Numbered from the stretch's first letter, positions 1-64,000 are shown. The stretch is DNA of 64,000 nucleotides from an uncultured Myxococcales bacterium (GCA_964633205.1 CAZWFN010000013.1:443-64442), one strand, 5' to 3'. A program made the numbers and translations. Notes: generated by a model from the sequence alone, not told the origin.

Positions 1-2
1 TG

Positions 3-1733
3 CTGGTCGACGGCATGGAGATCAACCTGGAGGCTTTCGGCTTTCCCATCTGGGGCGCGCTGCCCATCCACCTGCAGGACATCGAGCGGGTGGAGATCAT
101 CCGCGGGCCGGGCTCGGCGCTCTACGGCGCCAACGCCCATTCGCTGGTCATCGCCATCACCACCCGCCAGCCGGACAGCGACCGGGTCGAGACCTTCGTC
201 GCCGGCGGCGAGGGCGGCTTCGTCTCCGGCCACGCCCGGGCCGACGTGCTGGCCGGCCCCTGGCGCTTCCAGGCGCTGGGCGGCTACGCGCTGGACGACG
301 ACCCCAGCTCGCTGCGCCATCCCGGCCGCCAGGTGGCCCGCGGCCGGCTGCGGGTGGAGCGCGATTGGGGCGTGGCCGGCACCAGCCGCTTGGATCTGGG
401 CCTGGTCGACCTGTCCGGCACCCAGTATACCGTGCTGGGCCCGATGGGCATCGACGACACCCAATTCGCCTACGCCGCGGCCAGCCACAGCAGCGAGATC
501 ATCGACGCCCGCGTCTGGTTCAGCGCCCTGGACGCCGATGTGCGCTTCGACGTGCCGCTGGAGGTCGAGATCAACGGCCAGTGGACCGAGCTGGGCCGGG
601 TACCCGACAATGTCGCCATCCTCAGCACCGCGCTCGACGCCGACGTGCAGGCGCATTTCAGCCCCTGGCGCGACAACCAGGTGGTCTGCGGCGCCAACTA
701 CCGCTGGTTGACCTTCCTGTCCGACCAGAACACCCCATCCGAGACCCACCAGCACCGCGCCGGCTTGTTCCTGCACGACGAGCAGCGGCTGTTCGACCAG
801 CTGCTGCTGGTGGCCGGTGTGCGGCTGGACTACAACAGCATCACCCCGTTCACGGTCAGCCCGCGCGGGGCGGTGGTATGGAAGGTGACCCCGCAGCAGG
901 TGCTGCGGCTGTCGGCCGGCCAGGCCTTTCGCAAGCCGTCCTTTTTCAACACCTCGATGCACATCAACAGCGTCGAGGGTTCGGCGGTGGCGCCCAACCT
1001 GGGCGAGTTCTTCGAACGCAGCATCGGCAACGACGAGCTGGGCAACGAGGACGTGACCACGATCGAGCTGGGCTACCGGGGGCGTTTTCTCGACGCCAGC
1101 CTGACCGCGGTGGCCGCGGTCTACTACAACCTGTACCGCAATCAGATCGGCTTCAACGAGGTGCTGGTCGACAACCAGCTCGGTTTTCCCGACCTGGGCC
1201 GCAGCGAGCTGGGCTTCGTCAACCGCGACGCCACGCTGCATTCGCTGGGCGGCTCGGTCATGCTGCGCTGGGAGCCCGATGAAGCCTGGCGCGTCAGCGG
1301 CAACTACTCCTACCGCACCACCTGGACCGACGACGAGCTGAACGAGGGCGCCAAGCCATACTGGCCCGGCGGGGTGCACGAGGGCCAGCCGGCCCACCTG
1401 GCCAACCTGAGCGCCAGCTGGGTGCCGGAGTCGGGCCCGCGGGCGGGCGTGGCGCTGCACCTGCGCTCGGGGTTCATCCAGTTGGTGCGCGAAGGGGCCA
1501 GCCTGTTCGGCGAGCGCTTCGTCGTCGAGGAGCAGCTGACCGTCATCCCCTCGGCCTTTTTCGCCTGGCGCATCGTCGCCGAGCGGCGCTGGCTCGAAGC
1601 CGGGCTGCGGGCCAGCAACCCGTTCAACCACCGCTACTGGGAGACCGCCCCGCAGACCCGCTACGACGGCACCCCGGTGGGCGGTCAGATCCTGGGCCGG
1701 GTGATCTCGATCTATTTGCGCGGTGGATTGTAG
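3..1733 (+). CDS. TonB-dependent outer-membrane receptor, 5'-truncated by the window edge
   Basis: The frame stays open to nt 3. It has the plug-end motif 'IERVEIIRGPGSALYGANA' followed by about 500 aa of barrel-like sequence. Confidence 0.8.
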   Translation: MVDGMEINLEAFGFPIWGALPIHLQDIERVEIIRGPGSALYGANAHSLVIAITTRQPDSDRVETFVAGGEGGFVSGHARADVLAGPWRFQALGGYALDDDPSSLRHPGRQVARGRLRVERDWGVAGTSRLDLGLVDLSGTQYTVLGPMGIDDTQFAYAAASHSSEIIDARVWFSALDADVRFDVPLEVEINGQWTELGRVPDNVAILSTALDADVQAHFSPWRDNQVVCGANYRWLTFLSDQNTPSETHQHRAGLFLHDEQRLFDQLLLVAGVRLDYNSITPFTVSPRGAVVWKVTPQQVLRLSAGQAFRKPSFFNTSMHINSVEGSAVAPNLGEFFERSIGNDELGNEDVTTIELGYRGRFLDASLTAVAAVYYNLYRNQIGFNEVLVDNQLGFPDLGRSELGFVNRDATLHSLGGSVMLRWEPDEAWRVSGNYSYRTTWTDDELNEGAKPYWPGGVHEGQPAHLANLSASWVPESGPRAGVALHLRSGFIQLVREGASLFGERFVVEEQLTVIPSAFFAWRIVAERRWLEAGLRASNPFNHRYWETAPQTRYDGTPVGGQILGRVISIYLRGGL

Positions 1734-1753
1734 GCTGGGCTGCGGCGGCCGGC

Positions 1754-2542
1754 TCAGCGGCCCTTGAACGCGGGATCGCGCTTTTCCAGAAACGCCGCCA
1801 CGCCCTCGGCCTTGTCGGCCGTGCCGCAGCTCAGTGCGTGCAGGTAGGACTCGTGCGCCAGGCCCTCGGCCAGCGAGCCGTCGGCGTGGCGCAGCACGGC
1901 TTCCTTGGCGTACTGGACGGCCAGCTTGGGCCGGGCGGCGATGGTGCCCAGCAGCTCGCGGGCCTCGTCCAGCAGCGCCTCGGGCGCCACCACCCGGTTG
2001 ACCAGCCCGATGCGGTGCGCCTCGGCGGCGTCGATCGGATCGCCGGTCAGGATCAGCTCCATGGCCCGGCCCATGCCCACCAGCCGCGGCAGGCGCTGGG
2101 TGCCGCCGGCGCCCGGGGTGATGCCCAGCTTGACCTCGGGCTGGCCCATGCGCACGCCCGCGGCGGCGATGCGCATGGTGCAGGCCATGGCCAGCTCCAG
2201 CCCGGCGCCCATGGCCCAGCCGTTGATGGCCGCCACCGAGGGGATGGGCAGTTCCTCCAGCGCGCCGAGCACCTGCTGGCGGCGCTTGGTCACCCGGCGC
2301 CCCAGCCGGGTGTCGCGCACGTCGAGCTCCTTGATGTCGGCGCCGGCCACGAAGGCCTTCTCGCCGGCGCCGGTGACGATCAGCCCGCGCAGCGCCTCGT
2401 CGGCCTCCACCTCGGCCACGGCCGCGGCCAGCTCCTCGACGGTGGCGTCGTCGAGCGCATTGCGCATCTTGGGCCGGTCGATGGTCAGCAGCGCCAGCGG
2501 GCCGTCCTTTTCGAGCCGCAGGTTGTCGCCCATGGCGGTCAC
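1754..2542 (-). CDS. enoyl-CoA hydratase (crotonase family)
   Basis: Crotonase-fold motifs '[13 protein letters not shown]' and '[12 protein letters not shown]'. The GTG start overlaps the hbd stop (GTGA). Confidence 0.85.
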
Positions 2543-3396
2543 CCGTCGTAGTCGTAGAAGCCGTGGCCGCTCTTCTTGCCGAGCTTGCCTTGCTCGACCA
2601 GCTCGTCGACCACCGGCGGGTGCGCATAGCGCGGGTCGTCGAGCACGCGCCGCAGCGTTTGCATCTTGGCCCGGTGGACGTCGAGGCCGATCATGTCGAC
2701 CAGCTGCAGCGGGCCCATGGGGTGGCCGGCGCCAAGCTTCATGGCCTTGTCGATGTCGGCCGGCTTGGCCACGCCGGTTTGCACCAGCCAGGTGGCCTCG
2801 TTGAGCAGCTGGCCCAGCACCCGCGAGACGATGCCGGCCGGCGCCTCGGCCTCGCAGACCACCGGGTCCTTGCCCAGCGATTCGGCGAAGGCCGCGGCCG
2901 CCTGCAGGGTCTGGGGGGAGGTCTTTTGGCCCGGCATGATCTCGACCAGCTTCATCACCACCGGCGGGTTGAAAAAATGCATCTGGACGACCTTCTCCGG
3001 CCGTCCGGTGGCCTCGGCCACGGCCGAGATGCTCAGCGAGGTGGTGTTGGTGGCCATGACCACCTCGGGCCGCACCAGCCCGTCGAGCTCGGCGAAGACC
3101 TTCTTCTTGATGTCCAGGTCCTCGACCACGCTCTCGATGACGAAGTCGGCCTCGCGGGCCGCCTCGTTGCCGACCGCGAAGGTCATCTTGTCGAGCACCG
3201 CCCGCTTGTCGTCCTCGCTGATCTTGCCCTTGGCGATGCGCTTGTCGAGGCCCTTTTCGATGCGGGCGGCGGCCTTGTCCACCAGCTCCTGCGCGATGTC
3301 GGTCACGGTCACGGCAAAGCCCTTCTGGGCGCAGAGCTGACCGATGCCGGCACCCATGGTGCCCGAGCCTACCACCACGACTTTCTTGATATCCAC
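2539..3396 (-). CDS. hbd: 3-hydroxybutyryl/3-hydroxyacyl-CoA dehydrogenase
   Basis: Rossmann motif '[17 protein letters not shown]'. I moved the start from ORF-track 3543 to GTG 3396, which follows AGGAGG by 6 nt. This gives about 285 aa, typical for Hbd. Confidence 0.85.
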
Positions 3397-3481
3397 GTCG
3401 CGCCTCCTATCCTGAAGCTCGCTTGGGAGCTCCAAGCCCATTGTTTTTTCCCCGCCCTTCGGGCGGGGGAGTTTGAGCCTG

Positions 3482-4666
3482 TCAGTTGAGTCTCTCGACC
3501 ACCAGGGCCACGCCGTTGCCGCCGCCGATGCAGGCGCTGACACAGCCGATGGTGGCGCCGCGATCCTTCATGGCGTAGAGCAGGGTGGTCAGGATCTTGG
3601 AACCGGTGGCGGCCACCGGATGGCCCAGCGCGATGGCGCCGCCGTGCACGTTGGCCTTGTCGCGGTCGATGTTGAGCTGGCGTTCGCAGGCCAGGTACTG
3701 GGCGGCGAAGGCCTCGTTGAGTTCGAACAGATCCACGTCGCCGATCTGTAGCCCGGCGCGGTCGAGCGCGGCCGGGATGGCCTTGACCGGCGACAGGCCG
3801 AAGCGCTTGGGCTCGTAGCCGACGAAGGCGTAGCCGCGCACCTTGGCCATGGGTTCGAGCCCCTCGGCCCGGGCCATCTCGGCGTCCATCAGGATCTGGG
3901 CGGCCGCCGCGTCGCACAGCGCGCAGGCATTGCCGGCGGTGATGGTGCCCTGCTTGTTGAACACCGGCTTGAGCTTGGCCAGCTTGTCGGCCTTGGTGCC
4001 GCGGCGGAAGATCTCCTCGTCCTTGAACACGTCGACCTGGCCCTTGCGGCCGGGCACCTCGATGGGCACCACCTCGTCGTTGAACTTGCCGCCGTCGACC
4101 GCCGCCTCGGTGCGGTTGTGACTCAGCGCAGCGTATTCGTCCTGCTGCTCGCGGGTGATGCCCAGCTCCTCGGCTACCGCGTCGGTCAGCTCGCCCATCA
4201 GCCCCTCGCCCAGCGGGCAGCGGAAGCCGTCCTTGTGCATCAGGTCGACCATGTCGCCGTTGCCCATGCGCTCGCCCCAGCGGGCGCCCGGCAGGGCGTA
4301 AGGAATCTGGCTGGCGGATTCGGTGCCGCCCACCATGACGCAGCGGGCATCGCCGGCCTTGATGGCCCCGGCGCCGAAGAACAGCGCCTGTAAGCTGGAG
4401 CCACAGCGGACGTTGACCGACACCGCCGGGGTGTCGGTGGGCACGCCGCCGCGCACCGAGCAGATGCGGGCCGGGTTGGGGCCCACGCCGGCCTGCCAGG
4501 CATTGCCGAACACGGTCTGGTCGATGATGGCCGGGTCGATGCCGGCCCGCTCCACCGTGGCGGCGACGATCTTGGCGCCGAAGTCGGTGGCGCCGAGCTT
4601 GGCCAGCGAGCCGCCGAACTTACCGCCCGCGGTGCGGGTGGCGCCGAGAATGACGACGTCTTTCAT
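3482..4666 (-). CDS. acetyl-CoA C-acetyltransferase (thiolase)
   Basis: Active-site contexts 'VNVRCGSSLQA', 'GGAIALGHP' and 'CIGGGNG'. 394 aa. Confidence 0.9.
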   Translation of the reverse strand: MKDVVILGATRTAGGKFGGSLAKLGATDFGAKIVAATVERAGIDPAIIDQTVFGNAWQAGVGPNPARICSVRGGVPTDTPAVSVNVRCGSSLQALFFGAGAIKAGDARCVMVGGTESASQIPYALPGARWGERMGNGDMVDLMHKDGFRCPLGEGLMGELTDAVAEELGITREQQDEYAALSHNRTEAAVDGGKFNDEVVPIEVPGRKGQVDVFKDEEIFRRGTKADKLAKLKPVFNKQGTITAGNACALCDAAAAQILMDAEMARAEGLEPMAKVRGYAFVGYEPKRFGLSPVKAIPAALDRAGLQIGDVDLFELNEAFAAQYLACERQLNIDRDKANVHGGAIALGHPVAATGSKILTTLLYAMKDRGATIGCVSACIGGGNGVALVVERLN

Positions 4667-4721
4667 GGTCTCCTCCGAAAGCGAAGAATGAGTTGGCAGT
4701 CGAGTATACGGGCCTTGCGGC

Positions 4722-5879
4722 TCAGCGGTTGGCCTTGCGGTAACCCAACAGATCGTTGGCGATGATCATCTTCTGGATGTTGGTGGTGCCCTCGACGATC
4801 TGGTACAGGATGGCGTCGCGGTGGAAACGAGCCACCGGGTACTCGGTCGAGTAACCGTAGGAGCCCAGGATGCGCATGGCGATCTCGGCACATTGGGTGG
4901 CGGCCAGGCTGGCGCTGTACTTGGCGTAGCTGGTCTCGAGCACATTGCCCAGCTGGCCCTGATCCTTCTGCCAGGCGCTGCGGTAGAGCAGCATACGGGC
5001 GGCTTCGATCTGGGCGGACATCTCGGCGATCAGGGCCTGGTTCATCTGGAACTGGCCCACCGGCCGGCCGAACTGTTCGCGCTCGTTGCAGTACTGCACC
5101 GCCGCGTCCAGGCAGGCCTGGGCCAAGCCGACGCCGCCGGCGGCGCAGCACAGCCGGGTCTGGTTCAGCGAGCCGAACACGATCTTGGTCCCGTCGCCCT
5201 CCTGGCCCAGCAGCGCGTCGGCCGGTAGCTCGACGTCGTCGAAGGCGATCTCCGAGGTGGGCGAGGAGCGGGTGCCCAGCTTGTCCAGGTCGCTGGCCTG
5301 CACCCCGTCGGCGTGCATGTCGACCACGAAGGCGCTGAGGCCCTTGGAGCCCTTGTCGCGGTCGGTGTAGGCGTAGACGACGCCCAGGTCGGCCCGCGAG
5401 GCGAAGGAGATCCAGATCTTGGATCCGTTGAGCACCCAGCCGTCGCCCTTGCGCTCGGCGCGGGTCTTCATGCTCATCACGTCCGAGCCCGAGTTCGGCT
5501 CGCTGATGGCGAAGCAGCCGATCTGCTCGCCGTTGATCAGCGGTGGGATCCACTTCTTCTTCTGCTCATCGGTGCCGTGGCGCAGGATGCTCAACGCGGT
5601 GCCCAGGCACTGGGTGTTGAAGGCCACCCGGATCGAGGACGAACCGCGGGAGATTTCTTCGCAGATCAGGGTCTGGGCCAGGAAGCCGACGTCGGTGCCG
5701 CCGTAGGCCTCGGGGATCGGGGTACCGTAGAAGCCCAACTCGCCCATGCGCTTGATTACGTCGAGCGGGAAGTGGTGCTCCTCGTCCCACTTGTCGGCGT
5801 TGGGCCCGATCTCCTTGTCGGTGAACTTGCGGGCCTCCTCCTTCATCGCGAGCAGTTCGTCGTCGATCGAAAAATCCAT
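4722..5879 (-). CDS. acyl-CoA dehydrogenase; substrate unresolved (butyryl- versus glutaryl-CoA type)
   Basis: 385 aa. Motifs 'CFAISEPNSGSD' and the C-terminal 'YQIVEGTTNIQ' catalytic-Glu context. First gene of the minus-strand beta-oxidation operon. Confidence 0.85.
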   Translation of the reverse strand: MDFSIDDELLAMKEEARKFTDKEIGPNADKWDEEHHFPLDVIKRMGELGFYGTPIPEAYGGTDVGFLAQTLICEEISRGSSSIRVAFNTQCLGTALSILRHGTDEQKKKWIPPLINGEQIGCFAISEPNSGSDVMSMKTRAERKGDGWVLNGSKIWISFASRADLGVVYAYTDRDKGSKGLSAFVVDMHADGVQASDLDKLGTRSSPTSEIAFDDVELPADALLGQEGDGTKIVFGSLNQTRLCCAAGGVGLAQACLDAAVQYCNEREQFGRPVGQFQMNQALIAEMSAQIEAARMLLYRSAWQKDQGQLGNVLETSYAKYSASLAATQCAEIAMRILGSYGYSTEYPVARFHRDAILYQIVEGTTNIQKMIIANDLLGYRKANR

Positions 5880-5965
5880 GGATTCCGTCCTCCAGGGGTG
5901 GCTTCCGACAGCACGCGGGCCCGATACGGTGTGCCCGCACCCGGCCCGGGTCGAACTTCGCCGGT

Positions 5966-5994
5966 AGCATGCCCGTGGCGCCGAGGGCTGTCAA
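5966..5994 (-). promoter_or_regulatory. sigma70-like promoter TTGACA-N17-CATGCT for the acd operon
   Basis: On the minus strand, TTGACA is at 5994..5989 and CATGCT at 5971..5966, about 85 nt upstream of ATG 5879. Confidence 0.35.
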
Positions 5995-6033
5995 CCCCGG
6001 GCCACGAAGGCCCTTTTGCCCGTCCATCCACTG

Positions 6034-6063
6034 TTGACAAACCAAATCGAGGGTGCACATGCT
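6034..6063 (+). promoter_or_regulatory. sigma70-like promoter TTGACA-N18-CATGCT for the decarboxylase genes
   Basis: TTGACA is at 6034..6039 and CATGCT at 6058..6063. GGAGG at 6079..6083 and ATG 6092 follow. Confidence 0.3.
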
Positions 6064-6091
6064 CGAAGCGTTCGCGATGGAGGTCGCTGTG

Positions 6092-6460
6092 ATGGGTGAC
6101 GGTGTGGTCATCATGTTGGTCGGGATGGGGGTGGTTTTCCTCTTTCTGATCGTGCTGATGGGTGGGATCCGGCTGCTGTCGGTGCGCCGCCGGCGCCTGC
6201 CCGGGCCGGCAACGGGGGCCAATCCGGCTCCTCGTACCCGGTCGCTGGAGACATCGGGCAACGGGTTGCGGGCCGGCGGCGATCCGGCCGTGCAGCGGGC
6301 CGCCGCCGTGGCGGTGGCGCTGGAGCTGATGCGGCGGGCGGCCGATCGGGCCGGTCGCGGTGCCGACTCACCCACCTGGCGCGACAGCGGACGCGTCTGG
6401 CACCAGCGGGGGCCCCAGGCCGTGGCGACGGTCCTGGCTGGACGCCGGGGCGCACGGTGA
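6092..6460 (+). CDS. OadG-like gamma subunit of a Na+-translocating decarboxylase, with a long Pro/Ala/Arg-rich tail
   Basis: N-terminal TM segment '[19 protein letters not shown]', typical of OadG/MmdD/GcdD. Start chosen at ATG 6092, 8 nt after GGAGG. The stop overlaps the next start (GTGA). Confidence 0.6.
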
Positions 6461-7578
6461 ACCCGTCCGAGGCCATCGTCGAGTTCAGCCACTCCACCGG
6501 CATCTGGCACCTGCACTGGCAGGATCCGGTGATGTGGGCGGTGGGTGGGCTGCTGATCTTCCTGGCCATCCGCAAGCGCTACGAGCCGCTGCTGCTGCTG
6601 CCGATCGGCTTCGGCTGTATCCTGACCAACATCCCGGTGGCCGGCATGATGGAGCCCGGTGGCTGGCTGCGCCTGGTCTACGACGCCGGCATCAGCACCG
6701 GCCTGTTCCCGCTGTTCATCTTCCTGGGGCTGGGGGCGCTGACCGACTTCGGCCCGCTGCTGGCCCGGCCCTCGACCGCCTTGCTGGGCGCCGCCGCCCA
6801 GATCGGCATCTTCGCCACCCTGGCCGGGGCCCTGGCGCTGGGCTTCGACTTGCGCGAGGCGGCCGCCATCGGCATCATCGGCGGGGCCGACGGGCCGACC
6901 TCGATCTACCTCAGCTCGCGGCTGGCCGAGCACCTGGTGGGCCCGGTGGCCATCGCGGCTTATTCGTACATGGCCCTGGTGCCCATCATCCAACCGCCGC
7001 TGATGCGCCTGCTGACCAGCCAGCGAGAGCGGGCGGTGCGCATGGAGCAGGCCCGCGAGGTCTCGCGTACCGCGCGGGTGCTGTTTCCTTTGGGCACCGT
7101 GCTGCTGTGCGCGCTGCTGGTGCCCACGGCCACGCCGCTGATCGGCATGCTGATGCTGGGCAACCTGCTACGCGAGTCCGGTGTGGTCGAGCGGCTGAGC
7201 AAGACGGCCCAGAATGAGCTGATCAACATCGTGACCATCTTCCTCGGCGTCTGCGTCGGGGCCAAGATGAGCGGCCAGGCTTTCCTGACCTGGAGCACCT
7301 TGAAAATCCTATTGCTGGGCGTGGTGGCCTTCATGCTCGGTACCATCGGCGGGTTGCTGCTGGGCAAGTTGATGTGCGCGGTCGGCCGGGGCAAGATCAA
7401 CCCGTTGATCGGGGCCGCCGGGGTGTCGGCCGTGCCCATGGCGGCCCGGGTGGTCGAGATCGAGGGCCAGCGGGCCAACGTGAACAACCACCTGCTGATG
7501 CACGCCATGGGGCCCAATGTCTGCGGCGTGATCGGGTCGGCCATCTCCGCCGGGGTGCTGCTGGCGCTGGTCGGCTGA
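6457..7578 (+). CDS. Na+-translocating decarboxylase beta subunit (OadB/MmdB/GcdB family)
   Basis: 373-aa polytopic membrane protein. Motif '[19 protein letters not shown]' and overall OadB-like sequence. Confidence 0.85.
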
Positions 7579-7637
7579 GATCGCCCGCGCCGCCGTCCCG
7601 GGGATAGACGGACAACTGACGAGGGGAGTGCAGACCG

Positions 7638-9191
7638 ATGAAGAGTGTCGAGGAGCGCCAGCAGGAGCTGCGCGAGCGACAGGAGCAACAGGAGGCCATG
7701 GGCGGCGAGAAGGGCATCGCCAAGCAGCACAAGGGCGGCAAGCTGACCGCCCGCGAGCGCATCGATCGCCTGTTCGACTCAGGGACCTTCAGCGAGAGCG
7801 ACATGTTCGTCCAACACCGCTGCGTCGATTTTGGCATGTCCGGCAAGCCCATCCCCGGCGATGGGGTGGTCACCGGCCACGGCTTGGTCGACGGCCGCCG
7901 GATCTTCGCCTACGCCCAGGACTTCACCGCCCGGGCCGGGACCATGGGCGAGATGCAGTCGAAGAAGATCTGCAAGCTGATGGATCTGGCGCTCAAGGTG
8001 GGCGCGCCGGTGGTGGGGCTGAACGACTCGGGCGGCGCCCGCATCCAGGAAGGCGTCGACGCGCTCAGCGGCTACGGCCAGATCTTCTACCGCAACGCGC
8101 TGGCCTCCGGGGTGGTGCCCCAGATCAGCGCCATCATGGGGCCCACCGCCGGCGGTGCGGTCTACTCACCGGCCATGACCGACTTCGTATTGCAGGTCAA
8201 GGAGTCGTCCTACATGTTCATCACGGGCCCGCAGGTGATCAAGACCGTCACCGGCGAAGAGGTCAGCTCCGAGGAGCTGGGCGGCGCTTTGTCGCACGCC
8301 ACCCGCAGCGGTTGCGCCCATTTCGCCTGCGAGGACGACGAGGATTGCATCGCCCGCATCCGTGAGCTGCTGGCCTACCTGCCGGCGAACAATCTCGAGG
8401 ATCCGCCCCGGGTGGACACCGGCGACGACCCGAGCCGCGCCTGCCCCGAGCTGGACAGCATCGTGCCCGATGCCGCCAAGCAGTCCTACGACATGCGTGA
8501 TGTGATTCGGGCCATCGCCGATCGCGGCCAGATGCTCGAGCCCCACGCATTGTGGGCCACCAACCTGATCGTCTGCTTCATCCGCCTGGCCGGCTCGACG
8601 GTGGGGGTCATCGCCAATCAGCCTACCGTCATGGCCGGCGCCCTGGATGTCAACGCCTCGGACAAGGCCACTCGCTTCATCCGCTTCTGCGACGCGTTCA
8701 ACATCCCCATCCTGACGCTGACCGACGTGCCCGGCTACCTGCCCGGCACCGACCAGGAGTGGTCGGGCATCATCCGCCACGGGGCCAAGCTGCTGTGGTG
8801 CTACTCCGAGGCCACCGTGCCCAAGGTGACCCTGGTCACCCGCAAGGCATACGGCGGTGCCTACCTGGCCATGTGCTCGTCCGATCTGGGCGCCGACTGC
8901 GTGATGGCCTGGCCTACCGCCGAGATCGCGGTCATGGGCGCCGGCGGCGCCTCGGGTATCATTTTCCGCAAGGAGATCGCCAGCGCCGAGGATCAGGAGG
9001 CCAAGCGCGAAGAGAAGGTGGCCGAGTACGAGGAGCTGTTCGCCAACCCCTACAAGGCGGCCGAGCGTGGTTACATCACCTCGGTGATCCAGCCGCGCGA
9101 ATCCCGCCAGCGCATCGCCGAGGCCTTCGCCATGCTGCGCAACAAGCGCGAGCTGCGGCCGATGCGCAAGCACGGCAACATCCCGATGTGA
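7638..9191 (+). CDS. acyl-CoA carboxyltransferase (MmdA/GcdA/PccB family), the alpha subunit of the decarboxylase
   Basis: 517 aa. 'GGKLTARERIDRLFDSGTFSE' and downstream carboxyltransferase motifs. Confidence 0.85.
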   Translation: MKSVEERQQELRERQEQQEAMGGEKGIAKQHKGGKLTARERIDRLFDSGTFSESDMFVQHRCVDFGMSGKPIPGDGVVTGHGLVDGRRIFAYAQDFTARAGTMGEMQSKKICKLMDLALKVGAPVVGLNDSGGARIQEGVDALSGYGQIFYRNALASGVVPQISAIMGPTAGGAVYSPAMTDFVLQVKESSYMFITGPQVIKTVTGEEVSSEELGGALSHATRSGCAHFACEDDEDCIARIRELLAYLPANNLEDPPRVDTGDDPSRACPELDSIVPDAAKQSYDMRDVIRAIADRGQMLEPHALWATNLIVCFIRLAGSTVGVIANQPTVMAGALDVNASDKATRFIRFCDAFNIPILTLTDVPGYLPGTDQEWSGIIRHGAKLLWCYSEATVPKVTLVTRKAYGGAYLAMCSSDLGADCVMAWPTAEIAVMGAGGASGIIFRKEIASAEDQEAKREEKVAEYEELFANPYKAAERGYITSVIQPRESRQRIAEAFAMLRNKRELRPMRKHGNIPM

Positions 9192-9278
9192 CAGCGGTGG
9201 GTGAATCGGCCCGCTCGGCCGGCCGTCCAATCCGATGTCCGCCGCGCGGCGGGCACACGCGCGCAACCGAGGGCCACC

Positions 9279-10763
9279 ATGGGAGCTGCCAGCTGGTCGC
9301 TTGGGATCGTCGTCATGGCCTTGGTCGGCCAGACCGCCCCGGCCACCGCCCCGGCTGCATCCGGATCCGCCGGGGACGGCCGCGGGCTGCGGTTGGAGGA
9401 TTGCATCTACGCTGCGGTGGTCAACAACCTGGACCTGGAGCGGGCCCGGTTGGCCAGCCGCCGGGCGGCGCTGGCGACGGACGCCGAGCGCGCGTCGTTT
9501 TGGCCGGTGCTGTTTCTGGCCGGCAGCTATGCCGACGCCCGCACGGCCGGGGTGGACGACGCAGCCCGCAGCGCGACCGGGACGCTGGACACCGGGGTGG
9601 CCGTGCGCACCCCGATCGGCACCCGGCTGGAGGCCGCAGTCAGCAACGCCCGCCGCCACAGCGCTGTTCCGGACGCCGATCCCGATCCCGCGCACAGCGC
9701 CCGATTGGAGCTGCGCCTGGACCAGCCCCTGCTGGCCGGCTTCGGCGTGGCGGTCAACACCGTCGAACTGGCCGGCTCGCGCTGGCAGTCCACGGCGCTG
9801 CGCCACGAGCTGCGGGCCAGCCTCAACGCCCTGCTGCGCGATACGGCCCGCGCCTACTGGAACCTGGTGCTGGCCCAGCGTGAGGCCGCGCTCAAGGCCC
9901 GTTCGCTGGAGCGGGCCCGCAAGCAGTACCGGCAGACGGCCGAGAACATCCGCCGCGGGCTGCTGCCGGCCCACGACATCCACGTGGTCGAGGAGAGCAT
10001 GGTCAGCTTCGAGCGCAAGCACCTCGATGCCCGCGACGCGGTGGCCGCCGCCCGCAGCGCGTTGGGGCGGCAGCTGCAGCTGGCTCCCGCACGGGCGGAC
10101 CGGCTCGAGGCGGTCGACGCGCCGGCTTTGCAGCCCGAGCCGCTGGCGCCGGTGGAGGCCCAGCTGGCGGCGGCGCTGGCCGATCAGCCCAGCCTGGCTG
10201 CCCTGCGGGCCCGAGCGGCCGCCGCCCAGGTGCAGCTGGTCTACGCGCGCAACGCCCGCCTGCCGCGGCTCGACCTGGAGGCCAGCCTGGCGCTGAACGG
10301 GGTGGGCGCCAGCGCCAGCGCCGGGGTGGAGGAGTTGGCGGCCGGTGACGGTCACTCCGCCTACGTGGGGCTGCGGCTCGAGGTGCCCCTGTTCGATGTG
10401 CTCGACGACGCCCGGGTGGTGCGGGCGCGACTCGAGGTGCGACGCCGCTTGCTGGAGCTGGAGGCGGCCGAGCAGGAGCTGGTGCATACCATCTGCGATC
10501 TGCGACGCGAGATCCGGCATGGCCGCCGCTCCTACGCCCTGGCCCGGCGGGTGACCGCCCTGGCCCAGGCCAAGCTGGACGCCCAGCAGGAGAAGTACCG
10601 GGCCGGGGTGGCGGCGCTGAAGGATCTGGTGCAGTTCTTGCGCGAACTCGACGAGGCCGAGATCGAGCAAGTGCGCACCCTGGTGGCATTGCAACAGCGG
10701 CGGGCGGCGCTGCACGCGGCGGTGGGCGACCTGCATCGGCGCTGGGGGATCGATGTGGAGTGA
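9279..10763 (+). CDS. TolC-family outer-membrane efflux protein
   Basis: Signal peptide starting at M27 of the ORF. 'LEDCIYAAVVNNLDLERARL' and coiled-coil repeat halves typical of OEP/TolC. Confidence 0.75.
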   Translation: MGAASWSLGIVVMALVGQTAPATAPAASGSAGDGRGLRLEDCIYAAVVNNLDLERARLASRRAALATDAERASFWPVLFLAGSYADARTAGVDDAARSATGTLDTGVAVRTPIGTRLEAAVSNARRHSAVPDADPDPAHSARLELRLDQPLLAGFGVAVNTVELAGSRWQSTALRHELRASLNALLRDTARAYWNLVLAQREAALKARSLERARKQYRQTAENIRRGLLPAHDIHVVEESMVSFERKHLDARDAVAAARSALGRQLQLAPARADRLEAVDAPALQPEPLAPVEAQLAAALADQPSLAALRARAAAAQVQLVYARNARLPRLDLEASLALNGVGASASAGVEELAAGDGHSAYVGLRLEVPLFDVLDDARVVRARLEVRRRLLELEAAEQELVHTICDLRREIRHGRRSYALARRVTALAQAKLDAQQEKYRAGVAALKDLVQFLRELDEAEIEQVRTLVALQQRRAALHAAVGDLHRRWGIDVE

Positions 10764-10764
10764 T

Positions 10765-11742
10765 ATGAAACGTACCGCTGCCGCGGCCGCCTGGTCGCTG
10801 CTGCTGGCCGGGGCTCCGCCGCCGGCCGGCGCCGCCGATCCGCCGGCGCCGCTGGCCGGCTCGGAAGTCCGGCCACACTGGGCCCTGGGGCGGTTGCAGC
10901 CCGCCGGCGCGGTCCTGCTGCGGGCGCCGGTGCCCGCGGTCGACGGCGGGCCGCTGAGCATCGAGCAGCTGGTTGCCGATGGCACCGCGGTGGCGGCCGG
11001 CGACCCGATCGCCGTGTTCGGTCGGCCTGTAGACGAGCGGCAGCGGCGGGCTGAACGTGCCTTGCGCCGGGCCGAGAACGAGCGCGAACGCGAGCTGGGC
11101 CGGCTGCGCCGGCAGCTCGGGGCCTTGGAGTCCGATGCGGCCCTGGCGGAGCTGGAGGTGAGCAAGGCCGAGCTGGAAAAGAGCAAGACCGGGGTGCTGG
11201 CCCGCCGCGACGCCGAGCTGGTGGAGCTGGCCGCACGGCGGGCGGCCTTCGAGCTCGACGCCGTGCGCCGTCGGCTCGAAGCCCGGCGCGAGGTGCTGCG
11301 CGCCGCACAGGCCGAGTGGGACGTGCGGATCGAGCAGGCTCGGGGCCGCTGCGCGGCGATCGCCGCCGAGGCCGAATCCCTGCGGCTGCTCGCGCCCGCG
11401 GCCGGTCGCGTCTTCGCGGTGGCCGGTGACGATGGCCGCCCGATCGCGGCCGGCCAACGCCTGGAGCCGGGAGCGCCGGTGGCTGTATTGGCGACCCGGT
11501 CAGGCTTGGTGGTCGAGTTCGAGCTGCCCGAGACCGCGTGGGCCGCGATGCGCGTCGGCCGGGCGCTGACCCTGCTGTCGCTCGACGGCCGCCGTGAGAC
11601 CTTCGTCCGCGTCGAGTCGCTGGGCCCGTTCTCGAGGCGCGGCTCGGGCAGGGCCGAGGCCGCGGTTTTTCGGGTGCGGGCCGAGCTGCCCGTCGAGCAG
11701 ACCGGCTTTCGCCCGGGTCAGCTGGTGCGGGTGGGGCCATGA
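10765..11742 (+). CDS. HlyD-family periplasmic adaptor (membrane fusion protein)
   Basis: Signal peptide, lipoyl-like 'GTAVAAGDPIAVF', a long coiled coil, and a second hairpin half 'LLAPAAGRVF'. Confidence 0.65.
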   Translation: MKRTAAAAAWSLLLAGAPPPAGAADPPAPLAGSEVRPHWALGRLQPAGAVLLRAPVPAVDGGPLSIEQLVADGTAVAAGDPIAVFGRPVDERQRRAERALRRAENERERELGRLRRQLGALESDAALAELEVSKAELEKSKTGVLARRDAELVELAARRAAFELDAVRRRLEARREVLRAAQAEWDVRIEQARGRCAAIAAEAESLRLLAPAAGRVFAVAGDDGRPIAAGQRLEPGAPVAVLATRSGLVVEFELPETAWAAMRVGRALTLLSLDGRRETFVRVESLGPFSRRGSGRAEAAVFRVRAELPVEQTGFRPGQLVRVGP

Positions 11743-13070
11743 GACCGGCTCCAGCCATGGTCGCCGCCGTGCTGCTGGCCGCGATGGCGCCGGAGCGGGC
11801 CGCGGCCGGGACACCGGATCGGTCCGACGCCGAGCCGGGCGTGGCGCCCCAGGCGGTGGTCCACCGGGGCCGGCTGGCCGGCGAGCTGCGCATCGCCGGC
11901 CGCGTCGTGTCCCGGCGGGTCGAGGTGTTGACGGCGCCGGCGCTGGCCGATTTGTCCCGGCTGGTGGTGGAGCAGCTGGCGGCTGCCGGGGCCGCGGTCG
12001 AGCGCGGCCAGGTGGTGGTGCGGCTGCGGCCGGTGGGCTGGCCCCGCCGGCTGGAGCGAGCCGACGAGCGGGTGCTGCTGGCCCGGGCCGGGGCGGCTCG
12101 GCGCCAGGCCGAGCTGGACGCCGAGGCGGTCGAACGCGAGGTCGCGGTGAGCCGGGCCGAGCTGGCGCTCGAACGCGCCGAGCTGTTGACCGTCGAAGGC
12201 GTCGGCTTGACCCCGCGGCTGCAGGCCGAGCGGCAGCGGCTCGACCGGCGGGCGGCGGCGCTGCGGCTGGAGCAGGCCCGGCGGGCTGCGGCCGATTTCG
12301 AACGCCGGCGCGCGGCCGAGCTGGAGCGGGCCCGGGCGGCGGTCACCGAGGCCGAGCAGGGACGGGAACGCTTGCGGGCGCTCGCCGAGCGGCTGCTGTT
12401 GCGGGCACCCTTGGCCGGTCGGTTCGAATGGGCGCGCGGGATGGGGGTGGGCGCGCCGGTGCGTTGCGGCGACCGCCTGGCCGTGGTGCGCTCGGCCGAA
12501 GTGGTGATCCGGGCCCGGCTGCGGCCGGATCCGGCCGCGGCCTTTGCTCCGGCGCCGGACGGCCTGGCGCGGTTGCCGGCGCTGGGCGCGGACTGGATTC
12601 CGGTCGGGCTGGAGGCGATCGAGCCGCGGTGTGCCGCCGGGCCGGGACCCGAATGTCGCCTGCGACTGACCGCGGTTCCGCGGCCCGATGATGCGGGGCG
12701 GCTGCGGGCCGGCATGGCTGCCGAGTTGCGGCTGCGCTCGGAGCGGGCCGAGCCGGCACTGGTGCTCGACCGGCGGGCGGTGGTTCAACGCGCCGGCCGG
12801 TCGATGGTATGGTGTCTGGAGGCGCCCGCCGGTTGGCGGGCGATCAGTATCGGCCGCACCAGCCCCGAGCTGGTCGAGGTGGCCGCCGGTTTGCAGGAGG
12901 GTTGGCGGGTCAGCCTGGAGCCCCTGCGGGCGGCGGCTGCCGCGGAGCGAGATGATGCGCGCGAGATGGACGATCGAGCTGAGCCTGGGACTGGTGGCGC
13001 TGGCGCTGCTGAGCGGTCCGGCGGCGAAGGCGGTGCCGCCGGACGTGACGGTTCGCCTGGCCCCCGGTGA
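11739..13070 (+). CDS. second HlyD-family periplasmic adaptor
   Basis: ATGA overlap with the previous gene. Coiled-coil core and 'LLRAPLAGRFE'. The last ~119 nt overlap the next gene and have low GC3, so the C-terminal tail is dubious. Confidence 0.6.
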   Translation: MRPAPAMVAAVLLAAMAPERAAAGTPDRSDAEPGVAPQAVVHRGRLAGELRIAGRVVSRRVEVLTAPALADLSRLVVEQLAAAGAAVERGQVVVRLRPVGWPRRLERADERVLLARAGAARRQAELDAEAVEREVAVSRAELALERAELLTVEGVGLTPRLQAERQRLDRRAAALRLEQARRAAADFERRRAAELERARAAVTEAEQGRERLRALAERLLLRAPLAGRFEWARGMGVGAPVRCGDRLAVVRSAEVVIRARLRPDPAAAFAPAPDGLARLPALGADWIPVGLEAIEPRCAAGPGPECRLRLTAVPRPDDAGRLRAGMAAELRLRSERAEPALVLDRRAVVQRAGRSMVWCLEAPAGWRAISIGRTSPELVEVAAGLQEGWRVSLEPLRAAAAAERDDAREMDDRAEPGTGGAGAAERSGGEGGAAGRDGSPGPR

Positions 13071-13656
13071 GGCCCGCTTCATTCCGGGCCCCAAGGGCGA
13101 CTGGCAGGCCCACAGCCTGGATGCGCAGGTGGTCACCGCCCGCGCCTTCGATACCGCCGAGGTCCATCTCCACGCCCGGGCCGCGGGCGAGACCCTGGTG
13201 TTGCTGACCAACCATGCCATCCAGGCGGTGGTGTTCATCCGGGTCCGAGTGGGCCAGGACGAGGAGTTGGCGGCCGAGCCGCCCCCCGCGAAGCTCCGTC
13301 AACAGTGCGGCTGTCGGGTCGCCGACGACCGGCTGCACTGCGCCTTGGTCGAGGGTGACTGCGTTGCGGCCGTGCGCGACTGGCTGGCCGATACCGGCTG
13401 GAGCTCGGGCCGGTTGCGCTTGAAGTACGGCGTGGCGGGATTGCAACGGCTGTTGCGCGACATGCGCCAACGGCTGGAGGCGGCCGGGCTGGACGGCGTC
13501 GAGCTGGCTTTCTCCGGGGCCAACCTGCGGCTGCGGGGCAGCCTGCCGGACCGCGCCCGCTGGCGCGCGCTGCTGGTCGAGATCTACCGGGTCATGGTGG
13601 GGCGCATCCTGCTCGAGGACGAGACCCGCATCGGCGCGCCTGAATCGACGCCTTGA
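12952..13656 (+). CDS. secreted protein with a pilus-assembly/secretin N-terminal-like beta domain and no secretin channel domain
   Basis: Signal peptide 'MMRARWTIELSLGLVALALLSGPAAKA'. 'VTVRLAPGEARFI...ETLVLLTNHAIQAVVFIRV' resembles the T2SS/T3SS pilus N domain. GC3 is high in this frame from 12952. Confidence 0.45.
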   Translation: MMRARWTIELSLGLVALALLSGPAAKAVPPDVTVRLAPGEARFIPGPKGDWQAHSLDAQVVTARAFDTAEVHLHARAAGETLVLLTNHAIQAVVFIRVRVGQDEELAAEPPPAKLRQQCGCRVADDRLHCALVEGDCVAAVRDWLADTGWSSGRLRLKYGVAGLQRLLRDMRQRLEAAGLDGVELAFSGANLRLRGSLPDRARWRALLVEIYRVMVGRILLEDETRIGAPESTP

Positions 13657-13662
13657 GGCAAC

Positions 13663-14067
13663 TCAGCCGCTGCGTTCGGCCAGCCAGTCGCGCAGCCGGG
13701 CCTGGCCGTCGGCGGCGAAGAACAAGAACTGGCCACCGTGGCGGCTGCCCTTGGGCGATTCGTCGCGCCAGACCACCCGGCAACGGACCTGGATCGGTTC
13801 CTGGTGGTCGTCATTTTCCAGGAACAACCAGACGGTGACCTCGCGGCCCGGGTCGAGGCAGTCCGGGATCTCGAAGCACAGGCCGGCCTGCGACAGGTTG
13901 TGGGTCCAGGCCTGGAAGGAGCGGCCGGCCTGGATGTCGACCTTGAGCCGGACCTTGTGGCGGATGAAGCGCCGGTGGTAGGGGTAACGATCGATCGCCT
14001 CGGCTGCCTCGGATTGCGACGAACCGTTCGAGCTGCCGGTCGGACCATCGGCTGTCGATTCGGCCAT
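13663..14067 (-). CDS. PilZ-domain (c-di-GMP-binding) protein
   Basis: RxxxR motif 'HRRFIRHK' and D/NxSxxG motif 'NLSQAGL'. Start at ATG 14067. Confidence 0.8.
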   Translation of the reverse strand: MAESTADGPTGSSNGSSQSEAAEAIDRYPYHRRFIRHKVRLKVDIQAGRSFQAWTHNLSQAGLCFEIPDCLDPGREVTVWLFLENDDHQEPIQVRCRVVWRDESPKGSRHGGQFLFFAADGQARLRDWLAERSG

Positions 14068-14082
14068 GCTACCCCCTTTCGA

Positions 14083-14098
14083 TGCGCACCGGGTGCCA
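14083..14098 (-). promoter_or_regulatory. sigma54-type promoter TGGCAC-N5-GCGCA upstream of pilZ
   Basis: The minus strand reads TGGCACCCGGTGCGCA with GG-N10-GC spacing. It lies about 16 nt upstream of ATG 14067. Confidence 0.35.
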
Positions 14099-14127
14099 CC
14101 CGAATTGCACACCGGGTCGCACTCCGA

Positions 14128-14165
14128 ATCGCACCCAGTGCGATGTTAGCATACATCGTGCGATG
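14128..14165. promoter_or_regulatory. inverted/direct repeats of GTGCGAT; candidate activator sites upstream of the sigma54 promoter
   Basis: ATCGCAC-cca-GTGCGAT at 14128..14144, and CATCGTGCGATG at 14154..14165. Confidence 0.3.
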
Positions 14166-14219
14166 AGGACAAGCCGCCGCCTGCGCTCAGAATTTACCAG
14201 CACTTTGGAGCTGGTTCCG

Positions 14220-15641
14220 TCAGGGTCGGTGGGCGATGTCATACAGCCCGTAGAAATCCAACCGGGCCACGGACCAGGTCTGACCGTTGTCGGTCGACAG
14301 CAGGTGATCGCCGCCGTTGCCGGCTGCCGACCAACGGCCCTGGCCATCGGTGGCCAATGCGCCCAGGGGCCTGGATTGCGAGACGAAGTCAGCGGGCAAG
14401 TCCGCCACCGTCCACGATGTGCCACCGTCGTCGGAACGCAGCATGATGGGAGGCTGGCCCCAACTCCGGGGCCCCTGCCCGACTGCGATGAAACGGCCCT
14501 GGCCCCAGGCCACATGCGACAGATGCTCGCTGCGGCCCATGTCGACCGAACTCCAGCTCTGGCCGTCATCGGTGGAGCGCACCACCGCCCCATCGTCGCC
14601 GACCGCGACCCAGAGTCCCTGCCCGTCGCCGGCGACGGCCCGCAATGGGCTGGGCGATGGTGTGTCGGCCACAGCGCTGAAAGCCGACGCCGGCGAGCCG
14701 TGGATGATGGTGCCGGCATCGCCCACGGCGATGAATCGATCGCCGTGGCAGGCGGCTCCGTGCAGGGCGGCAGCGGCCGGCGCCTGAACCGCGGAACAGC
14801 TCTGCGCCTGATCCGTCGAGGTGAACACTGCGCCCGCCTCGCCCACGGCCAGCCATTCGCCGGCGCAGACGGCCACGTCGTTCAAGGCCCCGGCCTGTTC
14901 GAGCGCGACCACCGACCAGGTGCCGTCCGGTTGGCTGTAGACCACGTGGCCACCGGCGCCCACGGCTGCGCATTCGCCCTGGGAGTCGCAGGCGATGCCG
15001 AACAGGTCTTCTTCCAGTCCGGTCTCGTCCGTGTCGTAGGCGTCATCCCAGGTGGAGCCGTCCGCCGAGTAGGGGATGGCGCCCTGCATGCCGGCCACCA
15101 GGAAATGGGGCTCGGGATCCTCCTCCGGCTCCGGGTTGAGATCGGGGAAACGTTCGGCGGCGCAGCTGGCGTCATCCAGGCTGATGGTGCCGTCGATGTC
15201 GGTCGGTGGGCCGGCGAAACCGCCTTCTTCCGGATCCCAGGGCAACCTGAGGCGGAGGTCCATCTCGATCCAGCCGGTGGTGCCGCCCGCGATCTCCAGA
15301 TCGCCCACCACCGTCAAATCGGCCTTGTACCCCTGAATGGCGTTTTCCAGATCCAGTTGGCCGGAGTAAACGGCGCCGGACTTCTCACCCTGGTAGCCGT
15401 CGAATGCCAGGCTGGCGCGCATCGCCTCTTCGTCCAGATCGGCGGTCACGCCGGCACTTGTGACCGCCCCGTTTTGCAGCAGCTCGATCATGGGTTGCAG
15501 GGAATCCGAGACTTCGTCCAGTTGCTAGTGGCTCAGCTCGGCGCAGCGTGGGTCCTCGACTGGGACGCCATCTCCACCGCAGGCCGCCACAACCAGCACC
15601 AGCAGTCCAACGGGGAGGTTCGGAAGTGTTCGGTCAGCCAT
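14220..15641 (-). pseudogene. BNR/Asp-box repeat lipoprotein interrupted by one in-frame TAG (15525..15527)
   Basis: Lipoprotein signal 'MADRTLPNLPVGLLVLVVAAC' (ATG 15641, GGAGG 5 nt upstream) is in the same frame as the 423-aa body carrying 'STDDGQSWS', 'SDDGGTSWT' and 'STDNGQTWS'. The two parts are separated only by TAG. Confidence 0.6.
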
Positions 15642-15851
15642 GTCTGCCTCCATTTTGGCGTATGGCCCAGCCCACTGGGCGCTGTGGCCGTCGTTCGGTC
15701 CACCCCCGCATGGGGTCATTCCTAACGCCGAGAAGATCGTCTGTCGAGAGCAGAATCTGGCTTTTTGGAGACCGCTTTCCGGCGTGCCCTGTCTTGTGTC
15801 GCGCATTCTGGAGAGCTAGACTGGGCCGGAATCGAGATCGGAGGCAGGGAC

Positions 15852-17192
15852 ATGTGGCGTGCGCTGATGGCGATCGGCATCTGGCTGGGGGCGCTGACCG
15901 GCGCGGAGGCGCAGCCGGCGGCGGAGGGAGGGCCGCCGCGGCTGGCGGTGCTGCTGGTCGGTGAAGCGGATCGGGCGAAGGCCGCTGCGGTCAGCGAACG
16001 CGACGTCATCGACCAGGCGTATCAACACTCCGGTGAGAAGCTGGCCTGGCGGCTGGTGGCCTACTCGCGGGCCGAGCCGGATCGATCGGCCCAGCGGGTG
16101 CTGGCCGAGCTGGATCAGGCCGTGGAAGCCGGCAAGAAGGCCTACCGCTACATGAAGCTGGACGAGGCCGAGCGGATCTTCGAAAACGCCGCCGCCGCGC
16201 TGTGCCAGAACCCGGTTGTCGGCTGCAGGCCGGAGAAGATGGCCGAGATGATGCTCTACTGGGCCCGGGCCGTGCTCGACAGCGGCGAAGAGCTCGGGGC
16301 CCAGGTGCTGCTGGGCCAGTTGGTGCGCTTCGATCCCGATGCCGCTCCCGATCCGGCCGTGATGCCGCCGAACCTGGTGGCCACTTTCGATCTGGCGCTC
16401 GACGAGCGCCGCGGCCGCGAGCGCGCCAAGGTCCTGCTGCAGTCGGGGCCGGCGGCCGCCAGCCTGTATGCCGATTGCCGCCGGCTGCGCGGCGGGGTGG
16501 TGGAGTTCAGTGGCGTGGCCGGCGACCCGCTGCTGTTGGCGGTCGCTTGCCGCGAGCGGATGGTCTTCGGCCAGAGCCTGAGCCTGGTCGGCGGACCGCG
16601 CCGCTGGATCGATGTCTACTGTGGTCGGCCGGGGCAGCGGCGCGAGCTGGAGCAGCAGCTGGCGGCCTGGGGCCGCGCCGGCGGCGAGCTGGCCGCCTTG
16701 GCCGGCCGTCCGTCGGCCGCGCTGGACGCTGCGGCCGACGCGTTGGGCGTGCGGCTGCTGCTGCTGGCCGCGCCGGGCGCCGGCGCCGGCGATGCGCTGC
16801 GGCTGGGCCTCTATGTTCGATCGAGCGGGTTGGCCGGCGCACCGCTGGCGGTGGCTGCGACCGCTTCGGGTCGGCCCGAACCGGACGCCCTGGCCGCCGC
16901 CGTGGAGGAGCTGGCCGCGCGGGTGCGCTCGCCCAGCGTGCTGGCCGCGCTGGAGCCGGCGCCGGCCGCCGAGCCGAAGGTGGCCGTGGTCGAGTCGGCG
17001 GCCAACGCCGACGGGACCGACGGCGCGGCCGGCGCCGTCGAGCCGGGCCCGGCCTGGTGGGAGAGCTGGTGGTTCTGGACGGCGGCCGGAGCGGTGGTGG
17101 CCGGCGGGGTGGCCACCGGTCTGGCGCTGGGCCTGGATGCGGGCGGTAGCCAGCCCTCGGGCCGGGTGGTGCTGACCATCGCGCCGCCCTGA
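15852..17192 (+). CDS. hypothetical secreted protein with a C-terminal TM anchor
   Basis: GGAGG 6 nt upstream of ATG 15852. Signal peptide 'MWRALMAIGIWLGALTGAEA'. C-terminal 'WWFWTAAGAVVAGGVATGLALGL'. No motif recognised. Confidence 0.55.
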   Translation: MWRALMAIGIWLGALTGAEAQPAAEGGPPRLAVLLVGEADRAKAAAVSERDVIDQAYQHSGEKLAWRLVAYSRAEPDRSAQRVLAELDQAVEAGKKAYRYMKLDEAERIFENAAAALCQNPVVGCRPEKMAEMMLYWARAVLDSGEELGAQVLLGQLVRFDPDAAPDPAVMPPNLVATFDLALDERRGRERAKVLLQSGPAAASLYADCRRLRGGVVEFSGVAGDPLLLAVACRERMVFGQSLSLVGGPRRWIDVYCGRPGQRRELEQQLAAWGRAGGELAALAGRPSAALDAAADALGVRLLLLAAPGAGAGDALRLGLYVRSSGLAGAPLAVAATASGRPEPDALAAAVEELAARVRSPSVLAALEPAPAAEPKVAVVESAANADGTDGAAGAVEPGPAWWESWWFWTAAGAVVAGGVATGLALGLDAGGSQPSGRVVLTIAPP

Positions 17193-17229
17193 TGGGGGAG
17201 TCCACCTGTGCTCGACCGACACGTGGGGG

Positions 17230-17268
17230 GATGAATCGGTATTCTTCGAATACCGTCATCCGTGTTTT
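17230..17268. terminator. hairpin plus T-tract between convergent genes
   Basis: GATGA(at)CGGTATTC-ttc-GAATACCGTCATC followed by gtgTTTT. Conspicuously AT-rich for this genome. Confidence 0.5.
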
Positions 17269-18158
17269 CAACCGGCAGGCGGTTGCCGCAGCGCTTGGGA
17301 GCTGAGCGGCGCCGGCCGGACGTCGGGGGTGGAACCCTCCGCGCCGCCGGTGATCGGCGCATCGCTGTCCGGGAACGTCGGCGGCGGCCGCTGGGCGACG
17401 GTCGGGGCCGCCTGGCGGTCGCGGGCTCGTTCCACCGCGGCCGCGGTGTGGCGGGCGGTGCGGCGCAGCCGGATCACGCCGCGCAGCTTTTCGGCCACGG
17501 TCGATGCGATGCGCACCCGCGAGTCGGTGTCCTCGACCCAATCGACCGGCACCTCGACGATGGGGTGACCGGCATACTCGGCCAGCACCAGCAACTCGGT
17601 GTCGAAGAACCAGTTGTCGTCTCGCACCCGATCGATCAGCGGTTGCAAGCGGACGCGGCGCCAGGCCTTGAGGCCGCACTGGGCGTCGCGAAAGCCCACC
17701 CCCAGCGCGGCGCGCAGCAGCAGGTTGTACCCGCGCGAGAGCACCTCGCGCCAAACCCGGCGCCGCACCCGGGCCCGAGGGTGCAGCCGACTGCCCACGG
17801 CCAGGTCGGCGCCGCCGTCCAGCGCCGCCAGCAGCTGGGGAATGGCTTCCAGCTCGGCCGACAGGTCGACGTCCGCATACAGCACGTAGTCGGCCCCGTC
17901 CAGCGCGGCCGCCGCCCGCAGCGCGCCGCCGCGGCCGGCCACGGTCCGGTGCAGCACGTCGATGTGCGGATCCGCGGCGGCCAACCCATCGGCCAGCCCG
18001 GCGGTGCCGTCGCGCGAGCCGTTCTCGGCGATCAGCACCCGCCAGCGGTAGCCCATCAGCCGCCGCTGGCAGAAATCCAGCAGGCGCTCGATCGATCGGG
18101 CCAGGGTTCTGCTCTCATCGAAGGCCGGAAGCACGATGCGCACCCGGGGGGGCGCCAC
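17268..18158 (-). CDS. family-2 glycosyltransferase (polyprenol-phosphate glycosyltransferase-like)
   Basis: 'RIVLPAFDESR', 'IAENGSRDGT', 'YADVDLS' (DxD) and 'DAQCGLKA'. Start set at GTG 18158, just after the upstream stop. The ORF-track ATG 18326 would overlap by 160 nt. Confidence 0.8.
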   Translation of the reverse strand: MAPPRVRIVLPAFDESRTLARSIERLLDFCQRRLMGYRWRVLIAENGSRDGTAGLADGLAAADPHIDVLHRTVAGRGGALRAAAALDGADYVLYADVDLSAELEAIPQLLAALDGGADLAVGSRLHPRARVRRRVWREVLSRGYNLLLRAALGVGFRDAQCGLKAWRRVRLQPLIDRVRDDNWFFDTELLVLAEYAGHPIVEVPVDWVEDTDSRVRIASTVAEKLRGVIRLRRTARHTAAAVERARDRQAAPTVAQRPPPTFPDSDAPITGGAEGSTPDVRPAPLSSQALRQPPAG

Positions 18159-18163
18159 GGGGT

Positions 18164-20128
18164 TCAGCTCCAAAGAACTCTCCCGGGACCGCTCGGCTGC
18201 TGTCCGGCCAGCCGCACCAAGCTGGTGGCCAGATCTTTCAGGTCGGGGTCGCTGCACTTCGGTCTCCGGTCGGCGACCAGGAAACCGGGCGTCTCGTCGC
18301 GGGCCGAGGCGGCGTGGTCGCCGCACCAGGCCTTGGGGTTGGGCACCAGGGCGTCACCGGTCGGTGCGCCGCCCAGGCTGGTCGCCCACGAGCTGCGCCA
18401 GCCCGGTGCGAAGGCGAGCTGCAGGTCCGGTGCCCGCTCGGCCAGCCCGGGCGCGGCCCGATCGGCCACCGGCTCGACCGCCCGAATCGGCTTGGCGCCC
18501 GTTGCGGGATCGCGCAGCGCCAGCAGCTTCTCGCGCAGGCGCGCCAGCAGTGCTTGCCGCGGTTTGCCCGCCGCCACCACCCCCTGCGACTCGCGGCCCC
18601 GCTGGTTGACATACAGCTGGCCGTTGCCCAAGGCGTAGGCCTGGGTGGCGGCCCAGTCCACAGCCCGCAGGAAGCGGATCTCGGCGCCGGCCTTTTCGCG
18701 CTTGAACAGACCCTGCTGCTCGAGCCAGGTGTTGACGTGCAGCATGCGCTCGAAGGGATGGAAGCCGTGGTCGGACATGACGATCAGGCGATCGTCCGGG
18801 CTCAGGCTGGCGGCCACCCGGCCGACGATGGCGTCCATCGCGCTGTAGACCCGGCGCAGGGGCCCGCCGTCCTCGCGCTCCAGCTCGCGGTAGAAGATGT
18901 GGGCCGCGCGATCGGTGCCGGTGAACACACCCACCTGTACCCGGGCCTGGCCGGCCGCCAGCTCGGCGAGCAGCAGCTCGGCGCGGGCGTGCATGGTGTC
19001 GAGCACCGCGTCGGCGAAGACCGATTTGGGCAGCACGCCGGCGTTGACCGCCGAGGTGTCGTGCACCCAGCCCACCGTGGGCAGACCGTGCTCGGCCACC
19101 GCCTGCACGGCCCAATCGCTGGGCCGACCGATGGTCATCGCCGGCTGGCCGGGATCGATCTGGATCGGCGAGGCGTAGAGCTCGAGCGAATCGCGCACCG
19201 CCAGCAGGTGGAAACGCACCCGGCCGGCCAGGGCGAAGCCCGGCGCCGAGAAGCGCACCGGGAACCAGTCGGAGCGCTGACCCTCGCTCAGGTGTGCCCG
19301 CTTGCCGCCCATGGCGATGGTCAGGCGGCCGGCCCGACGATCGATTTCGAGCTGCAGCGGCACGCGCAGATACTCCTTATCCGGACCGCGCGGGCCCTCG
19401 AGCGCGGTCTCCAGCTTGCTGCCCTGGGGTGCCAGCCGCACGATGCGGCCGCCGGCCACCCGATCGGAGGCACCGGTGGCGGCCGGTTCGGTGGTGAAGT
19501 GGGTGAAGGAGGAGTTGGTGAAGCGGCCGTCGGGCATGCCCAGGCCAGCCAGTACCCGGCCGTGGCGCAACCGGGGCGGGGGAAAGGCGTAGGGCATGAA
19601 CAGCAGGCCCACCGGTACCCCGGCCCGATCCAGCGCATCCCACCAGGCCGGCCCGATCCGATGCGAGGTCGCCTGGGGCGGGCGCACATCGCCGGGGCCG
19701 AAACGGGGGCCGCGGATGGTGTAGGGGGCGGTGCCCGGCAGGTAGGTGCGCGGGTCGCGTTTGATGAAGCCGAACACGCCGTGCTCGGACGGATCCCGCC
19801 CACTGGCGAAGGTCGACCAGGCCACCGGCGAGTTGGGCGGCGAGGTCGAGCCCAGGGCGCCCAGCCCGCCGCGTTCGGCCAGGGCCGCCAGGTGCGGCAG
19901 GTGGCCGCCGCCCATCCAGCGTTCGACCAAGCGGGGATCCACCCCATCGAAGCCCAGCACCACCACCCGGCCGCCGCCCGCGGTCGCGGCGGCGGCCGGC
20001 TTCGGGCCGCTGGCCGTCTTGCGCCCGCTGCTGCGGGCCGGTGGTTCGTCGTCCTGGCAGGCCGGCAGCAGGCCGGTGGCCAGCGCCGCTTTCAAGAAGG
20101 TCCGGCGATCGAAGCGCCAAGCGCTCAT
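18164..20128 (-). CDS. alkaline-phosphatase-superfamily protein (PF01663/NPP-like) with a Tat-type signal
   Basis: 'RRTFLKAALATGLLPAC', 'VVVLGFDGVDP', 'NSPVAWSTFASGRDPSEHGVFGF' and 'IVMSDHG'. Confidence 0.8.
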   Translation of the reverse strand: MSAWRFDRRTFLKAALATGLLPACQDDEPPARSSGRKTASGPKPAAAATAGGGRVVVLGFDGVDPRLVERWMGGGHLPHLAALAERGGLGALGSTSPPNSPVAWSTFASGRDPSEHGVFGFIKRDPRTYLPGTAPYTIRGPRFGPGDVRPPQATSHRIGPAWWDALDRAGVPVGLLFMPYAFPPPRLRHGRVLAGLGMPDGRFTNSSFTHFTTEPAATGASDRVAGGRIVRLAPQGSKLETALEGPRGPDKEYLRVPLQLEIDRRAGRLTIAMGGKRAHLSEGQRSDWFPVRFSAPGFALAGRVRFHLLAVRDSLELYASPIQIDPGQPAMTIGRPSDWAVQAVAEHGLPTVGWVHDTSAVNAGVLPKSVFADAVLDTMHARAELLLAELAAGQARVQVGVFTGTDRAAHIFYRELEREDGGPLRRVYSAMDAIVGRVAASLSPDDRLIVMSDHGFHPFERMLHVNTWLEQQGLFKREKAGAEIRFLRAVDWAATQAYALGNGQLYVNQRGRESQGVVAAGKPRQALLARLREKLLALRDPATGAKPIRAVEPVADRAAPGLAERAPDLQLAFAPGWRSSWATSLGGAPTGDALVPNPKAWCGDHAASARDETPGFLVADRRPKCSDPDLKDLATSLVRLAGQQPSGPGRVLWS

Positions 20129-20232
20129 GGCTTCGTTCTCCCCGCGCCAACCGGCTGGCCCCCGACCGCACGGGCGACGCGCAACTCGGCTATGGTAAGG
20201 TCCACCCCCGCGGCGGTCAAGCCGAGGCCGCG

Positions 20233-21423
20233 GTGAACCCGTGCAGCGATCGGGCTTTCTTGACCGAATCGCTTACCTGGTCTAAGGTTGCGGCGGGTTA
20301 CCGGCTCGATTTGACGACCGTTGGAGGTACTGGCTTGGCGGCCGAGGAACGGAAACAGCGTGCCGAATGGTCGCGTTTGCTGCGCTGGTTCGTGCGCGGG
20401 GCCATCAGCCTGGGGCTGATCGCTTTTCTGCTGGCGCACACCGATCTGGAGCGGGCGGCGTACTGGTTGACCCGCCTGGATCCGTGGTGGCTGCTGCTGG
20501 CGGTGGCCATCAAGGGCACCGGAATCCTGGCCGGCATCGTGCGCTGGAAGCTGCTGCTCGACGGCCAGCAACTGCGGCTGCCGCTGGCCAACCTGGGCGG
20601 CGCCTATCTGATCGGGCGCTTCTTCGGATCGTTTTTGCCCTCGACCATCGGACTCGATGCCTACCGCACCTACTATGCGTCGGTGCGCACCCGCCAGGTG
20701 GCCCGCAGCGTGGCGGTCACCGTGGTCGAGAAGGTGATCGGCCTGTTCGCCCTGTCCGGGCTGGCCCTGGCCGCCATCCCCTTCGGCCTGCGCCTGTTGC
20801 CGCACGACGTCTTGTGGCTGCTCGGCCTGGCCATGTGCGTGCCCATCGGGGCCTCGGCGCTGGTGTTGTTGTGGCCCGGCCTTTTTCTGCGCTTGGCCGG
20901 CTGGCTGCAAGGACGCGGCCGCAAGCTGGTCGGCGGGCTGGCCCGGATGAGCGAGGCGGTGGGGCAGTTCGGCCGCCAGCGCGGGCGCCTGTTGCTGGCC
21001 ACCTTGCTGGGCTTCGTCGTCCACGGTGCCACCGCTTCGATGTACGTGGCCACCGCCCGGGCGGTGGGGGCGGATGTCCAGGCGACCGAGATCCTGTTCA
21101 TCGGTCCACTGATGGTCGCGGCCACCCTGGTACCGGTGTCGATCGCCGGCATCGGTGTGCGCGAGGGCACCTACGTGTTCTTTCTGGCGGCCGTTGGTGT
21201 GCCCACCGAGCAGGCCGCTCTGCTGGGTTTTCTCGGTTTTTTGGCCGGTGAGATCTACAGCCTGATCGGCGGTGCGGTCTGGTTGCTCAAGCCGGCGGCG
21301 CGGCCCGACTCGGACGACCGGTTGGTAGCGGTGATCCGGCGGGCTGCCGCCTGGGCGCGGCGGCGCGGGCCCGGGCCGGCGGTCGAGGCCGAGCCGCCGG
21401 CCGGACCGGGAGTTGGATCGTGA
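20233..21423 (+). CDS. flippase-like membrane protein (lysylphosphatidylglycerol-synthase TM domain, UPF0104)
   Basis: 'LLLAVAIKGTGILAGIVRWKLLL' and 'YLIGRFFGSFLPSTIGLDAYR'. The start is uncertain; GTG 20233 was chosen. Confidence 0.7.
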   Translation: MNPCSDRAFLTESLTWSKVAAGYRLDLTTVGGTGLAAEERKQRAEWSRLLRWFVRGAISLGLIAFLLAHTDLERAAYWLTRLDPWWLLLAVAIKGTGILAGIVRWKLLLDGQQLRLPLANLGGAYLIGRFFGSFLPSTIGLDAYRTYYASVRTRQVARSVAVTVVEKVIGLFALSGLALAAIPFGLRLLPHDVLWLLGLAMCVPIGASALVLLWPGLFLRLAGWLQGRGRKLVGGLARMSEAVGQFGRQRGRLLLATLLGFVVHGATASMYVATARAVGADVQATEILFIGPLMVAATLVPVSIAGIGVREGTYVFFLAAVGVPTEQAALLGFLGFLAGEIYSLIGGAVWLLKPAARPDSDDRLVAVIRRAAAWARRRGPGPAVEAEPPAGPGVGS

Positions 21424-23396
21424 GAGACATGCGCACCGCAAACACCGCTCAGCTGTTGCTGGCGCCCGCCGCTTGCGCCGGTCTGTGCCTGGGGTTGCTG
21501 GGCCTGCTGGAGTCTTTCTACGTGGCCCCGTTCCGGCTCGCCACCCAGTGGTATGGGTTCGGCCTCTACGGCCTGCTGGGCCTGGGGCTGGGCCTCGGTT
21601 GGGGCCTGCTGTTCGGCGGCCGGGCCCGCCGGCGCGATTTCGGCCTGTTGCGGCTGACCGCCCAGGCCGCCGCCTGGCCCACCTTCGGCCTGGCTGCCGT
21701 GGTGGCCGGTTTTTTGGTCTGGCGCGATCTGTGGGCTGAGTCGATCGGCGGCGCCGGGCTGGGCGGCTGGCTGGCCATGCTGGGGGTGCCGGTGGGGGCA
21801 GCCGTGTTGGCCTTGCTGGCCCGCGAGCTGAGCCGGGTGGTGGTCGGCCGGGCCCGGCGCTGGGCGCTGATCGTGTTGCTGCTGGCGCTGCCGGGCGTGC
21901 TGCTGGCCCGGTGGATCGAGGGCGGCGGCGTCGCTGCGCCGCAGCCGGCCAGCAGCGCCGGCGCCGACCGGCGCCCGCCGGTGGTGGTGGTGGTGGCCGA
22001 TGCCCTGCGCGCCGACGTGATCGGGGCTTACGGTGACGCCGCCGGCGACACGCCCAACCTGGACGCCTTCGCCCGCGATGCGGTGCTGTTCGAGGAGGCC
22101 TGGACAGCCTCGACCTGGACCCGACCAGCGGTGGCCTCGATCATGACCGGGCAGCTGCCGGCCGTGCACAAGACCATGCACAAGGCGGACCGGCTTCCGG
22201 AGGGGCTGCCCACGCTGGCCGGCCTGCTGCGCGGCCACGGCTACACCACCCTGGGCTCGGTGACCAACGTCAACCTGGCGCCCGAGTTCGGCCTCGGCCG
22301 CGGCTTCGACGCCTGGGGTTATCTGGCGCCGCGGACCCAGCTGGGCGCACCCGACGGCGGCCGGCGGTTGTTCTTGGTCGAGCTGTGGCGGCTGGCCCGG
22401 TTGCGGTTTCTGCCGGGCCAGCGCGAGGTGGAAGACTACTACGCCCCGGGCGGACGGATCAACGCCCAGGCCCGCGAGTTGATCGCGCCGCTGATCGAGG
22501 CCGAGCGGCCCTTCTTCGCTTACTTGCACTACATGGAGACCCACGATCCCTTCTTCGCCCACCCGGTGACCGGTCACGCCATCGCCCGGGTCGAGCAGCC
22601 CGACCCGCCGCTCGAGTTGGCCGACGAGATGCGCGACCTGTATCGCCAGGAGCTGCGGCACTGGGATGGGGTGCTGGGCGAGCTGCTGGACTGGTGCAAA
22701 CAGCAGGGGCTCTACGATCGGGCTCTGATCGTGGTCACCTCCGATCACGGCGAGGAGTTCGCCGATCACGGGCACTTCTGGCATGGCACAAGCCTGTACC
22801 GCGAGCTGGTGCGGGTGCCGCTGCTGATCCGCTTTCCGGGCGGAGCCGGGGCGGGCAGCCGGCGCAGCGATTCCGTCTCGCTGATCGACCTGCTGCCGAC
22901 CGCGCTGCGCGCTACCGGGCTCGATCCGCCCGCGGGCCTGTCCGGAAGGGCGTTGCGGCCGAAACCGATCGTGCCGGCCGCCTTGCCGGAGGCCCTGCCG
23001 GAGGTCCTGCTGGAGGCCACGGCCACCGTGGTCGGCGACGACGGCGAGGCGCCGGCCGTGGCCGACGCTCCGCGCCCGCCGGCGCGACCGCTGTTCGCCG
23101 CGCTCGACCACCAGGGCTGCGTGCTGCAGGCGGTGCGCCTGGATGATTGGAAGCTGATCCTGGCCAACCCGGACAACCCCCGCGGGCTGGCTCCGACCGA
23201 GCTGTACCAGCTGGCCCGCGATCCGGCCGAGCGGCACAACATGGCCGACTCCCGGCCGCAGCAGGTGGAGCGCTTGCAGCAGGTGCTGCAGGCCGGCGCC
23301 CAGCGGGCGGCCGCCGCGCCGGAGGTCCAGCCGGAACAGGTCGAGGTCGACGACTCCACGGCCGAGCAGCTGCGGTCGCTGGGGTATACGGAGTAG
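21420..23396 (+). CDS. membrane-anchored sulfatase-fold (PF00884-like) hydrolase/transferase with a Thr in the nucleophile position
   Basis: About 170-aa multi-TM N-terminus. 'VVVVVADALRADV', 'TASTWTRPAVASIMTG' and 'VVTSDHGEEF'. Ends in '...LRSLGYTE'. GTGA overlap with the previous gene. Confidence 0.8.
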   Translation: MRDMRTANTAQLLLAPAACAGLCLGLLGLLESFYVAPFRLATQWYGFGLYGLLGLGLGLGWGLLFGGRARRRDFGLLRLTAQAAAWPTFGLAAVVAGFLVWRDLWAESIGGAGLGGWLAMLGVPVGAAVLALLARELSRVVVGRARRWALIVLLLALPGVLLARWIEGGGVAAPQPASSAGADRRPPVVVVVADALRADVIGAYGDAAGDTPNLDAFARDAVLFEEAWTASTWTRPAVASIMTGQLPAVHKTMHKADRLPEGLPTLAGLLRGHGYTTLGSVTNVNLAPEFGLGRGFDAWGYLAPRTQLGAPDGGRRLFLVELWRLARLRFLPGQREVEDYYAPGGRINAQARELIAPLIEAERPFFAYLHYMETHDPFFAHPVTGHAIARVEQPDPPLELADEMRDLYRQELRHWDGVLGELLDWCKQQGLYDRALIVVTSDHGEEFADHGHFWHGTSLYRELVRVPLLIRFPGGAGAGSRRSDSVSLIDLLPTALRATGLDPPAGLSGRALRPKPIVPAALPEALPEVLLEATATVVGDDGEAPAVADAPRPPARPLFAALDHQGCVLQAVRLDDWKLILANPDNPRGLAPTELYQLARDPAERHNMADSRPQQVERLQQVLQAGAQRAAAAPEVQPEQVEVDDSTAEQLRSLGYTE

Positions 23397-23598
23397 CACC
23401 GCAGGTAACGCGGCACCAGAGGCTCTACTTCGCGGACGGAGGCATGCAAGGTTGACCCGTTTGTTCAAATCGAGCCGACTCGAGAGCCTCTAGCACCGCA
23501 GCAGACGCGGCACCAGAGGCTCTACTTCGCGGACGGAGGCATGCAAGGTTGACCCGTTTGTTCAAATCGAGCCGACTCGAGAGCCTCTAGCACCGCAG
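23394..23598. repeat. 97-bp tandem direct repeat, 2.1 copies, in an intergenic region
   Basis: The units start at 23394, 23491 and 23588 (partial). Copies 1 and 2 are identical except for 4 nt (gtaa versus caga). Each unit carries the 9-bp inverted repeat AGAGGCTCT...AGAGCCTCT. Confidence 0.9.
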
Positions 23599-23608
23599 GA
23601 CGATCGAG

Positions 23609-25294
23609 GTGCGCGTCCGCCGGCTGCTGATCGTGGGCTGGGATGGTGCCGAGCCGTCCCTGGTCGGGCCCATGCTGGCCCGGGGCCGGCTGCCCAACCT
23701 GGCCCGACTGCGGGAACAGGGCGCGGCCGGGCGCTTGCGCACCTGCCAACCCGATTCCTCCCTGGCCGCCTGGACCGCGGCGCTGACCGGTCTCGGCCCC
23801 GGGCGTCACGGGTTGATCGACTTCGTCCGCCGGCCCACCGGCAGCTATCGCTTGCAGCTGGTCGATGCCCGCCAGCGCCTGGTGCCGACCCTGTTGGCCC
23901 AGGCGGCCCGCGCCGGCCGCCGGGTGGCCGCACTGGGCGTGCCCGGCACCTGGCCGCCCGAGCCCGAACCCCAGCTGAGCATCGCCGGCTTCGATTCCCC
24001 CCTGGCCACCCGGGCGGCAGCCGCGGCATACCGCCCTGCCGGACTGTACACCGCCCTGGCTCGAGCGGGGTTGAGCTGGCCCTATGGCGGTATCGACGAG
24101 CTGGCGGTCGGGCCGGGTTGGCACCTGCAGGCCGAGCGCGTGCTGCACGCCAACCTGCGCCAGAAACGGCGCCTGATCCGCTGGCTCGATGGTTGCGATC
24201 CGGTGGATCTGCTGTGGGTCGTCTTTTCCGAGAGCGACACCGCGGCCCATCACTTCTGGGCCTTCTCCGATCCGCGCTCGCCGCGCCACCGGCGGGTGCC
24301 GGCGCTGACCGACGCGCTGGAGCGCATCTACATGGCCCTGGACGAGGCGCTGGGCGAGCTGTTGGCCGGGTTGGCTCCGGGGGGCACGGCGTTGGTGATG
24401 TCCGACCACGGCGCCTGCGGCGCCGCTGCCGTGGAGGTGTATGTCAACCGCTGGCTGGCCGCGCGGGGGTGGCTGCGTTTTGCCGGGGGCCGCCGGCTGG
24501 TTGCCCGGCTGGCGGGCGGGTTGCGGGACCGGGCCGGCCGCCGGCTGCCGGCCGTGGTCAAGCAGGCCATCCTGCGCAGCCGGCTGGCCGGGATGGCGCT
24601 GGGTGTGGACGGGCTGGCGCGTTTCGGTGGCCTGGATCTGGAACACAGCCGCGCTTTCTGCGATGAGCTGCCCCAGAACCCGGGCATCTGGATCCACCGC
24701 CGCGATCGCGATCCGGCCGGGCCGGTCGCCCCCGGGCCGACTTACGAGGCGCTGCGCGACGCCATCACCGCGGCCCTGCTGCAATGGCGGGATCCGCTGA
24801 GCGGCCGAGCGGTGGTGGCCCGGGTGCGCCGCCGCGAGGAGGTCTTGAGCGGACCGGCGGTGGAGCGGGCGCCGGATCTGATGCTCGAGTTGGCGCGGTG
24901 GGACGGCTACCGCCTGGTGGCGGCCGCCAGCGGCGGCCGCCCGGGCCCGGCGCTGCACCGTCTGGCCGCCCCGGGGCACACCGCCGGCAAGGGCAGTGGG
25001 ACCTCGGGGGCCCATGCAGCGGAGGGCATCCTGGTGGCGGCCGGGCCCCAGGTCGCCGCCGGCGCTGCGCTGGCCGCCGCCCGCATCGAGGACATCGGCC
25101 CGACTGCGCTGCGTCTGTTGGGCCTGGAGCCGCCGGCCGGATTGGACGGCACCGTGATGCACCAGCTGGCGTCTCAGCCGGCAGCGGAGGCGGCACCGGC
25201 GCTGGAGATCGAGCCGGGCACGACCAGGTCAGCCGCCGGCGCTGCCGGCCGGGCGGCGGTGCGCCGCCGGCTGGAACGGCTGGGCTACCTATGA
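23609..25294 (+). CDS. alkaline-phosphatase-superfamily protein (NPP-like) with no signal peptide
   Basis: 'LLIVGWDGAEPSLV', 'SSLAAWTAALTGLGPGRHGLIDF' and 'LVMSDHG'. Ends in '...LERLGYL'. GTG start. Confidence 0.75.
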   Translation: MRVRRLLIVGWDGAEPSLVGPMLARGRLPNLARLREQGAAGRLRTCQPDSSLAAWTAALTGLGPGRHGLIDFVRRPTGSYRLQLVDARQRLVPTLLAQAARAGRRVAALGVPGTWPPEPEPQLSIAGFDSPLATRAAAAAYRPAGLYTALARAGLSWPYGGIDELAVGPGWHLQAERVLHANLRQKRRLIRWLDGCDPVDLLWVVFSESDTAAHHFWAFSDPRSPRHRRVPALTDALERIYMALDEALGELLAGLAPGGTALVMSDHGACGAAAVEVYVNRWLAARGWLRFAGGRRLVARLAGGLRDRAGRRLPAVVKQAILRSRLAGMALGVDGLARFGGLDLEHSRAFCDELPQNPGIWIHRRDRDPAGPVAPGPTYEALRDAITAALLQWRDPLSGRAVVARVRRREEVLSGPAVERAPDLMLELARWDGYRLVAAASGGRPGPALHRLAAPGHTAGKGSGTSGAHAAEGILVAAGPQVAAGAALAAARIEDIGPTALRLLGLEPPAGLDGTVMHQLASQPAAEAAPALEIEPGTTRSAAGAAGRAAVRRRLERLGYL

Positions 25295-26451
25295 CCGCCG
25301 TTCACCTTGTGGCCATGGTGGCCGCCTGCCCCTACCCCAGCGGCCAGGGCACCCAGGCGCTGATCGGCGAGCTGGCCCGCGGCATGGTGGCCCGGGGTCA
25401 CCGGGTGCACCTGATCTGCTATGCGCACGGAGGGCTGGCGCGCCGGGAGCCGTTCACCATCCACCGGGCCTGGCCGGTTCCCGGCTACCGGCGCTTGCGC
25501 GCCGGCCCCGACCCGGTCAAGCCGCTGCTGGATCTGGGGGTGGCCTGGCGGACCGCGGCCGTGGTCCAAGGTTGTGGCTGCTCGCTGATCCACGCCCACA
25601 ACTACGAGGGGGCGCTGGCCGGCTGGTTGGCGGCGCGCAGCACCGGGATGCCTCTGCTCTACCACGCCCACAACCTGATGCAGGACGAGCTGCCGCGTTA
25701 CTTTCGGCACTCTGGTGCGCGCGCCGCGGCGCGCCGGTTGGGCTGGGCGCTGGACCGCAGCGTGCCGCGCCTGGCCGACCGGGTGCTGGCCCTGCACGCG
25801 CCCATGGCCGAGGCCTTGCAGCGCTGTGGCGTGCGGGCGGATCGACTGCGGGTGGTGGCGCCGGGCATCGACACGGCGGCCTGGACGCTGGACGGTGGCG
25901 GCGAACGGGCCGGGGCGGGCTTGCGGGTGGCTTACTGCGGCAACCTGGACGCTTACCAGGAACTGGATCTGTTGTTCGCCGCCATGCGGCTGGTGGTGGC
26001 TGCGCTGCCCGGGGCGGAGCTGGTGCTGGCCACGCCCAACCCCCTGGCCGAGGCGCGCGCCATGGCGCGACGCGGCGGAGCCGGCGCCTTCACCCGGGTG
26101 GTGGCGGCGGCCGACCCGGCCGCCACCCGCCGGGCGCTGGCCGGCTGTGCACTGGCGGTCTGTGCGCGCAGCTCGCCCTCCGGTTTTCCGCTCAAGAACC
26201 TCAATGCCGCTGCGGCCGGACTGCCGCTGGTGGTCTGCCGCGGCGCCGCCCACGGCTTTGCCCACGGCCGCAGCGCAGTGGTGGTGGCCGACGGCGATGC
26301 CGCGGCCATGGCGCAGGCCATCACCGAACTCTTGCGTCAACCGCAGCGGCGGGCCAAGCTGGGAAGGGCGGGCCGGGCGCTGATCCGGGCGCGTTACACG
26401 CGCGAACGCATGTGCCGCGAGGTGGAAGAGGAATGGGACGCGTTGGGCTGA
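25291..26451 (+). CDS. GT4/GT1-family glycosyltransferase
   Basis: ATGA overlap with the upstream gene. 'CPYPSGQGTQALIGELARGMVARGHRVHLI' and the C-terminal 'PSGFPLKNLNAAAAGLPLVV' retaining-GT motif. Confidence 0.8.
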   Translation: MTAVHLVAMVAACPYPSGQGTQALIGELARGMVARGHRVHLICYAHGGLARREPFTIHRAWPVPGYRRLRAGPDPVKPLLDLGVAWRTAAVVQGCGCSLIHAHNYEGALAGWLAARSTGMPLLYHAHNLMQDELPRYFRHSGARAAARRLGWALDRSVPRLADRVLALHAPMAEALQRCGVRADRLRVVAPGIDTAAWTLDGGGERAGAGLRVAYCGNLDAYQELDLLFAAMRLVVAALPGAELVLATPNPLAEARAMARRGGAGAFTRVVAAADPAATRRALAGCALAVCARSSPSGFPLKNLNAAAAGLPLVVCRGAAHGFAHGRSAVVVADGDAAAMAQAITELLRQPQRRAKLGRAGRALIRARYTRERMCREVEEEWDALG

Positions 26452-28853
26452 GCCACTGCTGGGCTGCCGGGCTGGTCGCATGGTTGGGGCTGCTGCCGGC
26501 AGCCGCGGCGGGCTGGCCGGTGGGACAGAGCCGGCAGGGCATGACCCGCGACGAGCCGCTGGTGCTGCAGGCCGAGGGAGCCGCGCAGGCGTCGCCGACG
26601 CTGGTCTTGAACGCGGCCGGGCGACCGATGGTGGCCTGGGTGAGCGGGGGCGACGGTCAGGAACGGATCCTGCTGCGGCGGTTGAAAGCCGCCGGCCGCC
26701 TGGGCCCGGCGCAGATCGTGTGGCGCGGCGCCCGCGCCTGGCGGCCGCGGCTGGCCGCGGGCGGCGGCCGGCTGTGGCTGGTCTGGTGCGGCCGCCGGCG
26801 GGCGCCGGCACCCGGCGACCACGGCCGCCATGTCTTCGCCCGCCGGCTCGACGGCCCCCGGCCCGGACCGGTGTTGCGCCTTTCGCAAGGCGCTGGCCGA
26901 GCCTGCGATCCGGCCGCGGTGGTTGCGGACGATGGCTCTTTGCAGGTGGTCTGGGAGCAGAGTTCGCCCGACCTGCCGGCCGGGGTGCGCATCGCCCAGC
27001 GGGCGGTCTCGCCCCGGGGCGAGACGCTGGCTGGGCCGATGTTGCTATCGGCCGGCCCGTTCGACCGGCGGCCGGCGCTGGTGCTGGCCGACGGCGGGCT
27101 GGTGGTGGCCTGGGACCGCTTGCGCGACGCAGCGCCGAACGGCGCGCTCGACCCCGATTTCGAACTGCTGCTGCGGCGGCGCAGCCGGGCTGGCTGGCAG
27201 CCTCCGCTGCGGGTCGATCCGCGGCCGGGTATCCAGGCCGCGCCGGCGCTGGCTGCGGCGCCGGGCGGGGGCGTGCTGCTGGCGGCCCACTCCAGCCACC
27301 GCCACGGTCTGGTCAAGTGGTGGCGCCTGTATCGCATCCGCGGCCGGCGGGTCGAATCGCTGGCGTCGCGCAACACGGCCGCCTGGGCCGAGCCGGCTGG
27401 CGAGCAACAGGGCGCCGAGTTTCCGTCCCTGGCGGTGCTGGCCGATGGCCGGCTGGCGATCGCCGCCCGCCGGTCGCAGGGCGCTCTGTTGCAAATGGTC
27501 GACGCCGCGGGGGTGTCGCCGGTGCTGGATCTGACCCGAGCCGGTTGGGGTGCCCGGGGTATGCGCTCCGAGCTGGCCGCCGCGGCCGACGGCGGTCTGT
27601 GGCTGGCACGCCGCGGCCGGCGCCGGGTGGTGTTGGAGCATTTTGCGAGCGGATCGGATTGCGCCCGGCCCGCGAGCGGACCACCGGCCTTCGTCCAGCT
27701 GGCGGCCGGGCCGCGGCGGCCGCCGCGGCTGGCCTTCGCCCAACCGCCGGCGGCCCCGGGGACCGATCCCCTGGCCGGGGGCGAGCTGAAGGCGGCCTTC
27801 GGCGATTTGCATATGCACTCGGCCGTCTCCGACGGTACCGGTGCCCCGGACGAGATCTTGGCCCGGGCCTGGGTGCGCGGGCTGCACTTCGCTGCGTTGA
27901 CCGACCACGACAACATCGTCGGCCGCCGCCTGCTGGCCTCGCAGCAGGACGAGATCGCCTGGCTGACCGATGCCTTCGATGCCCGACCGGGGTTTTGCAC
28001 CCTGCACGGCTACGAGTGGACCACCCCGCCGCTGCCCCGCGGCCACGGCCATCGCAACGTGTACTTCCGCGCCCAGCCGCAGGCCGGGGGCTGGTGCGGC
28101 TACCGGGGCGATTGCGGCGACTCGGCCGCCTTGTTCGAGGCGCTGCCGGCGGGCCGGACCCTGGCCGTGCCGCACCACACCAGCTGGACCGGCACCGACT
28201 GGCGGACGGCCGAGCCCACCGTGCAGCGGCTGGTGGAGATCGTCTCGGTGCACGGGCTGGCGCTGCATCCCCAAACCCAGCCGCTGCCGGCCCGCGGCGA
28301 GCTGCCCGGCATGACCGCGGTGGACGGGCTGCGCCGCGGCCTGCGATTCGGCTTCGCCGGCGGTTCGGATGCCCACGGTCTGGCCTGGCACCACGGGGTG
28401 GGGCGCAAACGCGATCCCTGGGCCTGCGGTCTGACCGTGGCCTGGATCGAACGGTTGGAGCGGGCCGCGGTGTTCGACGCCTTGCGGGCCAGGCGGACCG
28501 CGGCCACCACCGGCGTACCCATCCGGCTGTTCTTCCGCGCCGCCGGCCGGGCCATGGGCACGGCCGGGCGGGCGACAGCGCCGGTGCGGCTGCAGGCCCG
28601 GGTGAGCGGGGCCCGGCCGCCGCTGCGGCTGGAGGTGTTCCGTGATGGCCGATCGATCCACCGGCAGACCGCCGAACGCGCGCCGGTGGCGCTCGACTGG
28701 ATGGACCGCGGGGTGGATCCCGGCGACCATGCCTACTACATTCAGCTGATGCAAACCGGTGCCGAGCCGGTCGAGGCGGCCTGGTCCAGCCCGGTCTTTC
28801 TCCGGGTGGCGCCGGCCGCCGGGCGAGCGGCCGGCGGGAGGAATGGATGGTGA
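26433..28853 (+). CDS. secreted repeat (propeller-like) protein with a C-terminal PHP/DUF3604-like metal-dependent phosphoesterase domain
   Basis: Signal-like N-terminus. Repeated '...VAW/VVW/LVW...' blades. 'FGDLHMHSAVSDGTG', 'ALTDHD' and 'AVPHHTSW'. Paralogue of 48809..51607. Confidence 0.6.
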   Translation: MGRVGLSHCWAAGLVAWLGLLPAAAAGWPVGQSRQGMTRDEPLVLQAEGAAQASPTLVLNAAGRPMVAWVSGGDGQERILLRRLKAAGRLGPAQIVWRGARAWRPRLAAGGGRLWLVWCGRRRAPAPGDHGRHVFARRLDGPRPGPVLRLSQGAGRACDPAAVVADDGSLQVVWEQSSPDLPAGVRIAQRAVSPRGETLAGPMLLSAGPFDRRPALVLADGGLVVAWDRLRDAAPNGALDPDFELLLRRRSRAGWQPPLRVDPRPGIQAAPALAAAPGGGVLLAAHSSHRHGLVKWWRLYRIRGRRVESLASRNTAAWAEPAGEQQGAEFPSLAVLADGRLAIAARRSQGALLQMVDAAGVSPVLDLTRAGWGARGMRSELAAAADGGLWLARRGRRRVVLEHFASGSDCARPASGPPAFVQLAAGPRRPPRLAFAQPPAAPGTDPLAGGELKAAFGDLHMHSAVSDGTGAPDEILARAWVRGLHFAALTDHDNIVGRRLLASQQDEIAWLTDAFDARPGFCTLHGYEWTTPPLPRGHGHRNVYFRAQPQAGGWCGYRGDCGDSAALFEALPAGRTLAVPHHTSWTGTDWRTAEPTVQRLVEIVSVHGLALHPQTQPLPARGELPGMTAVDGLRRGLRFGFAGGSDAHGLAWHHGVGRKRDPWACGLTVAWIERLERAAVFDALRARRTAATTGVPIRLFFRAAGRAMGTAGRATAPVRLQARVSGARPPLRLEVFRDGRSIHRQTAERAPVALDWMDRGVDPGDHAYYIQLMQTGAEPVEAAWSSPVFLRVAPAAGRAAGGRNGW

Positions 28854-30298
28854 TGGGTGTCGAACTGTGGACGGACGGTGGGCCGGCGCGCTCCCACCGC
28901 GGTTTTTGGTTGGCGCTGTTGCTGGTGGCGGCACCGGTAGCGGCCGCACCGGCCGGTGAGCGGGTCGAGTCGAAAGCGAGCCCCCGCTGGAACGTGGTGT
29001 TGGTCACGGCCGACACACTGCGGGCCGACATGTTGGGCTGCAACGGCAACCGCGAGGTGGCCACGCCGCACATCGACGCGCTGGCCGCCGCCGGCATCCG
29101 CTTCGCCAACGCCTACACCAACATCACCACCACCACCCCGTCGCACGCCACTCTGTTCAGCTCGCTCTACCCGCGGGATCACAAGGCCTACTCCAACACC
29201 GCCCGCATCAGCTCGCGCATCCTGACACTCGACGAGATGCTGGCCCGCGCTGGCTGGTACAACGCGGCCATCATCAACTTGCCCTGGCTCAACCCGGACA
29301 TGGCCAACGTGGTGCAGGCCGGCCGCGAGGTGGCCGCTTGCAAACACATCCGCAAGGCGGATGCCACCGCGGACTGGGTGCTCGGCTTTCTCGATCGGCG
29401 CCGGGGCCGTGACCAACCCTTCTACCTGTGGGTCCACTTCATCGACAACCACACGCCCTACCACGCCCCGGGCAAGTATGCCCGCATGTACTATCCGGCG
29501 GACAAGGATCCGCGGGCCGGCAAGCGCGGCTCCTTGCAGCGGGTCTGGGGCGAGTTTCCCGTCCACCACCAGGACGAGCCGACCTTCAAGCGCTGGTTGC
29601 GGGGCATCACCGACGTGGACTACGTGATCGGGCTGAACAAGGGCTCGGTGAGCTGGCTGGATCACCATCTGGGCCGCATCGTGGCTCGGCTGAAGAAGAA
29701 CGGACAGTGGAAACGGACCCTGTTCGTGTTCACCTCCGACCACGGCGAGTCGCTGGGCGAGCACCACATCTGGTTTGCGCATTCGGGCCTCTATGAGACC
29801 ACCGCGCGGGTACCGCTGATCATCCGCGCCCCCGGCGGTCCGGCCGGCCGCTCGATCGAGACCCTGGTGCAGCTGGCCGACGTCATGCCGACCGTGCTGG
29901 CGCGTCTCGGGCTGGAGGCGCCGGACAATGCACGCGGCCGCGACCTGTGGCCTCTGCTGGCCGAGGACGAGCCCGCGGGCAGCGCCGTCTTTTTGGAGCA
30001 CGCCGGCCGGCAGCTGACCGGAGTGGTCACCCCGCAATACAAGTACATCCGCCACCGCAAGAACAAGAGCTACAATCCGCGCTATCCGCTGACCAAGGGG
30101 CGCGAGGAGCTCTACGACCTCGCCGCCGACCCGCAGGAGAAACGCGACCTGGCCGCCGAGAAAACCGCGCAGCTCGAACGGATGCGCCAGCTGTGGCGCG
30201 AGCTGCGCGATCGGCGCGGGGCCGACTTCGCCGCCGGCCAGGCCGAGGTGGACGCGCAGACCGAGGAGATGCTGCGTTCGCTGGGCTACACCCAATGA
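28847..30298 (+). CDS. secreted sulfatase-fold (PF00884-like) enzyme with T-T-P-S-H in place of C-x-P-x-R
   Basis: 'NVVLVTADTLRADML', 'NITTTTPSHATLFSSLYP', 'FTSDHGESLGEH' and 'DVMPT'. Ends in '...LRSLGYTQ'. Confidence 0.8.
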   Translation: MVMGVELWTDGGPARSHRGFWLALLLVAAPVAAAPAGERVESKASPRWNVVLVTADTLRADMLGCNGNREVATPHIDALAAAGIRFANAYTNITTTTPSHATLFSSLYPRDHKAYSNTARISSRILTLDEMLARAGWYNAAIINLPWLNPDMANVVQAGREVAACKHIRKADATADWVLGFLDRRRGRDQPFYLWVHFIDNHTPYHAPGKYARMYYPADKDPRAGKRGSLQRVWGEFPVHHQDEPTFKRWLRGITDVDYVIGLNKGSVSWLDHHLGRIVARLKKNGQWKRTLFVFTSDHGESLGEHHIWFAHSGLYETTARVPLIIRAPGGPAGRSIETLVQLADVMPTVLARLGLEAPDNARGRDLWPLLAEDEPAGSAVFLEHAGRQLTGVVTPQYKYIRHRKNKSYNPRYPLTKGREELYDLAADPQEKRDLAAEKTAQLERMRQLWRELRDRRGADFAAGQAEVDAQTEEMLRSLGYTQ

Positions 30299-31176
30299 GC
30301 AGCGGGCGCCTGTTGTGGGCCGCGGTGCGCAGTGCCCGCGCCCGCCGGATGAACCGCGACCTGGTCGGCTGGAGAGTCGAACGCCAGCTGGAACCGGTGC
30401 GGCTCGAGGACATGCAGGCCTTCGCCCGGGCCACCCGCGACGCCAACCCGGCCTACCAGGGACCACAGGCGGTGGCCCCGCCGTTGTTCATCGTGCGGCT
30501 GGTCTATCCCATGTTGCTCGAGGCCATGCTGCAGCCGCGCTTGCGGATGAACCTGCTGCGCATGGTACACGGCGAGATGGACGTGGAATGGCGCGCCCCC
30601 ATCCGCCCCGGCGATCGCTTGCAGCTATCGATGGGCATCGCGGCCATCGAGGACACCCCGGCCGGCGAGCTGCTGCGGCTGGCGGGCGAGGCCCGGCGCG
30701 ACGGCGCGCTGCTGGTTCGGGCGGTGGCCGGCTTGTTGGTGCGCGGACGGGGCGGCGAGCGTCGGAGTGGACCGGCAGCGGAAGAAGCGACCGCGGAGCG
30801 CTTCCGGCGCGAGCTGGTCACCGAGGACGGCCAGCAGCTGGAGTACGCCCGCGCCTCGGGCGATCGCAACTTCATCCACACCAGCCGCCTGCTGGCCCGC
30901 TTGGCCGGCCTGCCGCGGACCATCATGCACGGCATGTGCGTCTTCGCCATGAGCGCCGCCGGGCTGGTCGACGAGCTGGCCGACGCTGATCCGACCCGCC
31001 TGGTCCAGCTGCGCGGCCGCTTCTCCCGGCCGGTCATACCGGGCTGGCGCCTGTCGCTGGTGGGTTACAGCGCCGCGGACTCCAGCCAAATCCCGTTCGC
31101 CGTGTTCGGCCCGGCCGGCGAGCCGGTGATCAAGAAGGGCCGGGCGAGCGTCGGCCAGCCCGTCGCTCGGAAATAG
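30295..31176 (+). CDS. MaoC-like (R)-hydratase/dehydratase, double hotdog
   Basis: ATGA overlap. 'FARATRDANPAY' in the N-terminal half and 'YARASGDRNFIHT' in the C-terminal half. Confidence 0.7.
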   Translation: MSSGRLLWAAVRSARARRMNRDLVGWRVERQLEPVRLEDMQAFARATRDANPAYQGPQAVAPPLFIVRLVYPMLLEAMLQPRLRMNLLRMVHGEMDVEWRAPIRPGDRLQLSMGIAAIEDTPAGELLRLAGEARRDGALLVRAVAGLLVRGRGGERRSGPAAEEATAERFRRELVTEDGQQLEYARASGDRNFIHTSRLLARLAGLPRTIMHGMCVFAMSAAGLVDELADADPTRLVQLRGRFSRPVIPGWRLSLVGYSAADSSQIPFAVFGPAGEPVIKKGRASVGQPVARK

Positions 31177-31217
31177 CCCCGATTGCCCGAATATCCAATT
31201 TCATTCAGAGTCTTGCA

Positions 31218-31246
31218 TTGATTTGCAGTCTAAGCATTTCCATGCT
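31218..31246 (+). promoter_or_regulatory. possible promoter TTGATT-N17-CATGCT
   Basis: It lies in the AT-rich spacer upstream of 31296 and has the same -10 word as the two promoters near 6 kb. Confidence 0.25.
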
Positions 31247-31295
31247 AGCTTGAATGTGGGGGTGGTAACCAGCGACAGGAGGTCGCGTTTTCGCG

Positions 31296-31919
31296 ATGAG
31301 CTGTATGCGTCAGCTGCTTGGAGTGTGGATCGGGTTCACCTTGTTGGGCATGGGTGCTGCCGCGGCCCAGTCGGTCGCGCCGCAGCAGGCCCGGCCGGCC
31401 TCGGCCTGCCCGGAGCTGTTCGGCTCGCAGGGCGTGCGGAGCGACAACGCCGAGCAACGCCGCGAGTTGCTGGACTCGGTGCGCCAGGCCGATTATACCA
31501 TCGATTTGACCTACACCTGCGATTGGGCGGCGCCCGAGCGCATCCGTTTCGAGGGGCTCCGCTTGCTCGACACCTCCCAGCTGCCGGACCAGGGCAGGGT
31601 GGCCGTGATTCGGGTAGAGGACGAGTTGGGCGAGCAGGTCTGCGAGCCGGGCCTGTACCGGCTGCGGGTCGATGACAGCATCGGCGGTCAGGCGAGCGTG
31701 CTGGCGGTGTTGCACGACGTGGTGCTGTTGGAGCGCGGCGGCGAGCTGTGCTTCCTCAAGACGCGCTCGGCCGAGCAGCCGGTCTTTCGCATGATCTGGC
31801 GTTCGCCCTGGAAGCTGCTCAAGCTGCCGGGGACCAGCAAGACATCCAGGACCACGGCGACCCGGCGCCGCACCACCAGAAGGAGCCGCTTGCGACACAA
31901 GCGGTTTCGCCGTCGCTGA
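31296..31919 (+). CDS. secreted hypothetical protein, GspC/PilP-like core, with a strongly basic C-terminal tail
   Basis: Signal peptide. 'VAVIRVEDELGEQ...YRLRVDDSIGGQASVLAVLHDVVLLERGGELCFL'. The tail is 'SRTTATRRRTTRRSRLRHKRFRRR'. Confidence 0.4.
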   Translation: MSCMRQLLGVWIGFTLLGMGAAAAQSVAPQQARPASACPELFGSQGVRSDNAEQRRELLDSVRQADYTIDLTYTCDWAAPERIRFEGLRLLDTSQLPDQGRVAVIRVEDELGEQVCEPGLYRLRVDDSIGGQASVLAVLHDVVLLERGGELCFLKTRSAEQPVFRMIWRSPWKLLKLPGTSKTSRTTATRRRTTRRSRLRHKRFRRR

Positions 31920-31997
31920 GCCCCGGTGGTGGAGCGGATGCTGCCCGAGATCCCTGTCTATGCGACCACCGCGCTCGGCAGCGCCGCGGCCCGGCCA

Positions 31998-32231
31998 TCA
32001 GTCAGAGCGCCGGCGCCGGCCGTGGGGGCCGGGGGCGTCGCAGACGTAGTTTTCCATCTGGCCGTTGCGGTAGCGGATGCGTATGGTGCCATCGAGGCTG
32101 CGTACCTCGACGCCGCCCCGCGCTTCCTTGCTCAACGACTTGGCCTGCTCGACCGCCTCGGCGCGGCCGTCGACGGTCTCGGACTTTTCTCCTTGGCTGA
32201 CGAGGTAGCGTTCTGCTTCGGCGTTCGGCAT
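31998..32231 (-). CDS. small hypothetical protein (DUF2188-like?)
   Basis: 77 aa. 'GRAEAVEQAKSLSKEARGGVEVRSLDGTIRIR' gives only a weak resemblance. Confidence 0.35.
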   Translation of the reverse strand: MPNAEAERYLVSQGEKSETVDGRAEAVEQAKSLSKEARGGVEVRSLDGTIRIRYRNGQMENYVCDAPGPHGRRRRSD

Positions 32232-32498
32232 GTTTCTCACTCACCTCCTGGGTGGGGTCGACCGATTCCGACACCACAATGGGTCCGCGGGCAGCCGCTT
32301 CCTGGCGCGATGCGCACCCGCTGGCCCGGATCCTCGGGCCTGAATTTCGGGGTCAAACTAACAGCTTTGGTCCCGGTCTGCAAGGGCCGAATCCAGCCGG
32401 CCCAGGCCGAGCTTGATCTGAGCCCAACACCTTGTTAATACTGCGACATCGGCAGTCGATGGGCCTTTCTCCGATCCATTATCGCCCAGGGACTCCAA

Positions 32499-33071
32499 AT
32501 GCCCACGCCATACGATGAGAGCATCCTGCGGTCGCTCCGGAAGATCTCCCGGGCGGTCGATCTCTACAGCCGCCAGCTGGCCGCCCGCTACCAGCTGACC
32601 ACCCCGCAGCTGACCTGCCTGCGCCAGCTCGAACGCGGCGGCACCCTGACCTCTGGCGAGCTGGCCAGCGAGGTGGCCTTGAGCCAGGCCACCGTGACCG
32701 GCATCCTGGATCGCCTGGAGTCCCGGGGTCTGGTGCGCCGGCGGCGCGACGAGCGGGACAAGCGCCGGGTGCTGGTGGGCATCACCGCTCGCGGCCGCCA
32801 GCTGGTCGACCGGGCACCGGTGCCGCTGCAGAAGCAGTTCGCCGACCGCCTGTCCCGGCTGGCCGAGGGGGAGCAGTCCGAGATCGATGCGGTGCTGCGG
32901 CGCATCGTGGAGATGATGTCGGCCGACGACATCGAGGCCGCGCCGGTGATGACGCCGGGCCCGACCACGGCCCAGCCCGAGCAGTTGGTCGAGTTTCTGA
33001 GCCCGGAGCCGCCGGCCGACGAGGAAAAGGCGGCCAGCGACCCGCCAGCCGCCACGCCCGCGAGCAAATGA
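32499..33071 (+). CDS. MarR-family transcriptional regulator
   Basis: Winged-helix motif 'LTTPQLTCLRQLERGGTLTSGELASEVALSQATVTGILDRLESRGLVRR'. Confidence 0.85.
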   Translation: MPTPYDESILRSLRKISRAVDLYSRQLAARYQLTTPQLTCLRQLERGGTLTSGELASEVALSQATVTGILDRLESRGLVRRRRDERDKRRVLVGITARGRQLVDRAPVPLQKQFADRLSRLAEGEQSEIDAVLRRIVEMMSADDIEAAPVMTPGPTTAQPEQLVEFLSPEPPADEEKAASDPPAATPASK

Positions 33072-33129
33072 GCGCTGGCCGCGGCTGCCGCTGGCTGGAG
33101 ACGACGAGATTGGGCCGCGGTTTGCCGGC

Positions 33130-34074
33130 TCACGGTCCCTGTTCGAGGTAGCGGGCCAGGTCGGAGATGGTCTCCAAAGACAGGTTCTTGGCCCGCTCGC
33201 GGCGCATCACCAGGGCATAGGTGTTGGAGAAGCCGAACGGCTCCAGCCAGATCAGGCTCCAGCGCTGGCGGAAGGTTTTTCGCACCTCGTCCAGCACCGC
33301 CTGCGGATCCCGCTCGGCCGGCCGATCCAGGACGCTGACCAGGCCGGTGCCGGTATACTCGGCGTACAGATCGATGTCGCCCGACTTCAGGGCGTTGAAG
33401 CAGATCATGGTCCCGCCCATGTTCAACGAGCGCTCGACCGCCAGGCCCAGCCGGTGCTCGAGCATCAGGGCCATCATCTCGCCCAGGATCTCCTGTTCGC
33501 TGAAGTGCTTGCCGCCCACGGTGATCGATGGTGCCGAGCGGCGTTCGGCCGGGTCGCCGGTCAGCAGGCCCGCCTGCTCCAGGTACTGGCGGGCCACCTG
33601 CCGCGCCTTGGTGCCCTGCTCGTCGACCTCGAGATTGAGCTGGCGCATGGTCTCGGCATCGAGGCGGCCGGCCAGCTCGTTCAACACCTCGCGGATGCGG
33701 GGCTCGCGGTCGAGCAGGGCCCGACGGACCAGCGGCGCGGCGTCATACGGCGGAAAGAAGCGCTCGTCGTCTTCGAGCACGATCAGGTCGTAGGCTTCGA
33801 TCCGGCCGTCGGTCGAGTAACCGTCGATCACGTCGACCGAGCCCTCGGCCACCGCCAGGTACATCAGGCCCGGGTCCATCTGGATCGGCGGCGCGGGGAA
33901 CTCCAGGTCGTAGTGCTCCTTGAGCCCGGGGTAGCCGTCGGGGCGGCTCAAGAACTCGGCGTCGAAGGCCGCCTGCAGCCGGCCGGATTCGGCGAACCCG
34001 CGCAGCAGGCCGAGACCCACCGCCAGGACCAACATGATGATGACCGCGGTCAGGACCCGGGCGCGGATCGACAT
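33130..34074 (-). CDS. Opu-type (glycine betaine/choline family, PF04069-like) substrate-binding protein; TM-anchored, with domain order apparently circularly permuted
   Basis: 'GYSTDGRIEAYDLIVLEDDERFFPPYDAAP' comes before 'ITVGGKHFSEQEILGEMM...DLYAEYTGTG...GFSNTYALV...ISDL'. This is the reverse of canonical OpuCC order. Confidence 0.8.
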   Translation of the reverse strand: MSIRARVLTAVIIMLVLAVGLGLLRGFAESGRLQAAFDAEFLSRPDGYPGLKEHYDLEFPAPPIQMDPGLMYLAVAEGSVDVIDGYSTDGRIEAYDLIVLEDDERFFPPYDAAPLVRRALLDREPRIREVLNELAGRLDAETMRQLNLEVDEQGTKARQVARQYLEQAGLLTGDPAERRSAPSITVGGKHFSEQEILGEMMALMLEHRLGLAVERSLNMGGTMICFNALKSGDIDLYAEYTGTGLVSVLDRPAERDPQAVLDEVRKTFRQRWSLIWLEPFGFSNTYALVMRRERAKNLSLETISDLARYLEQGP

Positions 34075-34084
34075 CGGCGGTGCC

Positions 34085-34792
34085 TCACTCGCGGCCGCGA
34101 TCGCGCAGGCCGGCCGGGGTCAACCAGCGTTCAAACAGGCTCATGGTGCCATCGAACACCAACGCCAGCAGGGCGGCCGGTATGGTGCCGGCGATCAGGT
34201 AGTCGATCTTGTAGGAGCGCAGGCCGATCATGATCAGATCGCCAAGACCGCCGGCGCCCACCAGAGCGCACAGGGTGGCCACCCCGATGGTCCAGACCGC
34301 CGAGATGCGCACTCCGGACATGATCACCGGCAGCGCCAGGGGCAGCTCGACCTTGAGCAGCACCTGGCGGCGGGTCATGCCCATGGCGCTGGCCACCTCG
34401 ATGACCGCCGGATCCACCTGCCGGATGCCGGTGTAGGTGTTGCGCAGGATCGGCAGCAGGGCGTAGAGCACCAGCGCCGCGATGGCCGGCAGCACGCCGA
34501 CCGTGGGCAGCACCCCGCCTTCCTCGTACCACTGGGCCCCGCCCCACAGGTGGTTGATGAGCAAGAACAGCACCAGCATCAGCGCCAGCATGGCCAGCGA
34601 CGGGATGGTCTGGAACAGCGCCGCCGCCCCCAGCACGCCCGAGGAGACCCGCTGGTGCCGGGTGCGGGCCAGCACCACACCCAGCGGTATGGCCACCGCC
34701 GCTGCCAGGCCCAGGCTGACCACGGTCAAGAACAGGTGCTCCACCGTGTGGACGGCGATGTCGGTTCCCAGCTTGTCCCACCATTCGGCCAC
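34085..34792 (-). CDS. Opu-type ABC transporter permease
   Basis: 235 aa, multi-TM. Contains the 'EVASAMGMTRRQVLLKVELPLALPVIMSG' EAA-loop region. Confidence 0.85.
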   Translation of the reverse strand: MAEWWDKLGTDIAVHTVEHLFLTVVSLGLAAAVAIPLGVVLARTRHQRVSSGVLGAAALFQTIPSLAMLALMLVLFLLINHLWGGAQWYEEGGVLPTVGVLPAIAALVLYALLPILRNTYTGIRQVDPAVIEVASAMGMTRRQVLLKVELPLALPVIMSGVRISAVWTIGVATLCALVGAGGLGDLIMIGLRSYKIDYLIAGTIPAALLALVFDGTMSLFERWLTPAGLRDRGRE

Positions 34793-34829
34793 TGCGAATG
34801 CTCCCTCTTGCGTGCGGGGGGCGCCGCGC

Positions 34830-35798
34830 TCAGCGCTGCACCGCGGCCGCCCGCCGCACCAGCTCGTAGGCCTTGTCGCGCTGGAGTTCGCCCAGCCGCT
34901 GCTGCTGGTCGAACACCGGTAGCCGGTCGGCCGCGTGCAGCTCGAAGGTGTTGAGCGTCACCGCCAGGCTGGTCTCCAACTCCAGGCGGGCCGGGGCCTC
35001 TTCGCTGCCGGCCGGTTCCAGATCGCCGCGGTCGATGATCTCGTCCAGGGTGCTGAGCTCGAGCACCAGCTGGATCCGCTGCGGGCCCAGCAGCTTCTCG
35101 GAGAATGCCCCGGCCGGCGCTGCCAATAGCTCTCGCGGTGTGCCGAGCTGGCGCAGCCGACCTTCGTCGAGCAATCCGATGCGATCGCCGAGCAAGAATG
35201 CCTCCGATACGTCGTGGGTGACGAACAGGATGGTCTTGCCCAGCCGTTGCTGCAGGTCGTCGAACTCGCGCTGCAGGCTGTTGCGCGTGATCGGGTCCAG
35301 GGCGCCGAAGGGCTCGTCCATCAACAGGATGGCGGGATCGGCGGCCAGGGCCCGGGCCACGCCCACCCGCTGTTGTTGGCCGCCGCTGAGTTGGTGGGCG
35401 TAGCGTCCGGACTGCTGCTCCGCGTCCAGGCCGACCATTTCCAGCAGCTCGTCGACCCGGGCTTCGATGCGCTCGTCGGACCAGCCGAGCAGCCGCGGCA
35501 CCACGGCCACGTTCTGGCGCACGTCGAAGTGGGGAAACAGGCCGGTGCCCTGGACGGCGTAGCCGATGCGGCGGCGCAGCTCGATGGGATCATGTCGGCG
35601 GACATCGGTGCCTTCGACCTCGACCTTCCCGGCGCTGGGGTCGATCAGCCGGTTGACCATCTTCATGGCGGTGGTCTTGCCGCTACCGCTGGTGCCCAGC
35701 AGCACCATCACCTCGCCCTGCTGGACCTCCAGATCGAGGTCCTGGACGGCTTTGACCCCCCCGGGGAAGGTCTTGCGGACGCCCGCGAACCGGATCAA
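34830..35798 (-). CDS. Opu-type ABC transporter ATP-binding protein with a C-terminal regulatory region
   Basis: Walker A 'GTSGSGKTT', signature 'LSGGQQQR' and Walker B 'ILLMDEP'. Confidence 0.9.
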   Translation of the reverse strand: MIRFAGVRKTFPGGVKAVQDLDLEVQQGEVMVLLGTSGSGKTTAMKMVNRLIDPSAGKVEVEGTDVRRHDPIELRRRIGYAVQGTGLFPHFDVRQNVAVVPRLLGWSDERIEARVDELLEMVGLDAEQQSGRYAHQLSGGQQQRVGVARALAADPAILLMDEPFGALDPITRNSLQREFDDLQQRLGKTILFVTHDVSEAFLLGDRIGLLDEGRLRQLGTPRELLAAPAGAFSEKLLGPQRIQLVLELSTLDEIIDRGDLEPAGSEEAPARLELETSLAVTLNTFELHAADRLPVFDQQQRLGELQRDKAYELVRRAAAVQR

Positions 35799-37093
35799 CG
35801 CTTGTTCACCTCGAAAACGCCCACCATGCCGTGGCCGGCGCCGAGGCCGCGCTGGAAGCTCAGCTCGATGTTGCGCAGCCCATAGCCTAGCTGCGGCTCG
35901 ATGACGTTGGCGCGCGGATCGCCCATCCGGAACCAGGCGCTGCCCTCGATGACCCGGCGCATGTCCTCCAGCGCCCGGCGCAGCGGCTCGGGGTAGGTAT
36001 TCGGGATGTCTGGCGGATCGATCAGCGTCTCGCGTTCTTCATCGTAGCAGTGCAGCAGATCCATGGTGTAGCGAACCAGGGAGTTCCAGGAGGCCTGCAG
36101 TTGCTCGAAGAACTCCGAGATGCGATCGAAGCCCTTGCGCGGCTGGAAGTTGAACATCAGCTCCTCGAGCACGGTCCGCTGGTTGTCCTCGTGCAGGCTG
36201 TTGACGACTTTGCGCAGCGGTTTGGCGTAGGGGTTGTAATCGCCGGTGTCCATATGGCGGCCGCAGAGCAGCGACCGGTCGAACAGCTCGCAGATCTTGA
36301 GCTGTGAGCCGGTCTTCTGCTCGACCCGCTTGACGATGCGTTCGACCTCTTCGCGGCTGAGCAGGCGCAGCTTCAGCCGCGACAGCTTGCTCGGGTGCGG
36401 GCGCCGGTGCGGCGGATAGATGTACGAGATCACGTAATCCATCCACTGCTCTTCGTCCAGCGATTCGTTCCACAGCGTCTGCCACTCGTAGGAGTAGCGG
36501 CCCAGCCAGTCGCCGACCACGATGGCCCCGTCCTCGGCGTGCTCCATGATATCGCACAGCAGGCCCACGGTGTCGTCTTCGCCCAGGTGCGACATGGTGC
36601 CGTAGGAGGTGAAGTAGACGTCGAAAGGCCGCTCGCCGTCGCGCAGCGGCAGTCCGCCGGCGATGTCGCCGGTTCGGAATTCGGCCTTGGGGTGGTCGCG
36701 CCAACGGCCCCGGGCCTGCTTGAGCAAGGGTTCGTTGAAATCGATGCCCACGTACTTGCCCAGGTAGTCCGGCAGCAGCAACCGGGCTTCGTCCTGGGCA
36801 ACCCCCGGCTGGCGCCGGCGCATCCGCAGGAACATCTCCAGGCCGTCACCGCTACCGCAGCCCAGGTCCAGGATGCGGCAGCGGCGCAGCTGGGCGATGT
36901 TGCGCTCGACCACGCTGGCCAGGTAAGGCCGCAGCGAAAACCGGGTCGATTCGTCTTCCCAGTACAGCCTGACGTTGTCGTACTTGCCGTCCAGGCCGGT
37001 GGAACGAACGTAGGTGCCGCTGGAGACCGCCTCGGAGTAAGCGCTGTTGCCTTCGGTCTCGATCTTCTTGACTTTCTTGCGCGGGGTCGCCAT
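35795..37093 (-). CDS. class I SAM-dependent methyltransferase with a long C-terminal extension; substrate unknown
   Basis: Motif I 'ILDLGCGSGDGL'. ATG 37093 is preceded by GGAGGAG. 432 aa. Confidence 0.7.
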   Translation of the reverse strand: MATPRKKVKKIETEGNSAYSEAVSSGTYVRSTGLDGKYDNVRLYWEDESTRFSLRPYLASVVERNIAQLRRCRILDLGCGSGDGLEMFLRMRRRQPGVAQDEARLLLPDYLGKYVGIDFNEPLLKQARGRWRDHPKAEFRTGDIAGGLPLRDGERPFDVYFTSYGTMSHLGEDDTVGLLCDIMEHAEDGAIVVGDWLGRYSYEWQTLWNESLDEEQWMDYVISYIYPPHRRPHPSKLSRLKLRLLSREEVERIVKRVEQKTGSQLKICELFDRSLLCGRHMDTGDYNPYAKPLRKVVNSLHEDNQRTVLEELMFNFQPRKGFDRISEFFEQLQASWNSLVRYTMDLLHCYDEERETLIDPPDIPNTYPEPLRRALEDMRRVIEGSAWFRMGDPRANVIEPQLGYGLRNIELSFQRGLGAGHGMVGVFEVNKR

Positions 37094-37106
37094 GGGTCTC
37101 CTCCTC

Positions 37107-37778
37107 TCATCCCTCCTGCAGGCGATGCAGCAACTCGAAGGCGTCGCGGCAGTGACCGTCGGCGCCGATTTTGTCGGCGAACTCGGCCGAGGTGGGCGCA
37201 CCGCCGATGAAGACCTTGACCTTGTCGCGCAGACCGGCCTTGTCCAGGGCCTCGACCGTATCGCCCATGTGGTGCATGGTGGTCGTCAGCAGGGCCGAGA
37301 GTCCGACGAAGTTGGCGTTGTTCGACTTGACCGCCTCGAGGATCTTGTCGGCCGGCGCGCTGACGCCGAGGTCGCGCACCTCGAAGCCCGATCCGCGCAG
37401 CAGAGTGGCCACGATGTTCTTGCCGATATCGTGCAGGTCGCCTTCCACGGTGGCGATGACGAACTTGCCCTTCATCTCCACGTCAGCGGCGAGCAGGTGG
37501 GGCTCCAGCAGGTCCATGGCCGAGCCGACGCATTCGGCGGCAGCCAGCATGTCCGGGATCAGGTACTCGCCGGACTCGTACTTGGCGCCGACATCCTGCA
37601 TGCCGGCGGTCAAACCGTCGACCAGGATCTCGCGCGCTGGGACCTTGGTTGCGATGGCCTTCTCGACCAGCTCGATCACCCCGGGCTGACCGCCCATGTC
37701 GCCGTCGAGGCCTTCATCTTCCTCGTCCAGCCGGCCTTGCACCACGTTCATCTTGATCTGTTCCAGCAGCTCCGACAT
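37107..37778 (-). CDS. B12-binding corrinoid protein (MtgC/MttC/MtqC-like)
   Basis: N-terminal helical cap plus the DxHxxG motif 'GDLHDIGKN', 'GLSALLTTT' and 'VFIGGAP'. Confidence 0.9.
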   Translation of the reverse strand: MSELLEQIKMNVVQGRLDEEDEGLDGDMGGQPGVIELVEKAIATKVPAREILVDGLTAGMQDVGAKYESGEYLIPDMLAAAECVGSAMDLLEPHLLAADVEMKGKFVIATVEGDLHDIGKNIVATLLRGSGFEVRDLGVSAPADKILEAVKSNNANFVGLSALLTTTMHHMGDTVEALDKAGLRDKVKVFIGGAPTSAEFADKIGADGHCRDAFELLHRLQEG

Positions 37779-37803
37779 ATCGTTCTCCTCTCTCTCATTG
37801 CGC

Positions 37804-39345
37804 TCAGGGTTGGAAGCGATCGGCTGGCAGGACGCCGGGGACCTGATCGCGGATTTGGTCCAGCTTCTCGGGCGGCAAGGGGTCTCCGCCGGCGGCCAGC
37901 AGCTCCTCCAATCGCTGCTGGGCCCGGATCATGACTTCGTCGCGCGGTTCGCTGGTCTCGAAGGCGTAGGGCGGGCTGACCAGCCCCTTGCGCATGGCCT
38001 TGCGGATGTGGCGGGCATAGAGCCGGGTGGCCGACTTCATGACCTTGCGCACCTCGCCGACGGCGTCCTGGGCGCTGTCGGCGTCGAACACCGGCCGGCG
38101 CAGGATCTGGCGCACGATGCCGATGTGGGCATCGTCCAGCACCGCCTGCAGCGGACAGAACACGTTGGTCTTGTCCAGCAGACCGAAGGCGTAGTGCACG
38201 TACTGGGCGCCCGATCCGGCCACACCCAGGTAGGGGAAGAGCTTCTCCACCGTGGCCTGCATGCCGGGTACCTGGGCATCGCCGACGCCGGCCGTGGAGT
38301 AGCAGGGTACGCCGTAGTGCCGGGCCATCTGCACGCAGTCGACGTTGTAGTGGATGAACTCGGGCGCGCCGTACAGGTCGTGCAAGGTGTCCAACCGGGC
38401 CCGCACCGGCACCGCACCGTAGAGCACGGGCGTGCCCGGGCGCACCACCTGGGCCAGGGTCATGCCGGCCAGGATCTCGGCGTTGATCTGCGCCACCATG
38501 CCCTCTTCCAGGATGGGCGCGGTGGAGCCGCCTTGCGGCGAGCTGGAGATGACCACCGGCAGACCGCGCGAGGCGATCGCGATCAGCTTCTCGGTGGTGT
38601 CGTCGACCATCTGCAGCGGGCTCTTGACCAGGCAGGTGATGAATGAGAGCACCGGGTTGCGTTCGAACTGCTCGGCGCCGCCGGCGACCAGCTGGCCCAG
38701 CTTGACCACGTCATCGAGCTTGTCCACGTTGGCCAGGCCGGCCTGGACGTGGCGGGTCATGTGGGTCAGCGCCGCCAGGAATACGTTGACGTCCTTGTTG
38801 TCGTCGTCGATGTCCTCGTCCTGGACGTTGACGTTGCGGATGTAGAAGTCGACGTTGTCCAGGCCGTTGCAGAGCTTGGCGGCCTGGCACAGCCGCTGCA
38901 GGCTGCCGCGTTCCGGGATGAACACCGGGTGGGTCAACCGCTCGTCCCCGTCGACGCGGGCGAACTCGGCCAGTTCCGAGCGCAGGAAGATGTTGGTCTC
39001 GGATCCGGTGCCGAAGTAGACCTGGGGCACCTCGGTGTCCAGCACCAGGCGCTGGCTCGGTTCGCGCGCCCCCAGCACCACCCGGCCCGGAACTCTCTCC
39101 AGTGCATCGTGGATGACTTTCTCCGGAAAGCGGATCTGCCAGGCCCGGGGTCCGCTCTCGGGTCCAGGGGTCACGCGGCAACCGGCCTCGTCGAGCAGGT
39201 CGGCCGCCCGCTCGTTCAGGCAGGTGATGCCCGGGTCGTCGAGGATGGCCATCGAGGCCTGGTGCAGGGCCGCGACCTGATCGGCGTCGATCCGCGTCTG
39301 CGGATCGACCAGGGTGCCGGAACGCATGGTCTCTGAATCGCTCAT
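37804..39345 (-). CDS. MttB-superfamily methyltransferase, non-pyrrolysine (paralogue 2)
   Basis: 513-aa uninterrupted ORF. MttB-family features such as 'SFITCLVKSPLQM', 'SSSPQGGSTAP' and 'YSTAGVGDAQ'. Confidence 0.85.
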   Translation of the reverse strand: MSDSETMRSGTLVDPQTRIDADQVAALHQASMAILDDPGITCLNERAADLLDEAGCRVTPGPESGPRAWQIRFPEKVIHDALERVPGRVVLGAREPSQRLVLDTEVPQVYFGTGSETNIFLRSELAEFARVDGDERLTHPVFIPERGSLQRLCQAAKLCNGLDNVDFYIRNVNVQDEDIDDDNKDVNVFLAALTHMTRHVQAGLANVDKLDDVVKLGQLVAGGAEQFERNPVLSFITCLVKSPLQMVDDTTEKLIAIASRGLPVVISSSPQGGSTAPILEEGMVAQINAEILAGMTLAQVVRPGTPVLYGAVPVRARLDTLHDLYGAPEFIHYNVDCVQMARHYGVPCYSTAGVGDAQVPGMQATVEKLFPYLGVAGSGAQYVHYAFGLLDKTNVFCPLQAVLDDAHIGIVRQILRRPVFDADSAQDAVGEVRKVMKSATRLYARHIRKAMRKGLVSPPYAFETSEPRDEVMIRAQQRLEELLAAGGDPLPPEKLDQIRDQVPGVLPADRFQP

Positions 39346-39361
39346 GGGGTCTCCTCGCCTT

Positions 39362-40183
39362 TCACTTGTTGGGCCCGCCCAGCAGCCCCTGGCGGTAGGC
39401 GCGGGCGTAGCGCCGGCAGTTGCGGTCCTTGCCGGCCAGCGCTTCGCCGATGGCCACGCCGGCGCGGATGGCGGAGTCGGTCGGATCCAGGATGGCGGCG
39501 TCGAGCCCGAACATCAGCGCGCTGATCAGAAAGCCCTGGTTGAGCTGCTTGCGAGCCGGCAGCCCGTGCGAGACGTTCGACAGCCCGAGCACGGTCTTGC
39601 AATCGGGCAGTCGCTGGCCGATGGCCCGCAGGCACTCGCAGGTCACCCGCCCCTGGCTGATGTCGGTCACCACCGGCATCACCAGCGGATCGAAGAAGAT
39701 CTTGCCGCCTTCGATCCCGCGCGCCTCGGCGGCTGCGAAGATTTTGTGGCAGACCGCGAGCCGGCTCTGCACATCGCGGGCGATGCCGTCCTCGTCCATG
39801 GCCAGCGCCACGAAAGGCACGCCGTGCTCGGCGACCAGCGGTAGGCATTTGTCCAGCGCCTGTTGCTCGCCTTTGATCGAGTTGAGCATCCAATCGCGCC
39901 TGCCGGCCAGGTGCTCGGCGGCGGCCTCCAGCACCTTGAGATCGGCGCTGTCGATGCACAGCGGCTTGTCGGTGGCATCCAGCGTCAGATCGATAAGCCA
40001 GCGCATGGCCTCGATCTCTTCTGCGGCCGAGCCCGAGCCGGTGCCCACGTTCAGATCGATATAGCGCGCCCCCGCCTCGGCCTGGGCGGTGATCAGATCG
40101 CGCAACCAGCCTTCGTCGCGCTGCTCGAGCGCGTGTTTGACCCGCTTGCGGGTGGCATTGACCTTTTCGCCGATGATGATCAA
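39362..40183 (-). CDS. methyl-corrinoid:tetrahydrofolate methyltransferase (pterin-binding MtrH/MtgA-like)
   Basis: TTG start 7 nt after AGAGGAGG gives 'MIIIGEKVNATRK'. Also 'YIDLNVG' and 'LGLSNVSHGLP'. Confidence 0.8.
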   Translation of the reverse strand: MIIIGEKVNATRKRVKHALEQRDEGWLRDLITAQAEAGARYIDLNVGTGSGSAAEEIEAMRWLIDLTLDATDKPLCIDSADLKVLEAAAEHLAGRRDWMLNSIKGEQQALDKCLPLVAEHGVPFVALAMDEDGIARDVQSRLAVCHKIFAAAEARGIEGGKIFFDPLVMPVVTDISQGRVTCECLRAIGQRLPDCKTVLGLSNVSHGLPARKQLNQGFLISALMFGLDAAILDPTDSAIRAGVAIGEALAGKDRNCRRYARAYRQGLLGGPNK

Positions 40184-40203
40184 GTGCTCGCCTCCTCTCG
40201 TGT

Positions 40204-41691
40204 TCAAATGTCCTGTTCGCGGGCCACGTCCGGGAACTTCGCCATCAGATCCTGCCGCAGCCCGGCATCGAGCACCCCCTTGGCCTCCTGGCCCAGGATA
40301 GAGTCGACGATGCCGCTGGCCCGCTCGAGGGCGGTCTTGGCGCCGCCCGCCTGCCACTGCTCGCGCTTGTCGCGGTCCGACAGCCGCGGCTGGAAGTGTT
40401 CCTTGCGCATGTGGCGGCGGGTGTGGCGGTTGGCGATGAAGTGACCGGCCGGGCCCACCTTCTTGATGACGTCGACGGCCAGGTGCTCGTCGTCGACCTT
40501 GATCCCCTCGACCGCGCGCATGGCCATGCCGATGATCTCGTCATCGACCACGTACTTCTCCTTGCAGACCGACATGGCGAACTCCATCAGCCCGGCCGCG
40601 TCGTGGATGAAGTCGCCGCCGGCCAGCGCCACCAGCAGGTTGTTGATCGCCGCTTCATAGCCGCACTGGGCGTCGATGGCCTTGGAGTCCGAGATGCCGG
40701 CGGTGCCGTAGTAGGGCAGCCGGTAGGCGTGGGCCATCTGGGCGGCGGCGGCGTTGATCAGGCCGGACTCGACCGAGCCGCCCAGGTAGGCCAGGTCGCG
40801 CAGGTCGGTCGATGCGGCCACGCAGCCGCTGATCACCGGCGCACCGGGCTTGGCCAGCTGGGCGGCCATGATCATGATCAGCGTGTCGCAGACCTGGATC
40901 ACCAGACTGCCGGCCAGCGTGATCGGCGAGGTGGCGCCGCACAGCGGCTCGCTCGGAACCGAGACCGGCAGGCCGGCCTCGACCACCTGCAGCATGAAGT
41001 CGCCGTACTTCTGGTCGAGCTTGAGCGGGCTGATGCCGCAGGTGATCATGGAGATGAATGGCCGCTCGCGCAGGGCCTGCGGCGAACCGGCCACCTGCTC
41101 GGCCATGCGCACCACGTCGCGGATGCCCTCGGTGGTGTAGACGCCGCCCATGACGTGCTTGGTGGTGTGGTTCAGCCCGGCGAAAAAGCGGTTGACGTCC
41201 ACGTGCTCGAGCGGCAGCTCGTTGGGATAGGTGGGCAGCACGATGAAGTGGACGTTGTCGAGCTTGTCGACCAGCCGGATGATGTCGATCAGGTCGCGCA
41301 GGCGGGCCGGCTGGCATTTGCCGGAGGGCGCGTCGTAGATGTTCAACGCCGTACCGCCGGTGCCCAGGTAGACCGCATCGGTGCCCAGCGCCAGGTTGTG
41401 CCGGTCCTTGCGGCCGTACAAGGTGATCTCCGACGGTGCTTGCTCGAGCAGCTCGAACAGCATGGACTCGGGGACGCGGACCACGCCACGCTCGGAATCC
41501 ACGGTGGCGTCGGATTGCTTGAACAGCTCCATGGCTTTCTCGGAGTGGACCTCGAAGCCCACCTCGCCGAGGATCTCCACTACGGATTGGTGGACCCGCA
41601 GCAGCTCGTCGTCCGACAAAGGCCGGAAGCGGGCCGATTGGGGGCCCCTTGGAAAACGCAGATCGGTGTTTTTTGAGGTGGTTGCATTCAT
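40204..41691 (-). CDS. MttB-superfamily methyltransferase, non-pyrrolysine (paralogue 1)
   Basis: ATG 41691 follows AGGAGGGAG. Uninterrupted 495 aa. 'ISMITCGISPLKL', 'PSEPLCGATSPITLAG' and 'YYGTAGISDSK'. Confidence 0.85.
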   Translation of the reverse strand: MNATTSKNTDLRFPRGPQSARFRPLSDDELLRVHQSVVEILGEVGFEVHSEKAMELFKQSDATVDSERGVVRVPESMLFELLEQAPSEITLYGRKDRHNLALGTDAVYLGTGGTALNIYDAPSGKCQPARLRDLIDIIRLVDKLDNVHFIVLPTYPNELPLEHVDVNRFFAGLNHTTKHVMGGVYTTEGIRDVVRMAEQVAGSPQALRERPFISMITCGISPLKLDQKYGDFMLQVVEAGLPVSVPSEPLCGATSPITLAGSLVIQVCDTLIMIMAAQLAKPGAPVISGCVAASTDLRDLAYLGGSVESGLINAAAAQMAHAYRLPYYGTAGISDSKAIDAQCGYEAAINNLLVALAGGDFIHDAAGLMEFAMSVCKEKYVVDDEIIGMAMRAVEGIKVDDEHLAVDVIKKVGPAGHFIANRHTRRHMRKEHFQPRLSDRDKREQWQAGGAKTALERASGIVDSILGQEAKGVLDAGLRQDLMAKFPDVAREQDI

Positions 41692-41769
41692 CGGTCCTGT
41701 CACTCCCTCCTGTGGTCGCATCACGTCTCGGGTTTTCCCGGCGCCTCGGCTTTCCCCCCGAGCCGGTGG

Positions 41770-43002
41770 TCAGGACTGCATGTCCACCGGAATCAGCTCG
41801 GGCTCCACGATCAATCCGTGGGCCTGCCGGGCGTGCTCGAAAGCCTGGGGCGTCACGTCCAGGGGACAAAAATGGTCGATCCCATCTCGGATTCCCTCGG
41901 CTTGCAGCGCCTCGGTCAGCAAACGCCGCGCCGCCTGGTCGACCGCCAGCGGATTGCGGCCGACCAGAAAGCCCAGCGAAGGGCAGATCGGTTCTTGCCG
42001 TTCGTCGACACAATCGCAGCGCGGGGTCACGTCGTACATGTGAGCGATGTGGACGAAGTCGTCCCAGCGGTCCGCCATCAAGCCCACCAGGTAGTCGACC
42101 ATCCGCACGGCCAGACTGTCGGCCCCCTTGTTCCAGTCCGACACATCGCGGCCCACCAGCTCGAGCGCGTCCTCGGGGCAGGCCTCCAGGCATTCGCCGC
42201 AACCGATGCAGGCGTCCTCGTCGAGCTCCGGACAGTCGCCGTCGATCTCTTCCAGGGCGTCCTCGGGGCAGCAATCGCAGCAGGCGGCGCAGCCCTGGCA
42301 GTGATCGGGATCGATGCGCGGGTGCAGGCTCTGGTGCATGGCCAGCTTGCCGTCGCGGCCGGCCAGGCCCATGGTCAGGCCCTTGACGCACAGGGCCAGG
42401 CCGCTCAGGCCGTGCAGCGTCAGGTGGGCGTGGTGCAGGATGGTCCCTGCCGCTTCGAAGCCGCCGGCCAGGTAGAAGCGATGGAAGCGGCCGCCCACAG
42501 CGCATTCGCGCACCACCTGCTCGTGCTCGAACTCGAACTGTCCGGCGACGGAGGTCCGGGGGCGGTCGAGCACCACGAACGGGGCCAGCTCGGTCCAGCC
42601 GCGTTTGCCGGCCAGCGCCCGGTAGGCCGCCGCCTCGGGGCCGTTCTCGCGATGGCCGCGGGGTCCCGAGTAGCAGACCGTGGTGTCGCCCACCACAGTC
42701 CGGTCGCAGCCGCGCCGGCGCAACCAGGCCAACGAACCGGCCAGCAGGGCCGGGCGCAAGGCGGTGTCCACCCGGGGCTCGCCGATGTGCACCTTGAGCA
42801 AGGCCGGAGCCCGCGGGTTCAGATCGGGAACCGCGTCGAGCACCTCGGCCAGGCTGCGGTCGAAGGCCTGCCGGTGCCGGGCATCGTCCGGGTCGAACTC
42901 ACCGCCGGCCAGACGCAGCCACCAGACCGGGCTGGTGGCCGGGCCGTCGTCGGTCGGCGCCCGCATCCAGTCGGGCGGGCGATTGTTCGCTTCGCGGCTC
43001 AC
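41770..43002 (-). CDS. DUF362-domain protein with an inserted 2x[4Fe-4S] ferredoxin module
   Basis: 'CQGCAACCDCCP' and 'CIGCGECLEACP', flanked by DUF362-like sequence. GTG start. Confidence 0.7.
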   Translation of the reverse strand: MSREANNRPPDWMRAPTDDGPATSPVWWLRLAGGEFDPDDARHRQAFDRSLAEVLDAVPDLNPRAPALLKVHIGEPRVDTALRPALLAGSLAWLRRRGCDRTVVGDTTVCYSGPRGHRENGPEAAAYRALAGKRGWTELAPFVVLDRPRTSVAGQFEFEHEQVVRECAVGGRFHRFYLAGGFEAAGTILHHAHLTLHGLSGLALCVKGLTMGLAGRDGKLAMHQSLHPRIDPDHCQGCAACCDCCPEDALEEIDGDCPELDEDACIGCGECLEACPEDALELVGRDVSDWNKGADSLAVRMVDYLVGLMADRWDDFVHIAHMYDVTPRCDCVDERQEPICPSLGFLVGRNPLAVDQAARRLLTEALQAEGIRDGIDHFCPLDVTPQAFEHARQAHGLIVEPELIPVDMQS

Positions 43003-43007
43003 GGAAC

Positions 43008-44363
43008 TCAGATCCTCTGGGCCTCGAGCAGGGCCGGGATGCCCCCGCGTTCATACACCGCCCGCGCCTCGTCGGCCGGGTTGCGGCCGCTGCGCAGCCG
43101 TTGCCGCAGCGGTGCCAGGTACTCCTGCTCGCCACGGCCGCGGCGTTTGAGGCCCTGCTCGGCCACGTCCACCAGGCGGCCGGCCAGATCGGCCAGCGCC
43201 AGGCCGTCGACCCGGCCCTGCAGCCCCTGCTGGCAGGCGGCCTTGCGGGCCCGCCGCAGATCCTCCCAGTCGTGGGCGCGCAGCTCTTCGCTGGAGGCGT
43301 CCAGCGCCTCGGTCAGGCCCAGCGTCAGCGCGGCGATGCACAGCAGATCGTCGGGGGGCTGCTGATCGTTGACCCGGTTCTCGAGCGTGTAGTAGCGCGA
43401 GATGCGGGCGTTGTACCAGTAGAAGGTGCCGTGTTGGTCGATGTCGGCCGGCTCCGGCCGCACCTGAATCCGGTTGCCGGCGCCGTCGACCGCCTCGGCC
43501 CGGGCCTGGCGGTAGTAGTCGAAGAAACTGTGGTAGCCGGGCAGGCCCAGCGGCTCGCCGTCGCGGCGGACGTAGACCGGCGACAGGCCGGCGATGGCGC
43601 GCACGTAGTCGGGAAGATCCGTGAAGGGCTGCAACGGGATGCCGTAGCGGCCGGTGCCCGGATCCCACCAGTCCCAGAACATCTCGCCGACGCACTTGTG
43701 ATCGGCGTCTAGCTCACCGCGCCAGATGGTCGAGTTGCCGGTCAGTGCGATCTGGGCGCCGGCGAAGCCGTTGAAGGCGTTGACCGCCGCCACCGCCTCG
43801 TCGAGGCTGACGTCGATGTGGACCTGGGAGGAGGCCGACACGGTGAACAGATGGACGTCGTCGCCGTCCTCCGGGGCGATGGCGTCGTTGGAGCCGAACA
43901 GATCGGCCCAGAAGGTGTTGCGGCTCTTCTTCATCTCCAGGTGCTTGCTGGGCGGGCTGATCGGCTGGATGCCGCTGCCCAGAAATAAATAGCCGCTCTG
44001 CTCCGAGTAGCGGCGCAGCAAGCCGCGCAGCTCATCGACCATCCGCTGGAGCTCGTGCAGGTCGGCCACGTGGGCCAGGGCGAACTCGGTCTTGCAGAAG
44101 CCGGTCTCGCAGCCGGCCATGGTGTCGTTGCAGGGGCCCGGGGTGCAGGCGCCGATCACCTTGGCGCTGGCGCCGTCGCAATCCGGCCGCCAGCCCTGCT
44201 GCTCCAAAAACTGCCACAGTCCCTGGATGCCGGCATCGGTGCCGGCCCGGCCCTGCTGATCGACGAACGGGAACTTCATCTCGGCGCCGACCCGGCGCTC
44301 GGGACTGCGTTTGGCGGTGGCCTGTTCAAAGCCGTTGACGAAGTGCTTCACGATGCGTTCCAC
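43008..44363 (-). CDS. glutamate-cysteine-ligase family 2 (YbdK/GCS2-like) carboxylate-amine ligase
   Basis: 'VGAEMKFPFV' and 'SSQVHIDV' resemble GCS2 motifs. 451 aa. The alternative GTG 44351 gives a GTGA overlap with proA. Confidence 0.55.
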   Translation of the reverse strand: MERIVKHFVNGFEQATAKRSPERRVGAEMKFPFVDQQGRAGTDAGIQGLWQFLEQQGWRPDCDGASAKVIGACTPGPCNDTMAGCETGFCKTEFALAHVADLHELQRMVDELRGLLRRYSEQSGYLFLGSGIQPISPPSKHLEMKKSRNTFWADLFGSNDAIAPEDGDDVHLFTVSASSQVHIDVSLDEAVAAVNAFNGFAGAQIALTGNSTIWRGELDADHKCVGEMFWDWWDPGTGRYGIPLQPFTDLPDYVRAIAGLSPVYVRRDGEPLGLPGYHSFFDYYRQARAEAVDGAGNRIQVRPEPADIDQHGTFYWYNARISRYYTLENRVNDQQPPDDLLCIAALTLGLTEALDASSEELRAHDWEDLRRARKAACQQGLQGRVDGLALADLAGRLVDVAEQGLKRRGRGEQEYLAPLRQRLRSGRNPADEARAVYERGGIPALLEAQRI

Positions 44364-45637
44364 GGTTGATCGCTCCCCATTATCTGGCCGTAGCCCTGCA
44401 GCACGAACTTGTAGCTGGTCAGCTCCTCGAGCCCCATCGGCCCGCGGGCGTGGAGCTTGTCGGTGGAGATGCCGATCTCGGCCCCCATGCCCAGCGACTC
44501 GCCGTCGCAGAACATGGTCGAGGCGTTGACCAGCACCACCCCGGAGTCGACCCCGGCCACGAAGCGCCGGGCATCGGCCTGGTTTTCGGTGACGATGGCG
44601 TCGGTGTGGCCCGAGCCGTAGCGGTTGATGTGCGCCACGGCCGCGTCCACCCCGTCGACCACCTTGAGCGAGTAGATCTTATCCAGATACTCGGTGGCGT
44701 AGTCTTCCTCGGTGGCCGGCTTCAAATCGGCCACCACCTGCCGGGCCTGCTCGCAGCCGCGCAGCTCGATCTGGTGGCGGCCCAGCGTGGCCGCCAGCTC
44801 GCCCAGCCAGTCCAGCTGGCTGGCGTCGAGCAGCAGCGATTCCGCGGCGTTGCACACGCCGGGCATCAGCAGCTTGGAGTCCAGCGCGATGCGCAGGGCT
44901 GTGTCCCGATCGGCCCGGGCTCCGATGTAGACGTGGCAGTTGCCCTCGAAGTGCTTGATCACCGGCACCCGGGCCTGCTCGGCCACCGCCCGGATCAGCC
45001 CTTTGCCGCCGCGCGGGATGACCACGTCGATCAGGTCGGGACGAGCCAGCAGGTGGCCCACCTGATGGTGGTCGAGCCGAACCGGCTGCACCGCGCCGTC
45101 CGGCAGCCCGGCCACTTCCAGCGCGCGCTGCCACAGCTCCGCCAGCACCGCGGTGCAGTGCTTGGCCTCGGAGCCGCCCTTGAGCACGATGGCGTTGCCC
45201 GATTTCAGCGCGAAAGCGCCGCCGTTGACCGTCACGTGCGGCCGGGCTTCGTAGATCATCAGCAGCACGCCCAGCGGCACCCGCATTCGGCCGTAGCTCA
45301 ACCCGTTGTCCATCCGGCCGCAGCGCTCCAGCCGGCCGATGGGGTCGGGCAGGGCGGCGATCTTGATCAACGAGGTGATCCGGCCGCGCAGCTTGGCCTC
45401 GTCGAAGACCAATCGGCCGATCTGGGCCCGCGGCAGCCCGTCGCGCTCGGCCTGGTCGAGATCGCTGCGGTTGGCGCGCAGGATCTCTTCGCGCTTGTCC
45501 TCGAGCAGCGCGGCCATGCGCTGCAAGGCGGTGTTGCGCTGCTCGGCGGTGGTGGTGGCCAGGCTGGTGGCGGCTCGGCGCGCCCGCTGGGCGATGGCCT
45601 GGGCACGATCGAGTCCGTCGCTGGATGCGGTTTGCAT
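44348..45637 (-). CDS. proA: glutamate-5-semialdehyde dehydrogenase (gamma-glutamyl phosphate reductase)
   Basis: 'AEQRNTALQRMAALLEDKREEILRANRSDL', 'VIPRGG' and 'HTDAIVT'. ATG 45637 is 8 nt after GGAGGA. Confidence 0.85.
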   Translation of the reverse strand: MQTASSDGLDRAQAIAQRARRAATSLATTTAEQRNTALQRMAALLEDKREEILRANRSDLDQAERDGLPRAQIGRLVFDEAKLRGRITSLIKIAALPDPIGRLERCGRMDNGLSYGRMRVPLGVLLMIYEARPHVTVNGGAFALKSGNAIVLKGGSEAKHCTAVLAELWQRALEVAGLPDGAVQPVRLDHHQVGHLLARPDLIDVVIPRGGKGLIRAVAEQARVPVIKHFEGNCHVYIGARADRDTALRIALDSKLLMPGVCNAAESLLLDASQLDWLGELAATLGRHQIELRGCEQARQVVADLKPATEEDYATEYLDKIYSLKVVDGVDAAVAHINRYGSGHTDAIVTENQADARRFVAGVDSGVVLVNASTMFCDGESLGMGAEIGISTDKLHARGPMGLEELTSYKFVLQGYGQIMGSDQPWNAS

Positions 45638-45685
45638 CAAGGGGTCCTCCCGCTCCGCAGAGCCCGTCATTTCGGAGATTCAGTC

Positions 45686-45704
45686 AGCTTTGGGCCCAAA
45701 AGCT
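45686..45704. promoter_or_regulatory. near-perfect palindrome AGCTTTGGG|CCCAAAAGCT; candidate operator
   Basis: It lies between the putative -10 (45713..45718) and the proA start, in the AT-richer spacer. Confidence 0.3.
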
Positions 45705-45712
45705 TACGACCC

Positions 45713-45741
45713 TAAATAGCATATCGATCCGGGGCAGGCAA
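45713..45741 (-). promoter_or_regulatory. possible promoter TTGCCT-N17-TATTTA for the proA-to-opu operon
   Basis: Minus-strand reading. It sits about 75 nt upstream of ATG 45637. Confidence 0.3.
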
Positions 45742-45816
45742 GGGCTTTGTCCCGACCGTGAATTCTTTTTTTTCAGTAAGTTGCGAGGAAGTTGAGGTAT
45801 TCCGGGGTATGCCTTT

Positions 45817-47250
45817 TTACCACACGAAGGAGTCGGGCTTGGGCGGGTAGCCGCCGGCGTGGGGCAGCTCGAGCTGGGGCTGGTCCTCGTAGCTGGGCAC
45901 GGTCTCGGCCGGTCCTTGTCGTAGCCGCTGGCGGCCCACCAGGGCCGGGGCCACGCTGCCGCGCATGTCGGCCGCCACCGGCAAACCGAGGCTGTAGAGC
46001 ACGGTGGGGGTGATGTCCAGGATCGACAGGCCGCGCAACCGGCTGCCGGGGGCCACCCCGGGGCCGCGGGCCAGGATGGCGCCCGCGGACCAGTGGATGC
46101 CGCCGTAGGGCTCGGCCCGGAAGGGGTGCGGCTTGGGCCCGTCGCCGAAGCCATGGTCCGAGATGACCAGCACCAGGGTCGCGGGCCCGGCCAGGGCGTC
46201 GAGCAGGCGGCCGATGCGCGCATCGACGTCGCGGTGACAGTTGGCGATGACCCCGCCGAAGCGCCGCTTCAGCTCGGCCGCGTGCTCGGCCGGCAGGCCC
46301 CACTGGGCCAGCCTTTGCTTTATCTCTTTGATGGATTTGGAGAAAATCCAAAACCGATGCCCCAGCGAGTCCGGGCACTGGAAGTAGGCCAGCACCACCT
46401 CGGGCCGTTGGCTGCGGGCCAGCTCCAGGGTGATGGCCTCGACCGAGCGCGCCCGGGCCAGGTTCCAACGCAGGGAGTAGACGTACTTGTCGATCTTGGG
46501 CAGCTCGCGCAGCGGCGAGCCGGCCGGCAGCGGGTCGGCCAGCCGGGCCACCTGCTCGGCCGTGATCTGCTCGGGCTCCACGATGTGGGCGCGCACCCGC
46601 TCGGTCAGCCGGGCCGGCTGCACGGCCCGCTCGACGTGGCGCCAGAAAGAGCCCTTGATGGTCACCCGCCGCGGATCGCCGTAGAGCACCTTGGGCGCCA
46701 CCATGACCCCGTTTTTCACCCGCTCGGCCGGCCAGGTGGTGGGCCAGCCCACGGTCAGGCTGCGGATGCCGCGTTCGCCCAGCAGCCCCCACAGCGCCTG
46801 GCAGCGGCGGTCGGCCGGGGTGTAGATCGCGCGCTCCTCGGTGCGCACCGCGGGCGGGTTGTAGTCGGAGTTCTTGACGTGGTCCCAGATGCCGTGCTGG
46901 TCGGGCAGCTTGCCGGTGACCGCCGAGGTCCAGACCTGCATGGTGCGCAAGGGCCAGTACGAGGCCAGCGGCCCCATGGCGCCCTGCTCGGCCAGCTGCT
47001 GCAGGTGGGGCACGGCCCCTTTTTCCAGCAGCGGCTCGAGCACGTTGAGCGACAGTGCGTCGACGCCGATCAGCAGCACTCTCGGTCTGTCCGCCTTCTC
47101 GGTCTGTTCCGCCGAAGCGGCGGGTCGGCCGGCCAGCGCCAGCAGGCCGCTGAGCGCCAGCGCGGTGGCCAGGCTGCGCCGGCCCCTACTCCACGTAGCC
47201 CAGCGAGCGCAGCCGCTCGATCTCTTCGCGTTCGAAAGGGGCGTCATCAT
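45817..47250 (-). CDS. alkaline-phosphatase-superfamily protein (NPP-like), secreted
   Basis: 'RRSLATALALSGLLALAG', 'VLLIGVDALS', 'MQVWTSAVTGKLPDQHGIWDH' and 'LVISDHG'. The start is uncertain; ATG 47250 overlaps the upstream gene by 65 nt. Confidence 0.7.
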   Translation of the reverse strand: MMTPLSNAKRSSGCARWATWSRGRRSLATALALSGLLALAGRPAASAEQTEKADRPRVLLIGVDALSLNVLEPLLEKGAVPHLQQLAEQGAMGPLASYWPLRTMQVWTSAVTGKLPDQHGIWDHVKNSDYNPPAVRTEERAIYTPADRRCQALWGLLGERGIRSLTVGWPTTWPAERVKNGVMVAPKVLYGDPRRVTIKGSFWRHVERAVQPARLTERVRAHIVEPEQITAEQVARLADPLPAGSPLRELPKIDKYVYSLRWNLARARSVEAITLELARSQRPEVVLAYFQCPDSLGHRFWIFSKSIKEIKQRLAQWGLPAEHAAELKRRFGGVIANCHRDVDARIGRLLDALAGPATLVLVISDHGFGDGPKPHPFRAEPYGGIHWSAGAILARGPGVAPGSRLRGLSILDITPTVLYSLGLPVAADMRGSVAPALVGRQRLRQGPAETVPSYEDQPQLELPHAGGYPPKPDSFVW

Positions 47251-48634
47251 CGTCCGGCTCCTCGTCGGCGTCATCGTGGCTGGCGGGCTGGTCACTGGCG
47301 CTGGCCGCTGCTGCTGCGGCCGGCTCGATGCCCAGCCGCGCCGCCAGGCTGCGGCCCTCGAAGGGCCCAGCGCCCTGGATCCGAAGCAGGTCCAGCAGGG
47401 TGGGGGCGATGTCGTAGAGGGTGGCGCCGACCAGGCGCCCGCCCGGGCGAATGTCGGCTCCGCCGACCAGCAGGGCGCCTTCGATCTCGTGCTCGCCGGT
47501 GAAGGGTACCTTCGGGTTGAGATCGTAGCGGCCGGTCCAGGCGGTGAAACCATGATCGGACACGACCGCGATCCGGGCCCGGCCGCCCAACGCCGCCCAC
47601 AGCTGCCCGAGCACCTCGTCCAGCAACATGTAGTAGCGGTCGATCAGGCCGCCGTAGCGTTCGGCCAGCAGGTCGGCGTGCGCGGTGGGCAGGCCGGCCT
47701 CGCGCAGCTGGGCCTGGATACGCTTGGTCGACTCGCGGAACAGCCAGAAGCGGTGCGCCAGCGAGTCGCTGCCCTCGAAGTACACCATGGCCAGATCGGG
47801 TTTATCGCGCTCGAGCAAGTGCAGCAAAATGCGTTTCATGGTCAAGGTATTGGCCAAGGACCAGCGCAGGGCTCGGTGGTAGCGTTTCAAGATGGGGTAG
47901 GCGCTGAGCAACTCGGGGCCGGGCGGCGGGGCGAACGAGGTCAGCAGATCGGCCGGCACCTCGTCCGGGCCGACGATCAGCGCGCTGATCTCGGGCCAGC
48001 GCTCGGGCGGGTAAACCTGGCGCTGCTCGTCCGGGTAGACCGCGCCCTTGATGGTCACCTGCTTGCGCTCGCCCAGGGCCACGTAGGGCGCCACCATCAC
48101 GCCGTCGACCTTCTCGGCCGGCCAGGTGTTGATCCAGCCCACCACCGCCACCCGGTGTCCCGCCCGCGAGGCCATCTGCCACAGGGCGGGCACACGGCGC
48201 ATCCGGCTGGTCACCAGCCGCTGGCGGCCGCCGCGCCGATCGGCGGGCCAGAAGCGGCTGCCGGTGATGAAGTCGTAGATGCCGTGGACGTCGCGCGGCT
48301 GGCCGGTGGCGATGGTGGTCCACAGCGCGGGCGAGCGCATCTCGCGCTCGGATAGCAGCACCCCGTGGCAGCCCTGCTCGAGCAGGCGGGCGAAGTGGGG
48401 CAGGCGGCCCGCGGCCACCAGCGGCCGCAGCACCTCGAGATCCAGCGCATCGGCGCCCAGCAGCAGCACCGGACCGGGCTCCGGGTGTTGTTCTCGCTCT
48501 GCCTGAGCCGCGGCCGGCCGCGGCGGTGCTTCCGGGCCGGTCTCGGCGACGGTGCGGGCCGCGGAGGTGTCCTCGCATCCGCTGGCCGACAACAGCATGG
48601 CCAGAGACCAGGCGAAGGCTCGCCACGCGTGCAT
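47186..48634 (-). CDS. alkaline-phosphatase-superfamily lipoprotein (NPP-like)
   Basis: Lipobox 'LLSASGC'. 'VLLLGADALD', 'SPALWTTIATGQPRDVHGIYDF' and 'VVSDHG'. An acidic linker, then the tail '...LRSLGYVE'. Confidence 0.75.
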   Translation of the reverse strand: MHAWRAFAWSLAMLLSASGCEDTSAARTVAETGPEAPPRPAAAQAEREQHPEPGPVLLLGADALDLEVLRPLVAAGRLPHFARLLEQGCHGVLLSEREMRSPALWTTIATGQPRDVHGIYDFITGSRFWPADRRGGRQRLVTSRMRRVPALWQMASRAGHRVAVVGWINTWPAEKVDGVMVAPYVALGERKQVTIKGAVYPDEQRQVYPPERWPEISALIVGPDEVPADLLTSFAPPPGPELLSAYPILKRYHRALRWSLANTLTMKRILLHLLERDKPDLAMVYFEGSDSLAHRFWLFRESTKRIQAQLREAGLPTAHADLLAERYGGLIDRYYMLLDEVLGQLWAALGGRARIAVVSDHGFTAWTGRYDLNPKVPFTGEHEIEGALLVGGADIRPGGRLVGATLYDIAPTLLDLLRIQGAGPFEGRSLAARLGIEPAAAAAASASDQPASHDDADEEPDDDDAPFEREEIERLRSLGYVE

Positions 48635-48678
48635 CTTCCCTCCGTTCACCGTCAAGTGTGGACGATTGTTTCGCACAC

Positions 48679-48688
48679 AAAACGTTTT
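48679..48688. promoter_or_regulatory. perfect 10-bp palindrome AAAACGTTTT at the predicted transcription start
   Basis: It is immediately downstream of the -10 of the promoter at 48689..48716. Confidence 0.3.
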
Positions 48689-48716
48689 CTTATACCAGCG
48701 GGTCGAGGTATGTCAA
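48689..48716 (-). promoter_or_regulatory. strong sigma70-like promoter TTGACA-N16-TATAAG
   Basis: On the minus strand, TTGACA is at 48716..48711 and TATAAG at 48694..48689. GGAGG and ATG 48634 lie downstream. Confidence 0.45.
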
Positions 48717-48808
48717 AGTAGAATGCGTTCGGCGACCGGCTTGCCGCTGTGGCCAGCGACCGCCGTGGCGCGGACAGCGCGTCGGCTTCGGGTACACGAG
48801 GAGGCGAG

Positions 48809-51607
48809 ATGGTGCCGCGGATGGTCTGGTTGGCTTTGTTGCTCGGTTGGGCCGCGGGAGCGGCCGCGGCCGAACGCAAGCAGCAGCTATTGTCCAACGG
48901 GGGCTTCGAGCGGGGGTTGCAGGGCTGGCAGACGCGCGGTCTGAAGTTGATCGCGGATCCGCGGCTGGCCCACCGCGGGGTGCGCTGCCTGATGGGCGAG
49001 GTGTTTCGCCGCCGCCAGAACCGCACCTTGCACCGCAGCCTCGGGCTGCGCCGCGATCGGCTGTATCGCTTCGCCATCTGGGCCCGCGCCTCGCAGGGCA
49101 GCCGGTTGACGGTCTGGCTCAAGGCGGCCGGTCAGCGGCGGGTGATCGCCAACTGGCACGGGGTGGCCCGGCGCTGGACGCGCTATCGGGTCAACTTCAC
49201 CGTGCCCGCCGACGGCCGGGCCACGCTGGAGATCGCGGCGCCCTCGTCCTTCTGGGCCCGGGTGGGGCGCATGTGGATCGACGACCTGGTGCTGACCGCC
49301 GAGCCGCTGCTGCCACAGACCAAACTTTCCACCGAGCCGGGCTTCGACGACATGCCGTGCATGGCCCAGACCGGACCGAACGATGCCTGGGCGGCCTGGC
49401 TGCGGTCCAGCGGCGAGGGCGAGGAGCTGGCGGTGGTGAGGCTGCACCAGCCCGCGGCCGACGCCGACCTGGAGCTGGCCGATCGCTGGCAGGTGGCACC
49501 CCCGGCGGATGCCGGCGTGCTCGATCCGGTGCTGGCCGCCGGACCGGACGGCACCGCCTGGCTGGTCTATGCCGCCGAGAAGGGCGACAACTGGGATCTC
49601 TACGCCGTCGCCCTGGGGGCGGCCGGTCCGGGTCGGCCGCTGCGGCTGACCCGCCACCCGGCGGTCGACATCCACCCGGCGGCGGTGGTCGATGGCCGGA
49701 CCCTGTGGGTGGCCTGGGAGTCCAACCGCGACGGCGGCCGGCGCCACATCCACCTGCTGGCCGTGCGCGACGGCCAGGCCGGCCGGCCGTTGCGCTTGTC
49801 GCAGGGCGAGACCAACAACTACCAGCCCGATGTGATCCGGCCGGAGCGGGGCCGTCTGCTGGTCGGCTGGCACAGCTTTCGCGAGGACAACTTCGATCTG
49901 TACGCCCGCGAGGTGGTCGCCGGTGCGCTGCAGCCCGAACGCCGCCTGACCCGGGCCGCGCTGATCGACCGCGGCGTGCGGCTGTTGGCCCGCGACGGGC
50001 GGGTCTGGCTGGCCTGGGACCAGGCCGACTACGCCGGCTACAAGGTGGGCCGCAACAGTCTCAAGCGGGTGGTGGTGGCCCGGTTGGACCACGGCCGGCT
50101 GCGCCAGCCGGTTGGCTTGCGCCGGACGCGGCTGTGGCAGGAGGCCGAGACACCGGCGCTGGCCTTCGATGCTGACGGCCGGCTGTGGATCGCGGCGCTG
50201 GTGCCGCGCGATCGCAACTCGGGCTGGGATACGCTGGTCTGGCGCCTGGCCCGCAAGGGCTGGGCCGGGCCCTGGGTGCTGTCGCGGCGCAAGGGCATGA
50301 ACCGGCGCCCGGCGCTGGCCACCCCGGCCGGGCGGGTGGCGGTGCTGTATCAGAGCGACGACATGCCTGGGCGCTGGCGCTCCTACGAGGCGCGCCACCA
50401 GGGCGACAGCGACGTCTACCTGGGGCGCATCGACAGCGGCCCGCGGCCGCGCGGTGGATCGCTGAAGCTCGAGGCCTACGAGCCGCCGGCCGCGGTCTTC
50501 GAGGCGGCCCGGCTGCGCCGCGCCCGCGGCGAAGACAGACCGGGTTGGCAGACCGAGCTGGACGGCCGGCCGCTGCGGCTGCTGTTCGGCGACCTGCACG
50601 AGCACTCCGACCTGTCGGTCTGCGACCGCACCCGGGATGAGACCCCGGATCAGTCCTATCAGATGATGCGCGACCTGCTCCGGGTCGACTTCGGCGCCCT
50701 GACCGACCACGGCAAGAACTTCAACGATTATCTCTGGCGCCACCTGGGCAAGCGCAACCGCAGCAACAGCGATCCAGGGCGCTTTCTGACCTTGAAGGCC
50801 CAGGAGTGGACCTCGACCTTCGAGAAGGGCAACACCGACTACCCCTACGGCTACTACGGCCACCGGGTGCTGGTGTTCGGCGACGCCCGCGCGCCGCGGT
50901 TCTACAACGCGGCCGACGGGGACACGCCGGCGCAGCTGCGCCAGAAGCTGCACGCCGGCGGCGTGCCCTTCGTGCTGATCCCGCACCAGCTGGCCGACAC
51001 CGGCAACGTGCCGCTGGACTGGGCCGGCCACGACGAGGGCGACGAGCCGGTGGCCGAGATCTTCCAGTTCCGCGGCTCCTACGAGTGCAAGGGCTGCCCG
51101 CGCGAGGCCGAGCTGAGCACGCCGCGGGGCTGGTTCCTCCAGGATGCCTGGGCCCGCGGCACCCGGGTGGGGGTGGTGGCCGCACCCGATCACCGCGGCG
51201 GCCTCGGCAAGGCCGCGCTGTGGGCCGAGGATCTGAGCCCGCAGGCGCTGTTGGCGGCCCTGCGCGCCCGGCGCACCTACGGCACCACCGCGGCGCGCAT
51301 CCTGCTCGAGGTGCGGGTGGCCGGCCACTTGATGGGTGCCGCGGTCGAGCCGCTGGCCGCCGGCCAGACCGTGCCCATCAGAGTACGGGTCGACTGCCCG
51401 CGGCCCCTCCAGCAGGTGGTGGTGCTGCGCGACAACCGCCCGATCTTCCGCGTCCGGCCCCGTGGCCGTCGGGCGGATTTCACCTGGCGCGATAAACCGG
51501 CGGCCGGGGCCCACTGGTACTATGTGCGCGTGGTCCAGCGCGACGGCGAACTGGCCTGGTCGTCGCCGGTCTGGTTCGGCCGGCCGGAAGAGTCACCACC
51601 GCCCTGA
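48809..51607 (+). CDS. secreted CBM4_9-like domain plus about 7 propeller-like repeats plus a PHP/DUF3604-like phosphoesterase domain
   Basis: GAGGAGG precedes ATG 48809. 'NGGFERGLQGWQ', repeats such as 'DGRTLWVAWESNRDG' and 'DGRVWLAWDQ', then 'FGDLHEHSDLS', 'ALTDHG' and 'LIPHQ'. Confidence 0.65.
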   Translation: MVPRMVWLALLLGWAAGAAAAERKQQLLSNGGFERGLQGWQTRGLKLIADPRLAHRGVRCLMGEVFRRRQNRTLHRSLGLRRDRLYRFAIWARASQGSRLTVWLKAAGQRRVIANWHGVARRWTRYRVNFTVPADGRATLEIAAPSSFWARVGRMWIDDLVLTAEPLLPQTKLSTEPGFDDMPCMAQTGPNDAWAAWLRSSGEGEELAVVRLHQPAADADLELADRWQVAPPADAGVLDPVLAAGPDGTAWLVYAAEKGDNWDLYAVALGAAGPGRPLRLTRHPAVDIHPAAVVDGRTLWVAWESNRDGGRRHIHLLAVRDGQAGRPLRLSQGETNNYQPDVIRPERGRLLVGWHSFREDNFDLYAREVVAGALQPERRLTRAALIDRGVRLLARDGRVWLAWDQADYAGYKVGRNSLKRVVVARLDHGRLRQPVGLRRTRLWQEAETPALAFDADGRLWIAALVPRDRNSGWDTLVWRLARKGWAGPWVLSRRKGMNRRPALATPAGRVAVLYQSDDMPGRWRSYEARHQGDSDVYLGRIDSGPRPRGGSLKLEAYEPPAAVFEAARLRRARGEDRPGWQTELDGRPLRLLFGDLHEHSDLSVCDRTRDETPDQSYQMMRDLLRVDFGALTDHGKNFNDYLWRHLGKRNRSNSDPGRFLTLKAQEWTSTFEKGNTDYPYGYYGHRVLVFGDARAPRFYNAADGDTPAQLRQKLHAGGVPFVLIPHQLADTGNVPLDWAGHDEGDEPVAEIFQFRGSYECKGCPREAELSTPRGWFLQDAWARGTRVGVVAAPDHRGGLGKAALWAEDLSPQALLAALRARRTYGTTAARILLEVRVAGHLMGAAVEPLAAGQTVPIRVRVDCPRPLQQVVVLRDNRPIFRVRPRGRRADFTWRDKPAAGAHWYYVRVVQRDGELAWSSPVWFGRPEESPPP

Positions 51608-51626
51608 GCCGGAGTCTCTCGCCCGG

Positions 51627-53102
51627 CTACTGCATGTAGCCCAGCGACTGCAGCTCCTCGACCAGATCGGGATCCAGCTCGTCGACCTTCAGCGACGGTT
51701 TGCCGCCTTCGATCTCGGCCTTGAGCACGTGCAGCAGCTTCTCGCCGACCGGGCGCCGGTCGGGCCACAGGTTGCGCTTTTCGTGCGGATCGGCCAGCAC
51801 GTCGTAGAGCTGGAAGACCTCCTCGTCGAAGGAGACCGAGGGCAGCAGCTCGGGTCGGCCGACGTGCTTCATGAATACCTCGCGTACCGCTGGGCGCTGG
51901 TAGACCAGCTTGTAGCGCCGGGTGCGGATGGCCGAGCGGCGGATGCCGTAGCAGTTGTACTCGGAGATGACGTAGCGCGGCACCGGCACCGCCTTGCGCT
52001 GGCGCAGCGCTCGGGTCATGTCCAGACCGCTCATGGCGCCCGGTATCTTCGCCCCGGCCAGCGCCAGGGTGGTGGGGGCCAGGTCGATCTGCTGGACGAA
52101 GGCGGAGGTATAACCGCCCCGGGCGGATTTTTCGATCCAGGGAGCGCGGATCAGCAGCGGGATGCGCATGTGGGTCTCGTAGTGGTGGTGGGCGTGCAGA
52201 TAGACGCCGTGCTCGCCGAAGGCCTCACCGTGATCGGCGGTGACGAAGATGCTGGCCTCGTCCCAGAAGCCCAGCTTCTGGAGCTGGCCGAACAGCCGGG
52301 CCAGCTGGTCGTCGGTCGAGCGGATCAGGCCGTCGTAGAGCGCCACCACTTTTTTGCGCTGGGCCTCCGGGTAGTCGTTCTTGTATTCCCAGTGCACCCG
52401 GTGGCGCACCTTGCCCTCGTACTCCGGATAGTACATGTTGTCGTAGGGCGGTTTGGGCTTGTAGGGATCGTGGGGGTCGAGCAAGAACAGCAGCAGGAAC
52501 ACCTTGTCCTGGCCGCGGTGGCGCCGCAGGTGCTCGAGACCCAGATCGACGACCTGGCGGGCGTCGGGCAGGCCCTTCCAGTTGCCAATGGTGTCCTCGT
52601 AGACGTCGAAGCCGTGGTGCATGCCGAAGGCCGAGCTGATGTTGCCGTTGCCCACCACCGCCAGCGTGGTGTAACCGGCCTTCTTGAGCTGCCCGGCCAT
52701 GGTGCCGACCGACGCGGGCAGCTTGTGCCAGTCGCACTGTACGCGGTGCTCGGTCGGGATCAGGCCGGTGAGCATGCTGGTGGTCGCCGGCCGGGTCCAG
52801 GGGGCGTTGGCGAAAAAGCGGGTGAAGATCACCCCCTCGTCGGCGAAGCGGTCCAGGGCGGGGGTGGTGTCGCGGCCGTAGCCGTAGGCCGAGACGTGAT
52901 CGGGCCTGAGCGCGTCGACTACGATCCAGATGATCGGTTTTCCGGTCTCCGGGGCGGTGGCGGCCTCGGCGGGCACCGCCGGGCGCTCGAGCCCCGGGAA
53001 GTAGAGCGTGGCCGGCTCGTCGCCGGGCAAGACCTCGTCGGCGGTCGCGGCGGTCGAGCAGGTCATCGTCAGCAGCAGGCATCCCAGTACGATGCGTTTC
53101 AT
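51627..53102 (-). CDS. secreted sulfatase-fold (PF00884-like) enzyme with a Thr nucleophile context
   Basis: ATGA overlap with the upstream gene. 'IIWIVVDALRPDHV', 'NAPWTRPATTSMLTG' and 'FVTADHGEAFGEHG'. Ends in '...LQSLGYMQ'. Confidence 0.8.
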   Translation of the reverse strand: MKRIVLGCLLLTMTCSTAATADEVLPGDEPATLYFPGLERPAVPAEAATAPETGKPIIWIVVDALRPDHVSAYGYGRDTTPALDRFADEGVIFTRFFANAPWTRPATTSMLTGLIPTEHRVQCDWHKLPASVGTMAGQLKKAGYTTLAVVGNGNISSAFGMHHGFDVYEDTIGNWKGLPDARQVVDLGLEHLRRHRGQDKVFLLLFLLDPHDPYKPKPPYDNMYYPEYEGKVRHRVHWEYKNDYPEAQRKKVVALYDGLIRSTDDQLARLFGQLQKLGFWDEASIFVTADHGEAFGEHGVYLHAHHHYETHMRIPLLIRAPWIEKSARGGYTSAFVQQIDLAPTTLALAGAKIPGAMSGLDMTRALRQRKAVPVPRYVISEYNCYGIRRSAIRTRRYKLVYQRPAVREVFMKHVGRPELLPSVSFDEEVFQLYDVLADPHEKRNLWPDRRPVGEKLLHVLKAEIEGGKPSLKVDELDPDLVEELQSLGYMQ

Positions 53103-54481
53103 GGCCAATCCCTCTCCTGGGTCTCGAGCCCGAAGTGCTCCCGTATCAGCGGCGCGATCTCGAGGATCGACCGCACCTGCCGATGTTCGCTTTTCGGGCG
53201 GCCGGGGTCAAACCACAGGCAGATGCCCGCGGCGGAGTGGTTGGCGTCGTCCGGGCCGGTGTCGTTGCCCCGGGCGTGGATGCGGCCGCTGCCGACGCTG
53301 GCTGCGGCCCGCCAGGCCAGATCGCCGGGATAGGCGATCAGGTCCGGGGCCACGCCGCGCAGCTGCCGGTAGATGCGCTCCGGCCACAGCACCCGGGTAC
53401 CCAGCGGCTGGCCGGCCTCGTCGCCGATGGCTTCGAGCCGCTCGGCCAGTCCGGCCCGATAGGCAGCGTAGTCGGCCGCGGCCACCGCCCCGCGGGGCTC
53501 GCGGCCGCGGCGGTTGATCCAGATGCGGGCGTGGAAGCCGCCGTCGGCCCAGGCGCGGGTTCGCGCCCAGTCGACCATTTCCGGCCGCAGCGGGCCTGCC
53601 TGCACCGGCGCCTGGTGCAGGCACAGATCGCCCTGCTGGATCAGCCACTCGTTGATGTGCAGCGCACCCTGCATGGCGCGGCCGCCGTGATCGCTGACCA
53701 CCAGCACGGCGACGCCTTCGCCGGCGGCCTCGATCAGATCGGCCACCTGGCGGTCGAGCGCGGCATAGAAATCGGGGATGGCTTCGGCGTGTGGGCCGTC
53801 CGGCCGGTGCAGCCTATGGGCCGGATCGAAGTCGCGCCAGAAGCCGTGGTGCATGCGATCGGGGCCCATGTCCACCAGCACCATCAGGTCCCAGTCGGGC
53901 TCGGCGGCCCAGGCCCGGGCCACCCGGAAGCGGGCCCGGGTGACCGTGGTCACCTCGTGCCGCAGCCGCTCCTTGTCCGCGCTGCGGTAGCCCTCGACAT
54001 CGATGCGGTAGCCGCCCGGGCCGGCCAGCGCATCGAGCGCGGCCCGTTGCTCCGGCGGCCAGACGAAGGCCGACTCAGGCCCCGGGCTGAGAACGCCGGC
54101 CACCAGCCGGCCGCGCAGCGGCCAGGGCGGGTAGGTGCCCGGCACCCCGATCACATAGCTGGTCAGCCCGGCCCGGCTCAGTCCATCCCAGACCCAATCG
54201 GCCCGGATGCGCCGGGAGTCGACCAGCGCCGGCGAGCCGTAGCCGCGGTCGGCGCGCAGGCGAAAGCCATACAGGCCCAGCTCCCCGGGGTCGCAGCCGG
54301 TGAACATGCTGGCCCAGGCCGGCAGGCTGACGGGCGGATCGGTCGAGCGCAGCGGCCCGCCGCAGCCCCGCGCCGCCAGACCGTTCAGAAACGGCATCCG
54401 CCCGGCCAGCCGATCGAACACCAGGCTCGGCTCGGCGCCGTCGAGTCCGATCACCAGCAGGCGTGGGCGGGCGTCAGCGAT
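53099..54481 (-). CDS. alkaline-phosphatase-superfamily protein (NPP-like), apparently cytoplasmic; start codon unresolved
   Basis: 'LLVIGLDGAEPSLV', 'SLPAWASMFTGCDPGELGLYGF' and 'LVVSDHG'. Start candidates are ATC 54481 (10 nt after AGAGGAGG), CTG 54460, GTG 54454 and TTG 54526. Confidence 0.65.
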   Translation of the reverse strand: MADARPRLLVIGLDGAEPSLVFDRLAGRMPFLNGLAARGCGGPLRSTDPPVSLPAWASMFTGCDPGELGLYGFRLRADRGYGSPALVDSRRIRADWVWDGLSRAGLTSYVIGVPGTYPPWPLRGRLVAGVLSPGPESAFVWPPEQRAALDALAGPGGYRIDVEGYRSADKERLRHEVTTVTRARFRVARAWAAEPDWDLMVLVDMGPDRMHHGFWRDFDPAHRLHRPDGPHAEAIPDFYAALDRQVADLIEAAGEGVAVLVVSDHGGRAMQGALHINEWLIQQGDLCLHQAPVQAGPLRPEMVDWARTRAWADGGFHARIWINRRGREPRGAVAAADYAAYRAGLAERLEAIGDEAGQPLGTRVLWPERIYRQLRGVAPDLIAYPGDLAWRAAASVGSGRIHARGNDTGPDDANHSAAGICLWFDPGRPKSEHRQVRSILEIAPLIREHFGLETQERDWP

Positions 54482-54634
54482 GGCGGGTGCGCCTCCTCTT
54501 CGCGCGGAGCCGGATGGTGGACACAAGAAAACCTGGCGGTCAAGATCGGCTGCGCTTATACTGCGCCTCGCTAAGCGTGCAATGCACGCCGCGCCGCCGG
54601 CCGGGTGGCGGCCCGGCGGCACTCGGAGGCAGCG

Positions 54635-56383
54635 ATGGCAGGACCAGGCATGGAGCCTTACGGCGGCGAGCTCATCGTTCTGATCGCCGGCGCCGATCGC
54701 GTCGATGCGCTCAAGCAGGAGTCGCGCGACTGGCCGTCGTGGCAGCTCAGCCCGCGGCAGCTGGGCGACGTGGAGCTGCTGTTGACCGGCGGCTTCTCGC
54801 CGCTGACCGGCTTCATGGGCCGGCGCGACTACGACAGCGTGCTCGAGCGCATGCAGCTGGCCGACGGCACCTTCTGGCCGCTGCCGATCACGCTCGACGT
54901 CTCCGACGCGCTCGGCCGCAAGCTGCGCCCCGACGACCGGCTGGTGCTGCGCGATCTGTTCGGGGTGGCGGTGGCCGTGCTGCGGGTGACCGACGTCTGG
55001 CAGCCCGGGCTGACCCGCGAGGCCGAGCAGGTCTACGGCACCGACCGACCCGACCACCCCGGCGTGGCCATGCTGCGCGAGGGCACCCACTCCTGGTACG
55101 TGGGCGGGCCGGTCGAGGGTCTGGAGCGGCCCGAGCACTACGATTTCGCCGAGCTGCGGCCGACCCCGGCCGAGGTGCGTCGCCGCATCACCCAGCTGGG
55201 ATGGTCGCGCACGGTGGCCTTCGAGACGCGGCATCCCATGCACCGCGCCCAGCAGGAGCTGACCCTGCGGGTCATTCGCGACCTGGACGCCGGCCTGCTG
55301 ATCCAGCCCACCGTGGGCCAGACCAAGACCGGCGACATCGAGCACTTCGCCCGGGTGCGCTGCATCCAGGCGGTGGTGGGCCAGTACCCGCCGGAACGGG
55401 CGCTGTTGGCCTTGCTGCCCTTCACCAGCCGCCTGGCCGGGCCGCGCGAGGCGGCCCTGCTGGCCATCGCCCATCGCAACCACGGCTGCAGCCACTTCCT
55501 GGTCGGCCGCGACCACGCCGGCGCCGGTCGCGACGAGAAGGGCCAGCCCTTCTATTCGCCGGACGCCGCCCGCGCGCTGCTCGAGGCGCACGCCGCCGAG
55601 CTGGAGATCGAGCCGGTGGCCTCGCGCGAGATGGTCTACCTGCCCGAGCAACGGCGCTACGCGCCGCGCGACGAGGTGCCCGCCGGCGCGCAGGCCCTTT
55701 CCTTGTCGCCGGCCGAGCTGGCCCAGAAGCTCGAGCGCGGCGAGGACATCCCGGCCCACTTCTCGCACCCGGAGGTGATCGCCGAGCTGCGCAAGGCACG
55801 GCCGCCGCGCGCGCGGCAGGGCTTCACCGTGTTCTGCTCCGGACTGCCCTCGGCCGGCAAGTCGACCGTGGCCCAGGTGCTGATGATCCGCCTGCTGGAG
55901 ATCGGCGGCCGGCCGGTCACCCTGCTCGACGGCGACATCGTGCGCACCCACCTGTCGAGCGAACTCGGTTTTTCGCGCCACGACCGCGATCTGAACATCA
56001 CCCGCATCGGTTTCGTGGCCTCCGAGATCACCAAGAACGGCGGCGTGGCCATCTGCGCCCCCATCGCCCCCTATGACCGGGTGCGCAAGCAGGTGCGCTC
56101 CATGATCGTGCCCAAGGGCGGCTTCGTGCTGGTCCACGTGGCCACCCCGCTGGCCACCTGCGAGCAGCGCGACCGCAAGGGCCTCTACGCCAAGGCCCGG
56201 GCCGGGCTGATCGACGAGTTCACCGGCATCTCCGACCCCTACGAGCCGCCGCAGGACGCCGAGGTGGTGGTCGACACCGCCAGCCAGAGCCCGGCCGCCT
56301 GCGCCGAGACCATCCTGACCTACCTGCGCCAGCGCGGCTACCTGCCCGCCGGCGCGGCCGCCGACGAGTCGGGCGCCGGTTGA
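54635..56383 (+). CDS. sat/cysC: bifunctional sulfate adenylyltransferase / adenylylsulfate kinase (PAPS synthase)
   Basis: 'FETRHPMHRAQQ' and 'HFLVGRDHAG' (ATP sulfurylase). P-loop 'GLPSAGKST' and the C-terminal APS-kinase region. GGAGG is 5 nt before ATG 54635. Confidence 0.9.
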   Translation: MAGPGMEPYGGELIVLIAGADRVDALKQESRDWPSWQLSPRQLGDVELLLTGGFSPLTGFMGRRDYDSVLERMQLADGTFWPLPITLDVSDALGRKLRPDDRLVLRDLFGVAVAVLRVTDVWQPGLTREAEQVYGTDRPDHPGVAMLREGTHSWYVGGPVEGLERPEHYDFAELRPTPAEVRRRITQLGWSRTVAFETRHPMHRAQQELTLRVIRDLDAGLLIQPTVGQTKTGDIEHFARVRCIQAVVGQYPPERALLALLPFTSRLAGPREAALLAIAHRNHGCSHFLVGRDHAGAGRDEKGQPFYSPDAARALLEAHAAELEIEPVASREMVYLPEQRRYAPRDEVPAGAQALSLSPAELAQKLERGEDIPAHFSHPEVIAELRKARPPRARQGFTVFCSGLPSAGKSTVAQVLMIRLLEIGGRPVTLLDGDIVRTHLSSELGFSRHDRDLNITRIGFVASEITKNGGVAICAPIAPYDRVRKQVRSMIVPKGGFVLVHVATPLATCEQRDRKGLYAKARAGLIDEFTGISDPYEPPQDAEVVVDTASQSPAACAETILTYLRQRGYLPAGAAADESGAG

Positions 56384-56398
56384 GCAGGCGCCGGCCGA

Positions 56399-57109
56399 TC
56401 AAAAAATGTCCACCAATCCCAGCCCCGGGGCGGGCCGGGGCCGCAGCCGGCCGCGCTTCAGGCGCACGGCTGCCGCGCTGGGATCGCCGATCAGGTCCAG
56501 GTGGCCGTCGAGATCGGCGTAGATCACGTTCGGCCGCGCCAGGGCGAAGGCCAGCCCGGCCGCGATGGCCAGGGCGCATTCGTCCATGCAGCCCACCATG
56601 GATTCAAGCTCGGCGGCCCGCGCCACCGCGTCGATCTGCATCGCCTCGGCGATGCCGCCGACCTTCATCAGCTTGATGTTGATCATGTCGACCCGCTCGT
56701 GGCGGGCCAGCCGGTAGGCGTCGCCGAGCCCGCACAGGCTCTCGTCGGCCATCACCGGCAGCGGCAGTTGGCGGGTCAGCCGCCCGAGCAGGGCCATGTC
56801 CACCGCTGCCAGCGCTGCCGGGTGGGTCTTGCGCCGGGGCCGCAGTCGCTCCAGCAGCCGCACCGGCCGCAGCGGATCGCGCCGGCGCAGCGTATCGCCG
56901 GCGGCGGTCTGGATGAAGTCGAGGGCGGCGGACGGCGTCTCGCCTGTCACCGCCGGGTCGGGCGCGGCGCAGCCCAGCCCCACCAGGGGTCCGTCGGTGA
57001 CCAGGCGCAGCAGCACGTTGGTGGTGCGGTCGAACGTGGCGCCGGCGATGGTGTACGGCGTGGCCAGCTTCAGCTCGAGCGCCCAGGCTTCGATGCGTTC
57101 GATGCGCAT
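56399..57109 (-). CDS. enolase-superfamily protein (dipeptide epimerase/DgcA-like) lacking about 100-120 internal residues; possibly non-functional
   Basis: The N-terminal capping domain ('AAVDMALLG') runs directly into 'PVMADES...NIKLMKVGG...VGCMDE'. The KxK region and the first two metal-ligand regions are absent. 236 aa. Confidence 0.6.
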   Translation of the reverse strand: MRIERIEAWALELKLATPYTIAGATFDRTTNVLLRLVTDGPLVGLGCAAPDPAVTGETPSAALDFIQTAAGDTLRRRDPLRPVRLLERLRPRRKTHPAALAAVDMALLGRLTRQLPLPVMADESLCGLGDAYRLARHERVDMINIKLMKVGGIAEAMQIDAVARAAELESMVGCMDECALAIAAGLAFALARPNVIYADLDGHLDLIGDPSAAAVRLKRGRLRPRPAPGLGLVDIF

Positions 57110-57149
57110 GACGTCTCTCTCGGTCTCGCGTTCGCCCGAGAATCTCGGA

Positions 57150-59519
57150 TCAGTAGCGGCGCTGATAGATCTCGTCGAGGCTCAAGGCCTTGAGCTGCTC
57201 GACGAACTCGACCAGGTTGGACACCATGATCCGCCACATGCGCCGGCCCTTCTCGGCGGTGGCCCGGGTCGGATCGCCCAGCACACCACAGGGCGAGATG
57301 CGGGCGGTGCGGGCGTACCACTCCACCGAGCGCTTGGAGCTGAAGTCGAGGTAGCGCGAGGAGAACCGGGGAACGTAGCGGGCGGCGCGGTCCATGGCCA
57401 CCAGCTCGGGACGGGTGGCCAGCGAGGTGGAGGTCTCGATCTCGCCGGCGTGGACGTCGTCCGGGGTCTCGGTCAGGGCGACCAGGTCGGCATCCGAGGT
57501 CTCGCCGGTGTCGACACAGGTGAAGATGTGGGCCTCGGCGTTGATCATCTGGGCGGCGAACTTGAGCGCCGGCGCGTTGCCGCCGTGGCCGTTGACGATC
57601 ACCAGCTTGGTGATGCCGTTGCGGGCGGCGGCCATGCCCACGTCGTAGACCAGCTGCGACAAGCTGCCGGGCCGGATGCCCACTGTGCCGCGGAAGTCTT
57701 CGTGGTGGTAGGAGACCCCGTAGGGGATCAGGGGCAGCACCAAGGGCCGCGGTGGCCGGCAGGCCGCGGCCACCAGCCGGGCCAGCCGATCGGCATCGTA
57801 GGCGTCGGTGTCCAGCGGCAGATGGGGACCGTGTTGCTCCAGGGCCCCGACCGGCAGCAGGGCCAGATCCACCTCGGCCAGCCGGCGCTCGGCCTGCGGC
57901 CAGCTCAGCTCGGCCCACAGGTGCTCGCGACGGGCGGCCGGCGCGGCCGGCTGGCCGTCGCCGGCGGCGGTGTGGTGGGAGAACCGGTAGGGCTCGTAGA
58001 GCTCGCTGGCCGCCAGCGGATCGAACCCGTTCCAGACCCGGCCCACTCGGCGCACGGCGCCCGCGGCGTGTTGCAGCAGTATGCGCAGCAGGGCCGGGCG
58101 CAGGTCGGCCGGCAGGGTGTCGGGCGGGGAGCGCTCGGTGTCGAAGCGCAGGCTGAGCACCTCGGGTCGCTCGCGGATCCGGTGGCGGCCCAGGCGATCG
58201 GCGGTGATCAGCCCCCGCTGGCGCAGCGCGAAGCCGAGCTGCTGCACCGCAGCCGTCTCCTGGGCCACGCCGTCGCGCACCAAGCCGTCGAGGCACCAGG
58301 CCACCTGCGCCGGATCGTAGCCCAGCCCGCCGGGCTCGGCGCCCAGCGCCAGCAGCATGCCCACGATGCGGCGACATTTTTCACAGCGGCCGCAGGGAAG
58401 CACGCGGGCGTCCTCGGCAGCGGGCGTGCTCTGTCTACGCTTCTGCGGATGCGCCGCATGGCAAGAGACCTGCTGCGCCCACAGCTCCGGGTAGCGCTCC
58501 CAGATGGTCTTTTCGACCAGCAGCTCGCTGGCCGGACGCAGCAGCGAGAACTGGAGCACGGCGAAACGCTTGCGCTGGAAGTAGCGCGTCATGGCGTTGT
58601 CGAACCAGCGGCTCTGGTCGTAGAGACCGGCATAGTGGGTGATGCCGCGGGTGCTGCGGCGCACCGTGGTGTCGTGCTCGTCGCCGATGACCAGCCGGCC
58701 GATCCCCCGGGCCCGCAGCAGCGGCAGGGCGGCGAAGCTGAACACCGCAACCGTCCACAACCGCAGCGGGTAGTCGTCCGAGCGCAGCCGGGCGAAATCG
58801 GGCCGGATGAACGGCAGCCGGCGCAGCATCCAGGCGAACAGCCGGTCGGCGTTGGTCCAGACGCGGGCGGTCCGGGGACAGCCATGGCACAAGTAGCGGT
58901 AGGCGTTGAGTGCGGTCAACCAGTGGCGGCCGGACTCGTTGACGAAGATCGGGTGGACCTCGATGCCGAGCTCGCGCAGCAGGCCGTAGCTCAACAGGCT
59001 GTCTTTGCCCCCGGAGCTCAGCACGGCGGCCCGGGCGGGCTCGGTGTGCCAGGGCGGGAATTCGGCCCCGGCCGCAGCGGCCGGCGGCGCGAACTCCAGC
59101 CCGGCCACCCACTCCGGATCCCAGCCGGTGCTCTCCGGCAGAGCCGGGGGCGGGCGCAAGAAGGGGTTGGGCCGCAGCAGGCGGTTGACCCAGATTTCGC
59201 GGGCGCTGATCTGGAGCATCTCGGTCAGCAGCGTCCGGTCATCGGTGTCAAAGGCGCCGCGCAGCGCGATGTGTCGGCAGAACAAGCCGTAGTTCAGTGC
59301 CGGCTGGACACCGATCAGGCCGGCCAGGTTGTGGCTCCAGGAGGCTTCGGGATCGAGCACCGGCTCCTGCCAGCGGAAGGCCAAGTCGAAGCGCCGCTCG
59401 CCGTCGGCCTGCTGTACCCGGTAGGGCATGACCACCCGGTCGGTCTCGACCCGGGCCGGACCCACGGTCAGCCGATCGACGGCCACCCGCTCGCCCGCCG
59501 GCTCGGGTGGGGGCGTCAT
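57150..59519 (-). CDS. fusion protein: unknown N-domain, QueC/ExsB-like PP-loop ATPase, then a creatininase-family amidohydrolase
   Basis: ATG 59519 (ATGA overlap). PP-loop 'AVLSSGGKDS' (about aa 165-173), Cys motif 'CGRCEKCRR', and a C-terminal ~256 aa with 'LLPVGALEQHGPHLPLDTD' and 'VNGHGGN'. Confidence 0.7.
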   Translation of the reverse strand: MTPPPEPAGERVAVDRLTVGPARVETDRVVMPYRVQQADGERRFDLAFRWQEPVLDPEASWSHNLAGLIGVQPALNYGLFCRHIALRGAFDTDDRTLLTEMLQISAREIWVNRLLRPNPFLRPPPALPESTGWDPEWVAGLEFAPPAAAAGAEFPPWHTEPARAAVLSSGGKDSLLSYGLLRELGIEVHPIFVNESGRHWLTALNAYRYLCHGCPRTARVWTNADRLFAWMLRRLPFIRPDFARLRSDDYPLRLWTVAVFSFAALPLLRARGIGRLVIGDEHDTTVRRSTRGITHYAGLYDQSRWFDNAMTRYFQRKRFAVLQFSLLRPASELLVEKTIWERYPELWAQQVSCHAAHPQKRRQSTPAAEDARVLPCGRCEKCRRIVGMLLALGAEPGGLGYDPAQVAWCLDGLVRDGVAQETAAVQQLGFALRQRGLITADRLGRHRIRERPEVLSLRFDTERSPPDTLPADLRPALLRILLQHAAGAVRRVGRVWNGFDPLAASELYEPYRFSHHTAAGDGQPAAPAARREHLWAELSWPQAERRLAEVDLALLPVGALEQHGPHLPLDTDAYDADRLARLVAAACRPPRPLVLPLIPYGVSYHHEDFRGTVGIRPGSLSQLVYDVGMAAARNGITKLVIVNGHGGNAPALKFAAQMINAEAHIFTCVDTGETSDADLVALTETPDDVHAGEIETSTSLATRPELVAMDRAARYVPRFSSRYLDFSSKRSVEWYARTARISPCGVLGDPTRATAEKGRRMWRIMVSNLVEFVEQLKALSLDEIYQRRY

Positions 59520-60607
59520 GCAGCCGGCTCCAGCGCCGCCAAGGCCTGGCGCACGATCGTGGCCAGTCCCTGGGGGCCGTCCAGCAGCGGATCCAGTGCG
59601 GGCAGGCCGGTGGCGGCGTGGATGGCGGCGCAGGCGGCCCCCGTATCGGCCGGGGTCAACCCCTCGTGGTTGATGGCCAGCGCGATGACGGGGCTGTCGC
59701 TGATGGCGCGCACCGCTTGGAGCTGGCGCTCCAGCGGGTGGACCGGCCAACCGACGAAGCCGTCGTAGTCGCGCCGGCCGGGAGCGTGCTGCAGCACGAT
59801 CAGGTGGGGCCGGCCGGCCGCCAGCAGCTCGAAGCCGCCCGGATAGGCGGGATGCAGCAGGCTGCCCTGGCCCTCGAGCAGCATCAGCTCCGGGGCCCGC
59901 CGCTGCCAGGCCGACCAGATGGTGTGCTCGATCTCGCCGGCCACGAAGTCGTTGACCAGGGTGTCGATCAAGACGCAGCTGGGCGCGCCTTGCATCCAGG
60001 CCGTCTGGCCGGTGCCCACCAACTCGGCGCGCAAGCCGCCGGTGACCAGCGCGTCGCACAGCAGCCAGGCGGTGGTCCGCTTGCCGACCGCCGAGTCGGT
60101 GCCGAGCACGACCAGGCGGGGACAGCCAACCTGGGCGATCCGACCGTCGAAGAAGTGCAGCGCCGAGCGGGGCGGCGGCCGGCGTACGTCCAGCAGCGCC
60201 CCGCCGTGGCGCAGGGCCAGCCGGGCCAGTTCCGGATCGTCGCCCAGCAGATCGTGAAGGCCGCCGACAACCTGCAGCCCGTGCCGCAGGGCCTCGACCA
60301 CGAAAGGCCGGTGGGCGGGGGCCAGCCGCCCGCCGTCGGGCGCCACCCCGTAGACGAACACGGCCACCGCCGGCTCGCGGTCGGCCCCGGCCGCCAGGGC
60401 GGCTTCCAGATCGGCGACGATCGGAATGCCGGCCGGCCGGCCGTCGAGCACCTGGCCGGCGTCCCGGCCGGCGTGGCCGGGGTCGATCACGGCGGCGATG
60501 GGCCAGCGCAGCGAGCGGCGGACCAGCCCGTGGGCGGTCTTGCCGTTGCTGGTGTTGAAGGCGCCGGCGCAGAAGACCACGGCGGCGCCGCGGCGGGGAT
60601 TGTGCAT
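59516..60607 (-). CDS. DUF1611-family protein (DgcN-like)
   Basis: 'VLGTDSAVGKRTTAWLL...LVGTGQTAWMQG' is typical of DUF1611/COG3367. Confidence 0.8.
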   Translation of the reverse strand: MHNPRRGAAVVFCAGAFNTSNGKTAHGLVRRSLRWPIAAVIDPGHAGRDAGQVLDGRPAGIPIVADLEAALAAGADREPAVAVFVYGVAPDGGRLAPAHRPFVVEALRHGLQVVGGLHDLLGDDPELARLALRHGGALLDVRRPPPRSALHFFDGRIAQVGCPRLVVLGTDSAVGKRTTAWLLCDALVTGGLRAELVGTGQTAWMQGAPSCVLIDTLVNDFVAGEIEHTIWSAWQRRAPELMLLEGQGSLLHPAYPGGFELLAAGRPHLIVLQHAPGRRDYDGFVGWPVHPLERQLQAVRAISDSPVIALAINHEGLTPADTGAACAAIHAATGLPALDPLLDGPQGLATIVRQALAALEPAA

Positions 60608-60609
60608 GC

Positions 60610-61641
60610 TCAGTTCCGTCCGGTCACCACGACCGCGTAGCGATCCGGTGGCAAGGGGTGGCGCTGATGGTGCTCCAGCAGCACCAGCAGCCCGGCGGTC
60701 GAGGCCGGCAGCACGCTGAGCCCTTCGGTCTCGCGCAGCAACCGCGACGCCGCCCGCATGGCCTTGTCGCTGGCGTGCGCGGCCCAGCCGGCCGAGGTGT
60801 TCAGCGCGTCCAGGGCGGCGTCGCCGTCGAAGGCGTGCCAGTTGATCAGCGGTTCGTTGATCACCGTCTCGCGGATGCGGCCCGGATCCAGATCGTCACA
60901 GCGCCGGCAGTCGCCCAGGAAGGCCTGCACGATGGGATTTTTGCGGAAGGACGAGCCGGCCACCAGCCGCGGCAGGCGCGAGGTCTTGCCCCGGCGATGC
61001 AGGCTGACGAAACCGTGATGGATGCCGGCCAGGGTGGTACCGTTCGACACCGGCACCGCCACCGCGGCCGGTGCGTCGCGTAGCTCATCGTAGATCTCGT
61101 AGGCGATCTGGCCGTAGGCCCGAAGCTGTAGCGGGGTGTTGGCGCCGCCGGGGTTGGCATCGTAGATCTCTTCGGCCGCGGCCAGCGCACGCGAGCGGGC
61201 CACCGCCGCCTCATAGTCGCCGGGCACCCGCAGGATATCGGCCCCGCTGTGCTCCATCTCGGCGATGCGTCGGGTGTGGTAGCTGGCGGGTATCAGGATG
61301 CGGCAGCGCAGCCCGGCGCTGGCCGCGGCCGCTGCCAACGCCACCCCGTAGTTGCCGCAGGTGGCGGCGGTGATGGTGTCGAAGCCGCGGCGCAACGCGT
61401 CCATGGCCTGGGCATAGGCGATGCGGTCCTTCTGGGTGCCGCTGGGGTTGCCGCCCTCGAACTTCAGATAGATCTGGCGCAGACCGTAGCGGCGCTCGAC
61501 GTTGCGGGCCCGAGTAAGCGGGGTGTCGCCGATCTCGGAGTCGATCGCGTCCTCGAAGGCCTCGAGACGGGCGAACAGATCGCGTCGGAGATCCTCCGGC
61601 GGAAGCGGCGGCACGGGTTCAAGGTCGGGCGGCTCATCCAT
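60610..61641 (-). CDS. fold-type II PLP-dependent enzyme (threonine synthase/cysteine synthase superfamily)
   Basis: Lys context 'NPSGTQKDR', 'ATCGNYG' and 'VPVSNGTT'. ATG 61641 is 7 nt after GAGGAG. Confidence 0.75.
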   Translation of the reverse strand: MDEPPDLEPVPPLPPEDLRRDLFARLEAFEDAIDSEIGDTPLTRARNVERRYGLRQIYLKFEGGNPSGTQKDRIAYAQAMDALRRGFDTITAATCGNYGVALAAAAASAGLRCRILIPASYHTRRIAEMEHSGADILRVPGDYEAAVARSRALAAAEEIYDANPGGANTPLQLRAYGQIAYEIYDELRDAPAAVAVPVSNGTTLAGIHHGFVSLHRRGKTSRLPRLVAGSSFRKNPIVQAFLGDCRRCDDLDPGRIRETVINEPLINWHAFDGDAALDALNTSAGWAAHASDKAMRAASRLLRETEGLSVLPASTAGLLVLLEHHQRHPLPPDRYAVVVTGRN

Positions 61642-61675
61642 CGGGCAGCTCCTCGCGGCTGGCGCATCACCGCGC

Positions 61676-61691
61676 AGCAAGAGACATGCCA
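61676..61691 (-). promoter_or_regulatory. sigma54 promoter TGGCATGTCTCTTGCT
   Basis: The minus strand matches TGGCAC-N5-TTGCW at 10 of the 11 specified positions. It lies about 35 nt upstream of ATG 61641, in the 134-nt gap after the acyl-CoA synthetase gene. Confidence 0.5.
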
Positions 61692-61775
61692 ACCTGCCGC
61701 TGACAGCGGTGGCTGAAGCTCCCGCGGCAGCTCCTGCCCGGGGCCGTCCGGATGCGGGGCGGTTCGATGCGCTTT

Positions 61776-63932
61776 TCAGCGGCCGGTGTCGGGGCGTTGG
61801 GGGTGGAGCAGGATGCGGGCGTCGACCACCTGGCAGCCCTGCTCGTGGGCGATGACCGGGTTGAGATCCATCTCGCGGATCTCGGGGTAGGACTCGACCA
61901 CCTCGGACACGGTCAGCAGCGTCCGGCGCAGGGCCTTCTTGTCCACCGGCGGCCGGCCGCGGTAGCCGTCGAGCATGCGGGCCGAGCGGATCTCGTCGAT
62001 CATCAGGCGGGCCGAGCGGTTGGTGATGGGCAGCACCCGGAAGGCCACGTCGTGCAAGACCTCGACCATGATGCCGCCGATGCCGAACATGACCACCGGG
62101 CCGAACTGGTCGTCGATCTTGGTGCCGATGATCACCTCCAGCCCGTCGCGGGCCATGGGCGAGACCAGCACCCCGCGCAGGTCGGCCTCCGGGGCGTAGG
62201 CCCGGGCGCTCTCGATCACTTCCCGGAACTGCTGGCGGACCGCGTCGGCGCCGCAGACGCTCAGGCGCACCCCGCCGGCCTCGCTCTTGTGCAGGATCTG
62301 GGGCGAGACGATCTTGAGCGCCACGTCGCAGCCGAGCGCCTCGGCCGCGGCCACCGCCTCGTCCTCGCTGCCGGCCAGCGAGCCGCCGCCGACCGGGGCA
62401 CCGTGCATGCCCAGCAGCTGTTTGGCCTCGGGCTCGAGCAGCAGCTGGCGGCCCTCGCGCAGGGCCTGGTCGATGATGCGCTTGCCCTGGGCCCGGGCCT
62501 TGACCTCCCAGTTGAGCACGAAGTCGTTCTTGGCCTCGTAGCTCTGCAGGTAGGAGCCGTACTCGTCCAGCGCGTCGACGCACTTGCAGGCGATCTCCAG
62601 CGAGTCGTAGACCGGAACGCCGTAGTAGCGCAGCAGCGCCAGGGCGTGTGGCTGGGCGTGGTTGTAGAGCGAGTGGACCACCACCGGTTTCTTGGTCTCC
62701 CAGATTAGCTTGCCCAGCTGGTGGGCGGCGTCCTCTTCCGGGAAGCGCAGCCGCTCGGCGAAGCGGATGGAGTAGCCGCCGAACAGGCCCACTAGCAGCA
62801 GCCCGCCGATGCCGTTGTCCTGCAACAGCGCCCGGGCGCAGCGGGCGAATACGCGGGGGTCGGCGTCGGCCCCGCCGGCCACGTCGACCGGGTTGCGCAC
62901 GCTGGCCGCCTCCGGCAGCAGGGCGCGCAGCTTATTCTGGGTCTTGGTCGCCAGCGGTGGCACCTGCAGGCCGGCCTCGGTCAGCAGGTCGGCGGCGATG
63001 GTGGCGTGGCCGCCGCCGTCGGCCAGCACAGCCACCTTGTTGTTGCGCACCGGCGGCAGGCTGGCCAGCGCCTCGGCCACCGGGAACAGCTCGTCGGAAC
63101 TCTCGATGACCACGATGCCGGCGCGGCGGAAGGCCGAGCGGGCCACCTCGCTCATGCCGGCCAGCGCGCCGGTGTGCGAGCCGGCTGCGCGCTTGCCGGT
63201 GGCGGTGCGGCCGCTCTTGAGCAGCACCACCGGCTTGTGGCGGGTGGTGCGGTAGGCCTCCTGTAGAAAGGCCCGGCCGTCGCGCATGCCCTCGACATAC
63301 ATCAGCACCGCGCGGGTGGCCGGGTCCTCGCGGAAGAAGGCCAGGTACTCGTGGAAGCGGATGTCGGCCTCGTTGCCTACCCCGATGTAGTAGGAGAAGC
63401 CCTTCCGGCTCTTGATGCTGGCCTCGGTGATCAGGGTCAGCGCCATGTTGCCGCTCTGGGTCAGCAGGCCGATGTCGCCGGCCGGCACCCCGGTCAGCCC
63501 CACCAGGTTCAGCCCGCTGTGGACGTTGATTATGCCCGAGGTGTTGGGCCCGATCAGGCGCACGCCGGAGCGCTCTGCGGCCGCCACCATCTGCTGCTCG
63601 AGATCGCGGCCGGCCGCGCCGGTCTCGCCGAAGCCGCCGGCGATGACCACCGCGCCGCTGACGCCCTTGGCGCCGCAGTCGGCCAGGATGGCCGGGATGG
63701 ACTTGGCCGGGGTGGTGATCAGGACCATGTCCACCGGGCCCTCGACGTCGGTCAGCCGGGCGTAGCAGCGCAACCCCAGCACGCTGCGCTCTTTGGGGTT
63801 GACCGGGTAGATGGGCCCGTCGAAGCGCGAGTCCTGCAGGGTCTTGATGGCCTGGTAGCCGCGTTTGGTCACATTGCGCGAGGCGCCGACCACCGCCACC
63901 GAGCGCGGGTTGAGGACCTTGTCGAGCGACAT
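61776..63932 (-). CDS. ADP-forming acetyl/acyl-CoA synthetase (fused alpha-beta, NDP-forming family)
   Basis: CoA-binding 'VAVVGASRN', 'GPNTSGI', 'GSHTGALAG' and a C-terminal ATP-grasp domain. 718 aa. Confidence 0.85.
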   Translation of the reverse strand: MSLDKVLNPRSVAVVGASRNVTKRGYQAIKTLQDSRFDGPIYPVNPKERSVLGLRCYARLTDVEGPVDMVLITTPAKSIPAILADCGAKGVSGAVVIAGGFGETGAAGRDLEQQMVAAAERSGVRLIGPNTSGIINVHSGLNLVGLTGVPAGDIGLLTQSGNMALTLITEASIKSRKGFSYYIGVGNEADIRFHEYLAFFREDPATRAVLMYVEGMRDGRAFLQEAYRTTRHKPVVLLKSGRTATGKRAAGSHTGALAGMSEVARSAFRRAGIVVIESSDELFPVAEALASLPPVRNNKVAVLADGGGHATIAADLLTEAGLQVPPLATKTQNKLRALLPEAASVRNPVDVAGGADADPRVFARCARALLQDNGIGGLLLVGLFGGYSIRFAERLRFPEEDAAHQLGKLIWETKKPVVVHSLYNHAQPHALALLRYYGVPVYDSLEIACKCVDALDEYGSYLQSYEAKNDFVLNWEVKARAQGKRIIDQALREGRQLLLEPEAKQLLGMHGAPVGGGSLAGSEDEAVAAAEALGCDVALKIVSPQILHKSEAGGVRLSVCGADAVRQQFREVIESARAYAPEADLRGVLVSPMARDGLEVIIGTKIDDQFGPVVMFGIGGIMVEVLHDVAFRVLPITNRSARLMIDEIRSARMLDGYRGRPPVDKKALRRTLLTVSEVVESYPEIREMDLNPVIAHEQGCQVVDARILLHPQRPDTGR

Positions 63933-63933
63933 G

Positions 63934-64000
63934 TCAGCGCCCCTGGAAGCTCGGCCGGCGCTTCTCGGCGAAGGCGTCCAGGCCTTCCTGCCAGTCGGCG
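63934..64000 (-). CDS. 3' end of an enoyl-CoA hydratase/isomerase-family gene (partial)
   Basis: The minus strand reads '...DWQEGLDAFAEKRRPSFQGR*', the characteristic crotonase C-terminus. Confidence 0.5.
   Translation of the reverse strand, partial: ADWQEGLDAFAEKRRPSFQGR

Follow-up and report, generated by a model that had tools for sequence, protein, structure and literature searches.

Background

Several described systems share enzyme families or activities with the locus analysed here. In the DgcN-DgcA pathway of D-glutamate a DUF1611 N-acetyltransferase (DgcN) works with an enolase-superfamily N-acetyl-D-Glu racemase (DgcA), and the L-Ala-D/L-Glu epimerases YkfB and YcjG are further comparators for an enolase-family gene. 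Synthesis of the osmolyte NAGGN depends on Ngg, which combines a GNAT with an ATP-grasp enzyme, and on AsnO, a PP-loop amidotransferase. Among other PP-loop proteins, QueC, QatC and Cap9 have in common an SGGxDS motif, a C-terminal Cys4 zinc site and an overall fold, while the mycofactocin peptidyl-dipeptidase MftE belongs to the creatininase family of metal-dependent hydrolases. In the MurD2/MurL route to D-glutamate (Xanthomonas), MurL has been proposed to activate an alpha-carboxylate with ATP, the C-terminal L-Glu being epimerised via the adenylate (PMC8788868). RloABC, finally, has been linked to hypo-osmotic tolerance and to polyglutamate cleavage (PMC11957051).

Here we analyse a four-gene cassette in a 64-kb stretch of DNA, referred to as the window, for which an undescribed, enhancer-dependent system had originally been predicted, with a role in tailoring or salvaging an amino acid, a D-amino acid or a small peptide. 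Both the synteny of the cassette and the scores of its proteins below the equivalog cut-offs of known enzymes support that prediction. The cassette is a widespread, strongly conserved and uncharacterised operon, of which the window holds one partly broken copy; in the literature we found no paper describing it.

Results

Organization of the locus and its promoter

Read directly from the sequence, the four genes form a packed operon on the minus strand in the order PLP enzyme, DUF1611 protein, fusion protein and enolase-family gene, and the 2-nt gap, ATGA overlap and 40-nt gap reported earlier all lie where they had been placed:

61776-63932, minus strand: ADP-forming acyl-CoA synthetase gene (CoA_binding, Succ_CoA_lig and ATP-grasp_5 domains)
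61676..61691, minus strand: sigma54-type -24/-12 element TGGCATGTCTCTTGCT (GG at 61690-61689, GC at 61678-61677)
61649..61654, minus strand: Shine-Dalgarno sequence GAGGAG, 7 nt ahead of the PLP-enzyme start codon
60610-61641, minus strand: PLP enzyme gene, 343 aa, separated by a 134-nt gap from the acyl-CoA synthetase gene
59516-60607, minus strand: DUF1611 gene, 363 aa, 2 nt after the PLP gene
57150-59519, minus strand: fusion gene, 789 aa, with an ATGA overlap with the DUF1611 gene
57930..59519, minus strand: N-part of the fusion (residues 1-530), a QueC/MurL-like PP-loop ATP pyrophosphatase
57201..57914, minus strand: C-part of the fusion (residues 536-773), a creatininase-family metal amidohydrolase (PF02633)
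56399-57109, minus strand: enolase-family ORF, 236 aa, 40 nt after the fusion gene

The near-consensus sigma54 promoter that had been noted in the gap after the acyl-CoA synthetase gene is present at 61691..61676 and is unique in the window. TGGCATGTCTCTTGCT is the sole match there to TGGCAY-N5-TTGCW (expected count 0.09) and departs from TGGCAC-N5-TTGCW only by a T for a C. It is intergenic, with the GC of its -12 element 36 nt upstream of the PLP-enzyme ATG, and has both the GG/GC spacing and the placement of a sigma54-dependent promoter; no sigma70-like promoter was found in the promoter region. Neither rpoN nor a gene for a sigma54 activator (bEBP, by its GAFTGA/Walker motif) was found within the 64-kb window. 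Among related loci, sigma54 sites with a score of 10 or more out of 11 stand upstream of the cassette in 17, ten of which have a response-regulator-type activator gene nearby, and activator genes of this type adjoin the cassette in 15-16 related loci. The sites and activators of the relatives lend indirect support to use of the promoter, and this copy is probably transcribed from the predicted enhancer-dependent sigma54 element.

Distribution and variants of the cassette

The original prediction would have fallen had the four genes been syntenic in no relative, and this outcome is refuted: of the 80 related loci that were fetched, about 60, from many phyla, keep the order PLP-DUF1611-fusion-epimerase. 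The fusion is carried by at least 554 species genomes in more than ten phyla, mostly of uncultured sediment and anaerobic lineages, with a sequence identity of about 60% across phyla. The full four-gene form is also found in the cultured Deltaproteobacterium NaphS2, and an archaeal form in Thermococcus celer and its relatives. Conservation does not extend to the acyl-CoA synthetase gene upstream.

The cassette varies in composition. A two-gene form consists of the PLP enzyme and the fusion without DUF1611 and the epimerase, and because this form occurs naturally the latter two constitute a dispensable module. The fusion itself also varies: T. celer has the arrangement PLP-DUF1611-standalone N-domain-GNAT, an uncultured archaeon has a PLP-DUF1611-N-domain trio followed by MgtE, a Nitrosomonas metagenome-assembled genome has N-domain-Ddl-like-GNAT-DapF-like, and one protein (P0245) fuses DUF1611 to the N-domain. 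The first three arrangements place the N-domain repeatedly beside an N-acetyltransferase, an epimerase and a peptide ligase.

Such conservation bears on the simplest alternative, that unrelated genes lie together by chance next to a fortuitous sigma54-like sequence. The motif could be accidental, since at least one match arises in 9 of 100 shuffles of the window. We nonetheless regard chance as very improbable: the gene-set part of this explanation is already refuted by the roughly 60 loci that keep the gene order, stop and start codons overlap or nearly abut, two of the domains occur fused in P0245, and the sigma54 promoter recurs in relatives.

The PLP enzyme and the DUF1611 protein

The first gene encodes a fold-type II PLP enzyme (PF00291, PALP, 189 bits) of the ThrC-like subfamily, scoring 404 bits against a cut-off of 266 with NF004996 (PRK06381). 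That model bears the name 'threonine synthase', which is a legacy name. The enzyme carries the motifs GNPxGTQKDR, ATCGNYG and PVSNGTT, and the atypical context of its lysine that had been pointed out can be seen in 'NPSGTQKDR'. An identity as threonine synthase was rejected, given a score of 97 bits with the thrC equivalog TIGR00260 (cut-off 167) and the replacement of the canonical substrate loops SFKDR and TGNT by TQKDR and CGNYG. Orthologues of the PLP enzyme share about 70% identity across phyla, and the homologue of T. celer 40%.

The DUF1611 protein matches both PF17396 and PF07755 (DUF1611_N and DUF1611_C). Its N-domain is Rossmann-like and its C-domain a P-loop domain whose Walker A motif is GTDSAVGKRT; its relatives in the PDB are 2g0t, 2obn and 7xrj, and with the homologue of T. 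celer it shares 44% identity. With the DgcN model NF041892 (cut-off 480) it scores 143 bits, and its orthologue in related locus L001 154. Orthology to DgcN was rejected at scores so far under the equivalog cut-off, leaving a DgcN homologue by Pfam DUF1611 membership only.

A QueC/MurL-like domain fused to a creatininase-like domain

Labelling the N-domain of the fusion a PP-loop protein proved correct, as its SSGGKDS motif is invariant among family members. So is a Cys4 zinc site (C353, C376, C379, C382), and in an AF2 model of the domain (pLDDT 87.8) the top Foldseek matches are QatC, Cap9 and QueC, each with probability 1.0, the target-normalised TM-score being 0.66-0.70 for Cap9 and QueC. 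The domain thus shows the PP-loop, the zinc-binding cysteine cluster and the fold of the QueC family. It differs from QueC, QatC and Cap9 in a novel N-subdomain of 150 aa, in a C-terminal helical region of roughly 130 aa and in its sequence: residues 1-530 match no Pfam or NCBIfam model above threshold, PF06508 (QueC) included, and among 1.84 billion representatives only 308 clusters match the domain.

As QatC and Cap9 are the best structural matches, one could take the cassette for a relative of QatABCD or type IV CBASS, a module of anti-phage defence whose QueC-like enzyme attaches a deazaguanine base to a protein. This seems to us very unlikely. The N-domain shares only 11-18% identity with QatC and Cap9, PADLOC gives no match for any of the four proteins, and the partners QatA, QatB, QatD and CD-NTase are absent from the neighbourhoods, as are 7-deazaguanine genes. 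The cassette lies beside transporters rather than in defence islands, and synteny with metabolic enzymes persists across phyla and into the archaea.

A second likeness of the N-domain is to MurL. The MurL model NF041275 gives a weak local match in 30 of 30 family members tested (best E-value 2e-9), limited to model positions of about 230-338 and scoring 18-26 bits in ten members scanned individually and 19 bits in the window fusion, against a cut-off of 700. With such a score, and with no Mur ligase or MurD2 partner adjacent, identity with MurL was rejected; the cassette also differs from the MurD2/MurL route in lacking a UDP-MurNAc context and in the fusion of the N-domain to an amidohydrolase.

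That amidohydrolase, the C-domain, scores 231.6 bits with PF02633 (gathering threshold 31.3) and conserves the motifs of the binuclear metal site, EQHGPHLPLDTD, NGHGGN and HAGEIETS, as expected of a member of the creatininase family. Its top equivalog match is the MftE model TIGR03964 (151 bits for the window C-domain and 151-168 among members, under the cut-off of 172), and it scores 97 bits with the creatininase equivalog TIGR04448 (cut-off 235); it is closest to the MftE peptidase. Unlike MftE, it is fused to a PP-loop domain and has no mftABCDF genes near it.

A broken copy of a dipeptide epimerase

The internal deletion claimed for the enolase-family gene is borne out by alignment with three full-length orthologues, in which about 119 residues following 'AAVDMAL' are missing in frame from the window epimerase, with the junction near 56788/56789. 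What is left is MR_MLE_N and only positions 83-213 of MR_MLE_C. The lost segment held LKIKGG (KxK), RFDANQG and IEQP, while MADES, NIKLMKVGG (the second Lys) and ADLDG (DxD) are kept; because of the deletion, the window epimerase is without KxK and the first two metal ligands. Intact orthologues have the complete set expected of dipeptide epimerases (KxK, three metal ligands, second Lys and DxD), which the window copy does not. What remains is conserved to the same degree as in intact copies, and among about 60 orthologues (353-361 aa) all other copies are full length, so the shortening is a peculiarity of the window copy and not a trait of the system. The deletion could be an assembly artefact.

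The window gene is what is left of a dipeptide epimerase of YkfB-like type, in the MLE subgroup of the enolase superfamily, intact epimerases of the cassette being about 40% identical to YkfB (1JPM; E = 5e-70) and keeping its KxK, second Lys and DxD. They differ from YkfB and YcjG in having no LD-carboxypeptidase or gamma-D-Glu endopeptidase partners and at the position of what we take to be Arg24 in YkfB numbering, where the aligned residue is Glu, Glu or Ala. A C-terminal glutamate is therefore disfavoured as substrate, while the DxD motif points to one whose N-terminal ammonium is free, i.e. a dipeptide.

The link to DgcN/DgcA that had been raised for this locus holds in part. Homology is real, the two NCBIfam models being the best or near-best named matches, both families are co-encoded in the cassette, and an acylate-then-epimerise logic is plausibly common to the two systems. 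Orthology does not stand: with the DgcA model NF042940 (cut-off 400) the window remnant scores 74 bits and intact orthologues 149-162, far under the cut-off as for DgcN, and the epimerase is nearer to dipeptide epimerases. The cassette differs further in that the pair is split by the 789-aa fusion, preceded by the PLP enzyme and dispensable. Nor does each gene map to a known separate pathway, since the DgcN, DgcA and thrC cut-offs are all missed and the fusion N-domain has no family.

Genomic neighbours

Around the cassette, Mg2+ transporters (CorA, MgtE, CNNM) are found in 18 loci from several phyla, some of them within the operon, MscS in 11 loci, and YitT or UPF0316 (DUF2179) membrane proteins in 20, often overlapping the last cassette gene; the window has neither a DUF2179 protein nor an MscS channel. 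A Ddl-like ligase is near the cassette in 6 loci. Each neighbour family is present in only 10-25% of loci.

Another possibility is chemistry at the C-terminus of a peptide or protein: the MurL-like domain would use the C-terminal alpha-carboxylate of a carrier peptide or an oligo-glutamate tail (for example on RimK products or ribosomal protein S6) as the group to be adenylated, and the MftE-like domain would trim it, the cassette being accessory to RimK/RimB or RloABC-type polyglutamylation. In four loci (L004, L063, L088 and L041) the genes immediately after the cassette are RimB and RimK, or RloABC-like, triads of GshB-like, QEGLA and FGase genes flank it in 5, and both MurL (PMC8788868) and MftE (as its NCBIfam name states) act at peptide C-termini. 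We consider this improbable. Most loci, the window among them, have no such neighbours, no small ORF or carrier peptide conserved beside the cassette was found, the PLP enzyme and the dipeptide epimerase need small free substrates, and the similarity to MurL is local and weak.

Discussion

The reading that we find most likely, at a probability of roughly 0.4, is that the cassette, under a sigma54 promoter, produces a modified amino acid or dipeptide of small size that serves osmotic and cation (Mg2+) homeostasis. The neighbouring Mg2+ transporters, MscS channels, DUF2179 proteins, Ddl-like ligases and RimB/RimK or RloABC-like genes speak for it, though each family is near the cassette in a minority of loci. 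We infer every chemical step from superfamily membership. The ThrC-like PLP enzyme, to judge from its fold and Lys-PLP motif, would provide an amino-acid building block by beta- or gamma-replacement or elimination, which the DUF1611 P-loop protein, as a homologue of the N-acetyltransferase DgcN, could then N-acylate. The YkfB-like epimerase may invert the alpha-carbon of a residue with a free carboxylate, as its identity to YkfB and the KxK/K/DxD residues of intact orthologues suggest. The fusion N-domain, like QueC, QatC, Cap9 and MurL, would adenylate a carboxylate (or lactam oxygen) with ATP, and the activated group might form an amide with ammonia or an amine, or be epimerised. The MftE/creatininase-like domain would hydrolyse an amide bond and may thereby unmask a group, supply a nucleophile or recycle the product, which in relatives DUF2179 membrane proteins or MscS channels could move. 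With catalytic KxK and two metal ligands deleted, the epimerase step is genetically dead in the window, and if this copy functions at all, it does so in the manner of the natural two-gene form. The dipeptide suggested by the DxD motif fits awkwardly with an N-acetylation step.

In its activities this pathway resembles NAGGN synthesis: the N-domain family is accompanied by N-acetyltransferases and peptide ligases around a PP-loop carboxylate activator, in a context of osmotic-stress type, with no homology to Ngg or AsnO claimed. It differs in having a PLP enzyme, an epimerase and, in place of a glutaminase, a creatininase-type hydrolase.

The regulatory elements fit nitrogen scavenging equally well as biosynthesis. 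Under nitrogen limitation, an imported D-amino acid, or a peptide that contains D-residues or is an oligo-glutamate, might be converted to a usable L-amino acid and ammonia, with DUF1611 and the epimerase inverting it while it is N-acylated, the route that DgcN/DgcA take with D-glutamate, the creatininase domain deacylating, the PLP enzyme acting as deaminase or lyase and the PP-loop domain driving an unfavourable step with ATP. This possibility, which we hold somewhat less likely, has several points in its favour: two of the genes have DgcN and DgcA as their nearest named relatives, the epimerase clade is nearest to the murein-peptide recycling enzyme YkfB, and sigma54 promoters, NtrC-type activators and ptsP (GAF-EI; the lead gene of the L088 operon) are classic elements of nitrogen control. 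Permeases or other membrane proteins are adjacent (AA_permease and YkuD in L084, YitT in several loci), and RimB-like, Peptidase_C26, FGase and QEGLA peptidases lie nearby. An identity of 60-70% across phyla, however, is unusual for a peripheral catabolic operon, and catabolism rarely needs ATP-consuming activation of a carboxylate. Moreover, the two-gene and archaeal forms either lack the inversion module or have a GNAT and peptide ligase, which gives them a biosynthetic look, and salvage leaves the linkage to MscS and Mg2+ transporters unexplained.

Extending our preferred reading, of a biosynthetic cassette, to the whole family gives a more tentative proposal: an undescribed pathway, ranging from Thermococcus to Desulfobacterota, Acidobacteriota and Planctomycetota, in which a new class of QueC/MurL-like carboxylate-adenylating enzyme, fused in bacteria to an MftE-like amidohydrolase, would make an N-acyl, D-configured and/or amide-capped amino acid or dipeptide as an osmolyte or Mg2+/cation-balancing solute, co-regulated with CorA/MgtE, MscS and polyglutamate systems.

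Cross-phylum identities of 60-70% reflect a constraint usually confined to core metabolism, yet none of these genes has been given a function, nor does any family entry cover the key domain. Identifying the product would annotate thousands of genes now called 'threonine synthase', 'creatininase' or DUF1611 and would establish, among the PP-loop enzymes, a new branch with QueC and MurL as its relatives. The broken epimerase of the window, together with the natural two-gene forms, offers a ready evolutionary test of which steps are essential, and the cassette could reveal a new solute or D-amino-acid chemistry tied to magnesium and osmotic homeostasis.

Operon layout and predicted promoter

Direct reading of the minus strand, together with an ORF listing, gave the following arrangement of the cassette and the gene preceding it.

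Features of the cassette region (window coordinates, strand)
61776-63932, minus: ADP-forming acyl-CoA synthetase gene (CoA_binding, Succ_CoA_lig and ATP-grasp_5 domains)
61691..61676, minus: sigma54-type motif TGGCATGTCTCTTGCT, single match to TGGCAY-N5-TTGCW
60610-61641, minus: PLP enzyme, 343 aa; 134-nt gap after the acyl-CoA synthetase gene
59516-60607, minus: DUF1611 protein, 363 aa; 2-nt gap after the PLP gene
57150-59519, minus: fusion of a PP-loop N-domain and a creatininase C-domain, 789 aa; ATGA overlap with the DUF1611 gene
56399-57109, minus: enolase-superfamily ORF, 236 aa; 40-nt gap after the fusion gene

The gaps and overlap of the original prediction were borne out by this reading, and the near-consensus sigma54 promoter sequence that it reported is present as the sole match in 64 kb, where 0.09 would be expected. 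The ATG of the PLP gene follows 36 nt after the GC element, and a GAGGAG ribosome-binding site stands 7 nt ahead of that start. A consensus scan found no sigma70-type promoter in this region, and no riboswitch or leader RNA was matched in Rfam, either at the gathering threshold in eight related loci or at E <= 1 in window positions 50000-64000. A motif search for a cognate sigma54 activator gave no candidate anywhere within the 64-kb window.

Among the related loci, a site scoring at least 9/11 falls in the roughly 550 nt preceding the PLP gene in 8 of 68, compared with 4.8% of background windows. Sites of at least 10/11 occur on the coding strand over 3.5 kb upstream in 17 loci, some of them directly preceding the first operon gene (e.g. 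L053, L084, L085 and L088), with an activator gene nearby in 10 of these 17. Such recurrent sites and nearby activator genes argue that enhancer-dependent transcription is a recurrent, not universal, predicted trait of the cassette, and the recurrence makes the site in the window credible as a predicted promoter.

Two further features of the region may be recorded. An imperfect 17-nt palindrome (GGCTGAAGCTCCCGCGG / CCGCGGCAGCTCCTGCC) occupies 61711-61738, 20-47 nt upstream of the -24 element, with a shorter palindrome (CCGCTGTCAGCGG) directly upstream of it; each may serve as a binding site for a regulator or belong to the terminator region of the acyl-CoA synthetase gene. Another sigma54-like sequence, TGGCACAGCCGCTGCA (38885-38900, plus strand, one mismatch), is probably fortuitous, being internal to an MttB-family gene and antisense to it.

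Conservation and distribution

The cassette is a conserved operon: about 60 of 80 fetched loci preserve the order PLP-DUF1611-fusion-epimerase, and in this set all complete epimerases are 353-361 aa long. Databases contain more than 2,800 homologues of the fusion, with full-length identities of about 60%, and more than 5,000 of the PLP enzyme, with about 70% identity for the closest among the matches listed. In a scan of one genome per species the fusion is carried by at least 554 genomes, nearly all of them MAGs, plus the cultured strain NaphS2, whose intact cassette is on contig ADZZ01000547. Among the carriers are Acidobacteriota (Holophagae, Thermoanaerobaculia, Aminicenantes), Desulfobacterota, Planctomycetota, Gemmatimonadota, Latescibacterota, Zixibacteria, Calditrichota, Ignavibacteria and Eisenbacteria. 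Seven loci (L029, L043, L046, L053, L056, L080 and L084) have a naturally shorter form with two genes only, PLP enzyme and fusion, so that DUF1611 and the epimerase together behave like a module that the cassette can dispense with. In L002 (8379-8906; same contig as L021), from a Holophagae MAG, the PLP gene is called at only 175 aa beside three intact cassette genes, which reflects either partial degradation of this copy too or an error in sequencing.

With the N-domain of the fusion as query, phmmer matched only 308 clusters among 1.84 billion representatives. They include proteins of 460-520 aa in which the domain stands alone, and one in which it is fused to DUF1611. The latter, the library protein P0245 (855 aa), carries DUF1611 (residues 44-349) and the QueC/MurL-like N-domain (381-853) on a single polypeptide, and represents a true Rosetta-stone fusion or else a single-base error where stop and start overlap. 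Standalone N-domains are present in cultured Thermococcus, the locus on T. celer CP014854 reading PLP (40% identical) - DUF1611 (44%) - N-domain (33%) - GNAT. An uncultured archaeon has the PLP-DUF1611-N-domain trio followed by MgtE, Thermoplasmata have DUF1611-N-domain adjoining an EamA transporter, and a Nitrosomonas MAG has N-domain - Ddl-like ligase - GNAT - DapF-like epimerase.

The component enzymes

The fusion joins a PP-loop domain of a new, QueC/MurL-type family to an MftE-like hydrolase. Residues 536-773 are a creatininase-family amidohydrolase whose nearest relative, the mycofactocin peptidase MftE, is matched with 151 bits (cut-off 172), and residues 1-530 fall in none of the Pfam families. 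Invariant across 30 aligned homologues are an SSGGKDS PP-loop, NESGRHW and DQS motifs and four cysteines (C353, C376, C379, C382) in the N-domain, whose AlphaFold2 model (pLDDT 87.8, pTM 0.89) has QatC, Cap9 and QueC as its best predicted structural matches in the PDB. In these three enzymes a carboxylate is adenylated and then passed on to ammonia or an amine. The first 156 residues make up a subdomain for which no significant structural relative emerged, matches to RNase H-like topologies being weak (TM about 0.3, E > 1e-3). The MurL NCBIfam model is matched, weakly and locally, by all 30 fusion-family members tested (best E-value 2e-9); MurL is an ATP-dependent epimerase proposed to work via adenylation of a C-terminal glutamate (PMC8788868).

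The PLP enzyme is of fold type II (PF00291, 189 bits) and passes NCBIfam NF004996 (PRK06381, named 'threonine synthase') with 404 bits against a cut-off of 266, but fails the thrC equivalog model (97 bits against 167). Relative to solved threonine synthases, SFKDR is replaced by TQKDR, the ASTGNT loop by ATCGNYG and PVGNAGN by PVSNGTT, and all three replacements are invariant across 21 orthologues. On these alignments and the thrC failure we treat it as a putative distinct ThrC-like subfamily and assign it no reaction. Both Pfam domains are present in the DUF1611 protein, along with a Walker A-like GTDSAVGKRT motif; among named proteins it is related only to the N-acetyltransferase DgcN, whose model it matches with 143 bits where the cut-off is 480.

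The epimerase of the cassette is YkfB-like and is broken in the window copy. Intact orthologues match Bacillus subtilis YkfB, an L-Ala-D/L-Glu epimerase (1JPM), with E = 5e-70, as well as other solved dipeptide epimerases, and the Thermotoga dipeptide-epimerase model scores above the DgcA model. The position aligned to YkfB Arg24 is Glu, Glu or Ala, and this speaks against a C-terminal glutamate as the likely substrate. The internal deletion noted originally proved to be one in-frame gap of about 119 residues, or 357 nt of DNA, relative to three orthologues of 355-359 aa. It removes LKIKGG, the KxK acid/base motif, and with RFDANQG and IEQP the first two metal ligands; MADES, NIKLMKVGG and ADLDG are kept. 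Pseudogene decay beyond the deletion is not evident, the retained parts being about as conserved as in intact copies (N-terminal part 45-49% against 45-63%, C-terminal part 57-70% against 66-76%), which suggests that the deletion is either recent or an assembly artefact. The window copy looks like one in the process of losing the DUF1611-epimerase module.

Neighbouring genes

Genes near the cassette, from flanking-ORF clustering and profile searches of some 85 non-redundant loci, of which many lie on short contigs
Mg2+ transporters (CorA, MgtE, CNNM), several phyla: 18 loci
MscS channels: 11 loci
DUF2179 membrane proteins (YitT or UPF0316): 20 loci
Response-regulator-type sigma54 activators: 15 loci
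RimK/GshB-like ligases: 8 loci
RimB-like proteases: 5 loci
Ddl-like ligases: 6 loci
HSP20: 5 loci

The cassette is recurrently linked with Mg2+ and osmotic-stress genes, as well as with sigma54 control. A Mg2+ transporter gene directly adjoins the cassette in L012, L050 and L063, and DUF2179 genes frequently overlap the stop codon of the final cassette gene. L088 has the order ptsP(GAF-EI)-PLP-DUF1611-fusion-epimerase-YitT-RimB-like-7TM-transglutaminase-ATP-grasp, and upstream of this lie an activator gene in divergent orientation and polyamine genes; the three genes at its end correspond to RloABC, for which a preprint reports a link with hypo-osmotic tolerance and the cleavage of polyglutamate (PMC11957051). 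L085 has capBC-like genes and a gamma-glutamyl hydrolase. Given the RimK/GshB-like and RimB-like neighbours, the cassette might act at peptide or protein C-termini beside RimK-type systems, a reading we hold to be improbable.

In several unrelated lineages (L088 1-2580, L092 13071-14001, L085 843-2114), genes of polyamine synthesis lie within a few kb of the cassette or of its form in archaea, among them genes for pyruvoyl arginine decarboxylase, agmatinase, deoxyhypusine-synthase-like, AdoMet decarboxylase and agmatine deiminase; agmatinase-like ORFs also occur in L042, L061, L079 and L081. A small conserved beta-rich protein (80-110 aa, sometimes with a signal peptide), to which we assign no function, is encoded 1.5-3 kb upstream in 10 loci, for example L006 4716-4961, L008 6270-6539, L023 4782-5060 and L030 2304-2630 (delta-proteobacterial and Desulfobacteraceae MAGs), and in six more. 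Clustering of 30-130-aa ORFs gave only this family, neither adjacent to the cassette nor present in the window, and a scaffold or carrier peptide was rejected. The acyl-CoA synthetase is a neighbour and not a part, since outside the window it is near the cassette only in L001 and L024.

None of the neighbour types tabulated for the relatives, and none of the further neighbours described for L088 and L085, is found within the window, where the cassette is flanked by sulfatases, phosphodiesterases, MttB-family methyltransferases and sat-cysC.

Flanking genes in the window
37804-39345 and 40204-41724, minus: two MttB-family (trimethylamine methyltransferase-like) genes
41770-43002: DUF362 Fe-S protein, after the MttB-family genes
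43008-44363: GCS2-like carboxylate-amine ligase (weak), likewise
44348-45670: aldehyde dehydrogenase, likewise
45817-47553: phosphodiesterase/sulfatase, alkaline-phosphatase superfamily
48749-51607: CBM_4_9/DUF3604-like protein, 952 aa
51627-53108: sulfatase, alkaline-phosphatase superfamily
53099-54538: phosphodiesterase, alkaline-phosphatase superfamily
54605-56383, plus: bifunctional sulfate adenylyltransferase/APS kinase (sat-cysC), convergent with the enolase-family ORF

The MttB-family genes with the DUF362, GCS2-like and aldehyde dehydrogenase genes may form a quaternary-amine or osmolyte demethylation cluster. Alkaline-phosphatase-superfamily genes stand in series at 45817-54538.

Proposed function

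Anti-phage defence is disfavoured, because PADLOC gave no matches for the four proteins. The chemistry of the cassette is the part of the interpretation that we infer. The partners of the N-domain family are repeatedly an N-acetyltransferase (DgcN-like or GNAT), an epimerase (enolase-type or DapF-like) and an ATP-grasp peptide ligase. NAGGN is a capped dipeptide osmolyte whose synthesis follows the same partner logic, a likeness for which we claim no homology. It is on this shared logic that we favour, at a probability of roughly 40%, a biosynthetic route. Salvage of D-amino acids or peptides under nitrogen limitation, modelled on DgcN/DgcA, is nearly as likely.

A literature search found no published description of the cassette, and a 2026 survey of the QueC family mentions neither creatininase nor MurL. 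Its components belong to known superfamilies, and so we class the cassette as an amino-acid or peptide tailoring operon built from these; the chance that it encodes a new pathway and enzyme class is less than even, but appreciable. By the favoured biosynthetic route it would make a small amino acid or dipeptide that is N-acylated and possibly D-configured or amide-capped, and this product would act in osmotic or cation balance.
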